DNA of 64,000 nucleotides. Source: Rickettsiales bacterium (GTDB lineage: Bacteria; Pseudomonadota; Alphaproteobacteria; Rickettsiales; Anaplasmataceae). How positions within the stretch are numbered: position 1 is the first letter of the stretch; every line of letters starts with the position of its first letter. Location of the stretch: NCBI GenBank assembly GCA_965262395.1, contig OZ253531.1, forward strand, positions 528,838 to 592,837, given 5' to 3'. This document shows positions 1 to 64,000 of this stretch, one piece after another. Below the pieces are notes generated by a model. The model was not told the origin of the DNA and ran no database searches. It saw only the letters and a program-made list of their open reading frames with translations. Made by a program: the position numbers and the translations under genes.

Positions 1-24
1 AAGTACAAGCAGAACAAAAGCGGC

Positions 25-327
25 GTGAAAGCAATGCTGGATAATAAAAAAAGTAAAAGCAGCGGTTCTACTAGTCAAGATATATTAAAAAAAGAGAAAA
101 GAAAAAAAGGTCGTTGTGTTTATTTAGTAAGAGGCAAGGATAGAAACCGCCCTGCTTGGCATTATGTATTAGTAAAAGAGAGGCTTGTTGAGAAATTCAA
201 AGAAACGGTTGCCTCTGGTACTATTGATGTTGCTGATTGGGGCGAGGTTTTGGAATCTGGTTGGGGTGAAGATCCACATCCGGATATAGTTGCCAACATG
301 GAAAAGAGATTTGGATTAAAAGATTAG
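25..327 (+). CDS. hypothetical small basic protein (100 aa; GTG at 25, alternative ATG at 34)
   Basis: Open frame with a Lys/Arg-rich N-terminus and a WGEDPHPD C-terminal part. A diverged copy of its last ~30 codons survives downstream (532..633), which implies the tail was once duplicated as a unit. Confidence 0.45.
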   Translation: MKAMLDNKKSKSSGSTSQDILKKEKRKKGRCVYLVRGKDRNRPAWHYVLVKERLVEKFKETVASGTIDVADWGEVLESGWGEDPHPDIVANMEKRFGLKD

Positions 328-421
328 GTTGCTGCACTTTTCTGTGCAGTTTATATTCAAATTAGAAGAGAAGCTCATTCATAAATATAGTTTATGTTAA
401 ATTTGTTGGTATTGAAAGTCC

Positions 422-541
422 TTGAATAGACAATTAAAGGGGGGAGATCTCAATTCTTATGCAAATTAAGGTCTTGGAATTTATTCAATAGAACAATTAA
501 AGGGGGGAGATCCCAATTCTTATGCAAATTAAGGTCTTGGA
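422..541. repeat. 2 x ~62-bp direct repeat (ttgaatagacaattaaaggggggagatctcaattcttatgcaaattaaggtcttggaa)
   Basis: Two near-identical units read directly at 422..479 and 484..541. Confidence 0.85.
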
Positions 542-633
542 AGCTAGTTGGAGTGAAGATCCGTACCCAGATATAGCCAGATATAGCCAGATATAGTTAC
601 CAACATGGAGAAGAGATTCGGATTAAAAGTGTA
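532..633 (+). repeat. diverged relic copy of the 3' end (last codons plus stop) of CDS 25..327, with an internal 3 x 10-bp ccagatatag repeat (567..596)
   Basis: ggagtgaagatccgtacccagatatag...ccaacatggagaagagattcggattaaaagtgtaa aligns with 259..327 (ggggtgaagatccacatccggatatagttgccaacatggaaaagagatttggattaaaagattag). Confidence 0.7.
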
Positions 634-651
634 AAGGTATGAAATCACCCT

Positions 652-2475
652 TTATTGTCCTGGAGTATTGGTAGAATGAGAGACCTCATCCTCTGGTTTT
701 GAGAGTGGAGAGACCTCTGGGCTTTTTGGTGGTGTATCTGCTTCTTCTAGCTTTCCCTTGAGAGGGTTAACACCATATTCGCCTCTTTCTATTTCTTCTT
801 TTTTTGCTGCTAACGCCGCTTCTTTTTCTTCCTCGCTCATTGTTGCGAGCGATTTGATTTCTAATGTTATTGCAGGCTCTGGCTCAGTAATGCCCTTCAT
901 TACTTGACTCATTAGATTTTCATCATCATCTTTCTTTTTTATCTTTTCTTCCAATGTTTCTCTTGTTTGTCGAATAATTGTTTTTATCACATGGGTAGAT
1001 ACTTTATATTTCTTAGCCATCTTTTGAATATTTTTTGAAAATAGATAATCATCTGCCTTTATAAAGAGTTTTTCTATCGTACCTGGAGCAGGGGTTGTTT
1101 TTGATTCTGTTTTTGCACCTTTTCTGGTTCTAATTTTTTCACCTAATAGGACTACAGGTTTTATTACTGCTTTCAGGGGGGATGTGAAGGGCGCTGTTAG
1201 TATATAAAGGAATTTATTGCCAGAACTCATATCTGAAAATTTATCATAGCCAATTAGAGCTCCCGCTATACCTGTCGTTTTTCTCTGTGATTCTTCTAGT
1301 TCATCTACTTTAGCCTTAAGTGTTTCATCAATTTTACTGAAGTCCTCTGAATCCACATGTAACACTTTTTTGAAAGACTCTTCTTTAAATCTATTTTCTT
1401 TGCGATAACTGGCATTATTAGGATAATTAGCTCCATATATCATTTCACTAGATTCTTTTGCGCCAACACTAAATATTAATCTTACAGGAAATAATAATGA
1501 TGCGACAACTTTCTCGCCGGTTGATAGTTTGCTGAATTTTTCATATCCTAGAATGGAATCTAATGCATGATCTTTAAATGATTTATGAGGTTTTTCTGGT
1601 AAGATGAGTAGTTGTGCATGTTCCGTGCTTTTGAAAGTAGACTCTTTGTTATAAAATTTTTCTTTATCTGCAGTATCTTTTATGCTCCTATGTATCCATA
1701 TTTTGGACGGATCTACGTGGCATTTTTTTTCTGTGACTTCTATATCTTCTGCTTCTTGTTTAGTTGGATTGACTATAATTAATTTATGATCGTTTTTGTT
1801 CAAGGCGGTTTGTATATTTTTTTCTTCTATTGCTGTTATTTTTCCGATGAAATTCATAGATTCCACTGTTAGTTTATCATGATGATCATTGTGGCCGTCT
1901 TGACTTAGCAGGCAAACTCTTAACCCACCTACAGATGATTTTTCGTTAATATGACTGAGGAATTGCTGTTTGCTGGGTGATATTGTTGTCGAAGAATCTG
2001 TTAGATGAGTTACCTTGTTATTTTTATCAAGTGGTAAGCAATATATTAATGGCGTACCTTCATTTGTAATAACTTTAATGGGTAAGAGGTTTGGGTATGC
2101 TACACCTTTGAACATTATGCCAGTTCGCTCCTTATTTGTGTACAGCACTTTAGATAAACTATCCTTTTTTACCTTTACCGGCTTTTTCTCTGGCGTTGGT
2201 TCTGGCGTTGGTTCTGGCGTTGGTTCTGGCGTTGGTTCTGGCGTTGGTTCTGGTTTTGGTTCTGGTTTTGGCGTTGGTTCTGGTTCTGGCGTTGGTTCTG
2301 GTTCTGGTTCTGGCATTGGTTTTAGGCCTAGGTTCAGATCTAGTTTTGATTTTAGGTCTAACTTTGGATCTAGTTTTGATTTTAGGTCTAACTCTGATTT
2401 TAGGTCTAACTCTGATTTTAGGTCTAACCTTGGTTTATCTTTGCTATTAGGTACTGTCTGGGGTTCTGTAGGCAT
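652..2475 (-). CDS. tandem-repeat protein (N-terminal DLKS(E/K)L and (T)PEP repeats), candidate surface or secreted protein
   Basis: 607-aa ORF. N-terminus reads DLKSELDLKSELDLKSKLD... then PEPEPEPTPEPEPTPKPEPKPEPTPEPTPEPTPEPTPEPTPE. The body holds two copies of a (I/L)(L/I)GY(E/D)KFSxxSxGxK module. The C-terminus is acidic and Ser/Pro-rich. Confidence 0.7.
   Translation of the reverse strand: MPTEPQTVPNSKDKPRLDLKSELDLKSELDLKSKLDPKLDLKSKLDLNLGLKPMPEPEPEPTPEPEPTPKPEPKPEPTPEPTPEPTPEPTPEPTPEKKPVKVKKDSLSKVLYTNKERTGIMFKGVAYPNLLPIKVITNEGTPLIYCLPLDKNNKVTHLTDSSTTISPSKQQFLSHINEKSSVGGLRVCLLSQDGHNDHHDKLTVESMNFIGKITAIEEKNIQTALNKNDHKLIIVNPTKQEAEDIEVTEKKCHVDPSKIWIHRSIKDTADKEKFYNKESTFKSTEHAQLLILPEKPHKSFKDHALDSILGYEKFSKLSTGEKVVASLLFPVRLIFSVGAKESSEMIYGANYPNNASYRKENRFKEESFKKVLHVDSEDFSKIDETLKAKVDELEESQRKTTGIAGALIGYDKFSDMSSGNKFLYILTAPFTSPLKAVIKPVVLLGEKIRTRKGAKTESKTTPAPGTIEKLFIKADDYLFSKNIQKMAKKYKVSTHVIKTIIRQTRETLEEKIKKKDDDENLMSQVMKGITEPEPAITLEIKSLATMSEEEKEAALAAKKEEIERGEYGVNPLKGKLEEADTPPKSPEVSPLSKPEDEVSHSTNTPGQ
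2192..2445. repeat. intragenic short tandem repeats (6/12-bp ggcgttggttct series, then 30-bp and 18-bp units) encoding the PEP and DLKS repeats
   Basis: Periodicity read directly. It also produces long spurious ORFs on the opposite strand (2015..2494, 2196..2450). Confidence 0.85.
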
Positions 2476-2663
2476 AGCATTAGTGTACGATTGAGTATCA
2501 CAATCTCAAATTGATACTCCTATTTGCTTAAACATTGATTAATCGTCATCGATCATTATTAAATTCTAGTAATCATTATACTGTGTGGGTTGACGATAAT
2601 TCAGACATATGATATCCTTAAGACAAGTATATATTATATCTTTAATGATTGAAGAGGGCAATA

Positions 2664-4178
2664 ATGGCTGAACCAAAAACAAAACAAAAAACAAAAAATG
2701 GAATTTTACCACAACTTTTAAATAATCCAGGTCTATCTTTCGACAAGAATAAGGATAAGAAAGCAAACCAAGCTGCTAATTTATCAATTTTAACCACATT
2801 ATTTGACAGGGCGAAGCATTCTAAAAAATCATCCTTGATTAAGAAAATGCATCACGCTTCTGCGATAATATCGTTGATATTGATAACAGTAATGGTTGTT
2901 AGTGGTTTTTTAAAATTTGTTGCTAAGATGCAGCATTCTAAATCATCGTTCAGAGCTTTCTTTGCAAAAGATGCAGTATCTCAAGCTTTAGAAGTTATTG
3001 AGTTCTTATTAGCAGCAATAGTTTTCATAATTTCGCTTGTGACATTTTTTACAGCTATTTACCAATCAGTTGTCGATAAAAAAATAGATGACCATGATTT
3101 TGCTATGAGACTTATGAAATCTTCACTTTCTCTTGAAGAGATGAAATATGCAGCAGGCATGTCTGATAAAGAGTCTGATCAAGCAAAGATAATGAAGAAT
3201 TATAAAGAGAATACTCCTTGTGATGTTGCTGCAGTCAAAGCTGCTTGTGAAGAAATTGCCAATAATATTAAAGCTACAGCAGATAAAGGCGAGGCACTTA
3301 AAAAGATTAATGATCATATTAGAGCACGGAATATGCATTATTATGTTTTGTTGAAGGAAGCAACTAGATCTAAAAATAGGAGTCGCATAACATCTCTTGC
3401 TTTTGAAGCATTCGAAATCTTATACTCGACCCTTACAATTGCTGCTGAAGCTATAGGAGTTTATTATGCTTTTGTTGCTTTCAAGCCGAAGAATATTGCC
3501 CTAGGTATGGGTATATCGTCTTTGATATCCACATTTGCTTATTTGATGTTCTTTGTTTACAAATGGTATAGTGTGGTTTCTTCGATTGAAGGTATGTCAG
3601 AGGGTACTCGTAAAAAAAGTAAAGCTCACACTACTGTTAGTATATTAGTGACTACTATTGGTACTACACTGGTATCTATAAGCGTATTGCTTAATATACT
3701 TAGAGTTTTAGATGCAGCTAAAATTATTATGATTGATAAAAATTTAAGCAATACATTGGCTATTGTTAGATTTATATCATTGTTTACAACTATATTCCTT
3801 GGGTTATTTTCACAAATAGTACTTCGTATTGTATGGAAAGGAGTGTTGTCTGAGAAAGATCTTGCTATTCAAAAGGCAAAAAATGATCTTGATACTGAGA
3901 GCTGTGATGCTGTTTCTAGAGTGGATAGTCATATGGGATTACTTGATGATGGCAGTCCTACTACTAGTAAGACTGTACCGGTTCTTGTGAATAATATCGA
4001 TCCAAACACTCAGGTCGTTGTTGATCTATCGATGAGTGGTGATATAGTAAGAGCAATAAGTATTGCTCTGCCTACTACTAATATCTTTGTTGATAGTGCT
4101 ACTACTACGAACTTAGAGGTTAATATTGGGGATCTTCAAACTGATTTTGAAAGCCAAGGCATTGCTACTGCTTGCTAG
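2664..4178 (+). CDS. hypothetical multi-pass membrane protein (ORF opens at TTG 2649; ATG 2664 is preceded by gaagaggg)
   Basis: Several long hydrophobic segments (IISLILITVMVVSGFL, LLAAIVFIISLVTFFTAIY, LISTFAYLMFFVY, ILVTTIGTTLVSISVLLNIL, LFTTIFLGLFSQIVL). A strong terminator follows. Confidence 0.7.
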   Translation: MAEPKTKQKTKNGILPQLLNNPGLSFDKNKDKKANQAANLSILTTLFDRAKHSKKSSLIKKMHHASAIISLILITVMVVSGFLKFVAKMQHSKSSFRAFFAKDAVSQALEVIEFLLAAIVFIISLVTFFTAIYQSVVDKKIDDHDFAMRLMKSSLSLEEMKYAAGMSDKESDQAKIMKNYKENTPCDVAAVKAACEEIANNIKATADKGEALKKINDHIRARNMHYYVLLKEATRSKNRSRITSLAFEAFEILYSTLTIAAEAIGVYYAFVAFKPKNIALGMGISSLISTFAYLMFFVYKWYSVVSSIEGMSEGTRKKSKAHTTVSILVTTIGTTLVSISVLLNILRVLDAAKIIMIDKNLSNTLAIVRFISLFTTIFLGLFSQIVLRIVWKGVLSEKDLAIQKAKNDLDTESCDAVSRVDSHMGLLDDGSPTTSKTVPVLVNNIDPNTQVVVDLSMSGDIVRAISIALPTTNIFVDSATTTNLEVNIGDLQTDFESQGIATAC

Positions 4179-4265
4179 CTTGGGGCGTTATAATTATTTT
4201 TAGCAAATATTTTTTTGCTTTGTAATTTGAAACAAATCAATTTACCCATATGATAACTAATAATT

Positions 4266-4297
4266 AGGGGGCTAGTTTTTGCTAGCTCCCTTTTTTT
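4266..4297 (+). terminator. Rho-independent terminator candidate
   Basis: agggggctag / tttttg / ctagctccct forms a 10-bp stem (one G-U pair), followed directly by a T7 run. It lies 88 nt after the stop at 4178. Confidence 0.7.
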
Positions 4298-4339
4298 ATG
4301 CGCTATTAGTACATTTTTCCATGTCTTTTATTCAATATG

Positions 4340-4975
4340 TTATTTTCTCCTGCCATATGTAACCAGCAGCATATATCATGGCGTATACCTCCTTGTTTTC
4401 TCTGCCATATGTAACCAGCAGCATATATCGTGGCGTATAACTCCTTGTTTTCTCTGCCATATGTAACCAGCAGCATATATCGTGGCGTATAACTCCTTGT
4501 TTTCTACCTGCCATATATAACCAGCAGCATATATCGTGGCGTATACCTCCTTGTTTTCTCTGCCATATGTAACCAGCAGCATATATCATGGCGTATAACT
4601 CCTTGTTTTCTCCTGCCATATGTAACCAGCAGCATATATCGTGGCGTATAACTCTTTATTTTCTCTGCCATATGTATCCAGCAGCATATATCGTGGCGTA
4701 TACCTCCTTGTTTTCTCTGTCATATGTAACCAGCAACATATATCATGGCGTATAACTCCTTATTTTCTCCTGCCATATGTAACCAGCAGCATATATCATG
4801 GCGTATAACTCCTTGTTTTCTCTGTCATATGTAACCAGCAGCATATATTAAGCGTATACCTCCTTATTTTCTCTGTCATATATAACCAGCAGCATATATT
4901 AAGCGTATACCTCCTTATTTTTTACCGGCCTATATGTAAACAACAGCATATATTTGGCCTATAGCTCTTTGCCTT
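4340..4975. repeat. intergenic tandem repeat, about 12 units of 52-54 bp
   Basis: tgccatatgtaaccagcagcatatatc(a/g)tggcgtata(a/c)ctccttgttttct starts at 4351, 4403, 4455, 4509 and onward, decaying toward 4975. Confidence 0.9.
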
Positions 4976-5029
4976 GTCAGGCATCTATTGATATAGCATC
5001 ATGAATATGATAGATCTACTGTCTGTTAT

Positions 5030-5680
5030 GTGGGCTTTTGTTGTATGGATGAGTATAATAAGCAAGTTTGGATAGTGACTTTTGCTGATTTGCTATCCTT
5101 AATGCTTACTTTTTTCATTTTATTATTCTCTTTTTCAGAATTGAATGAGAAAGATTGGTATAGCGTGGTGAGTAATACCAAATCTGAATTTGAGATAATC
5201 AAAAAATCTTCTAGTAACGCTAGTACTATAGAGGGAAGATATGGTATGGATCTGGGATATCTTGAAGCTGTGTTGAATAATAAATTTGTTAATGAATATG
5301 GTTATGTTCAGGTGAAAAATGAGGGTCATAGACTTATAGTATCTTTTCCTGGCGAGGTATTTAGATCAGAAAAGCAATTATATGATAATAAAGTTGATTC
5401 GGTGATGCACGTTATTGCCGATCTTGTTTCACAAATGACTAATAGTATTTATGTAATCAGTTACATAGATTCAGATCAGTCGCAGCTTGATCAGGAATGG
5501 GAAAATGTTCTTATGAATGCATTTGAAATATCCCAAGATATCAAAAAGCTTGGTTATGTAGAGGATATAAATATATTTGCAGGATCTTCTAATAGCAATG
5601 ATCCTAAAACAGGAATAGATTTAGTTATTAATGAGATATCAGATGATATACCTAATATGAACGAGGACGAAGGGTTGTAA
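5030..5680 (+). CDS. MotB/OmpA-like protein (MotB-type TM helix with conserved Asp, degenerate OmpA-like C-terminal domain)
   Basis: WIVTFADLLSLMLTFFILLF resembles the MotB WK(I/V)AYADFMTAMMAFFLV segment. RLIVSFPGEVFRSEKQLYDNKVDSVMHVIADLVSQMTNSIYVISYIDSD then WENVLMNAFEISQDIKKLGY...IFAGSS follows the OmpA_C layout, but the usual GHTD and RA residues are altered. Confidence 0.6.
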   Translation: MGFCCMDEYNKQVWIVTFADLLSLMLTFFILLFSFSELNEKDWYSVVSNTKSEFEIIKKSSSNASTIEGRYGMDLGYLEAVLNNKFVNEYGYVQVKNEGHRLIVSFPGEVFRSEKQLYDNKVDSVMHVIADLVSQMTNSIYVISYIDSDQSQLDQEWENVLMNAFEISQDIKKLGYVEDINIFAGSSNSNDPKTGIDLVINEISDDIPNMNEDEGL

Positions 5681-8457
5681 TGATTAGATTTATAATATTC
5701 ATCATATTTATATATTGCTCTTCCGATTATTGTAGTGCTTCAGAGGATAGCTATAGTATAGATAGCAATTCTTCAGGTGGGATTACTATTACCAAAGATG
5801 ATTTAACTGAAGATACGCCAGTTATTTCAGCTGAAGGGCAGAAAAAGTTGTTATTGGAAAAGAAAGAACAAGAAGCTTTGGCAAAGCTCAACGATAAAGA
5901 AAAAGCTATTATAAAAATGAAGAAATATAATAGTCAATTCTGGTTAAAATTTGATGATGTGAATGCAGTGAAGGCAGGAGTTTTCAAAAGAGAAGATGTA
6001 TTATGGATAGTATTTAATACGAAAAATACAGAAGATAATCTTGAAAAAAATGAACTTAGCCCACTTATTTCCGAACAGCAACACGATAAATATAAGATCA
6101 TACAAGTAGAGATTCCTGAGGGAGTATTTGCAGATCTGCAAATACTCCGTAATATGGTTGTTGTTAAATTTGTACCAAAAGAAGTTATACATAGTTATTA
6201 TAAGCGACCCAAGATTATTGAAGATAAATCTGAGGAGGAGGAAGATGATGATGATGTTGATAATGAGGTCGTTTTTATTGAAAGTATATCAAACCAGGAT
6301 CTTATTAAGGTTAATGATAGCGATATTGGTGATGAGTTGTGGTTGATACTGGATAATATTTCAGGCAGAGCATTCACTAAGACACATAAATATATTGATT
6401 TTCATATTCTACCAAGTTCTCTAGGCTTAGTAATCAAGCCGTTATCAAATGAATTGGAGATTCGTGATATAGCAGATAATACTGGTGTGGAGATTGCAAC
6501 TACAGAAGTATTTGACACAAAGGATAAAAATAAAGAGGCTGCAGAAAATCAGAAGGATGAAGCCAAAAAACTTATTTATGATATTGATTATTCACATCCA
6601 TTGTACAGATTTTCTGTCTGGAGTGGCAAAAAAAATTATAGCGAAAGCATTATAATGTTACGTAAAAATTTGCTTAAGGTGCATCCATATAAGCGAAGGA
6701 ATATTAGAATTAAGATTGCAGAATTATACCTGAGTCATGGCTTATATCAAGATGCACTAGGATATTTAGATTATATTAGATCAGGTGATAGGAAGGTTAT
6801 TAGCAGCGTTAGATATAGGTTGTTATATGCAGCAGCTTTGTACTTTGGTCGTAATTATTCACAGGCAAAGGATCTTTTTGATACCCTTGATGAAGAAGAA
6901 CTATCGGATGATCATAAATTAGAGCTGCAATTTTGGAAGGATGCCATTGATATTAAAATGGGTGATGATCAAAAAACATTGAAATATATAATTGGTTCTG
7001 AAAAATTCCTGAAAGAATATAATATGTTCCGTGAAGAATTTGCATTCATGGCTTTCGAACAAGCAATCAATAATGATCTTATAGACATAGCAAATAAGAT
7101 GAATAGCATAATTAGTGCCATGAAAACTCATAATGTAAATAGATTGCTATATAATAGAGCGATATTGCTGGAGAAAAAACAGAAATATAAAGATGCATTA
7201 AAGATTTATACCCTGTTATCAAAAAAGAGTGATGATAGAAAATATAGATCACTAGCTGTTTATCGTAAAACCAAATATCTGTATAGCATTCAAAAAGTTG
7301 ATAGAGTGGTAGCACTGAAACAATTGCTAGATATTAAATTTGTTTGGAGTTCTCCAGAGTTTGAGGTGCCTCTTTTGAAAGATATAGGTGATTTATATAT
7401 TGAAGAGAAAGAGTATTACAAGGGTATGTTGTCATATAAGGAGATGATAAAAAAGTATCCAGGTAATAAGTATATATTTGAAATTACCAAGAAGATGGGT
7501 GAATTATTTATAAAATTATTGATAGATGATAAAGATGACACTTTGTTGGATGATTATGGTGCAGCTCTAGTTTTTTATGAATTCAAAGAATTAATGCCCG
7601 TTGGAAGTATAGGTGTTAAGATAACCTTGAACTTTATAGATAGATTATTAGATCTTGATTTGGTTGATCAGGCAGAAAAATTACTAGAACATCTGGTTAA
7701 TTTTCGATTGAAGGATAAGCAACGTCAATTACAGCGTTTGAAGCTATCTGCTATTAAGATAAACAATCATAAATATAAAGCAGTGATTGATTTATTGAAT
7801 AAAGATACTGATTTTGATTTGCTTAGGGGAAGAGAGGTTAGGGAACGACGATACTTATTAACTGACGCATTGATACTTGAAGAAAAATATGAAGAGGCTT
7901 CAGAGGTTATAGGCAGCCTGAGTACAGTACGTGGTACAGATCTGAGAGGTGAGATATTCTGGAGATCAAAGGAATGGGATCAATTCATGACTCTTGCTGA
8001 AGGGGTATTAGAGTTCAGAAGTGATCCTAAGGCGCCCCTAACAGAGCGAGAGAAAATATATGTAATAAGATTGGCCTTGGCTTATGCATCCAAGGGGCAG
8101 CATGAGAAGATAAAGTCTCTTGAAGAAGCTTTTTCTACTTCTTTCCCAGAAGATAGTAAATATAGGAAGTCCTTGGTAGTATTTACAGAAATAACAGATG
8201 AGCTTACCTCTGAAGATTTGAATAAATCAGTAAATATAGACCGAATTAATGAGATCATAGAGGCTCATAAAGAGGATATTGTAGATGACTTTTCTAAAAT
8301 CAGTAAGAGTGAAGAAGATCAACTAAAGAAAGTAAAAGAGGAAAAGAGAACTCTACAGGAAGAAGAAGATAATAATGAAGCTAATGCAGAAAAGGAAGAA
8401 GATAATGAGAATGTGGAGAATGCAGCAGAAGATGAGGTCAAAGAAGAGGTGAAATAA
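5680..8457 (+). CDS. large exported TPR-like repeat protein (925 aa) with an acidic C-terminus
   Basis: Its ATG overlaps the upstream stop (TAATG). N-terminal signal-like MIRFIIFIIFIYCSSDYCSA. The central part has many Y/L/A helical-hairpin motifs (AELYLSHGLYQDALGYLDYI, AAALYFGRNYSQAKDLF, LLEKKQKYKDALKIYTLL, DLYIEEKEYYKGMLSYKEMIKKYP). E/D/N-rich tail. Confidence 0.7.
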   Translation: MIRFIIFIIFIYCSSDYCSASEDSYSIDSNSSGGITITKDDLTEDTPVISAEGQKKLLLEKKEQEALAKLNDKEKAIIKMKKYNSQFWLKFDDVNAVKAGVFKREDVLWIVFNTKNTEDNLEKNELSPLISEQQHDKYKIIQVEIPEGVFADLQILRNMVVVKFVPKEVIHSYYKRPKIIEDKSEEEEDDDDVDNEVVFIESISNQDLIKVNDSDIGDELWLILDNISGRAFTKTHKYIDFHILPSSLGLVIKPLSNELEIRDIADNTGVEIATTEVFDTKDKNKEAAENQKDEAKKLIYDIDYSHPLYRFSVWSGKKNYSESIIMLRKNLLKVHPYKRRNIRIKIAELYLSHGLYQDALGYLDYIRSGDRKVISSVRYRLLYAAALYFGRNYSQAKDLFDTLDEEELSDDHKLELQFWKDAIDIKMGDDQKTLKYIIGSEKFLKEYNMFREEFAFMAFEQAINNDLIDIANKMNSIISAMKTHNVNRLLYNRAILLEKKQKYKDALKIYTLLSKKSDDRKYRSLAVYRKTKYLYSIQKVDRVVALKQLLDIKFVWSSPEFEVPLLKDIGDLYIEEKEYYKGMLSYKEMIKKYPGNKYIFEITKKMGELFIKLLIDDKDDTLLDDYGAALVFYEFKELMPVGSIGVKITLNFIDRLLDLDLVDQAEKLLEHLVNFRLKDKQRQLQRLKLSAIKINNHKYKAVIDLLNKDTDFDLLRGREVRERRYLLTDALILEEKYEEASEVIGSLSTVRGTDLRGEIFWRSKEWDQFMTLAEGVLEFRSDPKAPLTEREKIYVIRLALAYASKGQHEKIKSLEEAFSTSFPEDSKYRKSLVVFTEITDELTSEDLNKSVNIDRINEIIEAHKEDIVDDFSKISKSEEDQLKKVKEEKRTLQEEEDNNEANAEKEEDNENVENAAEDEVKEEVK

Positions 8458-8872
8458 TAGTTGTATGAGTGGTTTGATGCTTGATGGTTTTGTTCATCAA
8501 GTGATATCCCATGCAGAAGAAGATAATGAGAATGTGGAGAATGCAGCAGAAGATGAGGTCAAAGAAGAGGTGAAATAATAGTTGTATGAGTGGTTCGATG
8601 CTTGATGTTTTTGTTCATCAAGTGATATCCCATGCAGAAGAAGATAATGAGAATGTGGAGAATGCAGCAGAAGATGAGGTCAAAGAAGAGGTGAAATAAT
8701 AGTTGTATGAGTGGTTTGATGCTTGATGGTTTTGTTCATCAAGTGATATCCCATGCAGAAGAAGATAATGAGAATGTGGAGAATGCAGCAGAAGATGAGG
8801 TCAAAGAAGAGGTGAAATAATAGTTGTATGAGTGGTTTGATGCTTGATGGTTTTGTTCATCAAATATCATTC
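8390..8872 (+). repeat. 4 x 121-bp tandem repeat; the first unit is the authentic gene 3' end plus stop plus a downstream hairpin
   Basis: gataatgagaatgtggag starts at 8401, 8522, 8643 and 8764. Each unit carries ...gaagaggtgaaataa and the inverted repeat cttgatg-N8-catcaag. Confidence 0.9.
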
Positions 8873-9205
8873 CCCCCTTGTTATTATTTTATGCACCTTG
8901 TTCATGCATTTGTCCATTATAACGATTCTCTTTTTTCCTTGTATTACTAAATTACCGTCTACAGAAGAAATATTTTCGAAATCTTCATTAAAATCTATGG
9001 TGATTTCTGAAAGATGCGGACAAGAGCTAGAGGAGTCGTTGTTAATATACTTATATATAGTGATTACAATAAATAACGAGCCAACTGCTAGAGAGACTCC
9101 CATTAACATGACTATGTACTTGAAAATTGAAATACCTTTATTGATAACTATCTCACTTATATAATAAAACATACGAAGATTAAAAATTATATAGCCCAAT
9201 GTCAA
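8867..9205 (-). CDS. hypothetical small single-TM protein (112 aa)
   Basis: One clear TM helix (IVMLMGVSLAVGSLFIVITIY) followed by a charged soluble tail. It competes with an overlapping + strand ORF (8844..9164) that starts inside the repeat array and looks less protein-like. Confidence 0.35.
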   Translation of the reverse strand: MTLGYIIFNLRMFYYISEIVINKGISIFKYIVMLMGVSLAVGSLFIVITIYKYINNDSSSSCPHLSEITIDFNEDFENISSVDGNLVIQGKKRIVIMDKCMNKVHKIITRGE

Positions 9206-9451
9206 TTAGTATGTTCATAAAAAATTATAGTCATTGCGTACTATATACGTAGAAGATACTATGATTATACAGTATTTTGAGCTTCGTTTTTATATATGTT
9301 GTATATTCACAAACTAATACTGAAATTAGAGTCTCATAACTGAATATCTGTCTATATTATCACTAATACTGCTTAAGTAACTGCATTTAAGATTAGCATT
9401 GATTATATCTTATTATAGGTATAGCATGCAGCCTCTAATATAGATTGTTAA

Positions 9452-10777
9452 ATGTTACTAGGAGATATGAAAGATCATGGTATAGATATCACCAAAAAAT
9501 GGCTCTTGCTTTCGTTGTGTGTATTGATCTGTATGGGAATGTCATCATTCCTATTCTTATTATCTAGTTTGTTTAATTTGCATTTTGTGGATAACTTATT
9601 CTTTGTTGCTGCAAGTGCAGATAGTTCTGATATGGCCTCAATATTCTTTATGTTGGCTGTGATATCCACATTGTGGAATATATATTATAATCAGAATAGA
9701 GGGTTTATTTCAAAAATACCATTTTATAGTGCAAGCATTGGTGTAGTATTGTTATTTATTTCTACTTTTATTCCTGAGACTATTCCGATAAGAATAAATT
9801 ATATGATTTTCTTGCAGAATCTTGTGTTTTGCCTGGCGGTTGGCTTTATGGCTGGCGGTGTAATGTTCTCTGCTATATCCTCCTTACGTCTTCAGGATAA
9901 AGAGAAATTTACAATATCATTAGGTCTTTCTGGTTCTGCCGTAATTTTTGTATCAGTCGCTATTTGCTTTATTATGGCATTTAATAATATACCTAATTAT
10001 CTCAAGGTCTTTAATTCAATTATATTTTTTGAAGATCTCACGCTTGGTGGCATGCATATACTAAAATTGCTTTTTATTTTTACCACAATAGTGATGTATT
10101 TACTAATTATGGATTACTCTGGCATTAAGATTCGTAGGTTCAAACGAACAATTAATCTTCTTATACTATTTTATGTATTATGTGCAATGCTTACACCAAT
10201 AACCTATTTATTCTTTGAGATGCAAGATATATTTGTGCTTAGGATATTTTCTGATTATGTGAAATATCTTTCACTTGTCCCATTCTCGTTATGTTTGTTG
10301 CTCTTTCTTTCGGTCAGGATTCATATGAACCTTAAGCAATATAATGATGTGAGTCTATTTTTATCTATGATTATGTTTGTGTTTGGTTATATGTTGATAT
10401 TGACTATCAATCATGAGAGATTAATAATAGTGCATTATAAGGCATTTTTGGCTAGCTTCATATTGGCATTTATGGGAATGTGTAATGTTATTTTACACAA
10501 ACACCGTGATCTACATTGTAGAGAGATAGATTACAACGCAAGCATATATAGCTTATATATTTTATTTTTTTCTTTTATGCTTAGAATAATTGCCTATATC
10601 GATATATATGGCGCTATGGAATCTAAGCATTCTGTAATGCATGCCATATTTGGCGGTGACTTAGGTAAGATACTGGATATTTTGGGGACACTCGGATATC
10701 TTGTTAGTATTGGGATGTTATCTTATAGTGTGTGTTCTTATTGTATTCGTTATAGAATATCACTTAGAACTATTTAG
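9452..10777 (+). CDS. hypothetical polytopic inner-membrane protein (441 aa, about 10-12 TM segments)
   Basis: Hydrophobic segments throughout; I recognise no family motif. The last ~9 codons lie inside a duplicated copy of the convergent gene's tail. Confidence 0.65.
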   Translation: MLLGDMKDHGIDITKKWLLLSLCVLICMGMSSFLFLLSSLFNLHFVDNLFFVAASADSSDMASIFFMLAVISTLWNIYYNQNRGFISKIPFYSASIGVVLLFISTFIPETIPIRINYMIFLQNLVFCLAVGFMAGGVMFSAISSLRLQDKEKFTISLGLSGSAVIFVSVAICFIMAFNNIPNYLKVFNSIIFFEDLTLGGMHILKLLFIFTTIVMYLLIMDYSGIKIRRFKRTINLLILFYVLCAMLTPITYLFFEMQDIFVLRIFSDYVKYLSLVPFSLCLLLFLSVRIHMNLKQYNDVSLFLSMIMFVFGYMLILTINHERLIIVHYKAFLASFILAFMGMCNVILHKHRDLHCREIDYNASIYSLYILFFSFMLRIIAYIDIYGAMESKHSVMHAIFGGDLGKILDILGTLGYLVSIGMLSYSVCSYCIRYRISLRTI

Positions 10778-10930
10778 TTCGTTCTCTAACGCACACATAG
10801 TTAATGATCTGATTCTGGACTATTTTCTACATTATTATAGAAGTATCACTTAGAACTATTTAATTCGTTCTCTAACGCACACATAGTTAATGATCTGATT
10901 AATTGATATGCTACATCATTATTATACTTG
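10749..10930. repeat. 2 x ~86-bp direct repeat made from the 3' end of the minus-strand gene 10846..12024
   Basis: atcacttagaactattta(g/a)ttcgttctctaacgcacacatagttaatgatctgatt occurs at 10759 and 10845. The flanks (ttatagaa..., ctacat..tattata) also align. Confidence 0.75.
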
Positions 10931-12024
10931 GCTGTTACATCCACAAGCCTTGTCCTCGCAATGTTCAAATTACCTAAATTATCTACATGTTTGTGGTATC
11001 TACATAAATATCCAAATAATTCGGAACACATTTCATAAGATACAATCTCTGCTGAATGCCCATCATATTGCTCTATGGAGGGTACTCCCTCTTGCAATAA
11101 AAATGATGTAACATGAGTATTGAATTTAATATACGATAGTCTGTTTTTTATTTTTTGAGATAATAGCTTTAGGTCGCTTGCATCTTTAATGGTAGTAATG
11201 CCCATGCCATATGTACCGTTATTTGCTTTAATAAATATATAAGGTTGCTGAGTAATATTATATTCTTGATATTTCTTCTTGATCTTTTCTAATAATAGCG
11301 CCGTCTGCAGCATCAAGTTCTCAATACCTTCTTCATTCATGAAGTTTACATTTTGACATGATTCAGTATAAGCCGATAACAGCCAGCTATCTATATTCGC
11401 TTTATCTGAGAATTCTGTGACAACTTCGTCATATTTTATAAAGAAATCAGATTTTCTTCTATATTGCCAAGTCATACTCAAAGAAGGAGTAATTTTCTGT
11501 GTGAGACCATAGAGTATCTTTGGTATTATAATACAATCATTCTGTAATAATATCTCTTCTGCTTCATAGCCATCAGTGGTGATAATCTTATTTTCAACTC
11601 TTATTAGAGGTTTTATAGTTAAAATATCTCCTGCGTTGGTTTCTTTGTATTTTGGTTTAGTGTATCGATAGGAGCCTATATTTATTTCATAGCCCAATGA
11701 TTCCAGCATTTCTTGTAATAGTTTGATGCTTTCTAAGTATTGTTTATTGCGTGTATGCCACTCAAGGATGATTAATAATTTTTTCGATTTTATTCGCTGT
11801 TGAATTTTTGATGTATACGATAATTTGAAGTATTCTATCGTGTCTTTATTAAAGTAACTAAAGGCTGCAGGAAATAAATTCACGTCTACTGGTGCGATCT
11901 TATAACCAGCATGTCTAATATCACAGGAAGAATATAAATGTTTTTTTTCATTATCATACTCTATACCTTTGGTCACTTTCTGTGTATGTTCCGTACTCAA
12001 TAATTTGTTTATATGAGGTATCAT
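10846..12024 (-). CDS. gshA: glutamate--cysteine ligase, rare proteobacterial GshA type (T. ferrooxidans-type family)
   Basis: 392 aa. The N-terminal IRHAGYKIAPVDVNLFPAAF matches my memory of the family's (F/Y)K(L/I)APVDxNLFPxGFNN signature, and the size fits. Recalled, not searched. Confidence 0.55.
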   Translation of the reverse strand: MIPHINKLLSTEHTQKVTKGIEYDNEKKHLYSSCDIRHAGYKIAPVDVNLFPAAFSYFNKDTIEYFKLSYTSKIQQRIKSKKLLIILEWHTRNKQYLESIKLLQEMLESLGYEINIGSYRYTKPKYKETNAGDILTIKPLIRVENKIITTDGYEAEEILLQNDCIIIPKILYGLTQKITPSLSMTWQYRRKSDFFIKYDEVVTEFSDKANIDSWLLSAYTESCQNVNFMNEEGIENLMLQTALLLEKIKKKYQEYNITQQPYIFIKANNGTYGMGITTIKDASDLKLLSQKIKNRLSYIKFNTHVTSFLLQEGVPSIEQYDGHSAEIVSYEMCSELFGYLCRYHKHVDNLGNLNIARTRLVDVTAKYNNDVAYQLIRSLTMCALENELNSSK

Positions 12025-12123
12025 TCTGTCAGAAATATATAATTAATGTTCAATGCAAGTCCTGAGTTTATTGCTATTAATTTTATACTATAATAATAGA
12101 TATTATGCATTAGTGGTGGATAT

Positions 12124-14175
12124 TTACCATTGTATCCACTTTTTTATCCACGACATTTTGCCATCTACACCTTCTTTTTGCTGTTGACTATGTGCACTAC
12201 CGCTTTTGTAGGTTTTGTTTGAAGGTGGAGGTTTTTTATTAACTGGATCTTGCTCCTTATTTTGTTTTGTTAAGGTCTTTGTACCAAAAAACTCAACAGT
12301 ATCTGGGTTTTTGACTTCAGCTGGGGCATACTCCGTATTTTCTGCTATTCTGAATTGTCCTGGCTTCAGGCTAGTATCTATATCCATTATCGTTGATGTT
12401 TTATGCTGGCCATCAAGATCCATAAGGATAGTTCTATTATTATTTAAAATTTGTAGCACAACTTCTTGTGTGGTAATCACCTTGAGGTGTTTACCTGGAT
12501 ATTTGCGCAGGTCACTTTTCAAGGCTCTAAATATAGAAGCAATCGTTGGATCTACGGCTCTTATATATCCCGCTCCCGAGCATTTTGGACATATTTGAGC
12601 ATACACTTCAAGGAAACTTGGTTTTAATCTTTGTCTGGACATTTCAAATAAACAAAATTGACTGATTGAGCCAAATTGTGTCTTCGCCCTATCATCCTGG
12701 AAAGATGATTTTATTTTGTTTTCTATGTCTTGAATATTTTTGTAGTCTGCCATATCAATGAAGTCCACTACAATTAAACCAGACAAGTTTCTCAATTTTA
12801 ATTGTCTGCCTATCTCGGCGGCTGCTTCTCGGTTAGTAATAAAGGCTGTTTTTTCTATATTACTTCTGTTTGTCATGCTGCCAGAGTTAACATCTATAGA
12901 TACCAGTGCTTCTGTCGCATTTATAACTATATAACCACCAGAAGGAAGCTGTGCAGTACTGCTATAAAGCTCCAATAATTGTTCTTCTATTTTATAATGC
13001 ACAAATATGGGTCTTACTCCCTTGTAATGCCTTATCTTCGGCTTATTTTGCAAGAATGCATCTTTTATAAATGTCTCTGCAGATTTGAATGCATCGTTTC
13101 CTTCTATTATGAGTTCTTTTACGTCGCTACTATATAAGTCTCTGAAGGTTCTTTTAATAATGTCACCCTCGGTATAAACCTGACAAGGCGCTTCCTGTGT
13201 TCCAGCACATTGTTTATTGGCATTTAATCTAATACTCTCCCATAACCCATGTAGATATTCTAGGTCATGTTTTATCACGTCCATTGAAGCAGTTTCTGCC
13301 TCTGTTCTTATAATTACACTACTCCTTTTGGAGGGAGAGAGAGAAGTAATAAGGGATTTCAGATTGCGTCGCTTCTGCATATTAAAAATTCTTTTAGAAA
13401 CACCCCCCTTTCCTGGTGTGTTAGGCATATAGATAGACAAGCGCCCCGCTAATAAAATATATGATGAGAAGGAAGCACCCTTTCTATTAATGCTACCTCG
13501 TTCTTCTTTTACCGCTTGCACTAGAAGAACTTGTCCTTCTTTTATAACGTCTTGAATCTTATAATGAGGTATATCTGAGGTTTGAGATGAATTTTGGAAT
13601 TTACCATTATTTTTGCGTGAGTCTGGTTTATGTGGTTTCTCAGTTTGGGAAGGATTCTTTTCTAAGTTTAGTAAATATTCTTCTTCAGAGGAAAGGTAAT
13701 TGTCTTCTGCGATATCTTTAGATTCACTATCATTAGTATCGTTGTTACCATCTGTAAAATTGTCTAGTTGACTATACAGATCATTAACTTCATCTGATTT
13801 AACTTCATCTGATTTAGCAGCAGCATTAGGCTCTATGTCCTCATTCATTGCGGCATTATTTTTCTCTTGTCTATTAAGCAAGGCAGCCTTCTCATCTTCT
13901 GGAATCTGATAATAAGTTGGATGTATCTCAGAAAATGGTAAGAATCCTGATTTATTACCGCCATACTCTATGAATGCAGCTTGCAGAGATCTCTCAACTT
14001 TTGTTACTTTGGCAAGGTAAATATTTCCCTTTATCTGTTTTTTTGAGAACACCTCATAATCCAGATCTACTATTTTATTATTATCAAGAAGCACAACTCT
14101 GGCTTCCTCTGGATGCGTTGCATCAATTAAAATTACGGACACAAATAACCTATAAAGCTTTATCTTAGAAAGCAA
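12124..14175 (-). CDS. rne: ribonuclease E (RNase E/G family)
   Basis: ILIDATHPEEARVVLLD, an S1 domain (KGNIYLAKVTKVERSLQAAFIEYGG), SGGYIVINATEALVSIDVNSG, GLIVVDFIDM and a CPKCSGAGYI zinc-link motif. An acidic insert typical of alphaproteobacterial RNase E is present. The ORF opens at TTG 14175; GTG at 14142 (MSVILIDA) is a likelier start. Confidence 0.85.
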   Translation of the reverse strand: MLSKIKLYRLFVSVILIDATHPEEARVVLLDNNKIVDLDYEVFSKKQIKGNIYLAKVTKVERSLQAAFIEYGGNKSGFLPFSEIHPTYYQIPEDEKAALLNRQEKNNAAMNEDIEPNAAAKSDEVKSDEVNDLYSQLDNFTDGNNDTNDSESKDIAEDNYLSSEEEYLLNLEKNPSQTEKPHKPDSRKNNGKFQNSSQTSDIPHYKIQDVIKEGQVLLVQAVKEERGSINRKGASFSSYILLAGRLSIYMPNTPGKGGVSKRIFNMQKRRNLKSLITSLSPSKRSSVIIRTEAETASMDVIKHDLEYLHGLWESIRLNANKQCAGTQEAPCQVYTEGDIIKRTFRDLYSSDVKELIIEGNDAFKSAETFIKDAFLQNKPKIRHYKGVRPIFVHYKIEEQLLELYSSTAQLPSGGYIVINATEALVSIDVNSGSMTNRSNIEKTAFITNREAAAEIGRQLKLRNLSGLIVVDFIDMADYKNIQDIENKIKSSFQDDRAKTQFGSISQFCLFEMSRQRLKPSFLEVYAQICPKCSGAGYIRAVDPTIASIFRALKSDLRKYPGKHLKVITTQEVVLQILNNNRTILMDLDGQHKTSTIMDIDTSLKPGQFRIAENTEYAPAEVKNPDTVEFFGTKTLTKQNKEQDPVNKKPPPSNKTYKSGSAHSQQQKEGVDGKMSWIKKWIQW

Positions 14176-14348
14176 AAAAACTTCCTTATTTTAACACGTA
14201 CGCCTTAGCATGGCAAGAGTGATATTAATTATCACTGGTAAAAGTCTAAATCAGTTAATAATGTAGGCATTTTATCTCTAGATACAAAAAAATGGTGAAC
14301 CTGCTCTAGGTACATGGTTTATTTTCTAGTAGAAATTTTATGTAATCA

Positions 14349-15812
14349 CTAATCTTCTCGGAATGCCTTATGAAAATTTCCAGCAATTGGAGTTAGTAAG
14401 TAGTTAATTATAGTTTTAGATTTTGTTGTAATATATATTTCGGCAGGCATTCCAGGATATAAATCTGTAGGTAGGTGTGCTGCTTCTAATTCTAATTTAG
14501 GTATATGTGCTTTGACAATATAGGATTGCTGTCCTTGATTATCTGTGATTGAATCAGCAGATATATAGATGACAATAGCGTTGATCATATTCACCCTTCT
14601 TGTGCTGTAAGCGGAAAGCCTAACCTTGGCTTTGAGACCAGTTACGCCATCAACATTAATTATATTTTCTTCTGTGTTTTTGGCTAATATTATTTCATCT
14701 ATGTCCTGTACAGAAACTTTTCCTTCGATTAACAAGCTATCATCATTAGGTATAATTTCCATAATTGGCACCCCAGGGGAAATTACTCCGCCAACTGTAT
14801 AGAAATTCAAATTGTTTATTACTCCATCTTGTGGCGAGATAATCACAGTTCTTTCTCTTATATCCCTTAGTTTTATTAAATTTTCTTTTACCTCTAGTAT
14901 TTGTGAGCTTACTTCCTTGAGTTCATTTATTACTTCATTGGAGAATTTATGTCTAATATTTAGGGTCTCAGTATTGATTTCATTGATGCGTTGATTAATT
15001 CTAGCGATTGTATATTTAGATTCACCGATTGAACCTGTAGCTCGTGCCAGATCTTTTTGTAAGGCCAAGACTCTTGGCTTTACAGCGCTACCTGATTTTA
15101 ATAGAATTTTTGTGGACTCTAATTCTTCTTCAATCAATTCCTTTTGTCGTGTTACAGCTGCAAACTGCTCCAATATTCCTTTTATCTCATCTTGAGACTG
15201 TTCTATGCGCTGTTTTGATATATCAGATTGACCGTCTGTGAGTTTTTGTCTGATTTCAAATGATCTCATTTCTTCATCAAGAATAGATTGTTTGTTATCA
15301 TCAGACAGTGCCTTCATCGCTAAATCATCAGAAAAAACAAGGGCTGCAAAATCATTTTTTTCTGCTAACAATCGCTCTTTGCGAGATTGTAGGTTGAATA
15401 ATTTATTTAATAATAGTGTTTCATTTGCAAAAGCTGAGGTATCTTGTAATTTAATTAATTCTTGTCCTGCCGTTACTTTGTCACCTTCTTTGGCCAATAT
15501 TTCTTTGATTATACCACCTTCAAAATGCTGTATTATTTTTTTCTTTGAAGATACCATTACCTGTGCAGGTGCAATGACTGCGCCTTCAATTGGTGCAAAA
15601 TATGACCATAAGCACAGTGTGCCAAAGAATAATAAGATGATTATCATTCCTGTGTTCAACGGAGATTGTGCTCGTTCTATAAGTTCAGAGGATGCGTATT
15701 CTGAGAAATAGTTTATTATTTTATCTAGAAACGTTATATTACTCTTCGTGCCACTGGCTGTCTTATCTTCTAGTATATTTTCTAATTTTACTTTTGAAGG
15801 TGGTAATGACAT
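14349..15812 (-). CDS. HlyD-family type I secretion membrane-fusion (periplasmic adaptor) protein
   Basis: N-terminal TM, then APIEGAVIAPAQVMVSSKKKIIQHFEGGIIKEILAKEGDKVTAGQELIKL (lipoyl/barrel motif), a long coiled coil, and C-terminal GMPAEIYITTKSKTIINYLLTPI. Confidence 0.85.
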   Translation of the reverse strand: MSLPPSKVKLENILEDKTASGTKSNITFLDKIINYFSEYASSELIERAQSPLNTGMIIILLFFGTLCLWSYFAPIEGAVIAPAQVMVSSKKKIIQHFEGGIIKEILAKEGDKVTAGQELIKLQDTSAFANETLLLNKLFNLQSRKERLLAEKNDFAALVFSDDLAMKALSDDNKQSILDEEMRSFEIRQKLTDGQSDISKQRIEQSQDEIKGILEQFAAVTRQKELIEEELESTKILLKSGSAVKPRVLALQKDLARATGSIGESKYTIARINQRINEINTETLNIRHKFSNEVINELKEVSSQILEVKENLIKLRDIRERTVIISPQDGVINNLNFYTVGGVISPGVPIMEIIPNDDSLLIEGKVSVQDIDEIILAKNTEENIINVDGVTGLKAKVRLSAYSTRRVNMINAIVIYISADSITDNQGQQSYIVKAHIPKLELEAAHLPTDLYPGMPAEIYITTKSKTIINYLLTPIAGNFHKAFRED

Positions 15813-16289
15813 GGAATTTTATAAAACAGACAATTATATAATTACTGCAATGATACGTTTACAGTGGTGTAAAAGTCAAATAAAAATTAATGATGCTTAT
15901 TGCGACCTTAGATTTATCCTTGATCACTGCATAAATACACTATTTCTAGTAGATATAAAATGGATATAAGTATTTAAGTATATTCAATTTCCTACTATAT
16001 AAAATTTTGATATCTAGTATGGCTAAATTGCTGTAGTATCTAGAACCGTTACTTTTTCTATGTTTCCAGAGCAGGATCTATAAATCCAGCACTTAATGAT
16101 CGTTGCGTTTTCTATGTTTTTAGATAAGAAACCTATAATAAATTAGAAGAATTCACATGTGCGCATAGAAAATAAGCATCAAATTTTTCCTTAATAACCT
16201 GTCCTTTGGCAGACTTATCCTTGATAATCTTACTTAGAAATTTAAGCCGCATATATATTTCATAAATAACATATTAAAACAATTGAAGT

Positions 16290-16600
16290 ACTTTTCATTG
16301 ACGCTCCTACACATTAATGAGAGCATTTTTTGCTGGATGACATATTTGGTATAAATTAAGCAAATTCAAGAAAATGTTCTTTCCTATTGACGGGCTTACT
16401 GCATTAATGTGAGTAGTATTATTGATGCTATATCTTGCTTAATGTAAGAGAAATTTTTTCCTCTTGATGGGGCTGACTGCATTAATGTGAGCATTGTTAT
16501 TAGTTGTCATATCTGAAATCTTCTTATTAATTCATCGCTTATATTAAGAAGAATATTTCTCTTATTGACGGGGTCACTGCATTAATGATCTAATCATTTC
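16290..16600. repeat. 4 degenerate units (spacing 78-100 bp) with core (a/c)ttga(c/t)g(g)g..c..ac(t/a)(g/c)cattaatg(t/a)gag
   Basis: Cores at about 16297, 16386, 16463 and 16564, each preceded by a gaaaatgttctttcc-like T-rich tract. Confidence 0.55.
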
Positions 16601-16884
16601 TAGATACTATATATAGTATGAATCAATGAAATAAAGATAGATGCTTGATTAAATATAGTAATCATACAATATATATTGTATAGATGCTTCATCTGGTATG
16701 TAGGTATCGTTTTATTTTAACCAATGAGGTAAGTGTTATTTTGATGAAATAATTAAGCCACCAAGTTAGCGACAACTAACATGGGTGACCAAAAACGTAC
16801 TGATCTAATATTAGAAAAACCATGAACGTTCGCAATCGTAGTTTATCTAATATGGATATATATTATGCAAATAAGAACAAGAGT

Positions 16885-17058
16885 AATAGAATGGATGAAG
16901 TTTATAATAAGATCCATGATGAAAGGGATGAATTTTGTAATAAAATCTATGATAAAAGGGATAAATTTCCTAATAGAATGGATGAAATTTATAATAAGAT
17001 CCATGATGAAAGGGATGAATTTTGTAATAGAATCTATAATAAAACCCACAATCAAATG
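16885..17058. repeat. 2 x 87-bp tandem repeat
   Basis: aatagaatggatgaa(g/a)tttataataagatccatgatgaaagggatgaattttgtaata starts at 16885 and 16972. Three overlapping ORFs (two on +, one on -) are open across it. Confidence 0.7.
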
Positions 17059-17117
17059 GATAAAAAATAATCCAGAATTTATAAGTAGACTGCGCATAAT
17101 ACTGTCAAATCTAGGAG

Positions 17118-17690
17118 ATCGATGGCCGATTATGCAGCAATTATAATGTGAGCCGCTAGGAAGTTGCTGACCGATTATGCAGCCGATACTGAAAATTATA
17201 ATGTTAGTGTTGGGAAGTTGATGACCAATTATGCAGCAATTATAATGTGAGCCGCTAGGAGATGCTGACCGGATTATGCAGCCGATACTGAAAATTATAA
17301 TGTTAGTGTTGGGAGGTTGATGACCAATTATGCAGCCGATACTGAAAATTATAATGTTAGTGTTGGGAGGTTGATGACCGGATTATGCAGCCGATAATAG
17401 AATTTTATGGGAGGTTGCTGACCGATTATGCAGCCGATACTGAAAATTATAATGTTAGTGTTGGGAAGTTGATGACCGATTATGCAGCCGATACTGAAAA
17501 TTATAATGTTAGTGTTGGGAAGTTGCTGACCGGATTATGCAGCAGATAATAGAATTTATGATTTTAGTGTTGGGAGTTGCTGACCGGATTATGCAGCCGA
17601 TAATAGAATTTATGATTTTAGTGTTGGGAGGTTGATGACCAATTATGCAGCCGATACTGAAAATTATAATGTTAGTGTTGGGAAATTGAT
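17118..17690. repeat. mosaic tandem repeat, about 10 units of 45-57 bp in three interleaved variants
   Basis: All units share the core gac(c/cg)(a/g)attatgcagc. The variants continue with cgatactgaaaattataatgttagtgttggga(a/g)gttgat, with aattataatgtgagccgctagga, or with cgataatagaatttat. Confidence 0.85.
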
Positions 17691-17830
17691 GGATAATTAT
17701 CAGGTTAATGTTATCACTTTATTGAAAGTTATTAAATGGATATGACCGGTAGATCTCCTGCAGTATAAGACAATGTTAATGTTTTTATTATAAAGTTCAA
17801 GCAATGTATTAATCCTTATATGTTTGTATT

Positions 17831-18280
17831 ATGAAGTTTAGGTGGTTGCCTATTGCACTATTTATGTTGCTAGGCTTTAATCATGAGTTATATGCTGAAT
17901 GCAGTTGTAACTCTGTCGAAAAAAGTGTTGAAGAGGCGGTGCGAGGTAGTAACCTGATTGTAAGTGGAAGAGTAGTCAATATAGTACATGCAAATAATGT
18001 TGATTATGTGGTGAAGCTACATATCTATAACACCTGGCTAGCTACAGACGATATAGTAGAAGAAAATGGCCAACAATATGTTCATTTGATCTCTACTTTA
18101 AATAAAGAAGAATGTGGTTCTCAGATGAAACTTGGACATAATTATCTCATATATTCTAATTATGTTAATGGACAATTAGTTGTTAGTAAGTGTAGCAATT
18201 CTAAGAAGTTGGAAAAAGTTCCTAGTAGTGAGTTTATTGCTTTAGATGATATAGTAGGTCAGGACGAAGAAGAAGAATAA
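17831..18280 (+). CDS. secreted TIMP/NTR-like OB-fold protein (149 aa)
   Basis: Signal peptide MKFRWLPIALFMLLGFNHELYA, then ECSC (Cys24, Cys26) ...EEAVRGSNLIVSGRVVNIV..., and near the C-terminus YLIYSNYVNGQLVVSKCS. This is the pattern of TIMP N-terminal/netrin-like modules (CxC, beta strands, ...C). Confidence 0.55.
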   Translation: MKFRWLPIALFMLLGFNHELYAECSCNSVEKSVEEAVRGSNLIVSGRVVNIVHANNVDYVVKLHIYNTWLATDDIVEENGQQYVHLISTLNKEECGSQMKLGHNYLIYSNYVNGQLVVSKCSNSKKLEKVPSSEFIALDDIVGQDEEEE

Positions 18281-18650
18281 TCAAATTCATAAACAATTGA
18301 TTGTTAGTAAGTGTAGCAATTCTAAGAAATTAGAAAAAGTTCCTAGTAGTGAGTTTATTGCTTTAGATGATATAGTAGGTCAGGACGAAGAAGAAGAATA
18401 ATCAAATTCATAAACAATTGATTGTTAGTAAGTGTAGCAATTCTAAGAAGTTGGAAAAAGTTCCTAGTAGTGAGTTTATTGCTTTAGATGATATAGTAGG
18501 TCAGGACGAAGAAGAAGAATAAACAGGTTCATAAACAATTGATTGTTAGTAAATGCAGTAATTCTAAGAAGTTGGAAAAAGTTCCTAGTAGTGAGTTTAT
18601 TGCTTTAGATGATATAGTAGGTCAGGACGAAGAAGAATAATAAACAGGTT
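18172..18650 (+). repeat. 4 x 121-bp tandem repeat; the first unit is the authentic 3' end (36 codons plus stop) of CDS 17831..18280
   Basis: tgttagtaagtgtagcaattctaagaa starts at 18181, 18302, 18423 and 18544. Every copy ends gaagaagaa(gaa)taa. Confidence 0.9.
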
Positions 18651-18656
18651 CATGCA

Positions 18657-19388
18657 TTGAAGATTAACAATGATATAGGTATCTTATTAGGTTATCGCAG
18701 ATATGGTGAAAGTTTCTTCATATTATCAATTCTGACGAAAGATCATGGTTTATATAAAGGCTTATTTAGGCCTAGTAAGAAACATAATGTTTTATTGCAA
18801 ATTGGTAATGTTTTATCTGTGAAGTGGCAAGCTAGATTGCAAGATAGCTTGGGTAGGTTCAGTTGTGAATTAGTTAGTAGTTATTTTGATTATTGTTTTG
18901 ATGATAATCTGAAGCTTCTTGTTTTAAAGTCATTCTCGTCTTTATTATTGTCATGTCTTCCAGAGCGAGAAATTCATAAAAATATTTACAAGTCGTGCAT
19001 GAAATTCCTATTGTCATTAAAAGGGCAGGGATGGCAATCAAAATACATATATTTTGAGCTGCAGTTATTATCTGATCTTGGTTATGGCTTAACGATTGAC
19101 AAATGTGCAGTGAGCGGCAGTAAAAATGTGGATGATCTTTCATATATTTCTCCAAAAACTGGTTGTGCTGTAGTGCAAGAGGTGGGTATTCAGTATAAGG
19201 ATCGCTTAATTAATTATCCTGCAGCTTTCAGATCGGTTGTTGTAGATGATGATGTATGCCTATCGCACGTTGATGTTGTAGAGGCATTATGTGTTACGGG
19301 TTTCTTTTTAGAGAAGAATGTTTGGTGTTCCTCTAAGAGGCGAATACCAGAGGATCGGAGTATTCTTATACAAAAATTAAATAAATAA
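18657..19388 (+). CDS. recO: DNA repair protein RecO
   Basis: 243 aa with the typical RecO N-terminal OB region (GILLGYRRYGESFFILSILTKDHGLYKGLFR) and the expected length. TTG start 7 nt after the last repeat unit. Confidence 0.75.
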   Translation: MKINNDIGILLGYRRYGESFFILSILTKDHGLYKGLFRPSKKHNVLLQIGNVLSVKWQARLQDSLGRFSCELVSSYFDYCFDDNLKLLVLKSFSSLLLSCLPEREIHKNIYKSCMKFLLSLKGQGWQSKYIYFELQLLSDLGYGLTIDKCAVSGSKNVDDLSYISPKTGCAVVQEVGIQYKDRLINYPAAFRSVVVDDDVCLSHVDVVEALCVTGFFLEKNVWCSSKRRIPEDRSILIQKLNK

Positions 19389-19392
19389 TAGT

Positions 19393-19447
19393 GAGTATTA
19401 GAGTATTAGAGTATTAGAGTATTAGAGTATTAGAGTATTAGAGTATT
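19393..19447. repeat. octanucleotide microsatellite (gagtatta) x ~7
   Basis: Read directly, immediately after the recO stop. Confidence 0.9.
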
Positions 19448-19590
19448 TCCTGACTTATATTCCATGCGGAGACTATTCGCAGATACAACTGTAGATTGTC
19501 TAATATAGCCTACTATACAATCTGTTTAATGTATTATTTACTAATATTCAATATATAGATAAAGATCAGGATCTTGTAGAGAAATTACAT

Positions 19591-20478
19591 ATGTATGAAG
19601 CTGTTACCTCCATGCAGCCAGGTGATGCAATTATCGCTGTATGCCAAGATAATTATAAGAAAATAATATTTATTGAGGGATTTGATGAAAATATAGAAAG
19701 ATTGTTGCACTATAATGAAGATGACATGATAGGTCGCAACGTTAATATTATATTTGGCAGCAAGGTTACAGAGGCCATTGAGAGTTATTTAGAATATAAT
19801 GACTCTACTCATAGTCTTGATGTCGTACTTAATAAAATTAGAGATTTTAGTTTAATTAATCTTGATGGAGAGCATGTTGATGTACACGCTAAGACGCACA
19901 ATGTGGCTACTAGTGACCGAGGGTTGCATTTTGAAATAGTTATAAGGCCCATTACTATTGAAGAACGATTAGATGATTTCAAAGAACATGTGCCTGTGGC
20001 CAAATCTAATCAAGTTCATGAAGATCTTGGTATTTTAAATGAAGAGGCTGTAAGAAAAGAGTTAAAAGTCATGATAGATTTTTCTGATCATAATATGGCA
20101 GATATGGTTATTGGATTGATTTCTATTGAACATGTCAAGATTTTTTCTAATGTTAAGAAGCTTTTAATTCCAATCATAGAAGTACTAGAAAAAAAATTGG
20201 AAAAACGAGACATTATTGGGTATTATGGACATGGTGAGATATTATTTGCAATAATAGATTGTAATGCAAATAAGGCAATCAATGTCATTGATTTGCTTCA
20301 TCGTAGTATTAATAATAGGTTGGCTAATTTTAGCTCTTCTTTGGGTGAAAGGGTTTCTTCTTCAATAAGTTATATGAATTTTTCTGGCTTGAGTTTGGAA
20401 GAAACATTTGCAAAATTGGAAAACGGAACATCAGAGGCCAAATCTTTGGGTGGTAATCAGATATGCAATCGCAGTTAG
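19591..20478 (+). CDS. PAS-like sensor plus degenerate GGDEF domain protein (GGDEF replaced by GHGEI)
   Basis: N-terminal DMIGRNVNIIFG is PAS-like. The C-terminal layout HEDLGILNEEAVRKEL / VIGLISIEHVKIFSN / RDIIGYYGHGEILFAIIDC...AINVIDLLHRSI parallels D.LTGL.NRR / IDIDHFK.IND / D.vaRyGGDEFavll...A...aeri. Confidence 0.55.
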   Translation: MYEAVTSMQPGDAIIAVCQDNYKKIIFIEGFDENIERLLHYNEDDMIGRNVNIIFGSKVTEAIESYLEYNDSTHSLDVVLNKIRDFSLINLDGEHVDVHAKTHNVATSDRGLHFEIVIRPITIEERLDDFKEHVPVAKSNQVHEDLGILNEEAVRKELKVMIDFSDHNMADMVIGLISIEHVKIFSNVKKLLIPIIEVLEKKLEKRDIIGYYGHGEILFAIIDCNANKAINVIDLLHRSINNRLANFSSSLGERVSSSISYMNFSGLSLEETFAKLENGTSEAKSLGGNQICNRS

Positions 20479-20672
20479 TTTTGCATTGGAAAACGGAATA
20501 TCAGAGGCCAAGGCTTTGGGTGGTAATCAGATATGCAATCGCAGTTAGTTTTGCATTGGAAAACGGAATATCAGAGGCCAAGGCTTTGGGTGGTAATCAG
20601 ATATGCAATCGCAGTTAGCTTTGCATTGGAAAATGGAATATCAGAGGCCAAGGCTTTGGGTGGTAATCAGAG
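20410..20672 (+). repeat. about 3.8 x 70-bp tandem repeat of the gene's last ~23 codons plus stop
   Basis: ttggaaaacgg starts at 20416, 20486, 20556 and 20626. Each unit ends atatgcaatcgcagttag. Confidence 0.9.
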
Positions 20673-20688
20673 CTAGTTCTGCCTCATA

Positions 20689-21573
20689 TTAGTCAAAATA
20701 TCTATTAATTATACTTATACCTCTTTTTATTAGGGGTGGTGCCTGTTCGAACTTTGCGGAATCTGCTACTGCATGTTTAATAATACTTGTTGCCGATACT
20801 TCATTGCTATCAGGATGGCTGTCAGATATAATTTTGTTGTAGATAGACATAGCATCTTTGGCTAAATTTACATTCTTCTTAATGTTCATGAATTTTGGCA
20901 TTTTAACCACTCTTTGCAGTGAGTTTAATTCATATATGGCGTGATTCTGCAATATCAGTTTAATTATTTTATCATGTATGTCGCTAATTAAGGACTTTTC
21001 GATCAAGTTATACTTGTTCATAATGGATAATATTTCTTTTATTATTCCATTCATATCCTGTTTAACTACTAATGTAGTTATAGTAATGCAATGCTTGTTC
21101 AAGCTAATGCTATTCTTGCTAAATACAGAATCATTCTGTAATTCGCTAATAAATTTTTTCTTTTCGGTAGAATTGTCATTAGATAGCTCTAATGAAAGTG
21201 GCAATAATGAAATCTTGTGATCTGCAAACATTATTTCACATGTTGGTTGTCCATTATAATAGGTGAGTAAGGCATTCTCATGTTGAAGGATTGTGCATGC
21301 TTCTAGCAATATTTTGCAAATCAAGGTGCTAGATACATTGAGCAATTCTAATTGCCGGCAAATTGCCTTTATATCATAGTAAACTAATTCCTCATCTGTA
21401 TAGCATCTTATACTATCATTGGAATAGTCCAGGGAAATATCTTTGTTTGTGATAGCCTTGCTTATTTTATGCTCATGTACGGTTGTAAATAACCTTCTCC
21501 ACTCGCTTAAGTTGTAATCATTATCAATTATGAGTAATATTTCTTTTGAGTTTAATTTGAAATCTCGGATCAT
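20689..21573 (-). CDS. hypothetical protein (294 aa)
   Basis: Long ORF with a non-repetitive, helical-looking sequence. Divergent from the repressor gene at 21791. No motif recognised. Confidence 0.6.
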   Translation of the reverse strand: MIRDFKLNSKEILLIIDNDYNLSEWRRLFTTVHEHKISKAITNKDISLDYSNDSIRCYTDEELVYYDIKAICRQLELLNVSSTLICKILLEACTILQHENALLTYYNGQPTCEIMFADHKISLLPLSLELSNDNSTEKKKFISELQNDSVFSKNSISLNKHCITITTLVVKQDMNGIIKEILSIMNKYNLIEKSLISDIHDKIIKLILQNHAIYELNSLQRVVKMPKFMNIKKNVNLAKDAMSIYNKIISDSHPDSNEVSATSIIKHAVADSAKFEQAPPLIKRGISIINRYFD

Positions 21574-21790
21574 AGCGGTGTCCTAGTAAGTGCGCAGTAG
21601 GATAATGATATAGTAAAAAAGTTAATAAATAATATATGTTTTGGTAATTAATTATGAGCTTGCATAAATAAATATATTGTTAATGCATATTTAAGGTTGC
21701 ATGAAATTATCTTGTATGCTACTTAAAGTTGTGCTATTCCTAAGAACAAGGAATGCTCATGTATAATAATGGGAAGTATAGGAGTATTTT

Positions 21791-22426
21791 ATGATTAAAA
21801 CAGATAATAAAATCATGATTGAGCGTATTAAAAGCCTGATGGATACAAAGGGAATGAATGCAAGGAAGCTGGCAGAAAAGGCAACTGTTGGTAAGTCATT
21901 TGTGTACGATATCTTGAGTGGCAAGTCTACAAATCCTACGTCAGCAAGGTTATTAAAGATTTGTAATGCTTTGCATGTTCCAATTTCTTATTTAGTTAAA
22001 GACCAAGATCTTGGACCATATGATCATTTTGATTGTGATAATTATGTTCCAATATCTCAGTTGAATGAAAGTAATAACTGCGGCAATACTCCACCACAGT
22101 TATTTTTGCACGTTAACATGATGCATGCCTTCTTTAAGGATAATGAAAATTTATCTTTATATAAAGTTGCTTGTGATTCAATGGAGCCAACGCTTAATCA
22201 TGGCGACACAGTATTAATTGATACAGCTATAGTTACTCCGTATCCTTCTGGTGTGTTTGTTATAAAGGACTCAGTAGGGTGCTCTGTGAAGAGAATAGAA
22301 TACTTGGTGAATAATAAGGATAAAATACGTATTATTTCAGATAATAGTAAATACAAAGAGTATGAATGTTCCATAGATGAAATTCAAATCATTGGTAAAA
22401 TAGTATGGTTTTCAAGGAATTTTTAG
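21791..22426 (+). CDS. XRE-family HTH plus S24 (LexA/CI-like) peptidase repressor
   Basis: HTH: MNARKLAEKATVGKSFVYDILSGKSTNPTSARLLKICNALHVPISYLV. S24: CDSMEPTLNHGDTVLIDT (catalytic Ser) and SVKRIEY (Lys). Confidence 0.8.
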   Translation: MIKTDNKIMIERIKSLMDTKGMNARKLAEKATVGKSFVYDILSGKSTNPTSARLLKICNALHVPISYLVKDQDLGPYDHFDCDNYVPISQLNESNNCGNTPPQLFLHVNMMHAFFKDNENLSLYKVACDSMEPTLNHGDTVLIDTAIVTPYPSGVFVIKDSVGCSVKRIEYLVNNKDKIRIISDNSKYKEYECSIDEIQIIGKIVWFSRNF

Positions 22427-22593
22427 TGCTGTTTGCATGCAAACTTATCAAGTTTCTTAAGTTCAGTTTTTTGAGTTAAGTTTCTTAAGTTCAGTTTCTT
22501 GAGTTGTATTCTTGTATGTAGATATATATTGCATTTGCATTATATATCTGATAAATATGTCCAATAATTATATTGGATGATGGAGAGTTTGAT

Positions 22594-23016
22594 ATGGCTG
22601 AAGGATCTGGACGTAGAGTTGACGATAATGAGTATAATTATGACGTGCATCATCGATATGCCGATTATTATGAATATGGTGATAGTCCTTATTTCTATGA
22701 GCAGGGTGGTAATAGCTTCCATCAGCTTGAGGCTGACGATCCAATAGCTGCATTTTATCAAGCAGCAGAACAGCTATATAAGTGTAGGTTGTTTGTAGCT
22801 CAAGGACGGGGGTGGGATGCTCGCGGTTTTAAGGAAGGGTATTATAAGATATTCAACAAGTTAGTTGCAGGTAAGGTTGATGGAGTTAAATATAGACCTG
22901 AAGTCTTGCAAGAGCATATGGAAGAATTGGTGGAGCAAAAAATCAGAGGAGCAGAGGCGTCGCTGCCAGGCTTGAACGAACATGCTGGGATGTTTCGTCC
23001 GCTGAAAGATAAGTAA
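22594..23016 (+). CDS. paralog 1 of a tandem three-gene family of ~140-150-aa Tyr/Asp-rich proteins (ORF opens at 22573; ATG 22594 matches the paralog starts)
   Basis: Shares Y(D/E)YGDSxxFYExGGNxFHQLxxxDPIAAFY and ...EHxEELVEQKIR...RP(L/M)KD(K/R) with the two downstream genes. Confidence 0.75.
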   Translation: MAEGSGRRVDDNEYNYDVHHRYADYYEYGDSPYFYEQGGNSFHQLEADDPIAAFYQAAEQLYKCRLFVAQGRGWDARGFKEGYYKIFNKLVAGKVDGVKYRPEVLQEHMEELVEQKIRGAEASLPGLNEHAGMFRPLKDK

Positions 23017-23078
23017 ATTATACGCTTGCCTGGCGGCAATTAAGGTGAATCGTTAAATAATTAATATGGAGTTTTAAT

Positions 23079-23534
23079 ATGGCTGATGGTGGATATACAT
23101 ATGATCAATACGGCAATAAATATGATAAAGACGGCAATAAATATGATAGGGATGGATTTCGATCTATAGATCGTTGGTATAATGGATACTATGATTATGG
23201 TGATTCTCGTCGTTTTTATGAGGAGGGTGGAAATGACTTTCATCAGCTTGACCCTGATGACCCAATAGCTGCATTTTATAAGGCAGCAGAGCTGTTACAT
23301 GACTCTAGATTAGCTGGATGTCGAGGAAAGATGAAACAGAGCCAAGAGAAGACTGGTAAATATCACGATATATTTCAAAGATTAGTTGATGGTAAATTTG
23401 GTGGCACTACATATAGACATGAAGCTTTACATGAGCATATAGAGCAATTGGTAGAGCAGAAAATTAGAGAAGGAGAGAGTTCATTTTTTCCAACCAATTA
23501 TGAGGGTATGTATCGTCCGCTGAAAGATAAGTAA
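23079..23534 (+). CDS. paralog 2 of the tandem family
   Basis: MADGGYTYDQYGNKYDKDGNKYDRDG... with the same conserved core. A 62-bp upstream spacer is nearly identical to the one before paralog 3. Confidence 0.8.
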   Translation: MADGGYTYDQYGNKYDKDGNKYDRDGFRSIDRWYNGYYDYGDSRRFYEEGGNDFHQLDPDDPIAAFYKAAELLHDSRLAGCRGKMKQSQEKTGKYHDIFQRLVDGKFGGTTYRHEALHEHIEQLVEQKIREGESSFFPTNYEGMYRPLKDK

Positions 23535-23596
23535 ATTATATGCTTGTCTGGCGGCAATTAAGGTGAATCGTTGAATAATTAATATGGAGTTTTAAT

Positions 23597-24034
23597 ATGG
23601 CTGATGGTGGATATAGATATGATAAAGACGGTAATGCATATGATGAGAAAGGATCTCGATCTGTAGATAGTTGGTATGATGAATACTATGAACATGGTGA
23701 TTCTCGTCGTTTTTATGAAAAGGGTGGAAATGACTTTCATCAGCTTGAGCCTAATGATCCAATAGCTGCATTTTATAGTACAGCAAAACAGCTATATAAA
23801 TTTAGATTGTTTCTTGCTCAAGGACAGAAGTATAATGCTGGCGAGTGTAGGACGCTTTATGCTAGGATGTTCAATAAATTAGTTGCAGGTGAGGTCGATG
23901 GAGTTAAATATAGGCGTGAGGCTTTACAAGAGCATATGGAAGAATTGGTGGAGCAAAAAATTAGAGAAGAAGAGGCGTCGCTGCCAGGCTTGAACGAGCA
24001 TGCTGGGATGTATCGTCCTATGAAGGATAGGTAA
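23597..24034 (+). CDS. paralog 3 of the tandem family (mosaic: N-terminus like paralog 2, C-terminal half like paralog 1)
   Basis: MADGGYRYDKDGNAYDEKG... and a C-terminus KLVAGEVDGVKYRREALQEHMEELVEQKIREEEASLPGLNEHAGMYRPMKDR. Confidence 0.8.
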   Translation: MADGGYRYDKDGNAYDEKGSRSVDSWYDEYYEHGDSRRFYEKGGNDFHQLEPNDPIAAFYSTAKQLYKFRLFLAQGQKYNAGECRTLYARMFNKLVAGEVDGVKYRREALQEHMEELVEQKIREEEASLPGLNEHAGMYRPMKDR

Positions 24035-24197
24035 TTTTATTTTATTTAGTAATAATTGTGATATTATATAAGTAATTGCATTGACTGAATATTGTGACGT
24101 ATTCTTTTATTATGTTGAAGGATTGTTGTCATTGGTTAAGTTCTTTCTGTGATAATATCATTAATTTTAGTTGAATTTTTTTTATAGAGGTTAAATT

Positions 24198-25430
24198 ATG
24201 AATTCTACCAATGGTAATCAAGGCTTTCCTCCTCCCCCTCTTCCTTACACTGTGCCAAGTCTTTTTTCTCAGGATGATTTCACTCCTATCCCTGACAGTG
24301 AAAGGGTGTTTATGAGAGATGATGGTAGTTTTGTGCAAAGTAATTTTACCCAAGGTGGTGGTGGTATCGCTAATCCTGGTGTTGTCAACTCTGGTGTTTT
24401 CAATTCTGGTGTTATCTATCCTAACAATACTTATGAACCTCATAAGACAGTAGTGCTTACTCGCCCTTTGCCTGCTGCGGCACCTGTTAATAAGGCAGCT
24501 GGAACTTATTATTATGGTAAGAGTCCTTTTAGTCAGGGTGATTTTGCTCCTATTCCTGATACTGAGAAAGTGTTCATGCGAGATGACGGTAGTTTCATCG
24601 GGGATCCATTGGTGAGAATGGGTTCTAGTGATAGTTCAAGCAGTGATGGCTCAGGTTCGTATAGCATGGGTGGTAATCCTGCGTACATGGGCAGTGGTGC
24701 CTCGTATAGCATGGGTGGTAATCCTGCGCACATGAGCGGTGGCGGCTCAGATTCGTATAGCATGGGTGGTAATCCCGCACACATGAGCGGTGGCGGCTCG
24801 TATAATATGGGTGGTAATCCTGCGCACATGAGCGGTGGCGGCTCGTATAATGTGGGTGGTAATCCTGCGCACATGAGCGGTGGCGGTTCAGATTCGTATA
24901 GTATGGGTGGTAATCCCGCACACCTGAGTGGTGGCGGTTCAGATTCGTATAGTATGGGTGGTAATCCTGCGCACATGGGCAGTGGCGGCGGCTCATATGA
25001 TGTGGGTGGTAATCCCGCACACATGAGTGGCGGCGGCTCATATGATGTGGGTGGTAATCCTGCGCACATGGGCAGTGGCGGCGGCTCATATGATGTGGGT
25101 GGTAATCCCGCACACATGAGTGGCGGCGGCTCGTATGATGTGGGTGGTAATCCGGCACACATGAGCGGTGGCGGCTCGTATAATATGGGTGGTAATCCGG
25201 CGTACATGGGCAGTGGCGGTTCATATGATGTGGGTGGTAATCCTGCGTACATGGGCAGTGGCGGCTCATATGATGTGGGTGGTAATCCGGCACACATGAG
25301 CGGCGGCGGTTCAGGTTCGTATTATAGTGACAGTAGCATGAGTGGTAGTTCTGATAATGCAAGCAATGGTTCTTCAGGTTCTGATGGAAGTCCCCTAGGA
25401 GATCCTTACAATAGTGGTGGCTCTTATTAA
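24198..25430 (+). CDS. Gly/Ser-rich tandem-repeat protein (about 17 x GGNPA(H/Y)M(S)GGGS(DS)Y(D/N/S)(V/M)), candidate secreted effector
   Basis: 410 aa. The N-terminus holds two copies of FSQ(D/G)DF(T/A)PIPD(S/T)E(R/K)VFMRDDGSF. The central repeats are 45/48/51 bp. The tail is Ser/Gly/Asn-rich. Confidence 0.75.
   Translation: MNSTNGNQGFPPPPLPYTVPSLFSQDDFTPIPDSERVFMRDDGSFVQSNFTQGGGGIANPGVVNSGVFNSGVIYPNNTYEPHKTVVLTRPLPAAAPVNKAAGTYYYGKSPFSQGDFAPIPDTEKVFMRDDGSFIGDPLVRMGSSDSSSSDGSGSYSMGGNPAYMGSGASYSMGGNPAHMSGGGSDSYSMGGNPAHMSGGGSYNMGGNPAHMSGGGSYNVGGNPAHMSGGGSDSYSMGGNPAHLSGGGSDSYSMGGNPAHMGSGGGSYDVGGNPAHMSGGGSYDVGGNPAHMGSGGGSYDVGGNPAHMSGGGSYDVGGNPAHMSGGGSYNMGGNPAYMGSGGSYDVGGNPAYMGSGGSYDVGGNPAHMSGGGSGSYYSDSSMSGSSDNASNGSSGSDGSPLGDPYNSGGSY
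24655..25320. repeat. intragenic 45/48/51-bp tandem repeats
   Basis: ggtggtaatcc(t/c/g)gc(g/a)(c/t)acatg(a/g)gc... recurs about 17 times. It generates 254- and 277-aa antisense ORFs. Confidence 0.9.
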
Positions 25431-25461
25431 ATGTAATAAAATAGTCATAAGGAGTCATTGT

Positions 25462-25487
25462 ATGTACCTATTCAGACATAGGTACAT
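25462..25487 (+). terminator. hairpin, possible terminator of the repeat-protein gene
   Basis: atgtacctat / tcagac / ataggtacat is a perfect 10-bp stem. The T-run (tgttttttat) starts only 7 nt further on, so this is not a textbook terminator. Confidence 0.4.
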
Positions 25488-25856
25488 CTGAGAATGTTTT
25501 TTATACATGCGTGAGAGATGTGGTTTGAGTTTGTTAGAGAATTTCTATTAAATAAAGACCGCGATATCTAGTGGTGTTGTAGTGGTGTTTTATGCTTATT
25601 TACATATTAATGGCGTGTCTGTTCATATGTAATTATTGTCTTACTAATTGTTGCGCAATCAGTGTTTATTCAGAGTGGTTCATCTGAAACAATAGACTTG
25701 CCATCAAGACGAAGCTACCTTGTGAAGTATGTGATTTTGATTTGTGTTTTTCTTGGTTTGGTGTTATAGTGGGGGGCATTAGTTGTGCCTAGGATTTTAT
25801 TGAATTTGGCACTGCAAATGCTTATTTTTTCTTTGATTATTTATGAGGATGTTGTT

Positions 25857-26267
25857 ATGAATTCATACGGTTATGGCTCACATGCTAGGCCTTCTAGTCT
25901 TGATTTGCATAGAAGGGCAAATATTCGATCAGCTGCTCAGAATTTGGTTCAGTATCAAAATGCAGCTGCTACTAATCCGACACAGGCGCAGGCATATTAT
26001 GGTATGTACAGGGATACGCGTGGTGCACTTCGTTCTGGTTCTAACACTGGACACCAGAGAGGCCGTGTTGACCAAAGAATTTCTCACGTGGCAAATTCGA
26101 TTAATCGCAGTAATAATGCAACACGTCTTGCTAACAGCGTATATCCTAATCGACTAGGGGCGGCTCAACATAATGTTAGATATCCTGTTGGTACAGCTAA
26201 TGTATCCAGTGGTTATAATTTTGGTCCAAACAACCAAGTGATTTCAACAAGTACATATGGTCTGTAA
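25857..26267 (+). CDS. hypothetical low-complexity (N/Q/Y/G/R-rich) protein, paralog of 26392..26748 (ORF opens at GTG 25785; ATG 25857 follows aggatg)
   Basis: AAQNLVQYQNAAATNPTQAQAYYGMYRD aligns with AAQHLISYQNMANSNPTEAQKHYRVYNQ in the next gene. Confidence 0.6.
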   Translation: MNSYGYGSHARPSSLDLHRRANIRSAAQNLVQYQNAAATNPTQAQAYYGMYRDTRGALRSGSNTGHQRGRVDQRISHVANSINRSNNATRLANSVYPNRLGAAQHNVRYPVGTANVSSGYNFGPNNQVISTSTYGL

Positions 26268-26391
26268 TTGTCTTTCATTGTATAATTATTATATTCAGAG
26301 GTAATTTTTTTTGTGCTTCTGGATATAAGTTTATAGGCTATGGAGCCTATAAACTAGGTTTAGTTATTTTTAATTTTTTGGAGATTAAATT

Positions 26392-26748
26392 ATGCATACA
26401 TATTCTCAAGGATATTCTTATCCGGAACAGTCTATAGCAACGGCAGCACAGCATTTAATAAGTTATCAAAATATGGCTAATTCAAATCCTACTGAGGCTC
26501 AGAAGCATTATAGAGTATATAATCAAATTCGTCTGGATTTACATCACTCTGGAGTGCCAGACATAGATTATAATATTAATAAGTACGTTAATACTTATTC
26601 AAGTCAGACTCCTTATCCTAATGCAGGTGTGGTTCCGCAAGGTGGCTCTGGTTATGGTTTTCCAGATCCAAGCAGAGTTCAGCAAAATGGTGGTATGCCA
26701 ATCACTACTTATGACCCTAATGGAGAAGACGCTACAACTGCATTTTAG
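26392..26748 (+). CDS. hypothetical low-complexity protein, paralog of 25857..26267
   Basis: Shared 28-aa motif (see previous feature). The ATG is preceded by ttggagattaaatt. Confidence 0.6.
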   Translation: MHTYSQGYSYPEQSIATAAQHLISYQNMANSNPTEAQKHYRVYNQIRLDLHHSGVPDIDYNINKYVNTYSSQTPYPNAGVVPQGGSGYGFPDPSRVQQNGGMPITTYDPNGEDATTAF

Positions 26749-26867
26749 AGTATTGTCTGTGATGATGAATTCAAATATTTATTTGAGTTCAATAGGAGAA
26801 AGTTTAGATTCTATTTAGATTTTCTTCTATTATTTTTTTTATTTATTCGGATTTTTTTTGTGCCTAT

Positions 26868-26960
26868 GTTCCCTGTTCCCTGTTCCCTGTTCCCTGTTCC
26901 CTGTTCCCTGTTCCCTGTTCCCTGTTCCCTGTTCCCTGTTCCCTGTTCCCTGATTCCCTG
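26868..26960. repeat. heptanucleotide microsatellite (gttccct) x 12 plus one variant unit
   Basis: Read directly. Confidence 0.95.
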
Positions 26961-27004
26961 ATGAGATCTTTATATTTTTCATTTAAAAAGTTCATAAATT
27001 AAGT

Positions 27005-27210
27005 GTGTCGTTTACGAGGTGTATTTTGATGCGACGTTTGATGTGTTGGATAAATAATTTTATGCATTATTTTATATTTTTTTCTTGACAACATAGTGGG
27101 CTTATTTTACATAAATTGAGTAGTGTCGTTTACGAGGTGTATTTTGAGTGTTTGAGTGTTTGATGTGTTGGATAAATAATTTTATGCATTATTTTATATT
27201 TTTTTCTTGA
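27005..27210. repeat. 2 x ~118-bp direct repeat
   Basis: gtgtcgtttacgaggtgtattttga...tgatgtgttggataaataattttatgcattattttatatttttttcttga occurs at 27005 and 27123. The second copy has already acquired two gagtgttt units. Confidence 0.85.
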
Positions 27211-27429
27211 GTGTTAGTGGAGTGTTTGACAGTGTTTGAGTGAGTGTTTGAGTGTTTGAGTGTTTGAGTGTTTGAGTGTTTGAGTGTTTGAGTGTTTGAG
27301 TTTGAGTGTTTGAGTGTTTGAGTGTTTGAGTGTTTGAGTGTTTGAGTGTTTGAGTGTTTGAGTGTTTGAGTGTTTGAGTGTTTGAGTGTTTGAGTGTTTG
27401 AGTGTTTGAGTGTTTGAGTGTTTGAGTGT
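27209..27429. repeat. octanucleotide microsatellite (gagtgttt) x ~24 abutting the tRNA 5' end
   Basis: Read directly. One 6-nt truncated unit lies near 27300, and the last unit runs into tRNA position +1. Confidence 0.95.
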
Positions 27430-27504
27430 TCCTCGGTAGCTCAGTGGTAGAGCAGTTGACTGTTAATCAATTGGTCGTTGGTTCAAGTCCATCCCGGGGA
27501 GCCA
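27430..27504 (+). tRNA. tRNA-Asn (anticodon GUU), CCA encoded
   Basis: Hand-folded cloverleaf. Acceptor tcctcgg/ccgggga, D arm gctc-agtggta-gagc, anticodon stem gttga/tcaat with loop ctGTTaa, T arm gttgg-ttcaagt-ccatc (one U-U mismatch), discriminator g, then cca. Confidence 0.85.
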
Positions 27505-40600: not shown

Positions 40601-43600
40601 AAGGGTAGGCAGCCCTCAGCGAAATATGTTTGCGTCCTTTTTTGAGGGTGCTATAGGTAGTATATTTTCTAATCATGCTGTCAGTAACGCAGAAATAGCA
40701 CAAAACCAAGATTATTGGAATGGGCTTCTAGCACACCCTCATAGAGGTAAGGTTGTTTATTCTAGTGCAGTAATATCCTTTCTTCGTAGAGAAACACTAC
40801 AATCTGGCGATGTAGATGAAAAGCTGAATAATATTCTTGAGGCTGTGGTGACTGCATTAAACCATGAACATATTAAAGGTCATGTGCAAGATGTATTAGC
40901 AATGGATACAGAGGTATTTAGGTTGTTGATAGAGGCTGGATTGTTTAATATTATCAATGATAACAGTATAGATACTGTTGAGGATAAATTTAAAAGATTT
41001 GTTTATGTTTTAGAAAAATTACACCTTGATCAACATATTAATGTCTTGCTTGGTGCTGAAAATAATAAATGTTCGGTGATGTCTATAATTAACAAGCATC
41101 TTCATATTAATAATGACGAAATGATTCCACTGGAATTTGCAGAATTATTTGTAGATAAATTTAAGCCTGATACGCATTTAGCGAATGATTTCGTGATAGA
41201 AAGTACAGAAAAAGCTCCACAAAAAGAGGGTGCTTATGGAGTTATAGACAAAAAAGCTTCTTGTGAAGACATTGTTTTTACAAATAAACCAGTTAGTGCC
41301 ATTTCCAATATTATACTTGATGTTGGTAAACGAGCTACTGTTGCTGTTGATATCAATGTTAATGTGGAGGTAGGTCAAGAGCTTGTTATGGAAGCAGAAG
41401 TAGAGGTAGGGGCAGAAGTTGATGTTCAACAAGAGGAGACTCGTCAAGTACAGGTGGGTAATACGACGGTAGCTGGATTCATCAGAAAAACTGTATATCG
41501 GATTGCGTTTGGTGATGATAGTAAATTCGGAGAGTCTAATGACCTGATTTTTGTCAAGGATAATAAGTTTCTTGATCATGTTGTAAAGAGACTGGAACAT
41601 TTTGTTGAAAATAATCAAATTATTATTGACGACGCTGCTATTAAGTATATCGTTGAGCTGGCACGTAATAAAGAGTATGTCCCTATAAACTCAATTGAGC
41701 AACTAACTGTACTGTTTCCAGGATTAAAATTAGTTGAATATAAAGCAGAGAATTCAGGAGGACGATCTACATATCATATATCATATGACAAAGAGAAAGC
41801 CGAATTTGCTTCTAAAATGTCTACGGGTGGTCGTGATTTTTGGGGTGCTGTGAAAATTCCTGACGATCTTGTAATTAGAAATATATATCAAGGATACAGA
41901 TCAGGCTTTAGCAATATATCTTCAATTGCTAAGGAAATATGGGGAGATGGTAATCCTAATCTTAAGAAAATACTAGAGAAATATAGGGGGTTATTTGATA
42001 CTAAATTTAAAGGGAACACCCTAGATGATAGTACGGTATTTTATGTTATACAGTTCTTATGTGTAATTTATACTAAATCCAATAATATTCAAAGTTCAGA
42101 TGAAAGGCTCTTTTTATCAGAGCAATTATCTATGTTTGATAATCTCCTTGGGACTATATCACGTACTCTCGACAGTGGTGTTATATTCTATTCACAACGC
42201 ATGGATGAATATAGTAATCATTGTGTATCGCAAATGAATAGTACTCAGGAAGTATTTGATTTCAATGCTATTCTTGAGCCATTAGCTGAGATGTCAGATC
42301 AGGCTCTTAATCCTGATAGTGATCGTTCTGCTGATGATTTTACTTCTAAGCTTTATTCATTCGCACGGGCATTGAGTCGTTCAAATGATGAAACAACAAT
42401 AAATCACGCTGTTGAGCATATAAAGCAGTGGGTTTCTACAAGCTGTAACTTAGATTTATTTGTGTCTGCAGAATATTTTATTGGTATGACTAGCTACATG
42501 AGGGAAAAATTTAGATTGGCATCAAGAGATGGCAAGGTATTAACTGGCGAAGATAAATCTACCACTATTTCTAATAAAGGCTATGCCAGCCATCCTTTAC
42601 TGCACTCTCTATTGAGAGGAGATTGTGATTTGGCGAGTATCTATGGTCATATAGGCCTATGGCCTGATTATACAGAGGGGCGTGGTGCAGATTTTGAAAG
42701 TTATGGTAACGAGATACTGCATATATCTCGTAGATGCATTACATTATGTGCAGATATAATTAATTTTTCTGGCAACGATATTCATACTTTGGGTCATCAG
42801 GTTATTGAACTCTCTAATTATATAGTTAAACTCAAAGATCTCATGAAAGTGATAGAGGAAGCTATTAAGCCTAGCCCTGAAAACATGAAAGTGAAATTCT
42901 TAATCTCCAAAAGTGCTGAGTATTTAGCGCAGAGCAAATTATTTACCTATAACGAGATTATTGGGCAACATCTTAGTAGAACGCCAGCAACAAATTTGGA
43001 AGGGAATGGTACGATTAAAGAGAGATTGAAAGCCACATTCGCTAGTAAAGATAAGGAGGTTATTCGTTTTTCTGAAAATGGTAAACAGATGATAGCCGTT
43101 GATCTTCAAAAATCTTTATCTGTTGCGCTTGCAACAGTAAGATTTAATGCCATATCATATGAAGTTTGTAAGGATGAGCAAAATCACCATTTGGTAGACG
43201 TGACGTGGCCTATGGATGCTAAGGGATTTGCGGGTAATCCTACTGTAGGTATGTATGCTAGTAATGATACTGTATGGCATAATAAAAGAGCATTGTATAA
43301 TGAATTATATGCACGTGCTCCATTTATGATACAAGAATTGGCGATATCATATTTTTGTGATTTTCTTTATACAGAGCAACATGGGCAGGATGATGGAAGT
43401 AGACAGTCCTTATCCAAGGCTATGGAGAATGGAGAGTCTGTGATCTTTTTTGAGGAGAGTGAAGCTAACAAAGTTCAAGCTGTATTTGCTAAATTTAATA
43501 AGGATTTTGCTGCGCAAGGAGCTGCTATCTTTTATGATATGATGATAGAAAGAATAGTTACTAATGTTCAAAAATGTGTACAAAATGCTATAGAATCTGC

Positions 43601-46600
43601 TGGTGGTAAAATTGTATTAGCAGATGGCTCTAGTTATACAGGCAGTAAGGATTTCTTTAAAATTAGATATGGTAGTGAAGAAATAGTTAAAGCTCTTAAA
43701 TATGACCCTTGTAATCTTTATTACTTCCTAGAGTGTTATTGTAATCCAGATTTTGCTATTAATAACAAAAAGAGGATGGTCACAACTGGTCGAGCAGTAG
43801 ATGCTAGATTTGCCAGGCCAGAGTTTGATCCTTTGGTTCTTGTAAAAGAGCTTGATGCATATTTTCTTAACATGCGTCTTTCGTATAGGCGTTATTCTAC
43901 ATATAAGGTAACCCAAATAGCATATGAATCAGTAGTGCCTAAAGAATATTTAGATGCATGGAAACAGTGCAAGCTATTATCCCAGCAAATCCTTGGCGCC
44001 CATGACTGTGCTGGTGATGTATTCTCAAAAAGCTTGGAAGTAAAAAGATTGGAAGTTTCACTGGGTGTATTCAACCAAAAGTTCAAGCAGAACACAAAGA
44101 GCTCTATGGATTTGAGGGGTATTCTTAATGAATTAGTTGCAATAGTGAAAGAAGAATGTTGCAGTGCAATGATAGTTCGAAAAATTATTAATGCAGTACA
44201 TTCAGCTGATAATTTTTATGACATAATAGAGTTGAAGAATTTACTATCTCAGATGAAAAATAACGGAAGATTGAAAATCTTTCTTGATATCATATCAGCT
44301 GGTGATAATCCTGGCGTCGGCGCTAGTAACCGAGACTGTAATATGAAGGGTAATTTATTATTCTTAATAAAGAACAATGCGATAAAAGATGGAGTATTAC
44401 AATTAGCTGAATGTAACGATGATGTATTCAGCTTATGGCAAATGATGTACAATAATGAGTTTGGGCGTAAGGGATATGTTGATATCGCCAGTTTCATTCA
44501 GTCTTTCAAATTTCTAAAAGGCATGTTGGGAAGTATCGCGCAAATCATGAGTAGTCAACCTGATAAATATAAAGAAATTGAGACGTCTTTAATCAATATG
44601 GTGAGTAATAATGGTATTGGGGTGCTGAGCTCTCTGTATTCTTTAGTTACATTGGCTGGAACTAATCTCTGCCATCAGATGGATGTAATTGATAGCGTGC
44701 CTATTGAGTATAATGCTGTGACATTAGGATGTCTTAATGCTCTATCAAGTGGTATTATTGCTGTACATGATTATATGGCGCTTAATGAAGAAGATTTAGT
44801 AATTAGTAATGACAGGAAGCACGGTAAAAGTGTTAATGCAATACTTGGGATGCGTAGTGACGAGACCACTATATCAACACAGAATCTGCTCAGTATTAAA
44901 TTTGATGTTAATTGTTCTAAGGTTGAAAAAAATTATAACAGAGCAATGCTTGCCGCTCTTACACGTTGTATAGGATGTCAGATTCCTATCGGTCATTGTA
45001 TTGAGTTCTTCAATATGCTGTATGTGCCAGGAGCTAAAATTGTATTCCACAATGAGATTGCAGTTGATAGTAATTTTGCTCAAAAACAGAAGGATCTTAG
45101 TGATCGTATCCAGGAGCAAGAGCAGTTGCTTTCTCCTAGATATCGTTTTGAATTAGGTCGAATGGTAGTGTGTGCATCAATGAATGATTTGGATTCATTT
45201 GATCTTACAAAAGGCTTATCCCCTAATATTGTTTTATACTTTGCTAGTTTGAATGACACTGTTAAAGACAGCCTTATTACCTATGTAAACGAACATAGCA
45301 TTAGCATAAGATCACTAGAAGATATCATTAAGGAATTAGCGATTCACACAAGTATCTTTGTAGAAACCAATGGATCATGTGTCTTAGAAAAGGCTCATCT
45401 GCAGCAGAGTTTATTAAGTGTGGATAGCATAAGATTTTTGCAAGCACAAAAACAAAAAGGGTTTGCAGCATTATATAGCACTAATGATAATAAGCAAGAT
45501 ATTGCTGAATTAAAAGCTAGAATTGGTGAGCTATGTGAACAACGTAAGAGCGTTATAGCTGAAATAAAAGCAATTGCCGATGAACTCGAGCTAGCTTCTA
45601 AGAGACAGGGTGCAGGACCAGTAGATCAGACCAAGGTGCAGGCTAAAGAACTTAAGGAAGAATCGCTTCGAAGCTTACAAGAGGACATAAGCAAACTACA
45701 GAATCAGTTCAGTGAGACAATAGCTGTGATGAATCAGAAATACTTCCTGCGTTATGAGGTAAATTGCATTAAAGAGAAAGAGGCAAAAGAGCTACGAGGT
45801 GTCGATATTAATCCTTCGGCAGATAGAGTAGAAGTATTCAGCACATTCGATAAAATGATGGGAACTTTAGATGACAATACAGACTTAGAATTCAGATCGG
45901 ATGTGCTGAAATCATTGCATGCAAGGCTATCTACGAAATTACTTGGTCAATGTAAAGAACATCTTCAGAAGAGGATTAATACAATAAGGACATTTCAAAA
46001 TAACTGGAAGAAGCTGATTGCTAGTCTAAGTAAGCATCTAGTATATCAAATGACAGAACTCAGGAAATTAATTAATTCATCTCAATCAAAAAAGTGTGCC
46101 GTTGGTCTAGCGAAATTATTAGAGGAATTCTGTAAACACTATAGCGAAATTACTGCATTACCATATTTAAAGCTTAATACGGAGGATAATCGAGGTGGTC
46201 CTTTGGAGAACATAAGTCAGTTATTTACGTCTATTACTAATTATTGTAGTACCTATAAGTCATGTCCATTCTCATATGAGGGTAACATTGACTCTGGTGA
46301 ATATGAAAAATGGTATCAGACGGTAAGCAAAACTATTAATGACTTCCGATATTTGCTACTAACGACGCTAAAGACTGTTTGGTATGATCCTTTGATAGCA
46401 GATGTAGATGTATTGAATAAAGTAAAAAAGGATATGGATTGCTTGTTATGGGATAAGGTATGCTCTGTAAAACCATGTCAAGCACATAGCGATTGCTACC
46501 ACGAGAGCGCTGTTCAGGATCCATTGAAATTATTATGTATGATTGATAGTGAATCAATAAACATCGATAATGGTTGGGTGGCAAACTTAGGAGACTCACT

Positions 46601-49600
46601 CACTGCATATGACGCCGTTTTAGATAGAGAAGCGAGGTTGTTGGAAGCGGAGCAGAAGATGTTAAATGCCCTTCCTCTCGATCCTGCAAAACAAACAGAA
46701 GCTGTAGATTTTTTCCTTCAGGTAGGGAAGAAAGATGACGCAGTTAAATCGACCTATGAACGGTTATACCAAGAGATACAATGGAATGTATTTGGTAGAA
46801 ACATTGATGACCTTGATGGTAAGACTTCTTATCATCGCACACTAATTTCATCAATACAAAACAGTATGCTATTGGGAGATTATGATAAATTATCTGAGAA
46901 TACAGGTAAGCCAACTGCGATTATTCGCCCTGTTCTTGATACTAAATTTTTATTCGTTATATTAAAACAAATGAACGAATATATGGGAAAATTATCATCT
47001 GAAGATTGGCAATTGTATTACTATACTAGATATTTTAACAATCCAGAACCGGGGAGTTTTAAGAAAGTAACAAGCTGTCTGGAGGGTAACTATAATATAA
47101 TTTGCCAGGAAATTCAGAAATTCATTAACCAGTTTGCTCATGACTCTGAACATACGATTGTAGTAAATCTTAGGAATATTTTGGCTGAATTTCAGAAAAA
47201 TAAGCGTTTTATAGACATTGCTACTGCATTAAGTGGCGGATCTAATCAACAAGGCCCTTGGGCTGTTGATCTGCCTCATATTGCTACAGTGCTTGAAAGG
47301 GAAAAATTAACTCTTGATACTCTATATAAATCGATTAGTGAAATGTTCAGTACTGTATCTGCTGGTTTAGAAGAAATATCTTCATTAATACCGAGTATGT
47401 CTAATAAAGATAGAGCATTCACTATGGTAAGAAAAACCGTGAACGAAGCCTTGGTGGCCAAAGAAGTAGAATCTACTATTGTTCTTGCTACCCCAGTTAC
47501 GCAAGAAATGGTTGGTTTCTCTATTCAGGCGCTTATAATTACTGCGCATCAAGAGAGTCAAGATCAAGTGGAGTGTGAGCAAGAGATAAAAAAATCTAGG
47601 GCTGTATTAGATGAAAGGACTTATTTGCTAGGTATAAAACCTGAGGATCGTCCTGATGAGTGTGAGGTTAAACCTCTAAAGTTAAGTGGTGGAAAAATAT
47701 ATACAAAGGTGAAAAGCTTTCAATGGATTAAACAAACCATTCAGGCAGATGATATAACTGATAGGGATGTGAATCAAAATACCATGATGATGGTGGACGT
47801 ACATAGCTTACTTTCTTATGCAAATGATCAAAATTTAGAGAAAAAGTCTATTCAAGATATCCAGGAAATACTTGCCACTTTAAAAGAAGAATATAACAAT
47901 TCTTCTACTTGTGGAGAAGGACTGGATAAAAATGAATATATTATAACAACTAAGATTAAGATGCTTGCTTGTTTGTCAGAACTATTTTTTAGAAGTACCA
48001 AAAAAGTAGATACGTTAGGTACTATGCCTAATATGGCACAGTTTCTTGTATTATTGCATAATATTCGTGCAAGTGGGGACGGAGGCACAATGTCACAGGT
48101 TGATACAGGTGAAGGTAAGTCTTTAATTATTGTGATATCTGCTGTGATTAGTGCTATATGTGGTGAAAAGGTAGTATGCGTTACACACAATAAGCCACTA
48201 GCAGTAGAAGCACAGCAAAGATACTCTATATTTATGCAAAATGTAAATTTGACCCAATCTGCTATTACTAGTCCATCTGACAAGAACTATGATAGCAATA
48301 TAACTTATGTACCTATAGACAAACTTGTTGCTGACTTTACTATTGATCGAGGACTTCCAAAAGAGAAGCAATGTCTTAGAAGACATTTAAAGAAAAATAG
48401 TAAGATGATGGTTGTTGTTGATGAATGTGACTTTGTGCTGCTGGATAAAGATTCTAGCTCTAATCACAGATTATCTTGTTCTTTGCCAACAGAAGATGAA
48501 AAAAAGCTACTAGACATTAGAATTGCTGTATTAAAGTTTTTAAATAGTGATCTGTATAAAGAAGGTACTTATAAAAGCAAAGAAGAATTATTAAGCATGT
48601 TGAGATATTGGGTATACCAATATATAAATGATGATGATATGAAGAGTATTTTTAATTCAGTTTCTAATAATGAGTGGTTACATGACACTATTTCTTCTTT
48701 CTTGTCTGCGTACGATCTAACAGAAGATCAGGATTTTACTGTTGCTCTGTTCCGCAAGGATAGTGATGGTGAAGTATATAAAATTTCTCCAGTAGCTATT
48801 AATAGTGGTCGTAGAGGAGAGAATTCTTCGTTTAGTCATGGAGTAAGTACTGCTTTAGCTATCATTTTAAAAAATAGTAAAAAGCATAAAGGGAAAAAGA
48901 TCATTGTACCGTCTAATTCCTTAGTAACTGATGTAACTAACGTGGGGCTTACATTTAAGCAGATGCAAGATGCCGGTGATGTAAGGTTTTCATTACTAAG
49001 TGGTACAATTGGTAGTGATACAGAGATTGAAGAAATGTCTAAAGCTTTGAATATTAACAATGTGTGCAAAGTGCCAAGAAATGATGGTAAGAGTAAGCTA
49101 AGCAAAGAAGCAATTCAGTCTGTAGAAAAAGACAAGATAGATACTATAGTTATGATAGAAATAATGAAAGTTATTGCAATAAGGCCTGTATTAATTATTG
49201 TTAATACAATAGCAGAAGCTAACGCATTACGTACCTATGTTGATAATAATAAATTACTGATTGGTAATAGTAAAATCAAACAAGTTTTAAGTATTACTGA
49301 TACTGAGCTTTCTAAAGGTAATTTCTTAAGTACGGAGCTTTATAATATCACTGAAGCAGCTAAAATAGGTAGTGTAACAATTGCAACTCAGGCGGGGGCG
49401 AGGGGTACTAATATTACACCAGAATCGAATGCGTTGAAGAATGGAGGACTGCATGTTGTTATTATAGATGACTTGACCTGTGGTGAGCGTGCAAATAGAC
49501 AAGCAGAAGGTAGGAGTGCTAGGCAAGGACAGCCTGGTAGTGTTGCAAGATATGTGGTGCGTGAAAAACTAGCAAAATTACAACCACGTTCAAAAGAACG

Positions 49601-50936
49601 TGCTATATCATCCCTTTTGGAGTCCCTGTATAAGGAAAGAGAGCAGTTAGCATTAATAAAACGTGCTGATGAGCAAAAGATTCTTTCTATAGTGCATAGT
49701 GAATTAGAAGATTGTGTGTTTAATTTAAGTAGTGCAATGTTATCAAAGGGATATTGTTTGGGGCTAATTAATGAAAATGTTCTAGACGAATTTAAGGATT
49801 TTCTTCGTAATGCCCAGCTGCCTGCAGCAGATAACCCATCATATCAGATAATATTAAGGGCAAAAACCTCGTTAAGTAAATTTATAGAAGCTATAATGTC
49901 TTTGGATAGTGCGAGCCACTCTATTCAAGATGAGGTAAAGGCATTAAGAGAAGAATTTTTGCAAGATCTATTTACATATTTTACTGAGTTTAATAATATT
50001 GATCATCCTAATACTCAGGTGCTTTGTATTACTTGTGAATCTCTTGGTGTTGAGCCCATTCTAAGAAAAGAACTTAATGAATTCCAAAAATATATACATT
50101 CATTCAATGGTCAATTGATAGACGATATATCTAAGTCGAATAAGAACGTTGGGGGTATTGCCGATAGGTGCAATGTTTTAATTATTGGAGGTATTCGAAA
50201 AGCAGGGAGAGACTTTACAAGCAGTATGGAGAAATTAAATCCAAATAATGATAATACTACCAGAATTAATGAGTTATATAGTGATTGGTCTGATAAAATA
50301 TATAAATCTTTCATTCAATATTGTCGAGCAAAAGATAACGAGTTGTTCCCGAGCGTTTCTTCGAACTTTGACTCCTCTTCAGAAGACGATATAGACCAAT
50401 TACAGGAATATCAATTAGCATTATTCAGATCTAAGCCTTATTTGGAAGGCAATAATGATACTAATACCGTATGTACCCGCTATGCTTTATTACAGCGTAA
50501 AAATATTTTACATAAATTGAATGCTCCTAATCTTAGCGAATCTAAGAAACAGAGTTTATTAGTCAGTTTATATGACGGAGGAATAAGTTTCTGCCATGTA
50601 GAAAATGAAGCAAACTTGGGTGCAGACGATGTGGAGATAGGCAATGAAGAAGGCTCATTGAAAGGAAGCGGATCTTTCTCTAGTCTATCATCTTGTAGCA
50701 ATGATACTTCAGAACGGGGATCTAGATCGAGGTACGGGAGCTTAAGATCTTTAGGCTCTGAAACATCTTTTGAGGGTGAAGAAGAACAATCATTGACCAA
50801 TAATCCAGCAAGATTCCCTCCAGCAACACTTCTAAGTGCTGATGAGAAAGATGCAGGGACACCTTTACACTCTTCTTCTGGTACTACGCCAGAAGAGGAT
50901 CGGGATTATCCTGATCAGGGATCACGTTCTGCATAA
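31626..50936 (+). CDS. giant membrane-anchored protein (about 6,436 aa) with a C-terminal SecA-like ATPase motor domain
   Basis: Uninterrupted 19.3-kb ORF (opens at TTG 31596; ATG 31626 follows aggattagga). TM anchor IAIIISSILLLLIAIAIAIIFAVIF followed by SKIKNKTLQSSRQRRQK. SecA motifs lie near the C-terminus. The tail is Ser/Glu-rich. Confidence 0.85.
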   Translation: MSIKHLGSRNIAIIISSILLLLIAIAIAIIFAVIFSKIKNKTLQSSRQRRQKLSAMGIAEKLKAMTEKETVSVLKDFIKSDAEGVPEIVRFCATDPKILGRLNKNEHDTLLKKIYTQVDGRVDIQGLLKKKINIDNVADVALDNYGTSDEFLTATLALINAGSDIKASSIAEKIIYAIAPGDWYTADIKFDEIMTPKLLQVLFSTDKENQSVFAEVLKQIVARAPDEDSVEQYSQEAYNFLQRIIVHSAVNNHLKVKDIHLIVQYIVHTTNDPMRISELINDLADGLQKARSANDNSFFGVDPEQHKYVQSMLVHLFCGVYNELEKKLTEVLDIIKEHGNQNGEYNTRHHALQMSFLRIIPFTNLSFLLPSQPADDHSVVDKNILQLFMILCIHNADIDGNTCTSSFLDPGSVDGLNKERPIDTASINGILIKLSCYSQLIKLIDALLMHKLIDINELASISAAAPTQRSLIYLEEVTSTLFSEDISALLIKILTHDSCSEVSKKYIMKECTDHIKSERFEDNISNICIFVNQLILLGKDGNDWVNEGLFNIFPILMEHSLTPCLKKDCYETVCNLALYLATIANDKCIKILHAGQADLHAQLDGVRVDNGSRTVEDDDVRKNIKQQINNSTMIILACEAKRYVGATPDAQNSQTKDSDNAFALALHLMNVVFVEKKLSFEDLVAIMHIARNNQDKDNLLGMIFHDQDNRLGSTLHDQALVVDGYDDRCDGMMRMALFCIENMIFLSDPTHLAGLIGINSAGQEGRDALNKAQELIQQDGGVFFGDDEKSCAQWARAGANEVACLIHIAKTLRLASIETVSFPNDPRWIDSLEDGMSTTNDDVMTYEQWNDLCKYLSERNKPHLLVPILLYLYKMNAVAQNNQDGDSIDIGNYLAVISLMVDSKAEEDHLFFELTDSWQHFSDQIKENFNEFLKFMCDCVNKSQDQGRRDRLYKSNIFRMLLECAADSNVAVNFSNQNLVRFLLCGAEERKEHEERALAESEYLYELRGRVALRYLEASFVKNSYESSIGTDDEGTPVSVVNMSHEKEVEIDCEKRIDSIIQMNLDHPESNLISALTNLLHQKEGALSAEMKKRAVSIETLLRSNIEKQEGDENVPEVGDDPAEEEQLSVAEKVSKLNQSITLLTVDQQKYYKLLSTMFDHIVNNLMIHYENCKEYLCAIIPCPEDEGADRDEKVGSQRKHEIFLYMYKKLGIFLMQRSMVPYRNPDQSTLSYNEIRIKILGDILELLNSRKQTKVIQGVSCMVFGYFVSTIGSIESEQVDEYIKYINRALVVFSQYDDGFDQLNIATFVLDSYIICCNKGANNANALIHDISMVGIEISFVSDCIVYLKKLDRKNKVNELYESILDIVRTSATASDSKNIPVIYLSIMSGLRYPDVNNMQNLEGADDITEAADNCSDLSSKMFLAMVDKGYDIYSLITRIINDINADTFIVDKAERLKNFALCVFNTGNREAILAVGTLLVFSDDVIDTSQYLEEDQTREMTSYFARAFFKTYGTMPMVEDQHTDRFNQLIGKLKCNKDKLMTVFNIAKYAVVDCGLERNNLYKKESFYSTSLINLLFGNENKNENELASYDLTFLLCFIEPLMNDEHHDMHRLMGCDENGVNQLMCNYALALQGGNLSWFRLLENELLVTEPVPEFIKQVLGIENDYKFPTVVNGKVKGIDLLCAVIPDDLTVVPEYVKRLMNNLAKVICSTNNFAVSFCHGHHFSQSSYSKLFQKKILLDDNNRLTDFACSVFHSVDRSKENPLNICVTVDGEIKPLISVILEVSHDVDPKLLDYLLKDNNNVPYVSSDSKSPNCMPMIRDGIECTEEIRLAKLTILKHQIIKKLNKDPLSDISVDNFGAICDKAITYMNEEETEKFIEDVLREFFESFAHEATEDHDKECERFLKAVPLLNIFFKKYSASTRTIDFSKCAGFSNCMARYIPMCSAHNATEVVSLLNSLTTITGNKVAQDIKIKDPNSSSVTCLDKVWLSYAVELINSPSAEGQQKFVMLRALLEFQDYRNGLNVDRMSFLFQLLNDNGKYKGIGGLESYIANIASKKEETNDAKDRQDRERNDRNIHRFFLHNSAVSEEDKLYVHEVLQDIILELSNAKKANDAVVQDIGKMISAWIEEIELLSLESVHSLAMGLFYVSNHMDDEFIQKLLLLIYRDIELSIDNKKVDGLQSIFNMVLMLAIESKISSGQELIETLDNICSKKVTELTDNMKQNVLTIFCTFIDGLKNHDNPKIDCMIMLSPISKLINYLELVGGGHIFNDATIGEKPIQKMIRYKSITYFVFIAEILTFYKKKGASSTLPSEKEIKDLIALLKKNNQKINCAGLVNINQGLSPCITEKGFDVIIRNILTHEGGLEVAIDLMKNAFSTEGKEYGGIFMDISAENGTYTSLIQIVHEIQDPVLSELFLQKMNEEIAKGYCLYPMNESIREDKIQCLLSLMYTEPKMVLPLVRKMCIIQNSRVSNSDTPPVLKEFVYITHNCHGDELSFLRILQCSILGEADDAQREEVMNVLCEMVNTYDLPIAGNIIDIDILRILDFCLIQKDMPLHKIDKGLSKVCKIHNCSIWGIKAVGGQSIFSTVLKQMRKNVTLIQSNKETPGFRVSISNLMYMLCNFDMTKYPDHNDEAYLANKKDYDVALGLLIDLAHISLHDGYGSIISLNEKFDIGNGRSISLLEIPNVAASFMGMKPLHVRKTPALKEGAQKTPALKEGAQKTLALKEGTQRTPELMVKARTNFLSNVDVLLLTHSQNVALEKYDDYLEYLFICYEQASNIQDHERLDVLKKSFASFLQAIVDNNLPLYAEFRYKFYNMFILCINSGDKDCFNNFSTIIKRVVPNEQSCFSYLSNNKLDNELGAEDTTVASFIRLLLIRQYNEVSNIDSVMISNFVGRLVRSKVELEDQRMLDILFSLVTLQSYLLDLELKNDPTYMHGKCTVKYCMNEVMDQFIGFFDGCNESSFGRQNDKTIDINHSVPWDLIFRVRVGSPQRNMFASFFEGAIGSIFSNHAVSNAEIAQNQDYWNGLLAHPHRGKVVYSSAVISFLRRETLQSGDVDEKLNNILEAVVTALNHEHIKGHVQDVLAMDTEVFRLLIEAGLFNIINDNSIDTVEDKFKRFVYVLEKLHLDQHINVLLGAENNKCSVMSIINKHLHINNDEMIPLEFAELFVDKFKPDTHLANDFVIESTEKAPQKEGAYGVIDKKASCEDIVFTNKPVSAISNIILDVGKRATVAVDINVNVEVGQELVMEAEVEVGAEVDVQQEETRQVQVGNTTVAGFIRKTVYRIAFGDDSKFGESNDLIFVKDNKFLDHVVKRLEHFVENNQIIIDDAAIKYIVELARNKEYVPINSIEQLTVLFPGLKLVEYKAENSGGRSTYHISYDKEKAEFASKMSTGGRDFWGAVKIPDDLVIRNIYQGYRSGFSNISSIAKEIWGDGNPNLKKILEKYRGLFDTKFKGNTLDDSTVFYVIQFLCVIYTKSNNIQSSDERLFLSEQLSMFDNLLGTISRTLDSGVIFYSQRMDEYSNHCVSQMNSTQEVFDFNAILEPLAEMSDQALNPDSDRSADDFTSKLYSFARALSRSNDETTINHAVEHIKQWVSTSCNLDLFVSAEYFIGMTSYMREKFRLASRDGKVLTGEDKSTTISNKGYASHPLLHSLLRGDCDLASIYGHIGLWPDYTEGRGADFESYGNEILHISRRCITLCADIINFSGNDIHTLGHQVIELSNYIVKLKDLMKVIEEAIKPSPENMKVKFLISKSAEYLAQSKLFTYNEIIGQHLSRTPATNLEGNGTIKERLKATFASKDKEVIRFSENGKQMIAVDLQKSLSVALATVRFNAISYEVCKDEQNHHLVDVTWPMDAKGFAGNPTVGMYASNDTVWHNKRALYNELYARAPFMIQELAISYFCDFLYTEQHGQDDGSRQSLSKAMENGESVIFFEESEANKVQAVFAKFNKDFAAQGAAIFYDMMIERIVTNVQKCVQNAIESAGGKIVLADGSSYTGSKDFFKIRYGSEEIVKALKYDPCNLYYFLECYCNPDFAINNKKRMVTTGRAVDARFARPEFDPLVLVKELDAYFLNMRLSYRRYSTYKVTQIAYESVVPKEYLDAWKQCKLLSQQILGAHDCAGDVFSKSLEVKRLEVSLGVFNQKFKQNTKSSMDLRGILNELVAIVKEECCSAMIVRKIINAVHSADNFYDIIELKNLLSQMKNNGRLKIFLDIISAGDNPGVGASNRDCNMKGNLLFLIKNNAIKDGVLQLAECNDDVFSLWQMMYNNEFGRKGYVDIASFIQSFKFLKGMLGSIAQIMSSQPDKYKEIETSLINMVSNNGIGVLSSLYSLVTLAGTNLCHQMDVIDSVPIEYNAVTLGCLNALSSGIIAVHDYMALNEEDLVISNDRKHGKSVNAILGMRSDETTISTQNLLSIKFDVNCSKVEKNYNRAMLAALTRCIGCQIPIGHCIEFFNMLYVPGAKIVFHNEIAVDSNFAQKQKDLSDRIQEQEQLLSPRYRFELGRMVVCASMNDLDSFDLTKGLSPNIVLYFASLNDTVKDSLITYVNEHSISIRSLEDIIKELAIHTSIFVETNGSCVLEKAHLQQSLLSVDSIRFLQAQKQKGFAALYSTNDNKQDIAELKARIGELCEQRKSVIAEIKAIADELELASKRQGAGPVDQTKVQAKELKEESLRSLQEDISKLQNQFSETIAVMNQKYFLRYEVNCIKEKEAKELRGVDINPSADRVEVFSTFDKMMGTLDDNTDLEFRSDVLKSLHARLSTKLLGQCKEHLQKRINTIRTFQNNWKKLIASLSKHLVYQMTELRKLINSSQSKKCAVGLAKLLEEFCKHYSEITALPYLKLNTEDNRGGPLENISQLFTSITNYCSTYKSCPFSYEGNIDSGEYEKWYQTVSKTINDFRYLLLTTLKTVWYDPLIADVDVLNKVKKDMDCLLWDKVCSVKPCQAHSDCYHESAVQDPLKLLCMIDSESINIDNGWVANLGDSLTAYDAVLDREARLLEAEQKMLNALPLDPAKQTEAVDFFLQVGKKDDAVKSTYERLYQEIQWNVFGRNIDDLDGKTSYHRTLISSIQNSMLLGDYDKLSENTGKPTAIIRPVLDTKFLFVILKQMNEYMGKLSSEDWQLYYYTRYFNNPEPGSFKKVTSCLEGNYNIICQEIQKFINQFAHDSEHTIVVNLRNILAEFQKNKRFIDIATALSGGSNQQGPWAVDLPHIATVLEREKLTLDTLYKSISEMFSTVSAGLEEISSLIPSMSNKDRAFTMVRKTVNEALVAKEVESTIVLATPVTQEMVGFSIQALIITAHQESQDQVECEQEIKKSRAVLDERTYLLGIKPEDRPDECEVKPLKLSGGKIYTKVKSFQWIKQTIQADDITDRDVNQNTMMMVDVHSLLSYANDQNLEKKSIQDIQEILATLKEEYNNSSTCGEGLDKNEYIITTKIKMLACLSELFFRSTKKVDTLGTMPNMAQFLVLLHNIRASGDGGTMSQVDTGEGKSLIIVISAVISAICGEKVVCVTHNKPLAVEAQQRYSIFMQNVNLTQSAITSPSDKNYDSNITYVPIDKLVADFTIDRGLPKEKQCLRRHLKKNSKMMVVVDECDFVLLDKDSSSNHRLSCSLPTEDEKKLLDIRIAVLKFLNSDLYKEGTYKSKEELLSMLRYWVYQYINDDDMKSIFNSVSNNEWLHDTISSFLSAYDLTEDQDFTVALFRKDSDGEVYKISPVAINSGRRGENSSFSHGVSTALAIILKNSKKHKGKKIIVPSNSLVTDVTNVGLTFKQMQDAGDVRFSLLSGTIGSDTEIEEMSKALNINNVCKVPRNDGKSKLSKEAIQSVEKDKIDTIVMIEIMKVIAIRPVLIIVNTIAEANALRTYVDNNKLLIGNSKIKQVLSITDTELSKGNFLSTELYNITEAAKIGSVTIATQAGARGTNITPESNALKNGGLHVVIIDDLTCGERANRQAEGRSARQGQPGSVARYVVREKLAKLQPRSKERAISSLLESLYKEREQLALIKRADEQKILSIVHSELEDCVFNLSSAMLSKGYCLGLINENVLDEFKDFLRNAQLPAADNPSYQIILRAKTSLSKFIEAIMSLDSASHSIQDEVKALREEFLQDLFTYFTEFNNIDHPNTQVLCITCESLGVEPILRKELNEFQKYIHSFNGQLIDDISKSNKNVGGIADRCNVLIIGGIRKAGRDFTSSMEKLNPNNDNTTRINELYSDWSDKIYKSFIQYCRAKDNELFPSVSSNFDSSSEDDIDQLQEYQLALFRSKPYLEGNNDTNTVCTRYALLQRKNILHKLNAPNLSESKKQSLLVSLYDGGISFCHVENEANLGADDVEIGNEEGSLKGSGSFSSLSSCSNDTSERGSRSRYGSLRSLGSETSFEGEEEQSLTNNPARFPPATLLSADEKDAGTPLHSSSGTTPEEDRDYPDQGSRSA
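39741..39840. repeat. intragenic 3.3 x 30-bp repeat encoding (K/R)TPALKEGAQ
   Basis: aaaacacctgctttaaaggaaggtgcacaa starts at 39741, 39771 and 39801, with a partial unit at 39831. Confidence 0.85.
48000..49560 (+). other. SecA-type DEAD motor region (NBD1, PPXD-like insert, NBD2) inside the giant ORF
   Basis: QVDTGEGKSL (48096..48125), VVCVTHNKPLAVE, NITYVPIDKLVADFTIDR, VVVDECDFVLLDK (48411..), INSGRRGENSSFSHGVSTALA, LLSGTIGSDTEIEEMSKALNINNVCKVPRN, RPVLIIVNTIAEAN, VTIATQAGARGTNI (49374..49415), GGLHVVIIDD...RQAEGRSARQGQPGS (..49541). Confidence 0.75.
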
Positions 50937-51350
50937 TTGTGTTTTCGGGTTTTAAGTTTAAATGCGCCTTCATCTTTTAAGGGAAAAGAAAGAAGAGGAT
51001 CGGGATTATCCTGATCAGGAACCACGTTCTGCATAATTGTGTTTTCGGGTTTTAAGTTTAAATGCGCCTTCATCTTTTAAGGGAAAAGAAAGAAGAGGAT
51101 CGGGATTATCCTGATCAGGAACCACGTTCTGCATAATTGTGTTTTCGGGTTTTAAGTTTAAATGCGCCTTCATCTTTTAAGGGAAAAGAAAGAAGAGGAT
51201 CGGGATTATCCTGATCAGGAACCACGTTCTGCATAATTGTGTTTTCGGGTTTTAAGTTTAAATGCGCCTTCATCTTTTAAGGGAAAAGAAAGAAGAGGAT
51301 CAGGATTATCCTGATCAGGGATCACGTTCTGCATAATTGTGTTTTCGGGT
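50891..51350 (+). repeat. about 4.6 x exactly 100-bp tandem repeat; the first unit holds the last 15 codons plus stop of the giant ORF
   Basis: agaagaggat is at 50891, 50991, 51091, 51191 and 51291. Each unit ends ...cacgttctgcataa and is followed by 54 nt of spacer. Confidence 0.95.
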
Positions 51351-51521
51351 TCTATGGTTATGAATTCGGTAAGATAATTGATATTATTAGTTTTTTTTAC
51401 ATTGTTTTTTATATTAAAATATACAGAATATTAATACAAATATCATATTATTCTATCAATAAACTGGGGGCTCGGTTACAATTAAGTGTTGTATCATGTG
51501 TGTAATTGTTGAGTTTGAGTT

Positions 51522-53123
51522 ATGGGCATTGTCTTAAATAAGAAAACAATAAGTATAATTGCTGCTTCTGCGGCATTACTGGCTATTATCTTTTTAATAG
51601 TAGTAGGGTCTCTTATTGCTGCTGGTGTATGTAAATATAGAGGAAAACATATCAGCAAAGATGAGAAAAACGCTAAGAGAGAACGTGCTGCTGAATTACT
51701 GTTAGCAAAAATGGAACCAAAAGAGGAAGAAGAAGTATCTGATGATGATAAAAAAATACCTAAGTCTCAAAAGGTTGCTGAGGCCTTGATCCATGCTTAT
51801 CCAAATAATTATAAGGGTCAGAAGTTAGACAGGTACGAATATCCTAATGTTCTTACTGGTGTTAAATTCTCTAGGACTTTTATGGATAGAGCTTTGATCA
51901 ATAATGATAGGGAATTAACAATACAAACTTACTGTCCTGCGAATATTTTAGACAAAGAATTGCTTAAGTCATATAGGTCTTACTATTCGAGAAATAATGA
52001 CCCAGACTCTAAGGAATCTGAATCTGAATCTGAATCTGATCTTCGCAATTATACTGGAAAGGCAGTAGAAACATTGCAAGTTTATTTTGATCCTTCTAGT
52101 AAAATGCTGATGTTATTGGCGGATCAAGATGAGTCGAAAAAAGAGCAGAAAGTAGGGGCCAATGCCTATTTACATGGCTTTAAACGAGACAACGATGTTG
52201 GTTCAGATGGGTTTTATTTAGTTGGAAATATGTTTAATGGGCATAGTCCTGGCGAGGACTTTGCTATTACTATTGATGATCTAGATAGGGCGGTTAATCA
52301 AGGAGAGATATTTGCCTTGCCAGCTAGCAATGTAGATGATTTCTTCGCTAAAGATGAGGCTAAAGATGGGAAGGAGGAATGTACAGATTTATACTATATA
52401 AGGCATGATTTTGCGATTATGAGACGGCTGAATTGTCATAATTCACAACATGATAAGTCAGTGAAACATGGTTCTCATGCTTTATTCACAGGGATTTATT
52501 TAGATAGTGATGCAGTAATTAATAAAGATAATAATTTGTTTAAGGACGGACATGAGAATGCCTTTACGCATGATGAAATGAGTAAAATTATTAAAGAGCA
52601 TAAAATTAGTATTAATTATCGTGATAACTCATCTCACCCTCCTGTATTTACTGAGAATATTAAGAAGCAGCGTGCATTAGTTGGACAGGGTAATTATGAT
52701 AGAAGATTTTCTACGCAGGCATTAAAGAAAGGTATATATTTTTTAGAAGTTAGCAGAAATAAGGATGATACGGAAAATGAATTTCATATTGGTTATTCTC
52801 GTGATTCAGGAGAAATATTAAAGGAAGCGAGTAAGGTTGTTAGTGATTTGCTAGGTGGTAAGAGCAAGAAATTGAGTGACGCAAAAGAAGAGTTGATAGA
52901 AAAAAGAGAGAATATCTCTTTCTGTCGAGATGAAGGATATGTCGTAAAAGATCCATTACGTGTGTATTCTTATATGCAGGTATCTTTGGAAAAGGCCTTG
53001 AAAGATGGATACTTAACACACGCAATACCAAAGCAGGAGAAGCCAGCAGAGCAGAAGAAGCCAGCGGAGCAGGAGAAACAGAGCAGCGGAGCAGGAGAAG
53101 CCAGCGGAGCAAGAGAAACCTAA
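51522..53123 (+). CDS. hypothetical N-terminally membrane-anchored protein (533 aa) with a C-terminal (E/K)KPAEQ repeat; the tail probably continues to 53241 in the +1 frame
   Basis: TM ISIIAASAALLAIIFLIVVGSLIAAGV followed by KYRGKHISKDEKNAKRER. No motif recognised in the body. 18-bp repeats at 53037..53120. Confidence 0.7.
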   Translation: MGIVLNKKTISIIAASAALLAIIFLIVVGSLIAAGVCKYRGKHISKDEKNAKRERAAELLLAKMEPKEEEEVSDDDKKIPKSQKVAEALIHAYPNNYKGQKLDRYEYPNVLTGVKFSRTFMDRALINNDRELTIQTYCPANILDKELLKSYRSYYSRNNDPDSKESESESESDLRNYTGKAVETLQVYFDPSSKMLMLLADQDESKKEQKVGANAYLHGFKRDNDVGSDGFYLVGNMFNGHSPGEDFAITIDDLDRAVNQGEIFALPASNVDDFFAKDEAKDGKEECTDLYYIRHDFAIMRRLNCHNSQHDKSVKHGSHALFTGIYLDSDAVINKDNNLFKDGHENAFTHDEMSKIIKEHKISINYRDNSSHPPVFTENIKKQRALVGQGNYDRRFSTQALKKGIYFLEVSRNKDDTENEFHIGYSRDSGEILKEASKVVSDLLGGKSKKLSDAKEELIEKRENISFCRDEGYVVKDPLRVYSYMQVSLEKALKDGYLTHAIPKQEKPAEQKKPAEQEKQSSGAGEASGARET

Positions 53124-53276
53124 GCCAGCATCATCAGCAGATCAAGGTAAACCAAATTCTTCTATTGTTGGTGTTGTTTCTGGGCATGAGGAAAATTTGG
53201 TGCCTGTAGTTCCAGAAAATGCTCCAAAGATAGGGCATTAAATTAGGAACAAAGAAATTATAATGAATATTATTCG

Positions 53277-53743
53277 TTATAATATGAAGTGAATGGCATA
53301 TATTCATCCCCTTTCTGTAGCTATTTGGCTGATCTAAGGATGCTTTATAATATGAAGTGAATGGCATTATTCATCCCCTTTCTGTAGCTATTTGGCTGCT
53401 AAGGATGCTTTATAATATGAAGTGAATGGCTATTCATCCCCTTTCTGTAGCTATTTGGCTTCTAAGGACGCTTTAATATGAAGTGAATGGCATATATTCA
53501 TCCCCTTTCTGTAGCTATTAGGCTGATCTAAGGATGCTTTATAATATGAAGTGAATGGCATTATTCATCCCCTTTCTGTAGCTATTTGGCTGATCTAAGG
53601 ACGCTTTATAATATGAAGTGAATGGCATTATTCATCCCCTTTCTGTAGCTATTAGGCTGATCTAAGGACGCTTTATAATATGAAGTGAATGGCATATATT
53701 CATCCCCTTTCTGTAGCTATTAGGCTGATCTAAGGATGCTTTT
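53277..53743. repeat. 7 x 61-68-bp intergenic tandem repeat
   Basis: atgaagtgaatggc occurs at 53284, 53352, 53417, 53478, 53546, 53613 and 53680. Confidence 0.9.
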
Positions 53744-53882
53744 TGTACTAAATTTTTGTCCGTTAAATTGTATTTTCAACATCTATTAAATGCTAGACTA
53801 GTGTGCTTTATAAAAATAGTGCAAAGCAAATAATATGTTCTTTTATTACTCCAGACCGTCTATAAGCCCAGGTATAGGAAGT

Positions 53883-55094
53883 TTAAAGCAAGCTTTTTTG
53901 TAAGTCGAAATTCAATTCTGGTTGTCCTTTTTCTTCAACGTGTTTTAGTACTTTATCAATCTGTGAAATAGTTAGATCAGAGATATTGACTTGTTGATTA
54001 CGCTCTGTGGCCAGCTTTTGTTCTTCTAATAAATAACCTGCTGTTAAGAAAAGCTGGAATGCACCGTGGCTATCAAAACTATTGTCTATTAATTCAGGAG
54101 ATAATTTGTGCAATTTTACCTTTCCTAGATCATCACCTGCTTCGAAGCTATATCCAAGTTTATTGCTACCAAAAACGGCATTTAATGATTCTGGATTTAA
54201 GATTATTGTACGGAATGAAGTAGCTAAATACGCAGAATTAGAGTTCCTATTCGCACATAAATTTATGCCATTGTAATTCTCGGGCCCAGATATACTAAGC
54301 TTTTTTAGCCTCTCAAAGAACTCAGGATCAAATTCTTCTATAAAATCACGTTTCACTTCTGCATATGCAGTTCTATCGTCATTATTTCCAGGTTCATTTT
54401 TATTTTTTAAACTGCCTATGTCTCTTTTGTCGTACTCTATTTTCATCTCTGGGGACATTTTTAATGGATCTATGTCTACGGCCTCTTCTACAATCTCTCT
54501 TACTACTGTAAAACTGTGACCTTCGTCAAACCCGCCTAGAAAGGCTGCTTCTCCAGTATCGCCTCTTTCACCACCAAAAAAATGTATTTCCTCTTCATGG
54601 ATTACTACATTGCCAAAGTCCACTACACTATTTTTTCCAGGATAAGCAGTAAGTAATCCCTTAAGTCCGAAGTTGATTCCAGGGTATATATCTAGATCGT
54701 TGAGTACTTTATTCATATATTCGGCTATGTTAGCCCCTTCTTTTAGTTCTTTTGCAGCGAATGAAGTAAATTTTTCATCAGCATTCAATACGATTTGTGC
54801 ATCATTATTGTAGGTAGCAAATCTTCCCCGTAGAGCTTTATTAGTAAAGAGTCGGACAACATTAGGAGGGTTGTGAGCATCTCTTTCCACTACGTCCCCT
54901 CGTGTATCTACTGCCCCTGCGGGTAATTCCAAATTTTCAAATTTCAATAAATCATGTTTGATTCCACAATTTATGAGCCTAATTGCGTATTCATTGAATT
55001 TTGATGAACTTACATTAGATAAAGACCATTTTAATTGACTTATTAAACCAGATATCGCAGCAACTGGATAAGAATCTATAGTTGTTCTTCCCAC
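53883..55094 (-). CDS. NUDT9-like Nudix hydrolase family protein (ADP-ribose pyrophosphatase type)
   Basis: [23 protein letters not shown] compares with NUDT9 [36 protein letters not shown] compares with [25 protein letters not shown] compares with LEAGDDAGKVKWV. Starts with GTG. Confidence 0.55.
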   Translation of the reverse strand: [403 protein letters not shown]

Positions 55095-55357
55095 AAAACC
55101 TCCCTAAGGTCAATATAATCCAGAACGCAGTATATCACCATAATGGCAATCGTCAACGGAAATAAGGGATATGTCATATTGCTTAAAATAGTCTTGCTTG
55201 ACATATCTTTAGATATTGTCATATAATCATTTTGTCGTGTTGAGAGTACATGTAAAGTTGTTTAGTGATTGATTTGTAATGCATAAATTACATTTCGAAT
55301 GGATCGTATGGTTACCAAATCTAGATTGCTGATTCTAATATGTTGGAGGATTACATT

Positions 55358-56710
55358 ATGAGATTTTTTTCTATTGTTTGTTTGTTGTTAGTCCTGTATT
55401 CCTCTTTATATAATGCGGAGGCTGTGACTCTTGAGGGATATCTTAGTGATAAAATAAAAGAAACTGGTGCTGATGTGCTAGATGCTACTGCGCAAATTCC
55501 TGAGGAAGTTAGGCAGGATATGGAATCTGGATCGAGGGTTTTTAATCTTTCAGTTGGATCTGCTGGTCATGATACTCCATTGGGTGATCAACGAGGAAAA
55601 TATAGTAGCTCAAAAGGTGATCCTGATTTAGTAAATAATGTTGTCAAGTTTTATAAAACCAGAAGGATTGCAGATTTTTCTGCTGATGATATTGTGATTA
55701 CATCTGGAGGTCGTGATGCACTGTTTAAAGTATTTAATGTGATTACCAGCACTGCAAATACTGAAGTAGAAGTACTGATTCCTTCTCCTTATTATGCATC
55801 TTATCAAAGCATTATAAATTATGCTTCTAACTTTTCTACTAAAATTACTTATATGCCGACGACTGTAGAAAATGATTTCAAAATTAGCGTGGAAGAGCTT
55901 AAGAAGTATTTGAATCCAGATAAATTACAAATTCTTGCTTTTAATACTCCTAGTAACCCAACTGGATCCATATATTCTTCTCAAGAATTGAGGGATATAG
56001 CCGAATTTGTGATTGCTAATCCTAATATATTGATCTTATCAGATGAGCCGTACATACATTTAGTTTATAATACGAATAAAGCCAAAAATTATTCAAATTA
56101 TCTCAGGGCTCCTAATATTTTAGATAGAGATCTTCTGTCTGATGATACTAGAAAAAGAGATGTATTAGATCAAAGAGTGATTATTGCTTATACTTTATCC
56201 AAGGATCTTGGAATGGTTCAGACCAGAGTTGGTTGGGCTGCTACCAAGAATCGTAAGTTAAATGCTTTGATACTTCAATCTATAAATGCAAATCAGTATT
56301 TTATTAGTAGGGCAGCACAACAAGATGCGTTGGATGCTTTAAAAGCTGTGACTCCCAAATATATAAAGGGTGTAGTTAAATTCAATAAAGAGAAGAGAGA
56401 CGTGGTGTATAATGCACTAAAAGATGCCAAGCTCATAGGTGTGTCTTTGCCAGAAGGAGCATTATATGTTGTGGTGTCTGTTAATAACATTATAGGACTT
56501 AAGTTACCTAATGGAAAAGTTATTAATGGGTCAAAAGATTTTTATAATTATCTAAAAGATACGTATCATGTTTATGTGATTCCAGGTAGTGCCTTTGGAG
56601 ATGACACTATATTCAGGATTGCTTACTCTTATCCAAGTCAAGATGATCTGAGAGAGAGCTGTGGCCTCATTACGAAAGCGTTTCATGATATTTACATGCA
56701 TAACTCTTAG
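55358..56710 (+). CDS. class I/II PLP-dependent aminotransferase (AspAT-like) with an N-terminal signal-peptide-like segment
   Basis: NTPSNPTGSIY, LSDEPYIHLVY, YTLSKDLGMVQTRVGW (PLP Lys) and SGGRDALF. N-terminus MRFFSIVCLLLVLYSSLYNAEA. GGAGGA lies 7 nt upstream of ATG 55358 (the ORF opens at 55340). Confidence 0.75.
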   Translation: MRFFSIVCLLLVLYSSLYNAEAVTLEGYLSDKIKETGADVLDATAQIPEEVRQDMESGSRVFNLSVGSAGHDTPLGDQRGKYSSSKGDPDLVNNVVKFYKTRRIADFSADDIVITSGGRDALFKVFNVITSTANTEVEVLIPSPYYASYQSIINYASNFSTKITYMPTTVENDFKISVEELKKYLNPDKLQILAFNTPSNPTGSIYSSQELRDIAEFVIANPNILILSDEPYIHLVYNTNKAKNYSNYLRAPNILDRDLLSDDTRKRDVLDQRVIIAYTLSKDLGMVQTRVGWAATKNRKLNALILQSINANQYFISRAAQQDALDALKAVTPKYIKGVVKFNKEKRDVVYNALKDAKLIGVSLPEGALYVVVSVNNIIGLKLPNGKVINGSKDFYNYLKDTYHVYVIPGSAFGDDTIFRIAYSYPSQDDLRESCGLITKAFHDIYMHNS

Positions 56711-57450
56711 ATTGACCGTAATGAATGAATTCGTTCATTATGAATGAGTTCGTTCATTAATGATTACATGGGTAATAGAGATTTTCGTGATATTTACATG
56801 CATAACTCTTAGATTAACCGTAATGAATAAGTTCGTTCATTAATGATTACATGGGTAATAGAGATTTTCGTGATATTTACATGCATAACTCTTAGATTGA
56901 CCGTAATGAATAAGTTCGTTCATTAATGATTACATGGGTAATAGAGATTTTCGTGATATTTACATGCATAACTCTTAGATTAACCATGATGAATAAGTTC
57001 GTTCAGTATGAATAAGTTCGTTCATTAATGATTACATGGGTAATAGAGATTTTCGTGATATTTACATGCATAACTCTTAGATTAACCGTGATGAATAAGT
57101 TCGTTCAGTATGAATAAGTTCGTTCATTAATGATTACATGGGTAATAGAGATTTTCGTGATATTTACATGCATAACTCTTAGATTAACCGTGATGAATAA
57201 GTTCGTTCAGTATGAATGAGTTCGTTCATTAATGATTACATGGGTAATAGAGATTTTCGTGATATTTACATGCATAACTCTTAGATTGACCGTAATGAAT
57301 AAGTTCGTTCATTAATGATTACATGGGTAATAGAGATTTTCGTGATATTTACATGCATAACTCTTAGATTAACCATGATGAATAAGTTCGTTCAGTATGA
57401 ATAAGCTCGTTCATTAATGATTACATGGGTAATAGAGATTTTCGTGATAT
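56687..57450 (+). repeat. about 9 tandem units alternating 83 and 102 bp, each starting with the last 7 codons plus stop of the aminotransferase gene
   Basis: gatatttacatgcataactcttag occurs at 56687, 56789, 56872, 56955, 57057, 57159, 57261 and 57344, with a truncated copy at 57446. The 102-bp form has an extra 19-bp internal duplication (atgaat(a/g)agttcgttca). Confidence 0.9.
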
Positions 57451-57612
57451 AAGAAAAAAGGTGTGAGTGGCTTATATGCCGTTGCATAGTCTTGTTCTGA
57501 TCATTTTATCATAGTAATTGCTGCGAAAAATATAAATCAGATTATTATCTGATACCCATGCTTTTATATCGATTTTATTTTCTAATCTCTAATCTCTAAC
57601 TTTTCAACATAT

Positions 57613-59016
57613 TTAATTATCTAATGACTGACTAGACATCTGTGAATCATTTATGTTTATTGCATTAATCACAGACCTTCTTGTGTTTTTAGAGCTTACT
57701 TCAGTTTGAGGTAGCTCTTCTGTATGAAATATGGAAGTAGTTTTATTAAAATAATTGATAATGCTCATAGTAGATTCTAGTAGTTGGGGTATCATCTCTT
57801 CTTCCATAGTGTCTGGTATTAACTCTATAATCTCTTCTTTTTTTGTTTGTCTGGAGTCTAAGATATTTTGTATTAAGTCCAAGTGTTGTATTGCTAAAGA
57901 ATCTAATAGATTAATTAATAGTGTGTGCTCAGGTGCTGGTTCGTGTGCATGTAGAGCAAAATCTCGGAAGAATAATCGTAATTTATTTGATAATGCATGA
58001 TTGTCTCTATTCACTCTATTTAATACATGAATAATAGATAAAATAGATTGGTAATCTATTTTATGTAATAGTGATTGAAAGGCATCACGATTCCTGAAAT
58101 ATATGGAAAATAACTTTATACTTTCTTCTTCATTGAGATGTAATTTATCTAATATGCTTGCAATCATATCTAATTCATATCTACCTTGCATTGGCGCATT
58201 ATTACATCCATTTCCTATCTCTTTTTTGTGGTGTTGAGCGGGGCCAGCAGTGTCTGTGGGGGTTGCAATGATTTTGTTTTTCTTTCTCATTAAGGTGCAT
58301 TTTTTGCTCAATATATATCTTTGTGCATGTTCTAATATAATATTTATCTCTTGTGGGGTTGTGTTAGATATATGTATGGATTCCATTTTTTTTTCTGACA
58401 ACTGGCTAACTAGGAATATATTGTCTGTAGTCCAGTGGTTTGTTGTAAATAAGAATTTTCCAAGTATCGTTGGCAATGTATCGAGTATTTGCTTTTCACA
58501 GGGGTTTTTTGCTAATAATTGTATATATTGCAACAGGAGTTCTTGTTGAGGTTTATTAAATTCTTGAGTTTCATTTATCAATGATTTTATGAATTTAGCA
58601 TTGGGATCAACTGCGAGTAACACCCTTTGCATGTATTCCAGCTGTAGAGTGCAATGACCTTTAATTATCAATCGTTGCGTTGCCTGTAAATCTTTTATGG
58701 ACAATGTTAAACATTCAACTTGTGCCTTGAGATGTTGTACTAGTAGTTCCGTGCCATTTGTGCCATTTAAGATTTGTCCCTGTGTAATCTTGGAGATTAT
58801 TTTGAATTTTACTAATTTATTGGTTATTTCATATAGTTCTTCTCGGCTAATGGTTTTGTTGTTAATCCTAGCCAATATTTCTAATATTTGTAGGTGTAGA
58901 TTTACTAATGGTTCTTCTAGGCTCTTCTTGGTTTGTGTAAATCTTTTTGTAGATTTGTAATTTCCATTACTAATATTAGTACTGTTGAAAATGCCATTAG
59001 ATTTATTACTATTCAT
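57613..59016 (-). CDS. hypothetical protein (467 aa), non-repetitive and helical-looking
   Basis: Long ORF with no motif recognised. Asn/Ser-rich termini. Confidence 0.6.
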   Translation of the reverse strand: MNSNKSNGIFNSTNISNGNYKSTKRFTQTKKSLEEPLVNLHLQILEILARINNKTISREELYEITNKLVKFKIISKITQGQILNGTNGTELLVQHLKAQVECLTLSIKDLQATQRLIIKGHCTLQLEYMQRVLLAVDPNAKFIKSLINETQEFNKPQQELLLQYIQLLAKNPCEKQILDTLPTILGKFLFTTNHWTTDNIFLVSQLSEKKMESIHISNTTPQEINIILEHAQRYILSKKCTLMRKKNKIIATPTDTAGPAQHHKKEIGNGCNNAPMQGRYELDMIASILDKLHLNEEESIKLFSIYFRNRDAFQSLLHKIDYQSILSIIHVLNRVNRDNHALSNKLRLFFRDFALHAHEPAPEHTLLINLLDSLAIQHLDLIQNILDSRQTKKEEIIELIPDTMEEEMIPQLLESTMSIINYFNKTTSIFHTEELPQTEVSSKNTRRSVINAININDSQMSSQSLDN

Positions 59017-59127
59017 TGTTGTATTACTTAATATCAGTGCTCTGCAGGCTATATCTAATATGTTTATATTTTATGAATATACCTGATATGACAACTCTAT
59101 TGACTTTCTTTTGCTAGCATCTATCAT

Positions 59128-60423
59128 GTGACTAAATATCATTTTTGTACCTGTATAATGTATATATTACCCATGTTAATTCTCTGTCTGTTTCCATCTA
59201 TATTGTGTGCTGCAGAGGAGGCGATAGAGATAGGTTTTCCATATGCTTTGTTGTTGGCATTTTTGGGTGGTATCGTGCTCAATTTGATGCCGTGCGTGCT
59301 TCCTGTTATATCTTTAAAGGCTTTGTCCTTTGTTAATAGTGTTAACGGACAATCTAAATCTATTAGGCGTAATGGTATATTTTATGCCTTAGGGATTCAT
59401 GCGAGCTTCACAGTGCTAGTTGGCATGCTCCTAATATTGCAATATGTAGGTTATGCAGTAGGATGGGGTTTTCAAATGCAATCACCGATATTTGTAACAA
59501 TTTTAGCTTACATTATGTTTGCTGTGGCGCTGAATTTATCTGGATTTTTTGAATTTCCTGCGCTTTCTTTCAGTGGGGTTTCCGCTACTGAAGATGGAAT
59601 TAAGGCTAGCTTTTTTACAGGAGTATTAGTCACACTTGTATCTACTCCATGTTCTGCTCCATTTATGGCTACTGCAGTTGGATTTGCTTTAGCTCAGCCG
59701 CCTGTTATGTCGTTATTAGTTTTAGAATTTTTAGCGTTTGGATTAGCTTTTCCTTATTTGTTGATGTCTTATTTTCCTGCTGTCTTTTCGAAATTCATAC
59801 CTAAGCCAGGGAACTGGATGATTGTTATGAAAGAAGCTTTGGCTTTTCCTTTATATTTAACGGTAATTTGGTTGTTATGGTTATTGTCTCAGCAAACTGG
59901 TAGCAACAATTATTCAATGCTTGTGCTATGTGGGTTGGTGTTTATCGTATTTTCTGTGTGGCTGTGGAAGCTTTCAGCAGGCATAATGGAGCATAAATCT
60001 AAGATAGCATACATGTTGATGTGTTTGTTTATATTATGGATTCCTATGTCATCTACAGTAGATCATAGTAGATATAAGGTTGAGCCCATTGCTTACTCAT
60101 CTGAGCTTGTTGCGGAGCATTTGAAGCTGAATGATCCAGTTTTTGTTGCTGTAAGTGCTGATTGGTGTTTCACTTGTAAGGTTAATGATAAATTTGCTCT
60201 GAAATCTGAAGAGTTTTATCATTTTTTGCGTGATAATCAGATAGTTTATATTAAGGCTGATTGGACTAATCATGATGATGCCATAACTGAATATTTGGTG
60301 AGTTTAGACCGAAGGACCGTGCCTACATATGTTATGTATTACCAAGGAAAGCACCATATATTCTCTGAGATTCTAACTCCTGGTGGACTGGTTAATGCAA
60401 TGGCGCTTATTCTAGATAAATGA
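59128..60423 (+). CDS. dsbD: thiol:disulfide interchange protein DsbD-like (DsbD/CcdA transmembrane domain plus C-terminal thioredoxin-like domain)
   Basis: GGIVLNLMPCVLPVISLKA, TPCSAPFM and C-terminal VAVSADWCFTCKVN (CxxC). GTG at 59128 or ATG a few codons in. Confidence 0.8.
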   Translation: MTKYHFCTCIMYILPMLILCLFPSILCAAEEAIEIGFPYALLLAFLGGIVLNLMPCVLPVISLKALSFVNSVNGQSKSIRRNGIFYALGIHASFTVLVGMLLILQYVGYAVGWGFQMQSPIFVTILAYIMFAVALNLSGFFEFPALSFSGVSATEDGIKASFFTGVLVTLVSTPCSAPFMATAVGFALAQPPVMSLLVLEFLAFGLAFPYLLMSYFPAVFSKFIPKPGNWMIVMKEALAFPLYLTVIWLLWLLSQQTGSNNYSMLVLCGLVFIVFSVWLWKLSAGIMEHKSKIAYMLMCLFILWIPMSSTVDHSRYKVEPIAYSSELVAEHLKLNDPVFVAVSADWCFTCKVNDKFALKSEEFYHFLRDNQIVYIKADWTNHDDAITEYLVSLDRRTVPTYVMYYQGKHHIFSEILTPGGLVNAMALILDK

Positions 60424-60704
60424 GAAAAGGTATATTTGTGATCAAGAGCTGGTATGATTTATTGTTTAATAGTGATTTTGAATTCATTGACGCTGATTTA
60501 AAGCAAGATAGTATAAGAATATTAAGATATTTGCTTTTGTCTTTCACCTGTATCTATTTTTGTTTCGTCGATGATTTTCGTGGCTCAACTTGGATTATTT
60601 CCTTTTGTTCAGGAATGTTTGTGGTTAGTACTATAATATTCGGACGTGATTTATATTTCCGTCTTAGGTATAGAAAATGGCGTATAACGAGAACACGAAG
60701 CTAG
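60420..60704 (+). CDS. hypothetical small membrane protein (94 aa)
   Basis: ATGA overlap with the dsbD stop suggests coupling. Two hydrophobic segments and a basic C-terminus. Confidence 0.4.
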   Translation: MRKGIFVIKSWYDLLFNSDFEFIDADLKQDSIRILRYLLLSFTCIYFCFVDDFRGSTWIISFCSGMFVVSTIIFGRDLYFRLRYRKWRITRTRS

Positions 60705-60740
60705 GGTGTGATGGGCAGCTGTGCAGCTGTGCGGCATAAA

Positions 60741-62231
60741 TTATAATGTATACATCTTCATTGCTATCAATATTAATGTAGCTAAAATTGCAATTTGCAG
60801 AAGTAATGAATGATGTGCGGATTTGTTGTTGAGATTAAATTTTTCTAGTTTTTTATTTGCTGTTTCTATTAGTTTCTCAGTCTCAATTATTATTGTTGGA
60901 ATGGCAAACATTGCTTGTTTTGATTTGCGTGCATGATTAAATAGCTTTGCTTTTATGCCAAAATTTTGTTTTGCCCAGTTCTCAATCCATGGCTGTGCAT
61001 ATTGCCATAAATTAGCTTTTTTATATATTTTACAGCATAGTCCTTCCATTAATACTGTGCTTTTTTGTAAAAGAAGCAGTTGTATTTGTGTGGGCATATT
61101 AAAATCTGCTGTAATTTTGAATAATTGTGATAAAAGTCTTGCAATTGATATTTCGGAAATTGGTTTGCCCACTATGGGTTCGCCTAGTGCTCGGCAAGCA
61201 CTCACAAACTCTGTATGTTTCCTGTCAACATAGCCTGCCTCAAAATGAATTTCTGCCACACGATTATAGTCTTTTTTCAAGAAGCCACGTAGTATCTCTG
61301 CAACATATACTCTCGTTTTAAGATCCAAGCGTCCCATAATTCCAAAGTCTAATAATATTATTTTATTATTTTCTCCTAGCATTATGTTTCCAGAATGCAG
61401 GTCGCCATGAAAGAAGCCAGTTTTATATGCTTGATTAAAGAATGTATTGACAAGGTTTACTGCTATTTTTTTACAAGAATCTTCATTTGTTTCTGAATCT
61501 ATAGGCTTTCCTTCCATCCATTCCATAGTTAAGATTCTTTGGTGTGTGTGTGCCCAGAATATTTTTGGGATGCAAATATTAGTATCATCTGCAAGATTTT
61601 CTTTTAATTCTGAGGCGTTGGCTGCTTCTATTCTTAGATCAAGTTCTAGGTTGGTGTTTTTTTTAAATTTATCTACTGTTTCTATTAATTTTAGGCGCTT
61701 GGTTTTAGGAAAGATACTTTCTACTAACCTTGCAACTGTTATAAATAAGTCTATTTCATTCATAAAGATTTTATGTATGTTTGGTCTTAAAACTTTGACT
61801 GCTACTGCTTCGCCAGAGGAGAGTTTTGCTTTATAGACTTGTGCAATTGATGCAGATGCAACTGGTTTTTTGTCAAATTCAGTAAAGATATTACAAATTT
61901 CTGATTTCATTTCCTTTTTTATTATTTTTTCTGCTTTTTCGAAAGGGAATGGCTTGGTCTTATCACACAATTTACTCAACTCTTTGGTGAAATCTGATCC
62001 AATTATATCTTCTCTCATGGATAGAGATTGTCCAAACTTTATAAATACTGGTCCAAGTTTTTGTAATGCTAAGTTTAGTCTTTCAGGAAGGGATTTTTTG
62101 CGTACTTCTTTAGCTGTAGGTACAACAATAAATATTATTTTAAATATCAAATATCTATTAAGTATCTTGTAACGTGATATTACACTAAGAATATGTATTA
62201 CTTTGCATAATTGTTTAACATATCTTATCAT
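60741..62231 (-). CDS. ubiB: UbiB/ABC1-family ubiquinone biosynthesis kinase-like protein
   Basis: LQKLGPVFIKFGQSLSMREDIIG, ASIAQVYKAKLSSGEAVAVKVLRPNI, FFHGDLHSGNIML and ILLDFGIMGRL, with a C-terminal TM. Confidence 0.85.
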   Translation of the reverse strand: MIRYVKQLCKVIHILSVISRYKILNRYLIFKIIFIVVPTAKEVRKKSLPERLNLALQKLGPVFIKFGQSLSMREDIIGSDFTKELSKLCDKTKPFPFEKAEKIIKKEMKSEICNIFTEFDKKPVASASIAQVYKAKLSSGEAVAVKVLRPNIHKIFMNEIDLFITVARLVESIFPKTKRLKLIETVDKFKKNTNLELDLRIEAANASELKENLADDTNICIPKIFWAHTHQRILTMEWMEGKPIDSETNEDSCKKIAVNLVNTFFNQAYKTGFFHGDLHSGNIMLGENNKIILLDFGIMGRLDLKTRVYVAEILRGFLKKDYNRVAEIHFEAGYVDRKHTEFVSACRALGEPIVGKPISEISIARLLSQLFKITADFNMPTQIQLLLLQKSTVLMEGLCCKIYKKANLWQYAQPWIENWAKQNFGIKAKLFNHARKSKQAMFAIPTIIIETEKLIETANKKLEKFNLNNKSAHHSLLLQIAILATLILIAMKMYTL

Positions 62232-62862
62232 TTAAATAATTTTTGTTAATAACTTTACTATAACACTAAGATTAAAGGTATGTGCGCTTATTTACAAGTA
62301 GAATAATAAACATTCACATTGATATATAAATGTTTATTCAAGGTCAGTGTTTACTTGACCTGAACGCTTATTTATGTTATCCTTTAAGTGGATGGGGGAG
62401 TGCTGATTTATTTGTTAGTGCTTATATGCCCTTGAGCCATAAATAAACTGAAAGGGAACTGTCCCTGGCAAGAATGCGTTCTTGTTATATGGTGCCCACC
62501 TGTACAAAACAGTCTCAGGTCTCTTATGTCGCGACGGTAGAATTGGTTCCTCTGTCCATGTTTATCACGTTCTGTGGTATTTTGTTCGTCTTACATATTT
62601 TTCTTGTTTTTATTTTTTATTTGTAATAAACTTCAGGTTGAGATATTGGCAGTTGACTTGTGAGTTGTGTTGTCTTCTCGGTTAGTAGGCCTTATTACTG
62701 ATTCGTTTGCTCTGCAACCTTTGTGTTTTGTGAGCGCATCGAGATTATTGGTTCATTATGTATGCCTCTTGTTAGAAGATTAAGTAGGTGGTGTGTAGTG
62801 GTGCTTTCTTGATGTTAAGCGTTTCCTTTAATGTTTTATAATTATTTATTATAGGTAGTGGT

Positions 62863-63411
62863 ATGAATGGAGATAGAAATAGACTTAGAAATCAAATTAT
62901 TAATAACAGAGTTAGCTCTAATCCGTTTGAGTGGGATAAATTTGCTAATGCTCCTCTGCCAGGCCAGGATCGTATTAATAATGCTTTTAATAGAGAAGTT
63001 GAGAACCAAAAAAAATTGCGTGACCTTGCTGCAAGAACTTCTAATGATTTACGTAATCCAGATTTTTTTCGTGACAGTATTTTTAATGGAATTAATAAAT
63101 ATAATCCACATTCTGGTCCTGTTTATGGTAATGACCAAGCGCTCAGACAATCTGGATATGAAGGAGGTGGTGCTTCACCTATGTATGCTGGACCTGCGCC
63201 GCAACAACAACATCCTATGATGGCTCAACATCAACAGCAGATTAATCAGCCCAGACAATCATACGAAGGAGGAGCTGCTCCATCTATGTATGCTGCACCA
63301 CAACATCAACAAGCTCCTTTACCTCATCATCATTCACAACATGCCGTGAATCCTAATGCTATGCCGATTCCTCTTTCTCATCAATCTCGTAATAATCCTA
63401 ATAATTATTAG
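62863..63411 (+). CDS. hypothetical Gln/Pro/Asn-rich low-complexity protein (182 aa)
   Basis: Internal duplication SGYEGGGASPMYAGPAPQQQH / QSYEGGAAPSMYAAPQHQQ. A 630-bp leader precedes it. Confidence 0.55.
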   Translation: MNGDRNRLRNQIINNRVSSNPFEWDKFANAPLPGQDRINNAFNREVENQKKLRDLAARTSNDLRNPDFFRDSIFNGINKYNPHSGPVYGNDQALRQSGYEGGGASPMYAGPAPQQQHPMMAQHQQQINQPRQSYEGGAAPSMYAAPQHQQAPLPHHHSQHAVNPNAMPIPLSHQSRNNPNNY

Positions 63412-63561
63412 GACTATTATCGTAGAATTTTATAGATAAGGTGAGAAATTGTAAGATTAAGATGTAGAGAGTAATAGGTTTTTTTTTAAAACTCTTTGCT
63501 TTATTTGATGTTTCTATGTGTGGTATTTCTTTATAATTATTTATTATATTTTACTTATGTT

Positions 63562-64000: not shown

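Follow-up and report, generated by a model that had tools for sequence, protein, structure and literature searches.

The 64,000-nucleotide stretch of Rickettsiales DNA analysed in the current study (the window) carries a gene for a small exported protein that is very probably a homologue of the TIMPs, with the same fold. The window protein belongs, as a divergent member, to a very large 'mini-TIMP' family of prokaryotes, and it is new as a prokaryotic, two-disulfide, N-terminally extended and recO-linked variant of a known fold family. Its warhead is probably altered. The interpretation to which slightly better than even weight is given is that of a Sec-exported, two-disulfide homologue of the TIMP N-domain (N-TIMP) which binds its partner through the ridge, without canonical zinc chelation. 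Inhibition of a metalloprotease by any means is put forward tentatively as a candidate function, and inhibition by canonical N-terminal chelation is an unlikely one.

The gene occupies positions 17831..18280 (plus strand, stop included) and encodes 149 aa, as indicated by the ORF list, the orthologues and the structural model; this is exactly the ORF named in an earlier, sequence-only reading of the window. It is a single-copy gene in its own genome (1.83 Mb, 34.7% G+C). The protein reads MKFRWLPIALFMLLGFNHELYA up to the predicted cleavage site and continues ECSCNSVEKSVEEAVRGSNLIVSGRVVNIV...GHNYLIYSNYVNGQLVVSKCSNSKKLE... thereafter. Residues 1-22 (17831..17896, plus strand) form the predicted signal peptide, with positive charges at K2 and R4, a hydrophobic core from W5 to F16 and a c-region that ends in L-Y-A. 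The cleavage site was inferred by reading the -3/-1 rule off the sequence (L at -3, A at -1). Signal peptidase I has a single canonical site under this rule, after A22 (L-Y-A/E, with a slash for the cut here and below), and therefore Glu23 would be left ahead of Cys24. The mature protein is predicted to begin E23-C24-S25-C26 (17897..17908, plus strand), which places the Cys-x-Cys one residue inside the predicted N-terminus; C24 and C26 are aligned with Cys1 and Cys3 of TIMP-2. The sequence-only reading had proposed the signal peptide, the Cys-x-Cys and the single Glu before the Cys if cleavage follows L-Y-A, and on all three points, the last being rule-based, the present analysis agrees with it.

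Four cysteines are present in all: C24, C26, C95 and C121. Numbered from Glu23 they fall at positions 2, 4, 73 and 99, close to positions 1, 3, 70 and 99 of TIMP-1. The Cys95 codon (18113..18115, plus strand; EECG) corresponds to TIMP Cys70/72 and the Cys121 codon (18191..18193, plus strand; SKCS) to TIMP Cys99/101. The sequence stops 28 residues past C121, and at its C-terminus the protein has only an acidic tail.

Used alone, the window protein gave no Pfam hit (best ZP-N at 0.071), including no match to PF00965 or PF01759, nothing in NCBIfam and nothing relevant in PDB by phmmer. A word-indexed homologue search returned only the window protein itself, and alignments used as query brought in 3-4 proteins. 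With a profile of eight Rickettsiales orthologues, the best PDB chain was TIMP-2 (E = 0.005), followed by agrin, and a 64-sequence family profile matched the TIMP-2 N-domain at E = 8.9e-8. The latter alignment begins with Cys1 on Cys1, sets C95 on C72 of TIMP-2 and C121 on C101, and includes WKG-like and CG..F...YL[IV] motifs as well as a helix after the last Cys. These profile matches to TIMP-2 carry the TIMP homology, which had been proposed from a motif resemblance, beyond chance, and at the level of sequence profiles homology to TIMPs is statistically supported. Among the 64 relatives, Pfam TIMP was matched by 20 (best 1.8e-10) and, weakly, NTR by six and NtA by three.

The predicted structure points in the same direction. 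A first AlphaFold2 model, built on a 4-sequence alignment, had a pLDDT of 68.5 (core 85-90), and its 50 best PDB matches were all NTR/TIMP-type domains, with NTR modules on top (meteorin NTR, agrin NtA, PCOLCE NTR, C3/C5 C345C and TIMP-1/-2/-3). A second model, built on a 65-sequence alignment, reached a pLDDT of 88.8 and a pTM of 0.78. When it was compared with PDB by Foldseek, ranks 1-9 were all TIMP-1, -2 or -3, with TM up to 0.72, and the C5 C345C, PCOLCE NTR and agrin NtA domains came after them. The best match was 2j0t_D, N-TIMP-1 complexed with MMP-1 (E = 2.2e-6, TM 0.70), while 3cki_B, N-TIMP-3 with TACE, gave a TM of 0.71. The TIMP/NTR-like fold suspected from the sequence is thus predicted with high confidence, and in the model the window protein is TIMP-like, with a five-stranded OB barrel and flanking helices as in N-TIMP.

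The wider family was scanned by HMMER with a profile of the window protein and three named orthologues against 1.84 billion cluster representatives. This gave 3745 representatives at E <= 1e-3 and 113 at E <= 1e-10, with matches down to E = 1e-30, and nearly all were 125-200 aa long. All near relatives of the window protein were prokaryotic. In the 64-sequence alignment C24, C26, G46, C95, Y105 and C121 are invariant, G102 is also among the invariant columns, and the ridge-forming segments are the best-conserved parts of the family. The window protein has the signal peptide, the four conserved cysteines, the G46/G102/Y105 core and the size of the family, and it departs from near-invariant family residues at F44 (V), K70 (L, changing WKG to WLA), F99 (M) and CSRT (CSNS).

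A degenerate DNA pattern for the CG[FY]xFxxGxxYL[VI]Y block was used to sample the family more widely, and members were found in Bacillota, Acidobacteriota, Myxococcota, Chloroflexota, Cyanobacteria, Planctomycetota, Bacteroidota, Patescibacteria and some archaea. Many Bacillota members have a C-terminal membrane anchor. Members of 380-540 aa, in which an N-terminal TIMP-like domain is followed by a long C-terminal extension, occur in Acidobacteriota and a 'delta proteobacterium' (loci L011, L022, L023, L025, L026, L030 and L045 among them). The Ureibacillus galli protein WP_191705728.1 is named 'Tissue inhibitor of metalloproteinase' in UniRef and 'hypothetical protein' at NCBI; the latter was the NCBI name of the family members seen, for which there is no NCBIfam model. 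A literature search for prokaryotic or bacterial TIMP homologues found no paper. The literature searched treats TIMPs and NTR modules only as animal extracellular-matrix proteins, and against that the prokaryotic family is surprising.

About 300 distinct family sequences were aligned to the profile, and the disulfide pattern was inferred from the covariation of their cysteines. All four cysteines were present in 261 of the sequences. The second and fourth were lost jointly in four sequences (CxCx) and the first and third jointly in three (xCxC), one of which is the Rickettsiales orthologue L002; the cross-pattern of loss occurred in none of the about 300. The co-loss fits a pairing of C24 with C95 and of C26 with C121, which would equal C1-C70 and C3-C99 of TIMPs. 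Among the Rickettsiales orthologues C26 and C121 were retained in 8/8, and C24 and C95 were lost only together, in L002. The cysteines are thus conserved in orthologues, as the sequence-only reading requires, and the covariation is in line with a TIMP-like disulfide pattern.

The residues around Cys1 bear on the mechanism. The N-terminus was readable in 247 family members; of these, 222 had A, S or G before Cys1, and 210 (85%) had a canonical AXA-type signal peptidase site immediately ahead of it. The middle residue of the Cys-x-Cys was Ser in 155 and Thr in 22 (72% of 247), as in TIMPs. A TIMP-like mechanism would lead one to expect a cleavage site so tightly tied to Cys1 in different phyla. 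The 25 exceptions to A, S or G were concentrated among the best matches to the window protein, which (HELYAE-C), like most of its clade, has no AXA/C site. Members of this recO-linked Rickettsiales clade carry 1-3 residues, and up to 8, before Cys1, and these extra residues are not conserved: the predicted starts are LYA/E-CSC in the window protein and A/V-CIC, A/DS-CVC, A/DV-CNC, A/SI-CNC, A/E-CVC, A/EICLNGR-CMC, A/TE-C and A/LKY-CQC elsewhere. Signal peptidase I does not accept Glu at -1, and Glu23 most likely stays ahead of Cys1. A free alpha-amino group on Cys1 at the mature N-terminus is, by the same rule, not predicted for the window protein.

TIMPs bind the catalytic zinc through the alpha-amino group of Cys1 (PMC9890683). 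According to PMC5410052, which cites Wingfield et al. 1999, MMP inhibition by TIMP-2 was abolished by one appended Ala, and PMC3003256 reports that N-TIMP-3 with an extra Ala or a modified N-terminus kept inhibition of ADAM17 and ADAMTS-4/-5. Because Glu23 is likely retained and Ala-extended TIMP-2 was inactive, canonical chelation is unlikely in the window protein; given the N-TIMP-3 result, it may still inhibit in some other way. The L002 orthologue, which has no C1-C70-type disulfide, and the unconserved residues before Cys1 likewise argue against conserved N-terminal zinc chelation.

A bacterial lipoprotein was also considered and rejected. The window protein reads L-Y-A-E-C and not the lipobox L-[AS]-[GA]-C; across the family, position -3 is A, V, S or T (Leu in only 6/247) and -2 is mostly Y, F or L. 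Moreover, Cys1 held in a disulfide could not be lipidated.

Candidate targets were sought in the genome of the window. It contained no Peptidase_M10 match and no ORF with the metzincin motif HExxHxxGxxH/D, and its HExxH proteins resemble the FtsH, RseP, M48 peptidase and ImmA types. Two DsbA-like genes are present, which makes periplasmic disulfide formation plausible. A Sec signal in a diderm bacterium leads to the periplasm. In the wider family, 144 flanking ORFs compared with Pfam revealed no recurrent partner or protease, and a metzincin gene was found in only 2/102 family loci. At one locus (L018, Leptolyngbyaceae cyanobacterium; 884-3129) a family member that starts AYS/CSC is immediately preceded, on the same strand, by a serralysin gene with Peptidase_M10, M10_C and RTX repeats. 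By analogy the two genes may form a protease-inhibitor pair.

From these data a mechanism can be proposed. DsbA-type periplasmic enzymes would form both disulfides after export, and these would brace the N-terminal Cys-Ser-Cys against the EECG and SKCS loops to make a ridge, the same one that TIMPs insert into the active-site cleft of metalloproteases. In the wider family, with AXA directly before Cys1, the free N-terminus would most likely cap the protease zinc in TIMP style. The recO-linked clade would have drifted away from this capping and would most likely bind its partner via the ridge, without alpha-amino zinc chelation. The partner may be a zinc protease able to accommodate the extension, or some other protein of the envelope, and the site of action would be the periplasm or the cell surface; the protein is not a proven host-directed effector. 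The exported inhibitor of host or bacterial metalloproteases suggested by the sequence-only reading is at most a candidate function, weakened by Glu23, by the genome without a metzincin of its own, by a Sec route that leads to the periplasm and not to the host, and by near relatives that are all prokaryotic and so speak against a host-derived mimic.

The main rival for the clade is a binding module of TIMP/NTR fold for a non-protease envelope ligand, in which the Cys-x-Cys would be kept for stability alone. Most NTR-fold domains retrieved by Foldseek (agrin NtA, PCOLCE NTR, C345C) are not inhibitors, and such a module would be in keeping with the N-terminal extension of the clade, the loss of the C1 disulfide in L002, the genome without a metzincin and the lack of a conserved protease neighbour. 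However, the closest matches of the better model are TIMPs proper and not NTR modules, and the family-wide AXA/C-S/T-C signature is hard to explain by stability alone. This alternative is a possible one, with clearly less than an even chance.

A canonical TIMP-type inhibitor would need Cys24 as the true N-terminus, through a non-standard cut or later trimming of Glu23; its alpha-amino and carbonyl groups would then chelate the catalytic zinc of a metzincin, which might be an MMP or ADAM of the host, encountered once the protein has left the bacterium. The Cys-Ser-Cys start identical to that of TIMP-2, the TIMP-like spacing of the four cysteines, the strong conservation of the ridge segments, the position of Cys1 right after AXA in 85% of the family, the serralysin gene next to the family member in L018 and the reported activity of the extended N-TIMP-3 all speak for it. 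It is nevertheless improbable for the window protein, given the Glu that signal peptidase I refuses at -1, the variable extensions of the clade, the orthologue without the Cys1 disulfide, the genome with no endogenous metzincin and a Sec route that leads to the periplasm. A similarly low probability is given to a broader proposal, according to which the recO-linked clade would be a working inhibitor with a modified warhead that blocks ADAM/ADAMTS/MMP-type or other zinc proteases of an arthropod or vertebrate host after release, and the thousands of prokaryotic mini-TIMPs would be the ancestral stock of the animal TIMP/NTR module.

The distribution of the gene bears on its reality and origin. 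A six-frame search of 40 relatives detected orthologues in 7/24 genomes of the same family, and no copy was detected in five genera that were represented by several genomes each (16 genomes). The relatives with names are Neoehrlichia mikurensis, 'Anaplasmataceae bacterium AB001_6' and Candidatus Xenolissoclinum. In all seven positive Anaplasmataceae relatives the gene immediately precedes recO in the same orientation and abuts or overlaps its start. In a genome from another family of the order (G025; locus L131, G025:C1:73500-80500, 3143-3916 and 5170-5967) the gene order is lepB-rnc-era-TIMPlike-recO. A pre-recO position shared by two families of the order is compatible with vertical descent and repeated losses. 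This high-G+C genome also carries a second, more degenerate TIMP-like copy 600 bp downstream, in which the first and third cysteines are missing (AHA/YQCPYEP..., ...AFYGYDF...).

For two congeneric orthologues of the sister lineage dN/dS was 0.11, which points to purifying selection on the orthologues. The ORF is a genuine gene, conserved and coding for an exported protein. That it arose by chance, or is a pseudogene in decay, within repeat-rich intergenic DNA might be suspected from its place between repeat arrays, from its duplicated 3' end and from the window protein being the most divergent member of its clade, but the intact frame, the signal peptide and all four cysteines, the orthologues in seven genomes, the dN/dS in the sister lineage and the confident structural model make this very unlikely. 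Recent capture of a host TIMP/NTR gene as molecular mimicry, to which the obligate intracellular type of the bacterium and a fold otherwise described from animals might point, was rejected as scarcely credible, since the nearest relatives are thousands of prokaryotic proteins (E down to 1e-30) with TIMPs only at profile level, the same pre-recO position is shared by several genera and by a second family of the order, and the protein has neither the third N-domain disulfide nor a TIMP C-domain.

The preferred reading, an exported two-disulfide N-TIMP homologue with a ridge and without canonical chelation, can be set against known systems. Like the animal TIMP N-domain (TIMP-1 to -4; MEROPS I35; PF00965; 2j0t_D, 3cki_B, 2tmp_A), the window protein is predicted to have an OB-barrel and helix fold, and it shares with TIMPs the Cys-Ser-Cys start, a similar cysteine spacing, the inferred C1-C70 and C3-C99 disulfides and secretion via a signal peptide. 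Unlike TIMPs, it has neither the third N-domain disulfide (C13-C124) nor the C-domain with its three further disulfides, it falls below every Pfam threshold, Glu23 is predicted before Cys1, and it is prokaryotic and predicted to be periplasmic. It resembles the prokaryotic TIMP-like family in the four invariant cysteines, G46, Y105, size and signal peptide, whereas the family majority has AXA/C, WKG and CSRT, the clade is extended by 1-3 residues and the window protein reads WLA and CSNS. NTR modules (PF01759; agrin NtA PF03146; PCOLCE, C3/C4/C5 C345C, meteorin) belong to the same fold class. They have six cysteines, sit inside or at the C-terminus of large animal proteins and are mostly non-inhibitory; the window protein, in contrast, stands alone, with four cysteines and the Cys-x-Cys beside the signal-peptide site.

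Serralysin genes adjoin periplasmic inhibitor genes in the pairs aprA-aprI and prtA-inh, and Inh/AprI are small exported serralysin inhibitors encoded beside the protease. Inh/AprI (MEROPS I38) and the potempin PotA of Tannerella (PMC9890683) are functional analogues, being small exported bacterial beta-barrels that block metzincins. Their genes adjoin a protease gene and are in this respect comparable to the TIMP-like gene of L018; unlike the window protein, they are unrelated in fold and sequence to TIMP-like proteins, and no protease gene is linked in the window.

The family reaches the reduced genomes of the obligate intracellular Anaplasmataceae, where it is kept at one pre-recO position. 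The clade amounts to a natural experiment on the TIMP mechanism, in which the scaffold and both ridge disulfides are kept and the free N-terminal Cys is not. If a clade protein still inhibits a protease, this would suggest a new binding mode; if not, the TIMP scaffold would have been re-used. The window protein is a small, easily expressed candidate for the first biochemistry of bacterial TIMP-like proteins.

The duplication of the gene tail noted in the sequence-only reading is real. Tandem Repeats Finder gave a period of 121 with 3.9 copies and 96% matches at 18172..18643, and together with the alignment of units and six-frame matches to residues 109-149 this defines an array of 4 x 121 bp at 18172..18655 (plus strand). 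Unit 1 comprises the last 36 codons of the gene and its stop (about 109 nt) plus 10-12 nt, and the four units have 96% column identity when aligned. Only unit 1 is in the frame of the gene; units 2-4, which separate the gene from recO, have a shifted frame (121 = 3n+1), and every unit has its own stop. The array is specific to the window genome, the relatives having no array and a gene that abuts or overlaps recO.

In the coding part of the units, 6/8 variable positions are third codon positions in the frame of the gene, and each of these six variants is synonymous (AAG/AAA, TGT/TGC, AGC/AGT, TTG/TTA). With uniform placement the chance of this count is roughly 2%. Such a bias is unexpected in out-of-frame copies with stops ahead of them, and the silent units may once have served as the coding tail, as unequal exchange between units would allow. 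Alternatively, the variants may have originated in a copy that was coding; the evidence for either is weak.

The TTG start of recO lies directly after the last array unit (18645-18660), and three extra 121-bp units part the gene from recO. A terminator-like site was looked for between the TIMP-like gene and recO and none was found, so that recO may be co-transcribed across the array. The recO gene (18657..19388, plus strand; Pfam RecO_N, RecO_C) is the conserved downstream neighbour and serves as a synteny anchor, not as a functional partner. The DNA around the TIMP-like gene is unusually repeat-rich, and upstream of it lie unrelated tandem arrays made of 54/152-bp mosaic units and of a 2 x 87-bp unit (17139-17691, 16884-17072). 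After recO follows a 295-aa ORF (19591-20478) with weak, sub-threshold Pfam matches to GGDEF (E = 0.0024) and PAS_2.

Follow-up and report, generated by a model that had tools for sequence, protein, structure and literature searches.

The window, by which we mean the whole 64-kb stretch of DNA analysed here, carries three consecutive paralogs at 22594-24034 that are almost certainly real protein-coding genes and that were very probably shaped by tandem duplication plus recombination within the array. The family is an orphan, confined to this genome among the databases searched. To the complete reading, in which real orphan genes that arose by duplication and exchanges encode proteins with a binding or adaptor role, we give about an even chance.

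Three intact tandem genes without relatives in the databases

The original prediction had placed three tandem paralogs in this region, and we found ORFs at exactly its coordinates, co-oriented on the + strand. The array is organised as follows.

22594..23016, + strand: copy 1, an ORF of 140 aa from ATG, with head A (unique), body alpha and tail 1
23017..23078, + strand: spacer 1, 62 nt, containing the GGAG ribosome-binding site of copy 2
23079..23534, + strand: copy 2, an ORF of 151 aa, with head B, a divergent body delta and tail 1
23535..23596, + strand: spacer 2, 62 nt, containing the GGAG ribosome-binding site of copy 3
23597..24034, + strand: copy 3, a chimera, an ORF of 145 aa, with head B (copy-2-like), body alpha (copy-1-like) and its own tail 2

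A GGAG ribosome-binding site precedes all three ORFs, each of which is uninterrupted in a genome of 34% GC, and the indels seen in the alignment of the copies are all in frame. An in-frame TTG at 22573 is an unlikely start for copy 1 since GGAG lies 8 nt 5' of its ATG; the 140-aa product is present in the protein database as P0003. Copy 2 contains an internal tandem repeat (23095-23148, period 21, 2.6 copies by Tandem Repeats Finder) that adds GNKYDKD heptads to its N-tail. By our estimate, a row of three ORFs, each with 140 codons or more, is very improbable by chance at 34% GC. The absence of terminator-like sites on the + strand between or after the copies indicates that the three genes are probably transcribed as a single unit. 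RNA structure in the spacers was not significant (z = +1.4 for spacer 1), no further array copies were found within the window, and the flanks of the array contain no convincing remnant copy.

At the protein level, copies 2 and 3 are 52% and 67% identical to copy 1, respectively. The alignment of the three proteins has 64 invariant columns, including those of YY(E/D)(Y/H)GDSxxFYExGGNxFHQLxxxDPIAAFY, EHxExLVEQKIR and RP(L/M)KD(K/R). With three sequences available for these estimates, dN/dS among the copies is 0.40-0.63 overall, falls to 0.12 in the third helix (copies 1 and 3) and reaches 0.6-1.3 at codons 76-100, and the N-tails of copies 2 and 3 differ by 1 synonymous and 13 non-synonymous changes. 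Values above 1 are confined to short segments with tiny counts, and the genes appear to be under relaxed purifying selection overall, which does not establish the diversifying family of the earlier description. It is the intact ORFs, the GGAG sites, the in-frame indels and these dN/dS values (0.4-0.6 overall and 0.12 in the third helix) that lead us to consider the copies as real genes.

Searches for relatives were carried out at several levels. None of the three copies matched a Pfam family or a PADLOC defence-protein model at E<=0.1, nor anything in NCBIfam or PHROGs, and the best hit of a PDB sequence-profile search had E = 0.83. Among 5.8 billion proteins, a search retrieved the three proteins of the window and nothing else, the family profile had no match in genome, metagenome or viral contigs, and an exact-protein look-up gave no record. 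The family is new in that none of about 15 billion predicted proteins is related to it, and its function can only be guessed because it has no relatives in public databases. The only syntenic relative found, L009, keeps recO, a PAS-GGDEF gene, a minus-strand orphan and the HTH-S24 regulator gene that lies upstream of the array (see below); the array is absent from it, and recombinase genes occupy its position.

When 1.84 billion representatives were scanned in full with HMMER, the only match besides self was P0004, a protein of 1017 aa made of 13 Cys-rich near-identical repeats. Its E value of 1.3e-30 is a sum over these repeats, which contribute 3-12 bits each; taken singly, a P0004 repeat reaches 15.7 bits, which in a library of that size corresponds to E = 1.4e3, and we rejected P0004 as a homologue, the match being a repeat-inflated artefact. 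The match bears on the idea that the conserved motif is a peritrophin-A/CBM14 domain: the local string FYxxGGNxxHxxD...YxAA of the array proteins resembles the repeats of P0004, whose six-cysteine pattern, as we read its sequence, resembles that domain. However, CBM14 is defined by six disulphide-forming cysteines, and these are missing in the paralogs, which have one Cys each, none of them within the YY..DPIAAFY motif. The companion idea, that the N-tails are degenerate YD/Rhs repeats, had been faintly suggested from their Y-x-Y-D-x-x-G-(N/R) strings, and AlphaFold2 hints at a beta-hairpin there with low confidence. Nevertheless, the likeness ends with that short string: the paralogs have 1-3 heptads within their N-terminal ~25-40 residues, a period incompatible with YD repeats, which are roughly 20 residues long and come in dozens, while the rest of the protein is helical and lacks an Rhs core or a DPxGL-type motif. 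Neither Pfam RHS_repeat nor CBM_14 was matched in the three paralogs at E<=0.1, nor was any NCBIfam model, and we regard both ideas as effectively refuted.

Mosaic ancestry of copy 3 and origin of the array

The array carries one short stretch common to all copies and one long tract found at both gene junctions.

22741..22758, + strand: CCAATAGCTGCATTTTAT, 18 nt coding for PIAAFY, identical in all three copies (also 23262-23279 and 23759-23776)
22982..23126, + strand: junction tract (copy 1 tail, spacer, copy 2 head), 91% identical to 23500-23644 (copy 2 tail, spacer, copy 3 head)

In a sliding window, the nucleotide identity of copy 3 to copy 2 is 0.80-0.95 at alignment codons 1-65 and 0.33-0.60 at codons 71-105, and its identity to copy 1 is 0.48-0.71 up to alignment codon 50, compared with 0.82-0.93 at codons 96-150. 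A 3SEQ-style test with 121 informative sites gave a maximum descent of 52, and none of 100,000 permutations was as extreme (p<=1e-5), in agreement with the original view of copy 3 as a chimera with a copy-2-like N-terminus and a copy-1-like C-terminal half. The last copy-2-like informative site in copy 3 is alignment codon 62 and the copy-1-like run begins at codon 69, which maps the head/body exchange point to the 18-nt PIAAFY-coding stretch. Across this breakpoint, dS goes from 0.06-0.14 to 0.94-1.2 between copies 2 and 3 and from 0.8-1.7 to 0.4 between copies 1 and 3, a shift in synonymous divergence of ~10-fold. Intra-array recombination is recognised by paralogs lying head to tail, by mosaic ancestry with statistical support and by dS that is discordant along the gene. 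All three are seen here, and the recombination or gene conversion that had been proposed is borne out by both the breakpoint test and the dS jump.

The two 62-nt spacers were said to differ at three positions, and they do differ at exactly 3/62, with 27 identical nt around the ribosome-binding site and start codon at spacer 2. They are part of a ~290-nt similar tract (a gene tail, the spacer and the following gene's 5' half) of which the first 145 nt are 91% identical, and their near-identity is not specific to spacers because the adjoining coding tract is equally similar (dS of 0.06-0.14 between copies 2 and 3). The junction tract is the most recently duplicated or converted segment of the array.

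We propose that the array began by tandem duplication, in a genome where such duplication is rampant, and that at least two homologous exchanges, by unequal crossing-over or gene conversion, then reshuffled the copies, one at the PIAAFY-coding stretch and another at the 3' tail. This would have produced the present combinations of two heads, bodies and tails, namely A/alpha/1 in copy 1, B/delta/1 in copy 2 and B/alpha/2 in copy 3. A single unequal crossover was rejected as the whole history, since the copy-2 body should then resemble that of copy 1 and its dS is ~1.2.

Tandem repeats make up 10.4% of the window (28 arrays by Tandem Repeats Finder), several of them straddling stop codons, and this abundance probably explains the origin of the array. 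The same abundance could mean that the three ORFs are (nearly) functionless by-products of rampant duplication, young or decaying and still open by chance, as an orphan family limited to this genome, a fairly high overall dN/dS (0.4-0.63), the lack of the array in L009 and the presence of duplicated gene tails among the repeats would all allow. Against such an origin, all three ORFs are intact despite a body dS of ~1 and a GC content of 34% at which stops arise easily, and the in-frame indels, the kept ribosome-binding sites, the dN/dS of 0.12 in helix 3 and the 64 invariant columns point the same way, so that we consider it very improbable. In our preferred reading, of real genes reshaped by exchange, the array is a clean small example of how duplication and exchange at a short invariant stretch yield mosaic genes in an alphaproteobacterial genome that is reduced and rich in repeats, although arrays of orphan paralogs with gene conversion are in themselves ordinary for such genomes.

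Two known cases can be compared with this history. Anaplasma msp2/p44 and Ehrlichia p28/omp-1 are tandem multigene families of the Anaplasmataceae reshaped by gene conversion. As in these families, the paralogs here are clustered and lineage-specific, the alphaproteobacterial genome is small, variable segments lie between conserved flanks, and exchange occurs at conserved stretches. However, msp2/p44 and p28/omp-1 encode beta-barrel outer-membrane proteins with signal peptides and comprise an expression site along with numerous copies or pseudogene donors, whereas the three genes of the array are all complete, encode soluble helical proteins that show no sequence similarity to those families, and have no donor/expression-site layout. 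The Ehrlichia ruminantium genome reportedly contains actively variable tandem duplications; it too is small, AT-rich and alphaproteobacterial and is packed with tandem repeats, tens to hundreds of bases in size, that can create or truncate genes and many of which lie between genes or at their 3' ends. Here, unlike in E. ruminantium, the 518-nt unit includes a whole gene, the copies diverged long ago (dS up to about 1) and the contig measures 1.69 Mb.

The upstream regulator gene and its possible control of the array

A regulator gene lies directly upstream of the array and in the same orientation.

21791..22426, + strand: gene for an XRE-type HTH + peptidase S24 regulator (LexA/CI-like, ECH_1013-family-like)
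22427..22593, + strand: array upstream region, 167 nt between the regulator gene and copy 1, a candidate operator and promoter region
22431-22444: perfect 14-nt palindrome GTTTGCATGCAAAC
22450-22505: 14/28-nt tandem repeat
22520-22549: 30-nt imperfect palindrome AGATATATATTGCA-TT-TGCATTATATATCT, with 14-nt arms that are 93% complementary

The regulator matches Pfam Peptidase_S24 (4e-13) and HTH_3, reaches 208 bits against NCBIfam NF048000 (cut-off 300) and contains the DSM(E)P and VKR motifs, which are the S24 Ser and Lys motifs. Its best named homologues are from Ehrlichia and Neoehrlichia (42-43% identity), and a metagenome protein on an Ehrlichia-like contig shares 45% identity with it. TTGCAT, which forms half-sites in both palindromes, occurs 4 times in the 167 nt, compared with 70 times per 64 kb (1.1 per kb) in the window, and is found twice more upstream of the regulator gene itself; this operator motif was picked post hoc. 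The RNA fold of the region has z = -2.2, and a promoter scan upstream of copy 1 found no sigma-70-like site on the + strand, the region having fewer matches than shuffles.

Regulation of the array by the HTH-S24 protein is possible on these sequence features. If it occurs, the paralogs could be hydrophilin-type protective proteins inducible by stress or DNA damage, repressed by the HTH-S24 protein through the upstream palindromes and released by its RecA-stimulated self-cleavage. The end of the regulator gene only 167 nt upstream, its S24 domain with both motifs, the shared and locally enriched TTGCAT, and the Gly-rich (9-11%), extremely hydrophilic composition of the proteins are consistent with this. 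However, the regulator gene belongs to the alphaproteobacterial core, occurs in housekeeping surroundings in unrelated contexts and is followed by other genes in L009, and for this reason its adjacency to the array is an association seen once only. The post hoc choice of the operator motif also counts against this explanation, as does the fact that hydrophilin is a physico-chemical label and no homology class, and we think it unlikely. A prophage immunity module, made of a CI repressor with early or moron genes, was considered and rejected: PHROGs matched only the regulator with no phage genes around, regulator homologues sit among housekeeping genes, and synteny is kept in L009.

Predicted proteins and their possible role

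The three proteins are predicted to be small, soluble, acidic, highly hydrophilic and Tyr-rich (pI 5.4-5.7, GRAVY -0.85 to -1.28, Tyr 9-10%, Gly 9-11%), with an N-half of pI 4.2-4.5 and a C-half of pI about 9. The last 20 residues are about neutral in charge and the C-terminus is conserved; no signal peptide, transmembrane segment or recognisable secretion signal was detected in any of them. The fold prediction that had been suggested earlier gave a three-helix bundle preceded by the acidic, Tyr-rich N-half. Two independent AlphaFold2 runs gave identical three helices with a block-mean pLDDT of about 70-88 and an N-half of low confidence, the models being built on a 3-sequence alignment with a mean pLDDT of 60-61; the most conserved motif is among the parts modelled at low confidence. 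Foldseek searches with the models (PDB twice, BFVD once) retrieved only generic helical bundles, with a best E of about 1.

From these data, we propose that each protein is built of four parts: (i) an N-tail that is variable, probably disordered and rich in Tyr, Asp, Gly and Asn, with 1-3 Y-x-Y-D-x-x-G-N-like heptads; (ii) the aromatic/glycine motif YYxYGDSxxFYExGGNxFHQLxxxDPIAAFY, which is invariant; (iii) a putative three-helix bundle in which the end of helix 1 and helix 2 vary and helix 3 (EHxExLVEQKIR) is conserved; and (iv) the conserved C-terminal RP(L/M)KD(K/R). The conserved motif and helix 3 may serve as a scaffold, and the N-tail together with the helix 1-2 surface as the variable part contacting a partner.

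No other protein in the database is more than 48% identical to the RNase E of this genome, and the homologues of this RNase E are alphaproteobacterial, which indicates that the source is a very divergent alphaproteobacterium and not an Ehrlichia. We infer a host-associated lifestyle because the contig measures 1.69 Mb at 34% GC, many window proteins have no recognised domain, RNase E is so divergent (<=48%) and the regulator is closest to that of Ehrlichia. In such a bacterium, the paralogs would be lineage-specific binding or adaptor proteins, possibly exported and hence effector-like; a gene for an HlyD-type T1SS adaptor is present in the window, 6.8 kb upstream of the array. This binding or effector-like role is our best guess, offered tentatively, and we find it rather doubtful. 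Should the proteins be exported or bind to a host, they could be counted as candidate effectors specific to the lineage, with a route of variation built in.

The HlyD-type gene could also be read together with a giant 6446-aa ORF located 7.5 kb downstream, as parts of a polymorphic toxin system for which the paralogs would be immunity (antidote) proteins or orphan cassettes. Immunity genes of such systems typically form tandem, recombining, fast-diverging paralog arrays, and the present genes are likewise tandem, small, soluble, helical in prediction and fast-diverging, and they exchange modules. Unlike immunity arrays, they are not directly 3' of a toxin gene: no toxin gene adjoins them and their upstream neighbour is the HTH-S24 regulator. 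Furthermore, three other ORFs and a tRNA gene lie between the array and the giant ORF. The only domain seen in that ORF is SecA_DEAD-like, with none of the toxin, Rhs or pretoxin kind, and no immunity family was matched in Pfam, NCBIfam or PADLOC. An immunity function is thus very unlikely.

A more elaborate version of the binding reading, which we judge quite unlikely, would see the array as a hitherto unseen, exported, host-directed family whose head, body and tail modules are recombined by the hyperactive tandem duplication and recombination of this genome, with the LexA-like regulator possibly acting as the switch. If true, such exported cassettes would form a small system by which a binding surface is varied, comparable to msp2/p44-type variation but in soluble proteins.

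Apart from the array, tandem repeats cover about 10% of the window and several of them duplicate gene 3' ends, a genome-wide trait that is more unusual than the array.

Three tandem paralogs and their reading frames

The array consists of three consecutive forward-strand ORFs, whose coordinates are exactly those of the original prediction:

22594-23016, + strand, copy 1 (c1), ORF of 140 aa
23079-23534, + strand, copy 2 (c2), ORF of 151 aa
23597-24034, + strand, copy 3 (c3), ORF of 145 aa

A GGAG motif lies 7-8 nt 5' of the ATG in all three copies, and its position makes ATG 22594 a likelier c1 start than the in-frame TTG 22573, in agreement with the 140-aa c1 product also present in a public protein collection. 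The protein alignment contains 64 invariant columns, including the motifs YY(E/D)(Y/H)GDSxxFYExGGNxFHQLxxxDPIAAFY, EHxExLVEQKIR, and a C-terminal RP(L/M)KD(K/R). All indels between copies are in frame, one of them originating from an internal 21-nt tandem repeat of c2 (23095-23148) that adds GNKYDKD heptads. Over the whole genes dN/dS ranges from 0.40 to 0.63, and for c1-c3 it drops to 0.12 in the region of predicted helix 3. Since ORFs of at least 140 codons remain intact in DNA of 34% GC (the value of the window), with conserved ribosome-binding sites, in-frame indels and such dN/dS ratios, the three ORFs are very probably genes. Two segments, both with very small counts, reach ratios close to 1 or higher: the c2-c3 N-tail (1 synonymous versus 13 non-synonymous changes) and codons 76-100 (0.6-1.3). 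These ratios point to relaxed constraint or possible diversification rather than to proven positive selection. That the genes are near-neutral by-products of duplication seems improbable to us.

Exchange between the copies

The best-supported reading of the array is that of a real, genome-specific paralog family produced by tandem duplication and intra-array exchange. Sliding-window nucleotide identity, computed on the codon alignment, is 0.80-0.95 between c2 and c3 over alignment codons 1-65 and 0.33-0.60 over codons 71-105; between c1 and c3, it is 0.48-0.71 over the first 50 codons and 0.82-0.93 over codons 96-150. With c3 as the child, a self-written 3SEQ-type test gave 121 informative sites, c2-like through alignment codon 62 and, with few exceptions, c1-like from codon 69; 100,000 permutations produced no arrangement as extreme. 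The c2-c3 dS is 0.06-0.14 in the head (the N-terminal module) and 0.94-1.2 in the body (the central module), and the c1-c3 dS is 0.8-1.7 in the head and about 0.4 in the body, a shift in synonymous divergence that shows the cause to be exchange and not uneven selection. Identity windows, permutation test and dS contrast thus confirm the proposal that c3 is a chimera of c2 (5') and c1 (3'), and the test together with the dS jump at the exchange point supports recombination or gene conversion within the array. This point lies on CCAATAGCTGCATTTTAT, an 18-nt stretch coding for PIAAFY and identical in the three copies.

A second shared tract runs from the tail of one gene through the spacer into the head of the following one (22982-23126 versus 23500-23644, 91% match). 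The two 62-nt spacers differ at 3 positions, as first noticed; they belong to a tract of ~290 nt that was duplicated or converted recently, so their low divergence is no sign of a constrained spacer, and no significant RNA fold was found in the spacer.

In terms of module versions, c1 is made of head A, body alpha and tail 1, c2 of head B, body delta and tail 1, and c3 of head B, body alpha and tail 2. A single unequal crossover in an ancestral pair of genes would account for the heads, tails and spacers. As the full history it was rejected, since it predicts a c1-like c2 body and the observed dS is about 1.2; as the c2 body is unlike that of c1, we infer that at least two events are needed.

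The abundance of tandem repeats readily suggests how this gene array of 518-nt period could have arisen. Tandem Repeats Finder detected 28 distinct arrays, which together make up 10.4% of the 64-kb window, with periods of 50-190 nt and identities of 90-98%; at least five of them begin in the 3'-terminal part of an ORF and cross its stop codon, so that gene tail and stop are repeated 3-8 times:

8395-8863, 18172-18643, 20415-20671, 30598-31034, 50891-51351, tandem-repeat arrays
4340-4971, 17139-17691, 53277-53742, 56721-57450, further tandem-repeat arrays

A similar situation is on record for Ehrlichia ruminantium. Perfect microsatellites are also present, (TGTTCCC) x13 at 26867-26960 and (TGAGTGTT) x24 at 27241-27430, the latter reaching the first base of tRNA-Asn (27430-27504), as well as a (GAGTATTA) x7 array at 19393-19447, just 3' of recO.

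Homology, predicted fold and possible function

The paralogs had been described as being of unknown function, and this description stands: they gave no match in Pfam, NCBIfam, PHROGs or PADLOC. Nothing was found among PDB sequences or in scans of genome, metagenome and viral contigs, and a search of 5.8 billion proteins returned only the three window proteins, all on one contig of 1,687,069 bp. An exhaustive HMMER scan of 1.84 billion representatives yielded one further protein (P0004, 1017 aa, E = 1.3e-30) made of 13 nearly identical Cys-rich repeats. These carry a six-cysteine pattern, presumably of the peritrophin-A/CBM14 chitin-binding type judged by eye, whereas the paralogs lack those cysteines and contain one Cys each. 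The repeats score 3-12 bits each, and a single repeat alone gives 15.7 bits (E = 1.4e3 for that library). Given the weak per-repeat scores and the missing cysteines, we rejected this relationship as a repeat-inflated chance match. The suspected likeness to YD/Rhs repeats fails on both profile match and repeat architecture. The paralogs make up a new protein family; phenomena of this kind are well known.

The three proteins are acidic (pI of 5.4-5.7) and highly hydrophilic (GRAVY of -0.85 to -1.28), with 9-10% Tyr, and in agreement with the GRAVY values no hydrophobic N-terminal leader or membrane-spanning stretch was seen by eye. Their N-terminal half is strongly acidic (pI 4.2-4.5, with 8-11 Tyr in 55-67 residues) and their C-terminal half mildly basic (pI about 9). 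Two AlphaFold2 runs (target c1, then c3) both predicted three helices, in c1 at residues 50-69, 73-91 and 102-123 (block-mean pLDDT about 70-88), and both gave low confidence to the N-terminal 45-50 residues, including the invariant motif. These models are only indicative because they are built on three sequences. On them, the variable codons 76-100 would span the end of helix 1 and the greater part of helix 2. Foldseek searches against PDB and BFVD returned generic helical bundles only (E of 1 or worse). We tentatively infer that the paralogs could be lineage-specific binding or effector-like proteins; that they form an immunity-type array is a reading to which we give little credence.

Regulator, synteny break and neighbouring genes

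Directly upstream of the array, in the same orientation, lies a putative regulator gene:

21791-22426, + strand, HTH-S24 regulator (XRE-HTH and peptidase S24 domains)

As read from its sequence, the protein retains the Ser and Lys motifs of self-cleaving LexA/CI proteins, and it may be the LexA-like damage sensor of this lineage. Its best named homologues are from Ehrlichia and Neoehrlichia (42-43% identity), and it scores 208 bits, below the cut-off of 300, against NCBIfam NF048000, the 'ECH_1013 family' known from Ehrlichia. It belongs near that family; its match to canonical LexA (TIGR00498) has an E of 0.07 only. A prophage repressor was also considered and rejected, the homologues being found among housekeeping genes in several different contexts, and no phage genes were found near it with PHROGs.

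The 167 nt between regulator and c1 contain two palindromes, one perfect (14 nt) and one imperfect (30 nt), and a 14/28-nt tandem repeat, with TTGCAT half-sites in common (4 copies, against the 0.18 that the rate in the window would predict; hand-calculated, post hoc Poisson p about 4e-5). These elements are no more than candidate operators. Both the regulator gene and the array have TTGCAT motifs upstream. The absence of + strand terminator-like sites within or after the array fits a single transcript, without proving one. The paralogs might be stress-inducible hydrophilin-type proteins under the LexA-like regulator, which we hold to be unlikely.

The metagenome contig L009 (ENA ERZ26051807 ctg87719), from a distant relative, shows over 137-4106 the gene order of window positions 17831-22426 at 25-39% identity: small secreted protein, recO (39%), PAS-GGDEF, minus-strand orphan (25%) and HTH-S24 regulator (39%). 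The genes that immediately follow the regulator in L009 are serine-recombinase and integrase-like ones in place of the array. The array therefore begins where synteny breaks off, and the region 3' of the regulator is a variable or insertion-prone spot. The array is absent from L009, the sole syntenic relative found, which contains almost no tandem repeats. The L009 small secreted protein is a weak TIMP match, and its PAS-GGDEF counterpart is called as two genes. In the window, the latter (19591-20478) is a degenerate PAS and GGDEF-like protein with matches under curated cut-offs, and a 70-nt tandem array of 3.7 copies repeats the final 21 codons of its gene together with the stop.

Downstream of the array are more orphan genes, Gly/Ser/Asn/Tyr-rich, then tRNA-Asn. 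The first (24198-25430) encodes a 410-aa protein (Gly 24%, Ser 17%, pI 4.55) without a Pfam family match, with about 14 copies of the 15-aa unit SYxMGGNPAHMSGGG, a duplicated FSQ(D/G)DF(T/A)PIPD(S/T)E(R/K)VFMRDDGSF and an N-terminal PPPPLPY. A second orphan paralog pair (25785-26267 and 26392-26748; 160 and 118 aa) is 52% identical over a shared stretch of 33 residues (AAQxLxxYQNxAxxNPTxAQ) and has Tyr/Gly/Asn/Ser-rich tails. A giant ORF of 6446 aa (31596-50936), ending within a 100-nt x4.6 tandem repeat, has a SecA DEAD-like domain at about residues 5410-5640 (E = 2.6e-17) as its only recognisable domain and no Pfam match elsewhere. An HlyD-family type I secretion adaptor gene (14349-15812, 343 bits) has no adjacent ABC-transporter ORF, and the 2 kb upstream (15813-17830) hold only short ORFs and tandem repeats; the locus may represent a T1SS operon that has decayed or been split. 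Many window proteins carry no recognised domain, and RNase E shares at most 48% identity with any other protein in the collection, its best matches being assorted alphaproteobacteria. The only Rfam matches in the window are tRNA-Asn and a 6S RNA gene (62397-62553; 60 bits, above the gathering score).

Follow-up and report, generated by a model that had tools for sequence, protein, structure and literature searches.

SecA is seen as a motor dedicated to the Sec translocon; the accessory SecA2 proteins are stand-alone, about 780 aa long, and keep the scaffold domain. The giant proteins of Omnitrophota and Actinobacteria contain SecA_DEAD and SecA preprotein-binding domains with no wing or scaffold (West-Roberts et al. 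2023, 10.1101/2023.11.21.568195; see also 10.64898/2026.06.07.730766), in genomes that reportedly encode a normal SecA separately (West-Roberts et al. 2023). A role in facilitating secretion has been proposed for such modules (West-Roberts et al. 2023; 10.64898/2026.06.07.730766). The surface-anchored effectors of Amoebophilus asiaticus include 'SecA-like helicase-related domains' among their variable C-terminal effector domains (Zhang et al. 2012, PMC3482391), and a 'SecA DEAD-like' protein of Legionella fallonii has been counted among the eukaryote-like proteins. Some secondary SecA_DEAD proteins, whose genes lie next to those for HlyD and peptidase M50, have been suggested to drive export by a route other than Sec (Kamneva et al. 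2015, PMC4452313). The motor described here is a new, very divergent example of the tail-less SecA-like modules, a group with informal descriptions in print and no curated model. The novelty implied by the preliminary description of this DNA was overstated, because SecA-like domains without wing or scaffold had already been published for giant proteins and endosymbiont effectors.

The stretch of DNA analysed (the window, 64,000 nucleotides) contains one intact gene of 19.3 kb, in DNA of 34% GC, that codes for a protein of 6,436 aa. The start codon is probably ATG 31626 rather than TTG 31596, because the database copy of the protein has 6,436 aa; this identical protein (P0008) is encoded on a contig of 1,687,069 bp in the public collection. 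The motor was analysed with a query segment of 1,146 aa (window 47496-50933), to which the segment residue numbers refer. The features of the gene, in window coordinates, are as follows.

31626..50936, + strand: giant gene; the longest open reading frame begins at TTG 31596, and translation probably starts from ATG 31626.
31656..31730, + strand: N-terminal transmembrane anchor, protein residues 11-35 (Kyte-Doolittle scan, peak 3.3).
39740..39840, + strand: tandem repeat of 30 nt in 3.4 copies, encoding KTPALKEGAQ units (Tandem Repeats Finder and translation).
44433..45377, + strand: region of about 315 aa common to three giants, protein residues 4270-4584 (BLASTP E=1.6e-29 and 1.6e-5).
47763..48017, + strand: helical lead-in packed on the motor in the model, segment residues 90-174 (AlphaFold pLDDT 82-97).
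48018..48461, + strand: NBD1 (SecA_DEAD E=5e-18, invariant columns kept, alignment with Bacillus subtilis SecA, model).
48105-48122, + strand: Walker A, TGEGKS, within NBD1.
48420-48431, + strand: Walker B, DECD, within NBD1.
48462..48935, + strand: degenerate PPXD-like insert, predicted helices followed by a beta hairpin (model pLDDT 84-95; hhalign).
48936..49565, + strand: return to NBD1 (motif III, SGT), then NBD2 (P-loop_SecA 21.5 bits, PDB alignment, column audit, model).
49398-49412, + strand: motif V, ARGTN, with Asn in place of an invariant Asp.
49500-49538, + strand: motif VI, QAEGRSARQGQPG (translation).
49581..50579, + strand: all-helical post-motor region (model helices 704-1027, pLDDT about 50-80).
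50580..50933, + strand: acidic tail rich in Ser, Gly and Thr, predicted to be disordered (pLDDT 26-32; translation).

Residues 11-35 are the only strongly hydrophobic segment of the protein on the Kyte-Doolittle scale. The flanking charge is about +6 just after this helix and +2 before it and, by the positive-inside rule, the C-terminal bulk of the giant is probably cytoplasmic. Cysteine makes up 2.1% of the residues and is evenly distributed along the length. The KTPALKEGAQ repeat lies within an N-terminal region that is otherwise non-repetitive. Outside the motor, Pfam identifies no other domain, and the whole giant has no Pfam nucleic-acid-binding domain. Promoter and terminator scans at both ends of the gene were uninformative.

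The preliminary description had read nine motif strings in SecA order and placed a SecA-type DEAD motor at 48000-49560. All nine strings occur in that order in the translation of window 31596-50936 (+ strand), and the coordinates bracket the motor correctly (protein residues about 5,460-5,990, window about 48,000-49,565, in the last sixth of the giant). Pfam SecA_DEAD (PF07517) matches with 65.8 bits against a cut-off of 24.6 bits; the match begins at segment residue 110, so the lead-in spans its N-terminal part. NBD2 scores below the 27-bit Pfam cut-off for P-loop_SecA (PF21090) and is aligned by phmmer, in a PDB sequence search, to SecA residues 453-529. That search with the motor returned SecA and SecA2 chains only (best E=1.5e-12). 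The NCBIfam SecA models match with E values down to 3e-24, at scores far below their equivalog cut-offs (best 85 bits versus 862; secA 54 versus 800; SecA2 models 40-66 versus 725-1,100). Weak matches to Pfam DEAD and ResIII were also found (E about 4e-5).

The AlphaFold model of the motor is confident (pLDDT 80-97). A Foldseek search of the PDB with this model ranks SecA or SecA2 chains in positions 1-36 (E=1.9e-24 to 7e-12), with a target-normalized TM-score of 0.79-0.81 against SecA motors. Beyond SecA the matches are helicases, namely DinG (the first non-SecA match, E=2.8e-8), Pol theta and Brr2. Judged by these profiles and by the predicted fold, the C-terminal domain is a SecA-type motor, as the preliminary description had proposed; it is divergent, and it resembles SecA far more than generic SF2 helicases.

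The catalytic Lys, Asp-Glu and arginine-finger positions had all been described as retained. This holds for the Walker A Lys, the Walker B Asp-Glu and the motif VI arginines. More broadly, the giant and both of its paralogues (see below) keep the Q-type residue of NBD1 (Q182), TGEGK, DExD, SGT, R636, Q669, GR672-673, R676, G678 and G681 (segment numbering). The description is slightly too strong in view of the Asp of motif V (GRGTD), which is Asp in 61 of 61 aligned relatives and Asn in the giant; it is the sole core ATPase residue not kept there. From sequence, the substitution could weaken or alter ATPase coupling.

Between Walker B and motif III, the position of the PPXD in SecA, the model contains an ordered insert of about 155 aa. 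Pfam SecA_PP_bind (PF01043) gives no match to the giant at E<=1, and a direct hhalign comparison of the giants' insert with the canonical PPXD gives only E=0.003 and a probability of 10%. The giants' insert matches the corresponding insert of a family of wing-less SecA-like proteins (E=3e-13), and this in turn matches the canonical PPXD (E=1e-22); homology to the PPXD thus appears solely through the intermediate family profile. The PPXD-like insert claimed in the preliminary description is supported by its position, its predicted order and this indirect link, and almost all conserved PPXD residues are lost: seven are replaced (Y414F, D434A, T437S, R445S, W446F, H451S and Y490M). This loss weakens the case, made from sequence, for SecA-like polypeptide clamping.

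No recognizable C-terminal half of SecA had been seen by eye, and profile searches agree. In the approximately 450 aa after the motor there is no Pfam match to SecA_SW (PF07516) or SEC-C (PF02810) at E<=1, and phmmer finds no PDB match. The hhalign comparisons of C-regions, which looked for a hidden scaffold or wing, gave E values of 0.07, 0.4 and 0.26; the value of 0.4 is for the giants' C-region against the canonical SecA C-domain and 0.26 for the giants' against that of the wing-less family, neither of them significant. In the full-segment model, the region opens with a predicted 53-residue helix of modest confidence. Modelled by itself it has a mean pLDDT of 46.9, unusable for fold searches. 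A SecA scaffold is not claimed despite this helix, the Pfam, hhalign and PDB phmmer searches all being negative. The post-motor regions of the paralogues align poorly. The positions conserved after the motor in the wing-less family are R715 and Trp825 (alignment A3, segment numbering), the latter being Leu in the giant. As far as profiles and models can tell, nothing marks the post-motor region as the scaffold or wing of SecA.

Word-indexed searches for homologues missed nearly all of the wing-less family (three and four matches), and an exhaustive search was used instead; it yielded 418 representatives at E<=1e-10. Scanning the genome collection with the C-terminus of the giant gave no match. 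The 40 next-best matches carry P-loop_SecA (40/40), SecA_DEAD (39/40) and SecA_PP_bind (32/40); SecA_SW does not figure in the list of the 25 commonest of the 29 families matched. Partner domains in these 40 proteins include Ank, UCH, OTU, RickCE, DnaJ and TPR, and wing-less modules are fused to ankyrin, deubiquitinase or toxin domains or to long unannotated regions. The canonical wing/scaffold motif W-x-E-H-L is absent from all 148 non-canonical proteins, and all of the top 150 exhaustive matches lack it. In most members the module is C-terminal. The gene of one member (P0002) is followed by an Imm8 immunity gene, and the protein encoded upstream of it has LRR and a TreTu_C toxin domain together with a SecA-like module. 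The module also occurs within a choanoflagellate (Monosiga) protein.

In phmmer comparisons, the motor of the giant reaches 201 and 119 bits with its two paralogues; with the wing-less family the median is 75 bits (maximum 106), and with canonical SecA the scores are 29-55 bits. A neighbour-joining tree without support values groups the three giants with other members of 1,300-3,100 aa. By these sequence comparisons, the motor belongs to a widespread wing-less SecA-like family, in which it forms a long branch, and is nearer to this family than to housekeeping SecA. Modules of the family are parts of giant proteins, polymorphic toxins and effector-like proteins in host-associated bacteria.

Two further giants, of 6,718 and 4,219 aa (paralogues P0009 and P0010), share the plan of an N-terminal transmembrane helix and a C-terminal motor. 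They are encoded on a contig of identical length, and all three are probably from one genome of 1.69 Mb. Identity between the three giants is only 26-30%. On sequence conservation, the motor is the most constrained part of the giants, because BLASTP comparisons of the three pick up nothing but the motor, its lead-in and the one 315-aa region. The latter has no match in Pfam or among PDB sequences.

Neighbouring genes point to a deep-branching alphaproteobacterium that is probably intracellular, judging from their homologues: the best matches of UbiB, which give a rough placement, are from Anaplasmataceae (45-50% identity), and the homologues of RNase E, at most about 45-48% identical, are all alphaproteobacterial. 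No synteny with Anaplasmataceae loci was seen around UbiB. No secretion-system or chaperone gene adjoins the giant; the only HlyD-family gene of the window (14349-15812) lies about 16 kb upstream among unrelated genes. Anti-phage defence was considered for the locus, and neither the motor nor the neighbouring genes have a PADLOC match.

Like the Omnitrophota and actinobacterial giants described above, the giant is a very large, membrane-anchored protein in which no domain can be identified over most of the sequence. Its SecA motor, too, lies close to the C-terminus, is divergent, forms a long branch and is not followed by SecA_SW. The Omnitrophota and actinobacterial proteins are rich in transmembrane helices and in enzymatic or adhesion domains, attain lengths of 30,000-85,000 aa and come from free-living predators, whereas the giant has one N-terminal helix, 6,436 aa, a small alphaproteobacterial genome and a PPXD invisible to Pfam. 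With the Amoebophilus effectors and the Ank, OTU, UCH and RickCE fusions, which are the best non-paralogous sequence matches of its motor, it would share an endosymbiont setting, and it shares an N-terminal anchor and a C-terminal SecA-like module without wing or scaffold. These proteins differ in being mostly 800-2,000 aa long, with a PPXD that Pfam detects in 32 of 40, a common conserved post-motor region and often recognizable host-targeting domains; the Amoebophilus effectors have a lipobox and APD domains in place of the transmembrane helix.

Housekeeping SecA (B. subtilis 1M6N/1TF5, Escherichia coli 2FSF) is the best structural match and has the same NBD1-insert-NBD2 order and core ATPase motifs, at only 14-18% identity. 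In the giant, by contrast, neither a helical scaffold nor a wing, a two-helix finger or a zinc motif of the SEC-C type is detectable, and about 5,400 unrelated residues precede the motor in the same chain. SecA2 chains (Mycobacterium 4UAQ, Clostridioides 6SXH, Listeria) also rank high among the matches, and SecA2 is likewise a specialized second SecA-type motor beside the housekeeping one, which is putative in the genome of the giant. The SecA_DEAD proteins of Kamneva et al. are also non-canonical, but they are stand-alone and belong to a conserved GAF/M50/HlyD operon. A type I secretion link of that kind was rejected for the giant, no HlyD/M50/GAF operon adjoining it.

The function that we tentatively favour, from sequence and model, is that of an ATP-driven polypeptide-handling or export module on a membrane-anchored giant. 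The giant would probably be held in the bacterial inner membrane by its one N-terminal helix, with the remainder facing an ATP-containing, reducing compartment; the very hydrophobic single helix, the greater positive charge on its C-terminal side and the even cysteine content support this arrangement. The motor would hydrolyse ATP, as the retained residues suggest, and by analogy with SecA its NBD1/NBD2 cycle may grip or move polypeptide. At the membrane it could be an integral device that secretes or handles the giant to which it belongs, or else a partner. Canonical docking on SecY would probably be impossible, because the scaffold and the two-helix finger are undetectable. The link to secreted toxins at the P0002/Imm8 locus, with its LRR, SecA-like and TreTu_C neighbour, is consistent with export. 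Several observations tell against it: the Asn of motif V and the lost PPXD residues, the lack of an adjoining secretion-system gene, and a topology and host association that are themselves predicted. Effector proteins usually carry an active domain, not a trafficking domain, at the far C-terminus. The motor lies at the far C-terminus of the giant, and Zhang et al. (2012) class the module as an effector domain in Amoebophilus.

This position would suit a host-directed effector ATPase, a possible but somewhat doubtful alternative to export, in which the giant or a processed C-terminal fragment reaches the host cytosol and the motor, with host ATP, remodels a host protein or a step of translocation or organelle import. 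The typical eukaryote-targeting partners in the family (Ank, OTU, UCH, the RickCE deubiquitinase, DnaJ), the C-terminal place of the module in most members, the Amoebophilus and L. fallonii precedents, the choanoflagellate protein and a genome context suggestive of a small-genome intracellular alphaproteobacterium all favour it. However, the hydrophobicity of the N-terminal helix (Kyte-Doolittle 3.3) would make insertion into the inner membrane of the bacterium itself likelier than export, the tail at the C-terminus is acidic whereas many type IV signals are basic, no secretion-system or chaperone gene is adjacent, and the same module also occurs in polymorphic toxins of Firmicutes that come with immunity genes and have a bacterial target. 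The predicted topology, with about 6,400 residues on the cytoplasmic side of the bacterial membrane, would also fit a scaffold that is tethered to the membrane from within the cytoplasm. Its motor would no longer act on polypeptides but might be an RNA/DNA helicase-like enzyme or a nucleotide-dependent switch. We consider this unlikely. The lost PPXD signature, the altered motif V, the weak DEAD and ResIII matches and the helicases that follow SecA among structural neighbours point that way, but the Foldseek E value favours SecA over helicases by 16 orders of magnitude, an ordered insert homologous to the PPXD of the family is kept in place, and no nucleic-acid-binding domain was found in the protein. 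The same losses in motif V and the PPXD, together with the sub-threshold P-loop_SecA score and the long branch, could mark a decaying relic, catalytically dead and retained for structure only. This is very improbable: the 19.3-kb frame is intact, and the Walker A Lys, the Walker B Asp-Glu, motif III, both motif VI arginines and the motif V Arg are kept in three paralogues that have otherwise diverged past BLAST detection over most of their length.

Within the export and handling reading, a bolder version is that the three giants may form a distinct class of inner-membrane-tethered helical proteins of several thousand residues, in which a SecA motor stripped of wing and scaffold, with an altered clamp insert, threads or extracts polypeptide without SecY, for example exporting the giant towards the host or deploying it on the surface. 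We regard it as distinctly unlikely; if true, it would represent a protein-translocation ATPase that is complete in itself and fits none of the Sec, Tat and type I-IX schemes.

At the level of sequence alone, the giant extends a pattern that genome surveys have already brought to light. Hundreds of divergent proteins have kept the SecA motor and clamp and dropped the parts that dock on SecY, and these wing-less fusions suggest a second, uncharacterized use of the SecA motor. The giants are an extreme case, from an alphaproteobacterium that appears to be obligately intracellular: together they amount to about 17,400 residues, roughly 3% of the 1.69-Mb genome if all are on one chromosome. The role of the motor, if worked out, would be relevant to the handling of very large proteins that act as effectors or at the surface.

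The giant gene is an uninterrupted open reading frame (31596-50936, + strand) of 6,446 codons counted from a TTG. The identical database copy (P0008, in a public protein collection) has 6,436 aa, so translation probably begins at the ATG at 31626. The protein has a single strongly hydrophobic helix, at residues 11-35, flanked by a charge of about +2 on its N-terminal side and about +6 on its C-terminal side; by the positive-inside rule, most of the chain should lie in the cytoplasm. It is acidic and its cysteines (2.1%) are evenly spread, which would fit a reducing, ATP-containing compartment rather than the periplasm or the outside. There is no significant Pfam domain in residues 1-5400, and the only tandem repeat of note comprises 3.4 copies of a 10-aa unit.

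The C-terminal domain is a SecA motor, as established by four independent lines of evidence. It was analysed as a 1,146-aa segment (window 47496-50933; segment residue n is ORF residue n+5300), whose numbering is used below. The nine motif strings quoted in the preliminary description are all present, in the order given there, in the translation of 48,000-49,560. Pfam SecA_DEAD matches residues 110-338 significantly (E=5e-18; 65.8 bits, cut-off 24.6), so the objection that such a match might be absent falls; the generic DEAD and ResIII models reach merely about 24 bits. NCBIfam SecA/SecA2 models match residues 197-746 (E down to 3e-24) with 54-85 bits, far under their equivalog cut-offs (800 and above). 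A PDB sequence search returned SecA and SecA2 chains only (best E=1.5e-12), with the Walker A/B and motif V/VI lobes both aligned. The AlphaFold2 model, built from an alignment of 62 sequences, has a pLDDT of 80-97 over residues 90-690. In a Foldseek search of the PDB with this model, ranks 1-36 are taken up entirely by SecA and SecA2 (E=1.9e-24 to 7e-12), and the best non-SecA fold is DinG (2.8e-8); the predicted fold is thus far closer to SecA than to generic SF2 helicases. Target-normalised TM-scores are 0.79-0.81 against the isolated Escherichia coli DEAD motor (3BXZ) and 0.63-0.65 against SecY-bound SecA. The original observation and its interpretation were both right in substance.

Some 155 residues, ordered in the model (pLDDT 84-95), are inserted between Walker B and motif III; they comprise helices 333-407, a beta hairpin (414-433) and a helix (450-459). 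The insert had been described as like the preprotein cross-linking domain (PPXD) of SecA, to which its relation is indirect: Pfam SecA_PP_bind does not match the segment, and seven positions conserved in 82-97% of relatives are replaced (Y414F, D434A, T437S, R445S, W446F, H451S and Y490M), but in profile comparisons the three giants' insert matches its counterpart in the wing-less family at large (E=3e-13 over 126 columns), and the profile of that counterpart matches canonical PPXD (E=1e-22). Compared directly, the giants' insert and canonical PPXD give a weak, collinear match (E=0.003). We read the insert as a probable homologous but degenerate PPXD.

The absence of a recognisable canonical SecA C-terminal half is borne out by Pfam, hhalign and PDB searches of the last 474 residues. 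Neither the scaffold/wing domain SecA_SW nor the zinc motif SEC-C matches the segment at E<=1, and phmmer with the post-motor region found nothing in the PDB. The hhalign comparison of the giants' C-terminal region gives E=0.4 with canonical SecA C-domains and E=0.26 with the post-motor region of the family, which itself reaches just E=0.07 with the canonical C-domain; the paralogues' C-terminal regions hardly align. In the full-segment model, a 53-residue helix immediately after the second motor lobe and further helices to residue 1027 are predicted with modest confidence, and residues 1029-1146 are disordered. Modelled alone, the region is unusable (mean pLDDT 46.9).

Exhaustive searching with HMMER yielded 2,370 representatives at E<=1e-3, 418 of them at E<=1e-10. 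The top two after self are P0009 (6,718 aa) and P0010 (4,219 aa), each with one transmembrane helix at the start and the motor at the end. The contig given for both is 1,687,069 bp long, as it is for P0008 and for the RNase E of the window; they are therefore very probably same-genome paralogues. BLASTP detects only two shared parts among the three giants, the motor with about 300 preceding residues and one region of 315 aa. The other 4,900 or so residues have diverged past detection, so that constraint is strongest on the motor. The shared region of roughly 315 aa (window 44433-45377, +; giant residues 4270-4584), the sole common part beside the motor, matches P0009 with E=1.6e-29; nothing in Pfam or the PDB matches it, and it may represent a domain not yet described.

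Among the best 40 matches after the paralogues, P-loop_SecA is present in all, SecA_DEAD in 39 and SecA_PP_bind in 32; SecA_SW is absent from the 25 most frequent of the 29 matched families. Partner domains include Ank, UCH, OTU, RickCE, DnaJ and TPR. The canonical W-x-E-H-L wing/scaffold motif occurs in none of 148 non-canonical proteins, and 12 large members (2,600-4,300 aa) are mostly unannotated except for the motor and Ank repeats. In phmmer comparisons, the giant's motor reaches 201 and 119 bits with the two paralogues, a median of 75 with the family and 29-55 with canonical SecA (146-184 for a typical family member). These graded scores make the giants a long-branched offshoot of the wing-less family. 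In a neighbour-joining tree, built without support values, they cluster with further members of 1,300-3,100 aa.

The family is widely distributed. On human-gut contigs, P0002 has an Imm8 immunity gene after it and, upstream, a neighbour that unites LRR and a TreTu_C toxin domain with a SecA-like module. Such a pair of large neighbouring proteins, both with the module, one with LRR and TreTu_C and the other with UCH and then an Imm8 gene, makes up a locus in the style of polymorphic toxins on a human gut metagenome contig (L010, 1-13932) whose context is Firmicutes-like. P0001 and P0014 adjoin Ank or LRR giants of >2,400 aa, and P0048 comes from a gammaproteobacterial metagenome-assembled genome. 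The choanoflagellate Monosiga brevicollis has a wing-less module at the C-terminus of a 3,678-aa protein (P0124; XP_001750534.1), and Legionella fallonii lfa2470 carries the same module, which hints at transfer between bacteria and eukaryotes.

For the UbiB gene nearby, the genomes that match best are Anaplasmataceae (45-50% identity); relatives of RNase E reach about 45-48% at most, and its named matches are all alphaproteobacterial. This divergence, the many orphan ORFs, the 1.69-Mb contig and the G+C content (about 34% in the window) suggest a deep-branching, probably obligate intracellular alphaproteobacterium. The share of long ORFs lacking a significant Pfam family is unusually high, as is typical of the effector-rich genomes of intracellular bacteria.

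Long ORFs of the window that lack a significant Pfam family.
652-2475, -, acidic-repeat model only, below cut-off
2649-4178, +, no significant Pfam family
9452-10777, +, no significant Pfam family
19591-20478, +, no significant Pfam family
20689-21573, -, no significant Pfam family
28698-30776, +, sub-threshold Dna2_Rift match only
51522-53123, +, no significant Pfam family
53883-55094, -, no significant Pfam family
57613-59016, -, no significant Pfam family

Other features of the window.
21791-22426, +, CI/LexA-like repressor (HTH and peptidase S24; PHROG transcriptional repressor, 1e-34)
24198-25430, +, ORF of a Gly/Ser-rich 410-aa protein, about 14 tandem 15-aa units SY(D/N)(V/M)GGNPAHMSGGG
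26867-26960, near-perfect microsatellite TGTTCCC x13
27241-27430, near-perfect microsatellite TGAGTGTT x24
62397-62553, +, 6S RNA (Rfam RF00013, 60 bits; gathering score 46)

The repressor gene, which has several small orphan ORFs after it, may encode the LexA of the cell or be left over from a mobile element. The repeat ORF (DNA period 45, 24657-25309) has no Pfam or PHROG match and accounts for a local rise in G+C to 0.44; two long antisense ORFs overlapping it are probably repeat artefacts. The second microsatellite reaches the 5' end of tRNA-Asn (27430-27504), and the 6S RNA sits downstream of the UbiB-like kinase gene.

Catalytic residues, reported earlier as all retained, were audited column by column in the alignment of 62 sequences. 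The invariant Q182, T204-G-E-G-K208, D309-E310-x-D312, G503-T504, R636-G637, Q669, G672-R673, R676, G678 and G681 are unchanged in the giant, but the motif V Asp (GRGTD), present in 61/61 others and kept in P0009 and P0010, is Asn (ARGTN). Because of this one substitution amid otherwise kept columns, ATPase activity is likely but not certain. A dead relic appears very improbable. A helicase-like enzyme or nucleotide switch, re-purposed from such a motor, is also improbable. A host-directed effector ATPase is somewhat unlikely. In its favour, 'SecA-like helicase-related domains' have been listed among the C-terminal effector domains of surface-anchored Amoebophilus effectors (Zhang et al. 2012, PMC3482391), and the 'SecA DEAD-like' lfa2470 was classed with eukaryote-like proteins (Gomez-Valero et al. 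2014).

Other published relatives have been discussed in terms of export. Most giant Omnitrophota proteins, and some actinobacterial giants, contain divergent SecA DEAD and preprotein-binding domains and lack the scaffold/wing; C-terminal transmembrane anchors are close by, and the authors proposed that the domains take part in exporting the very giant that carries them (West-Roberts et al. 2023, 10.1101/2023.11.21.568195). A 2026 preprint (10.64898/2026.06.07.730766) recovers this architecture class. The SecA-like ATPase domains of giant actinobacterial toxins were 'predicted to facilitate their secretion' (Kaur et al. 2021). The stand-alone SecA_DEAD proteins of HlyD/M50 operons (Kamneva et al. 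2015, PMC4452313) are a different group. No experimental test of any member of these groups was found in the searchable literature. The giant's motor is a new, very divergent member of this already noticed, uncharacterised class. Our tentative reading is of a built-in, ATP-driven polypeptide-handling or export module that would act at the bacterial inner membrane, where the N-terminal helix would tether it, replacing the parts with which SecA docks on SecY.
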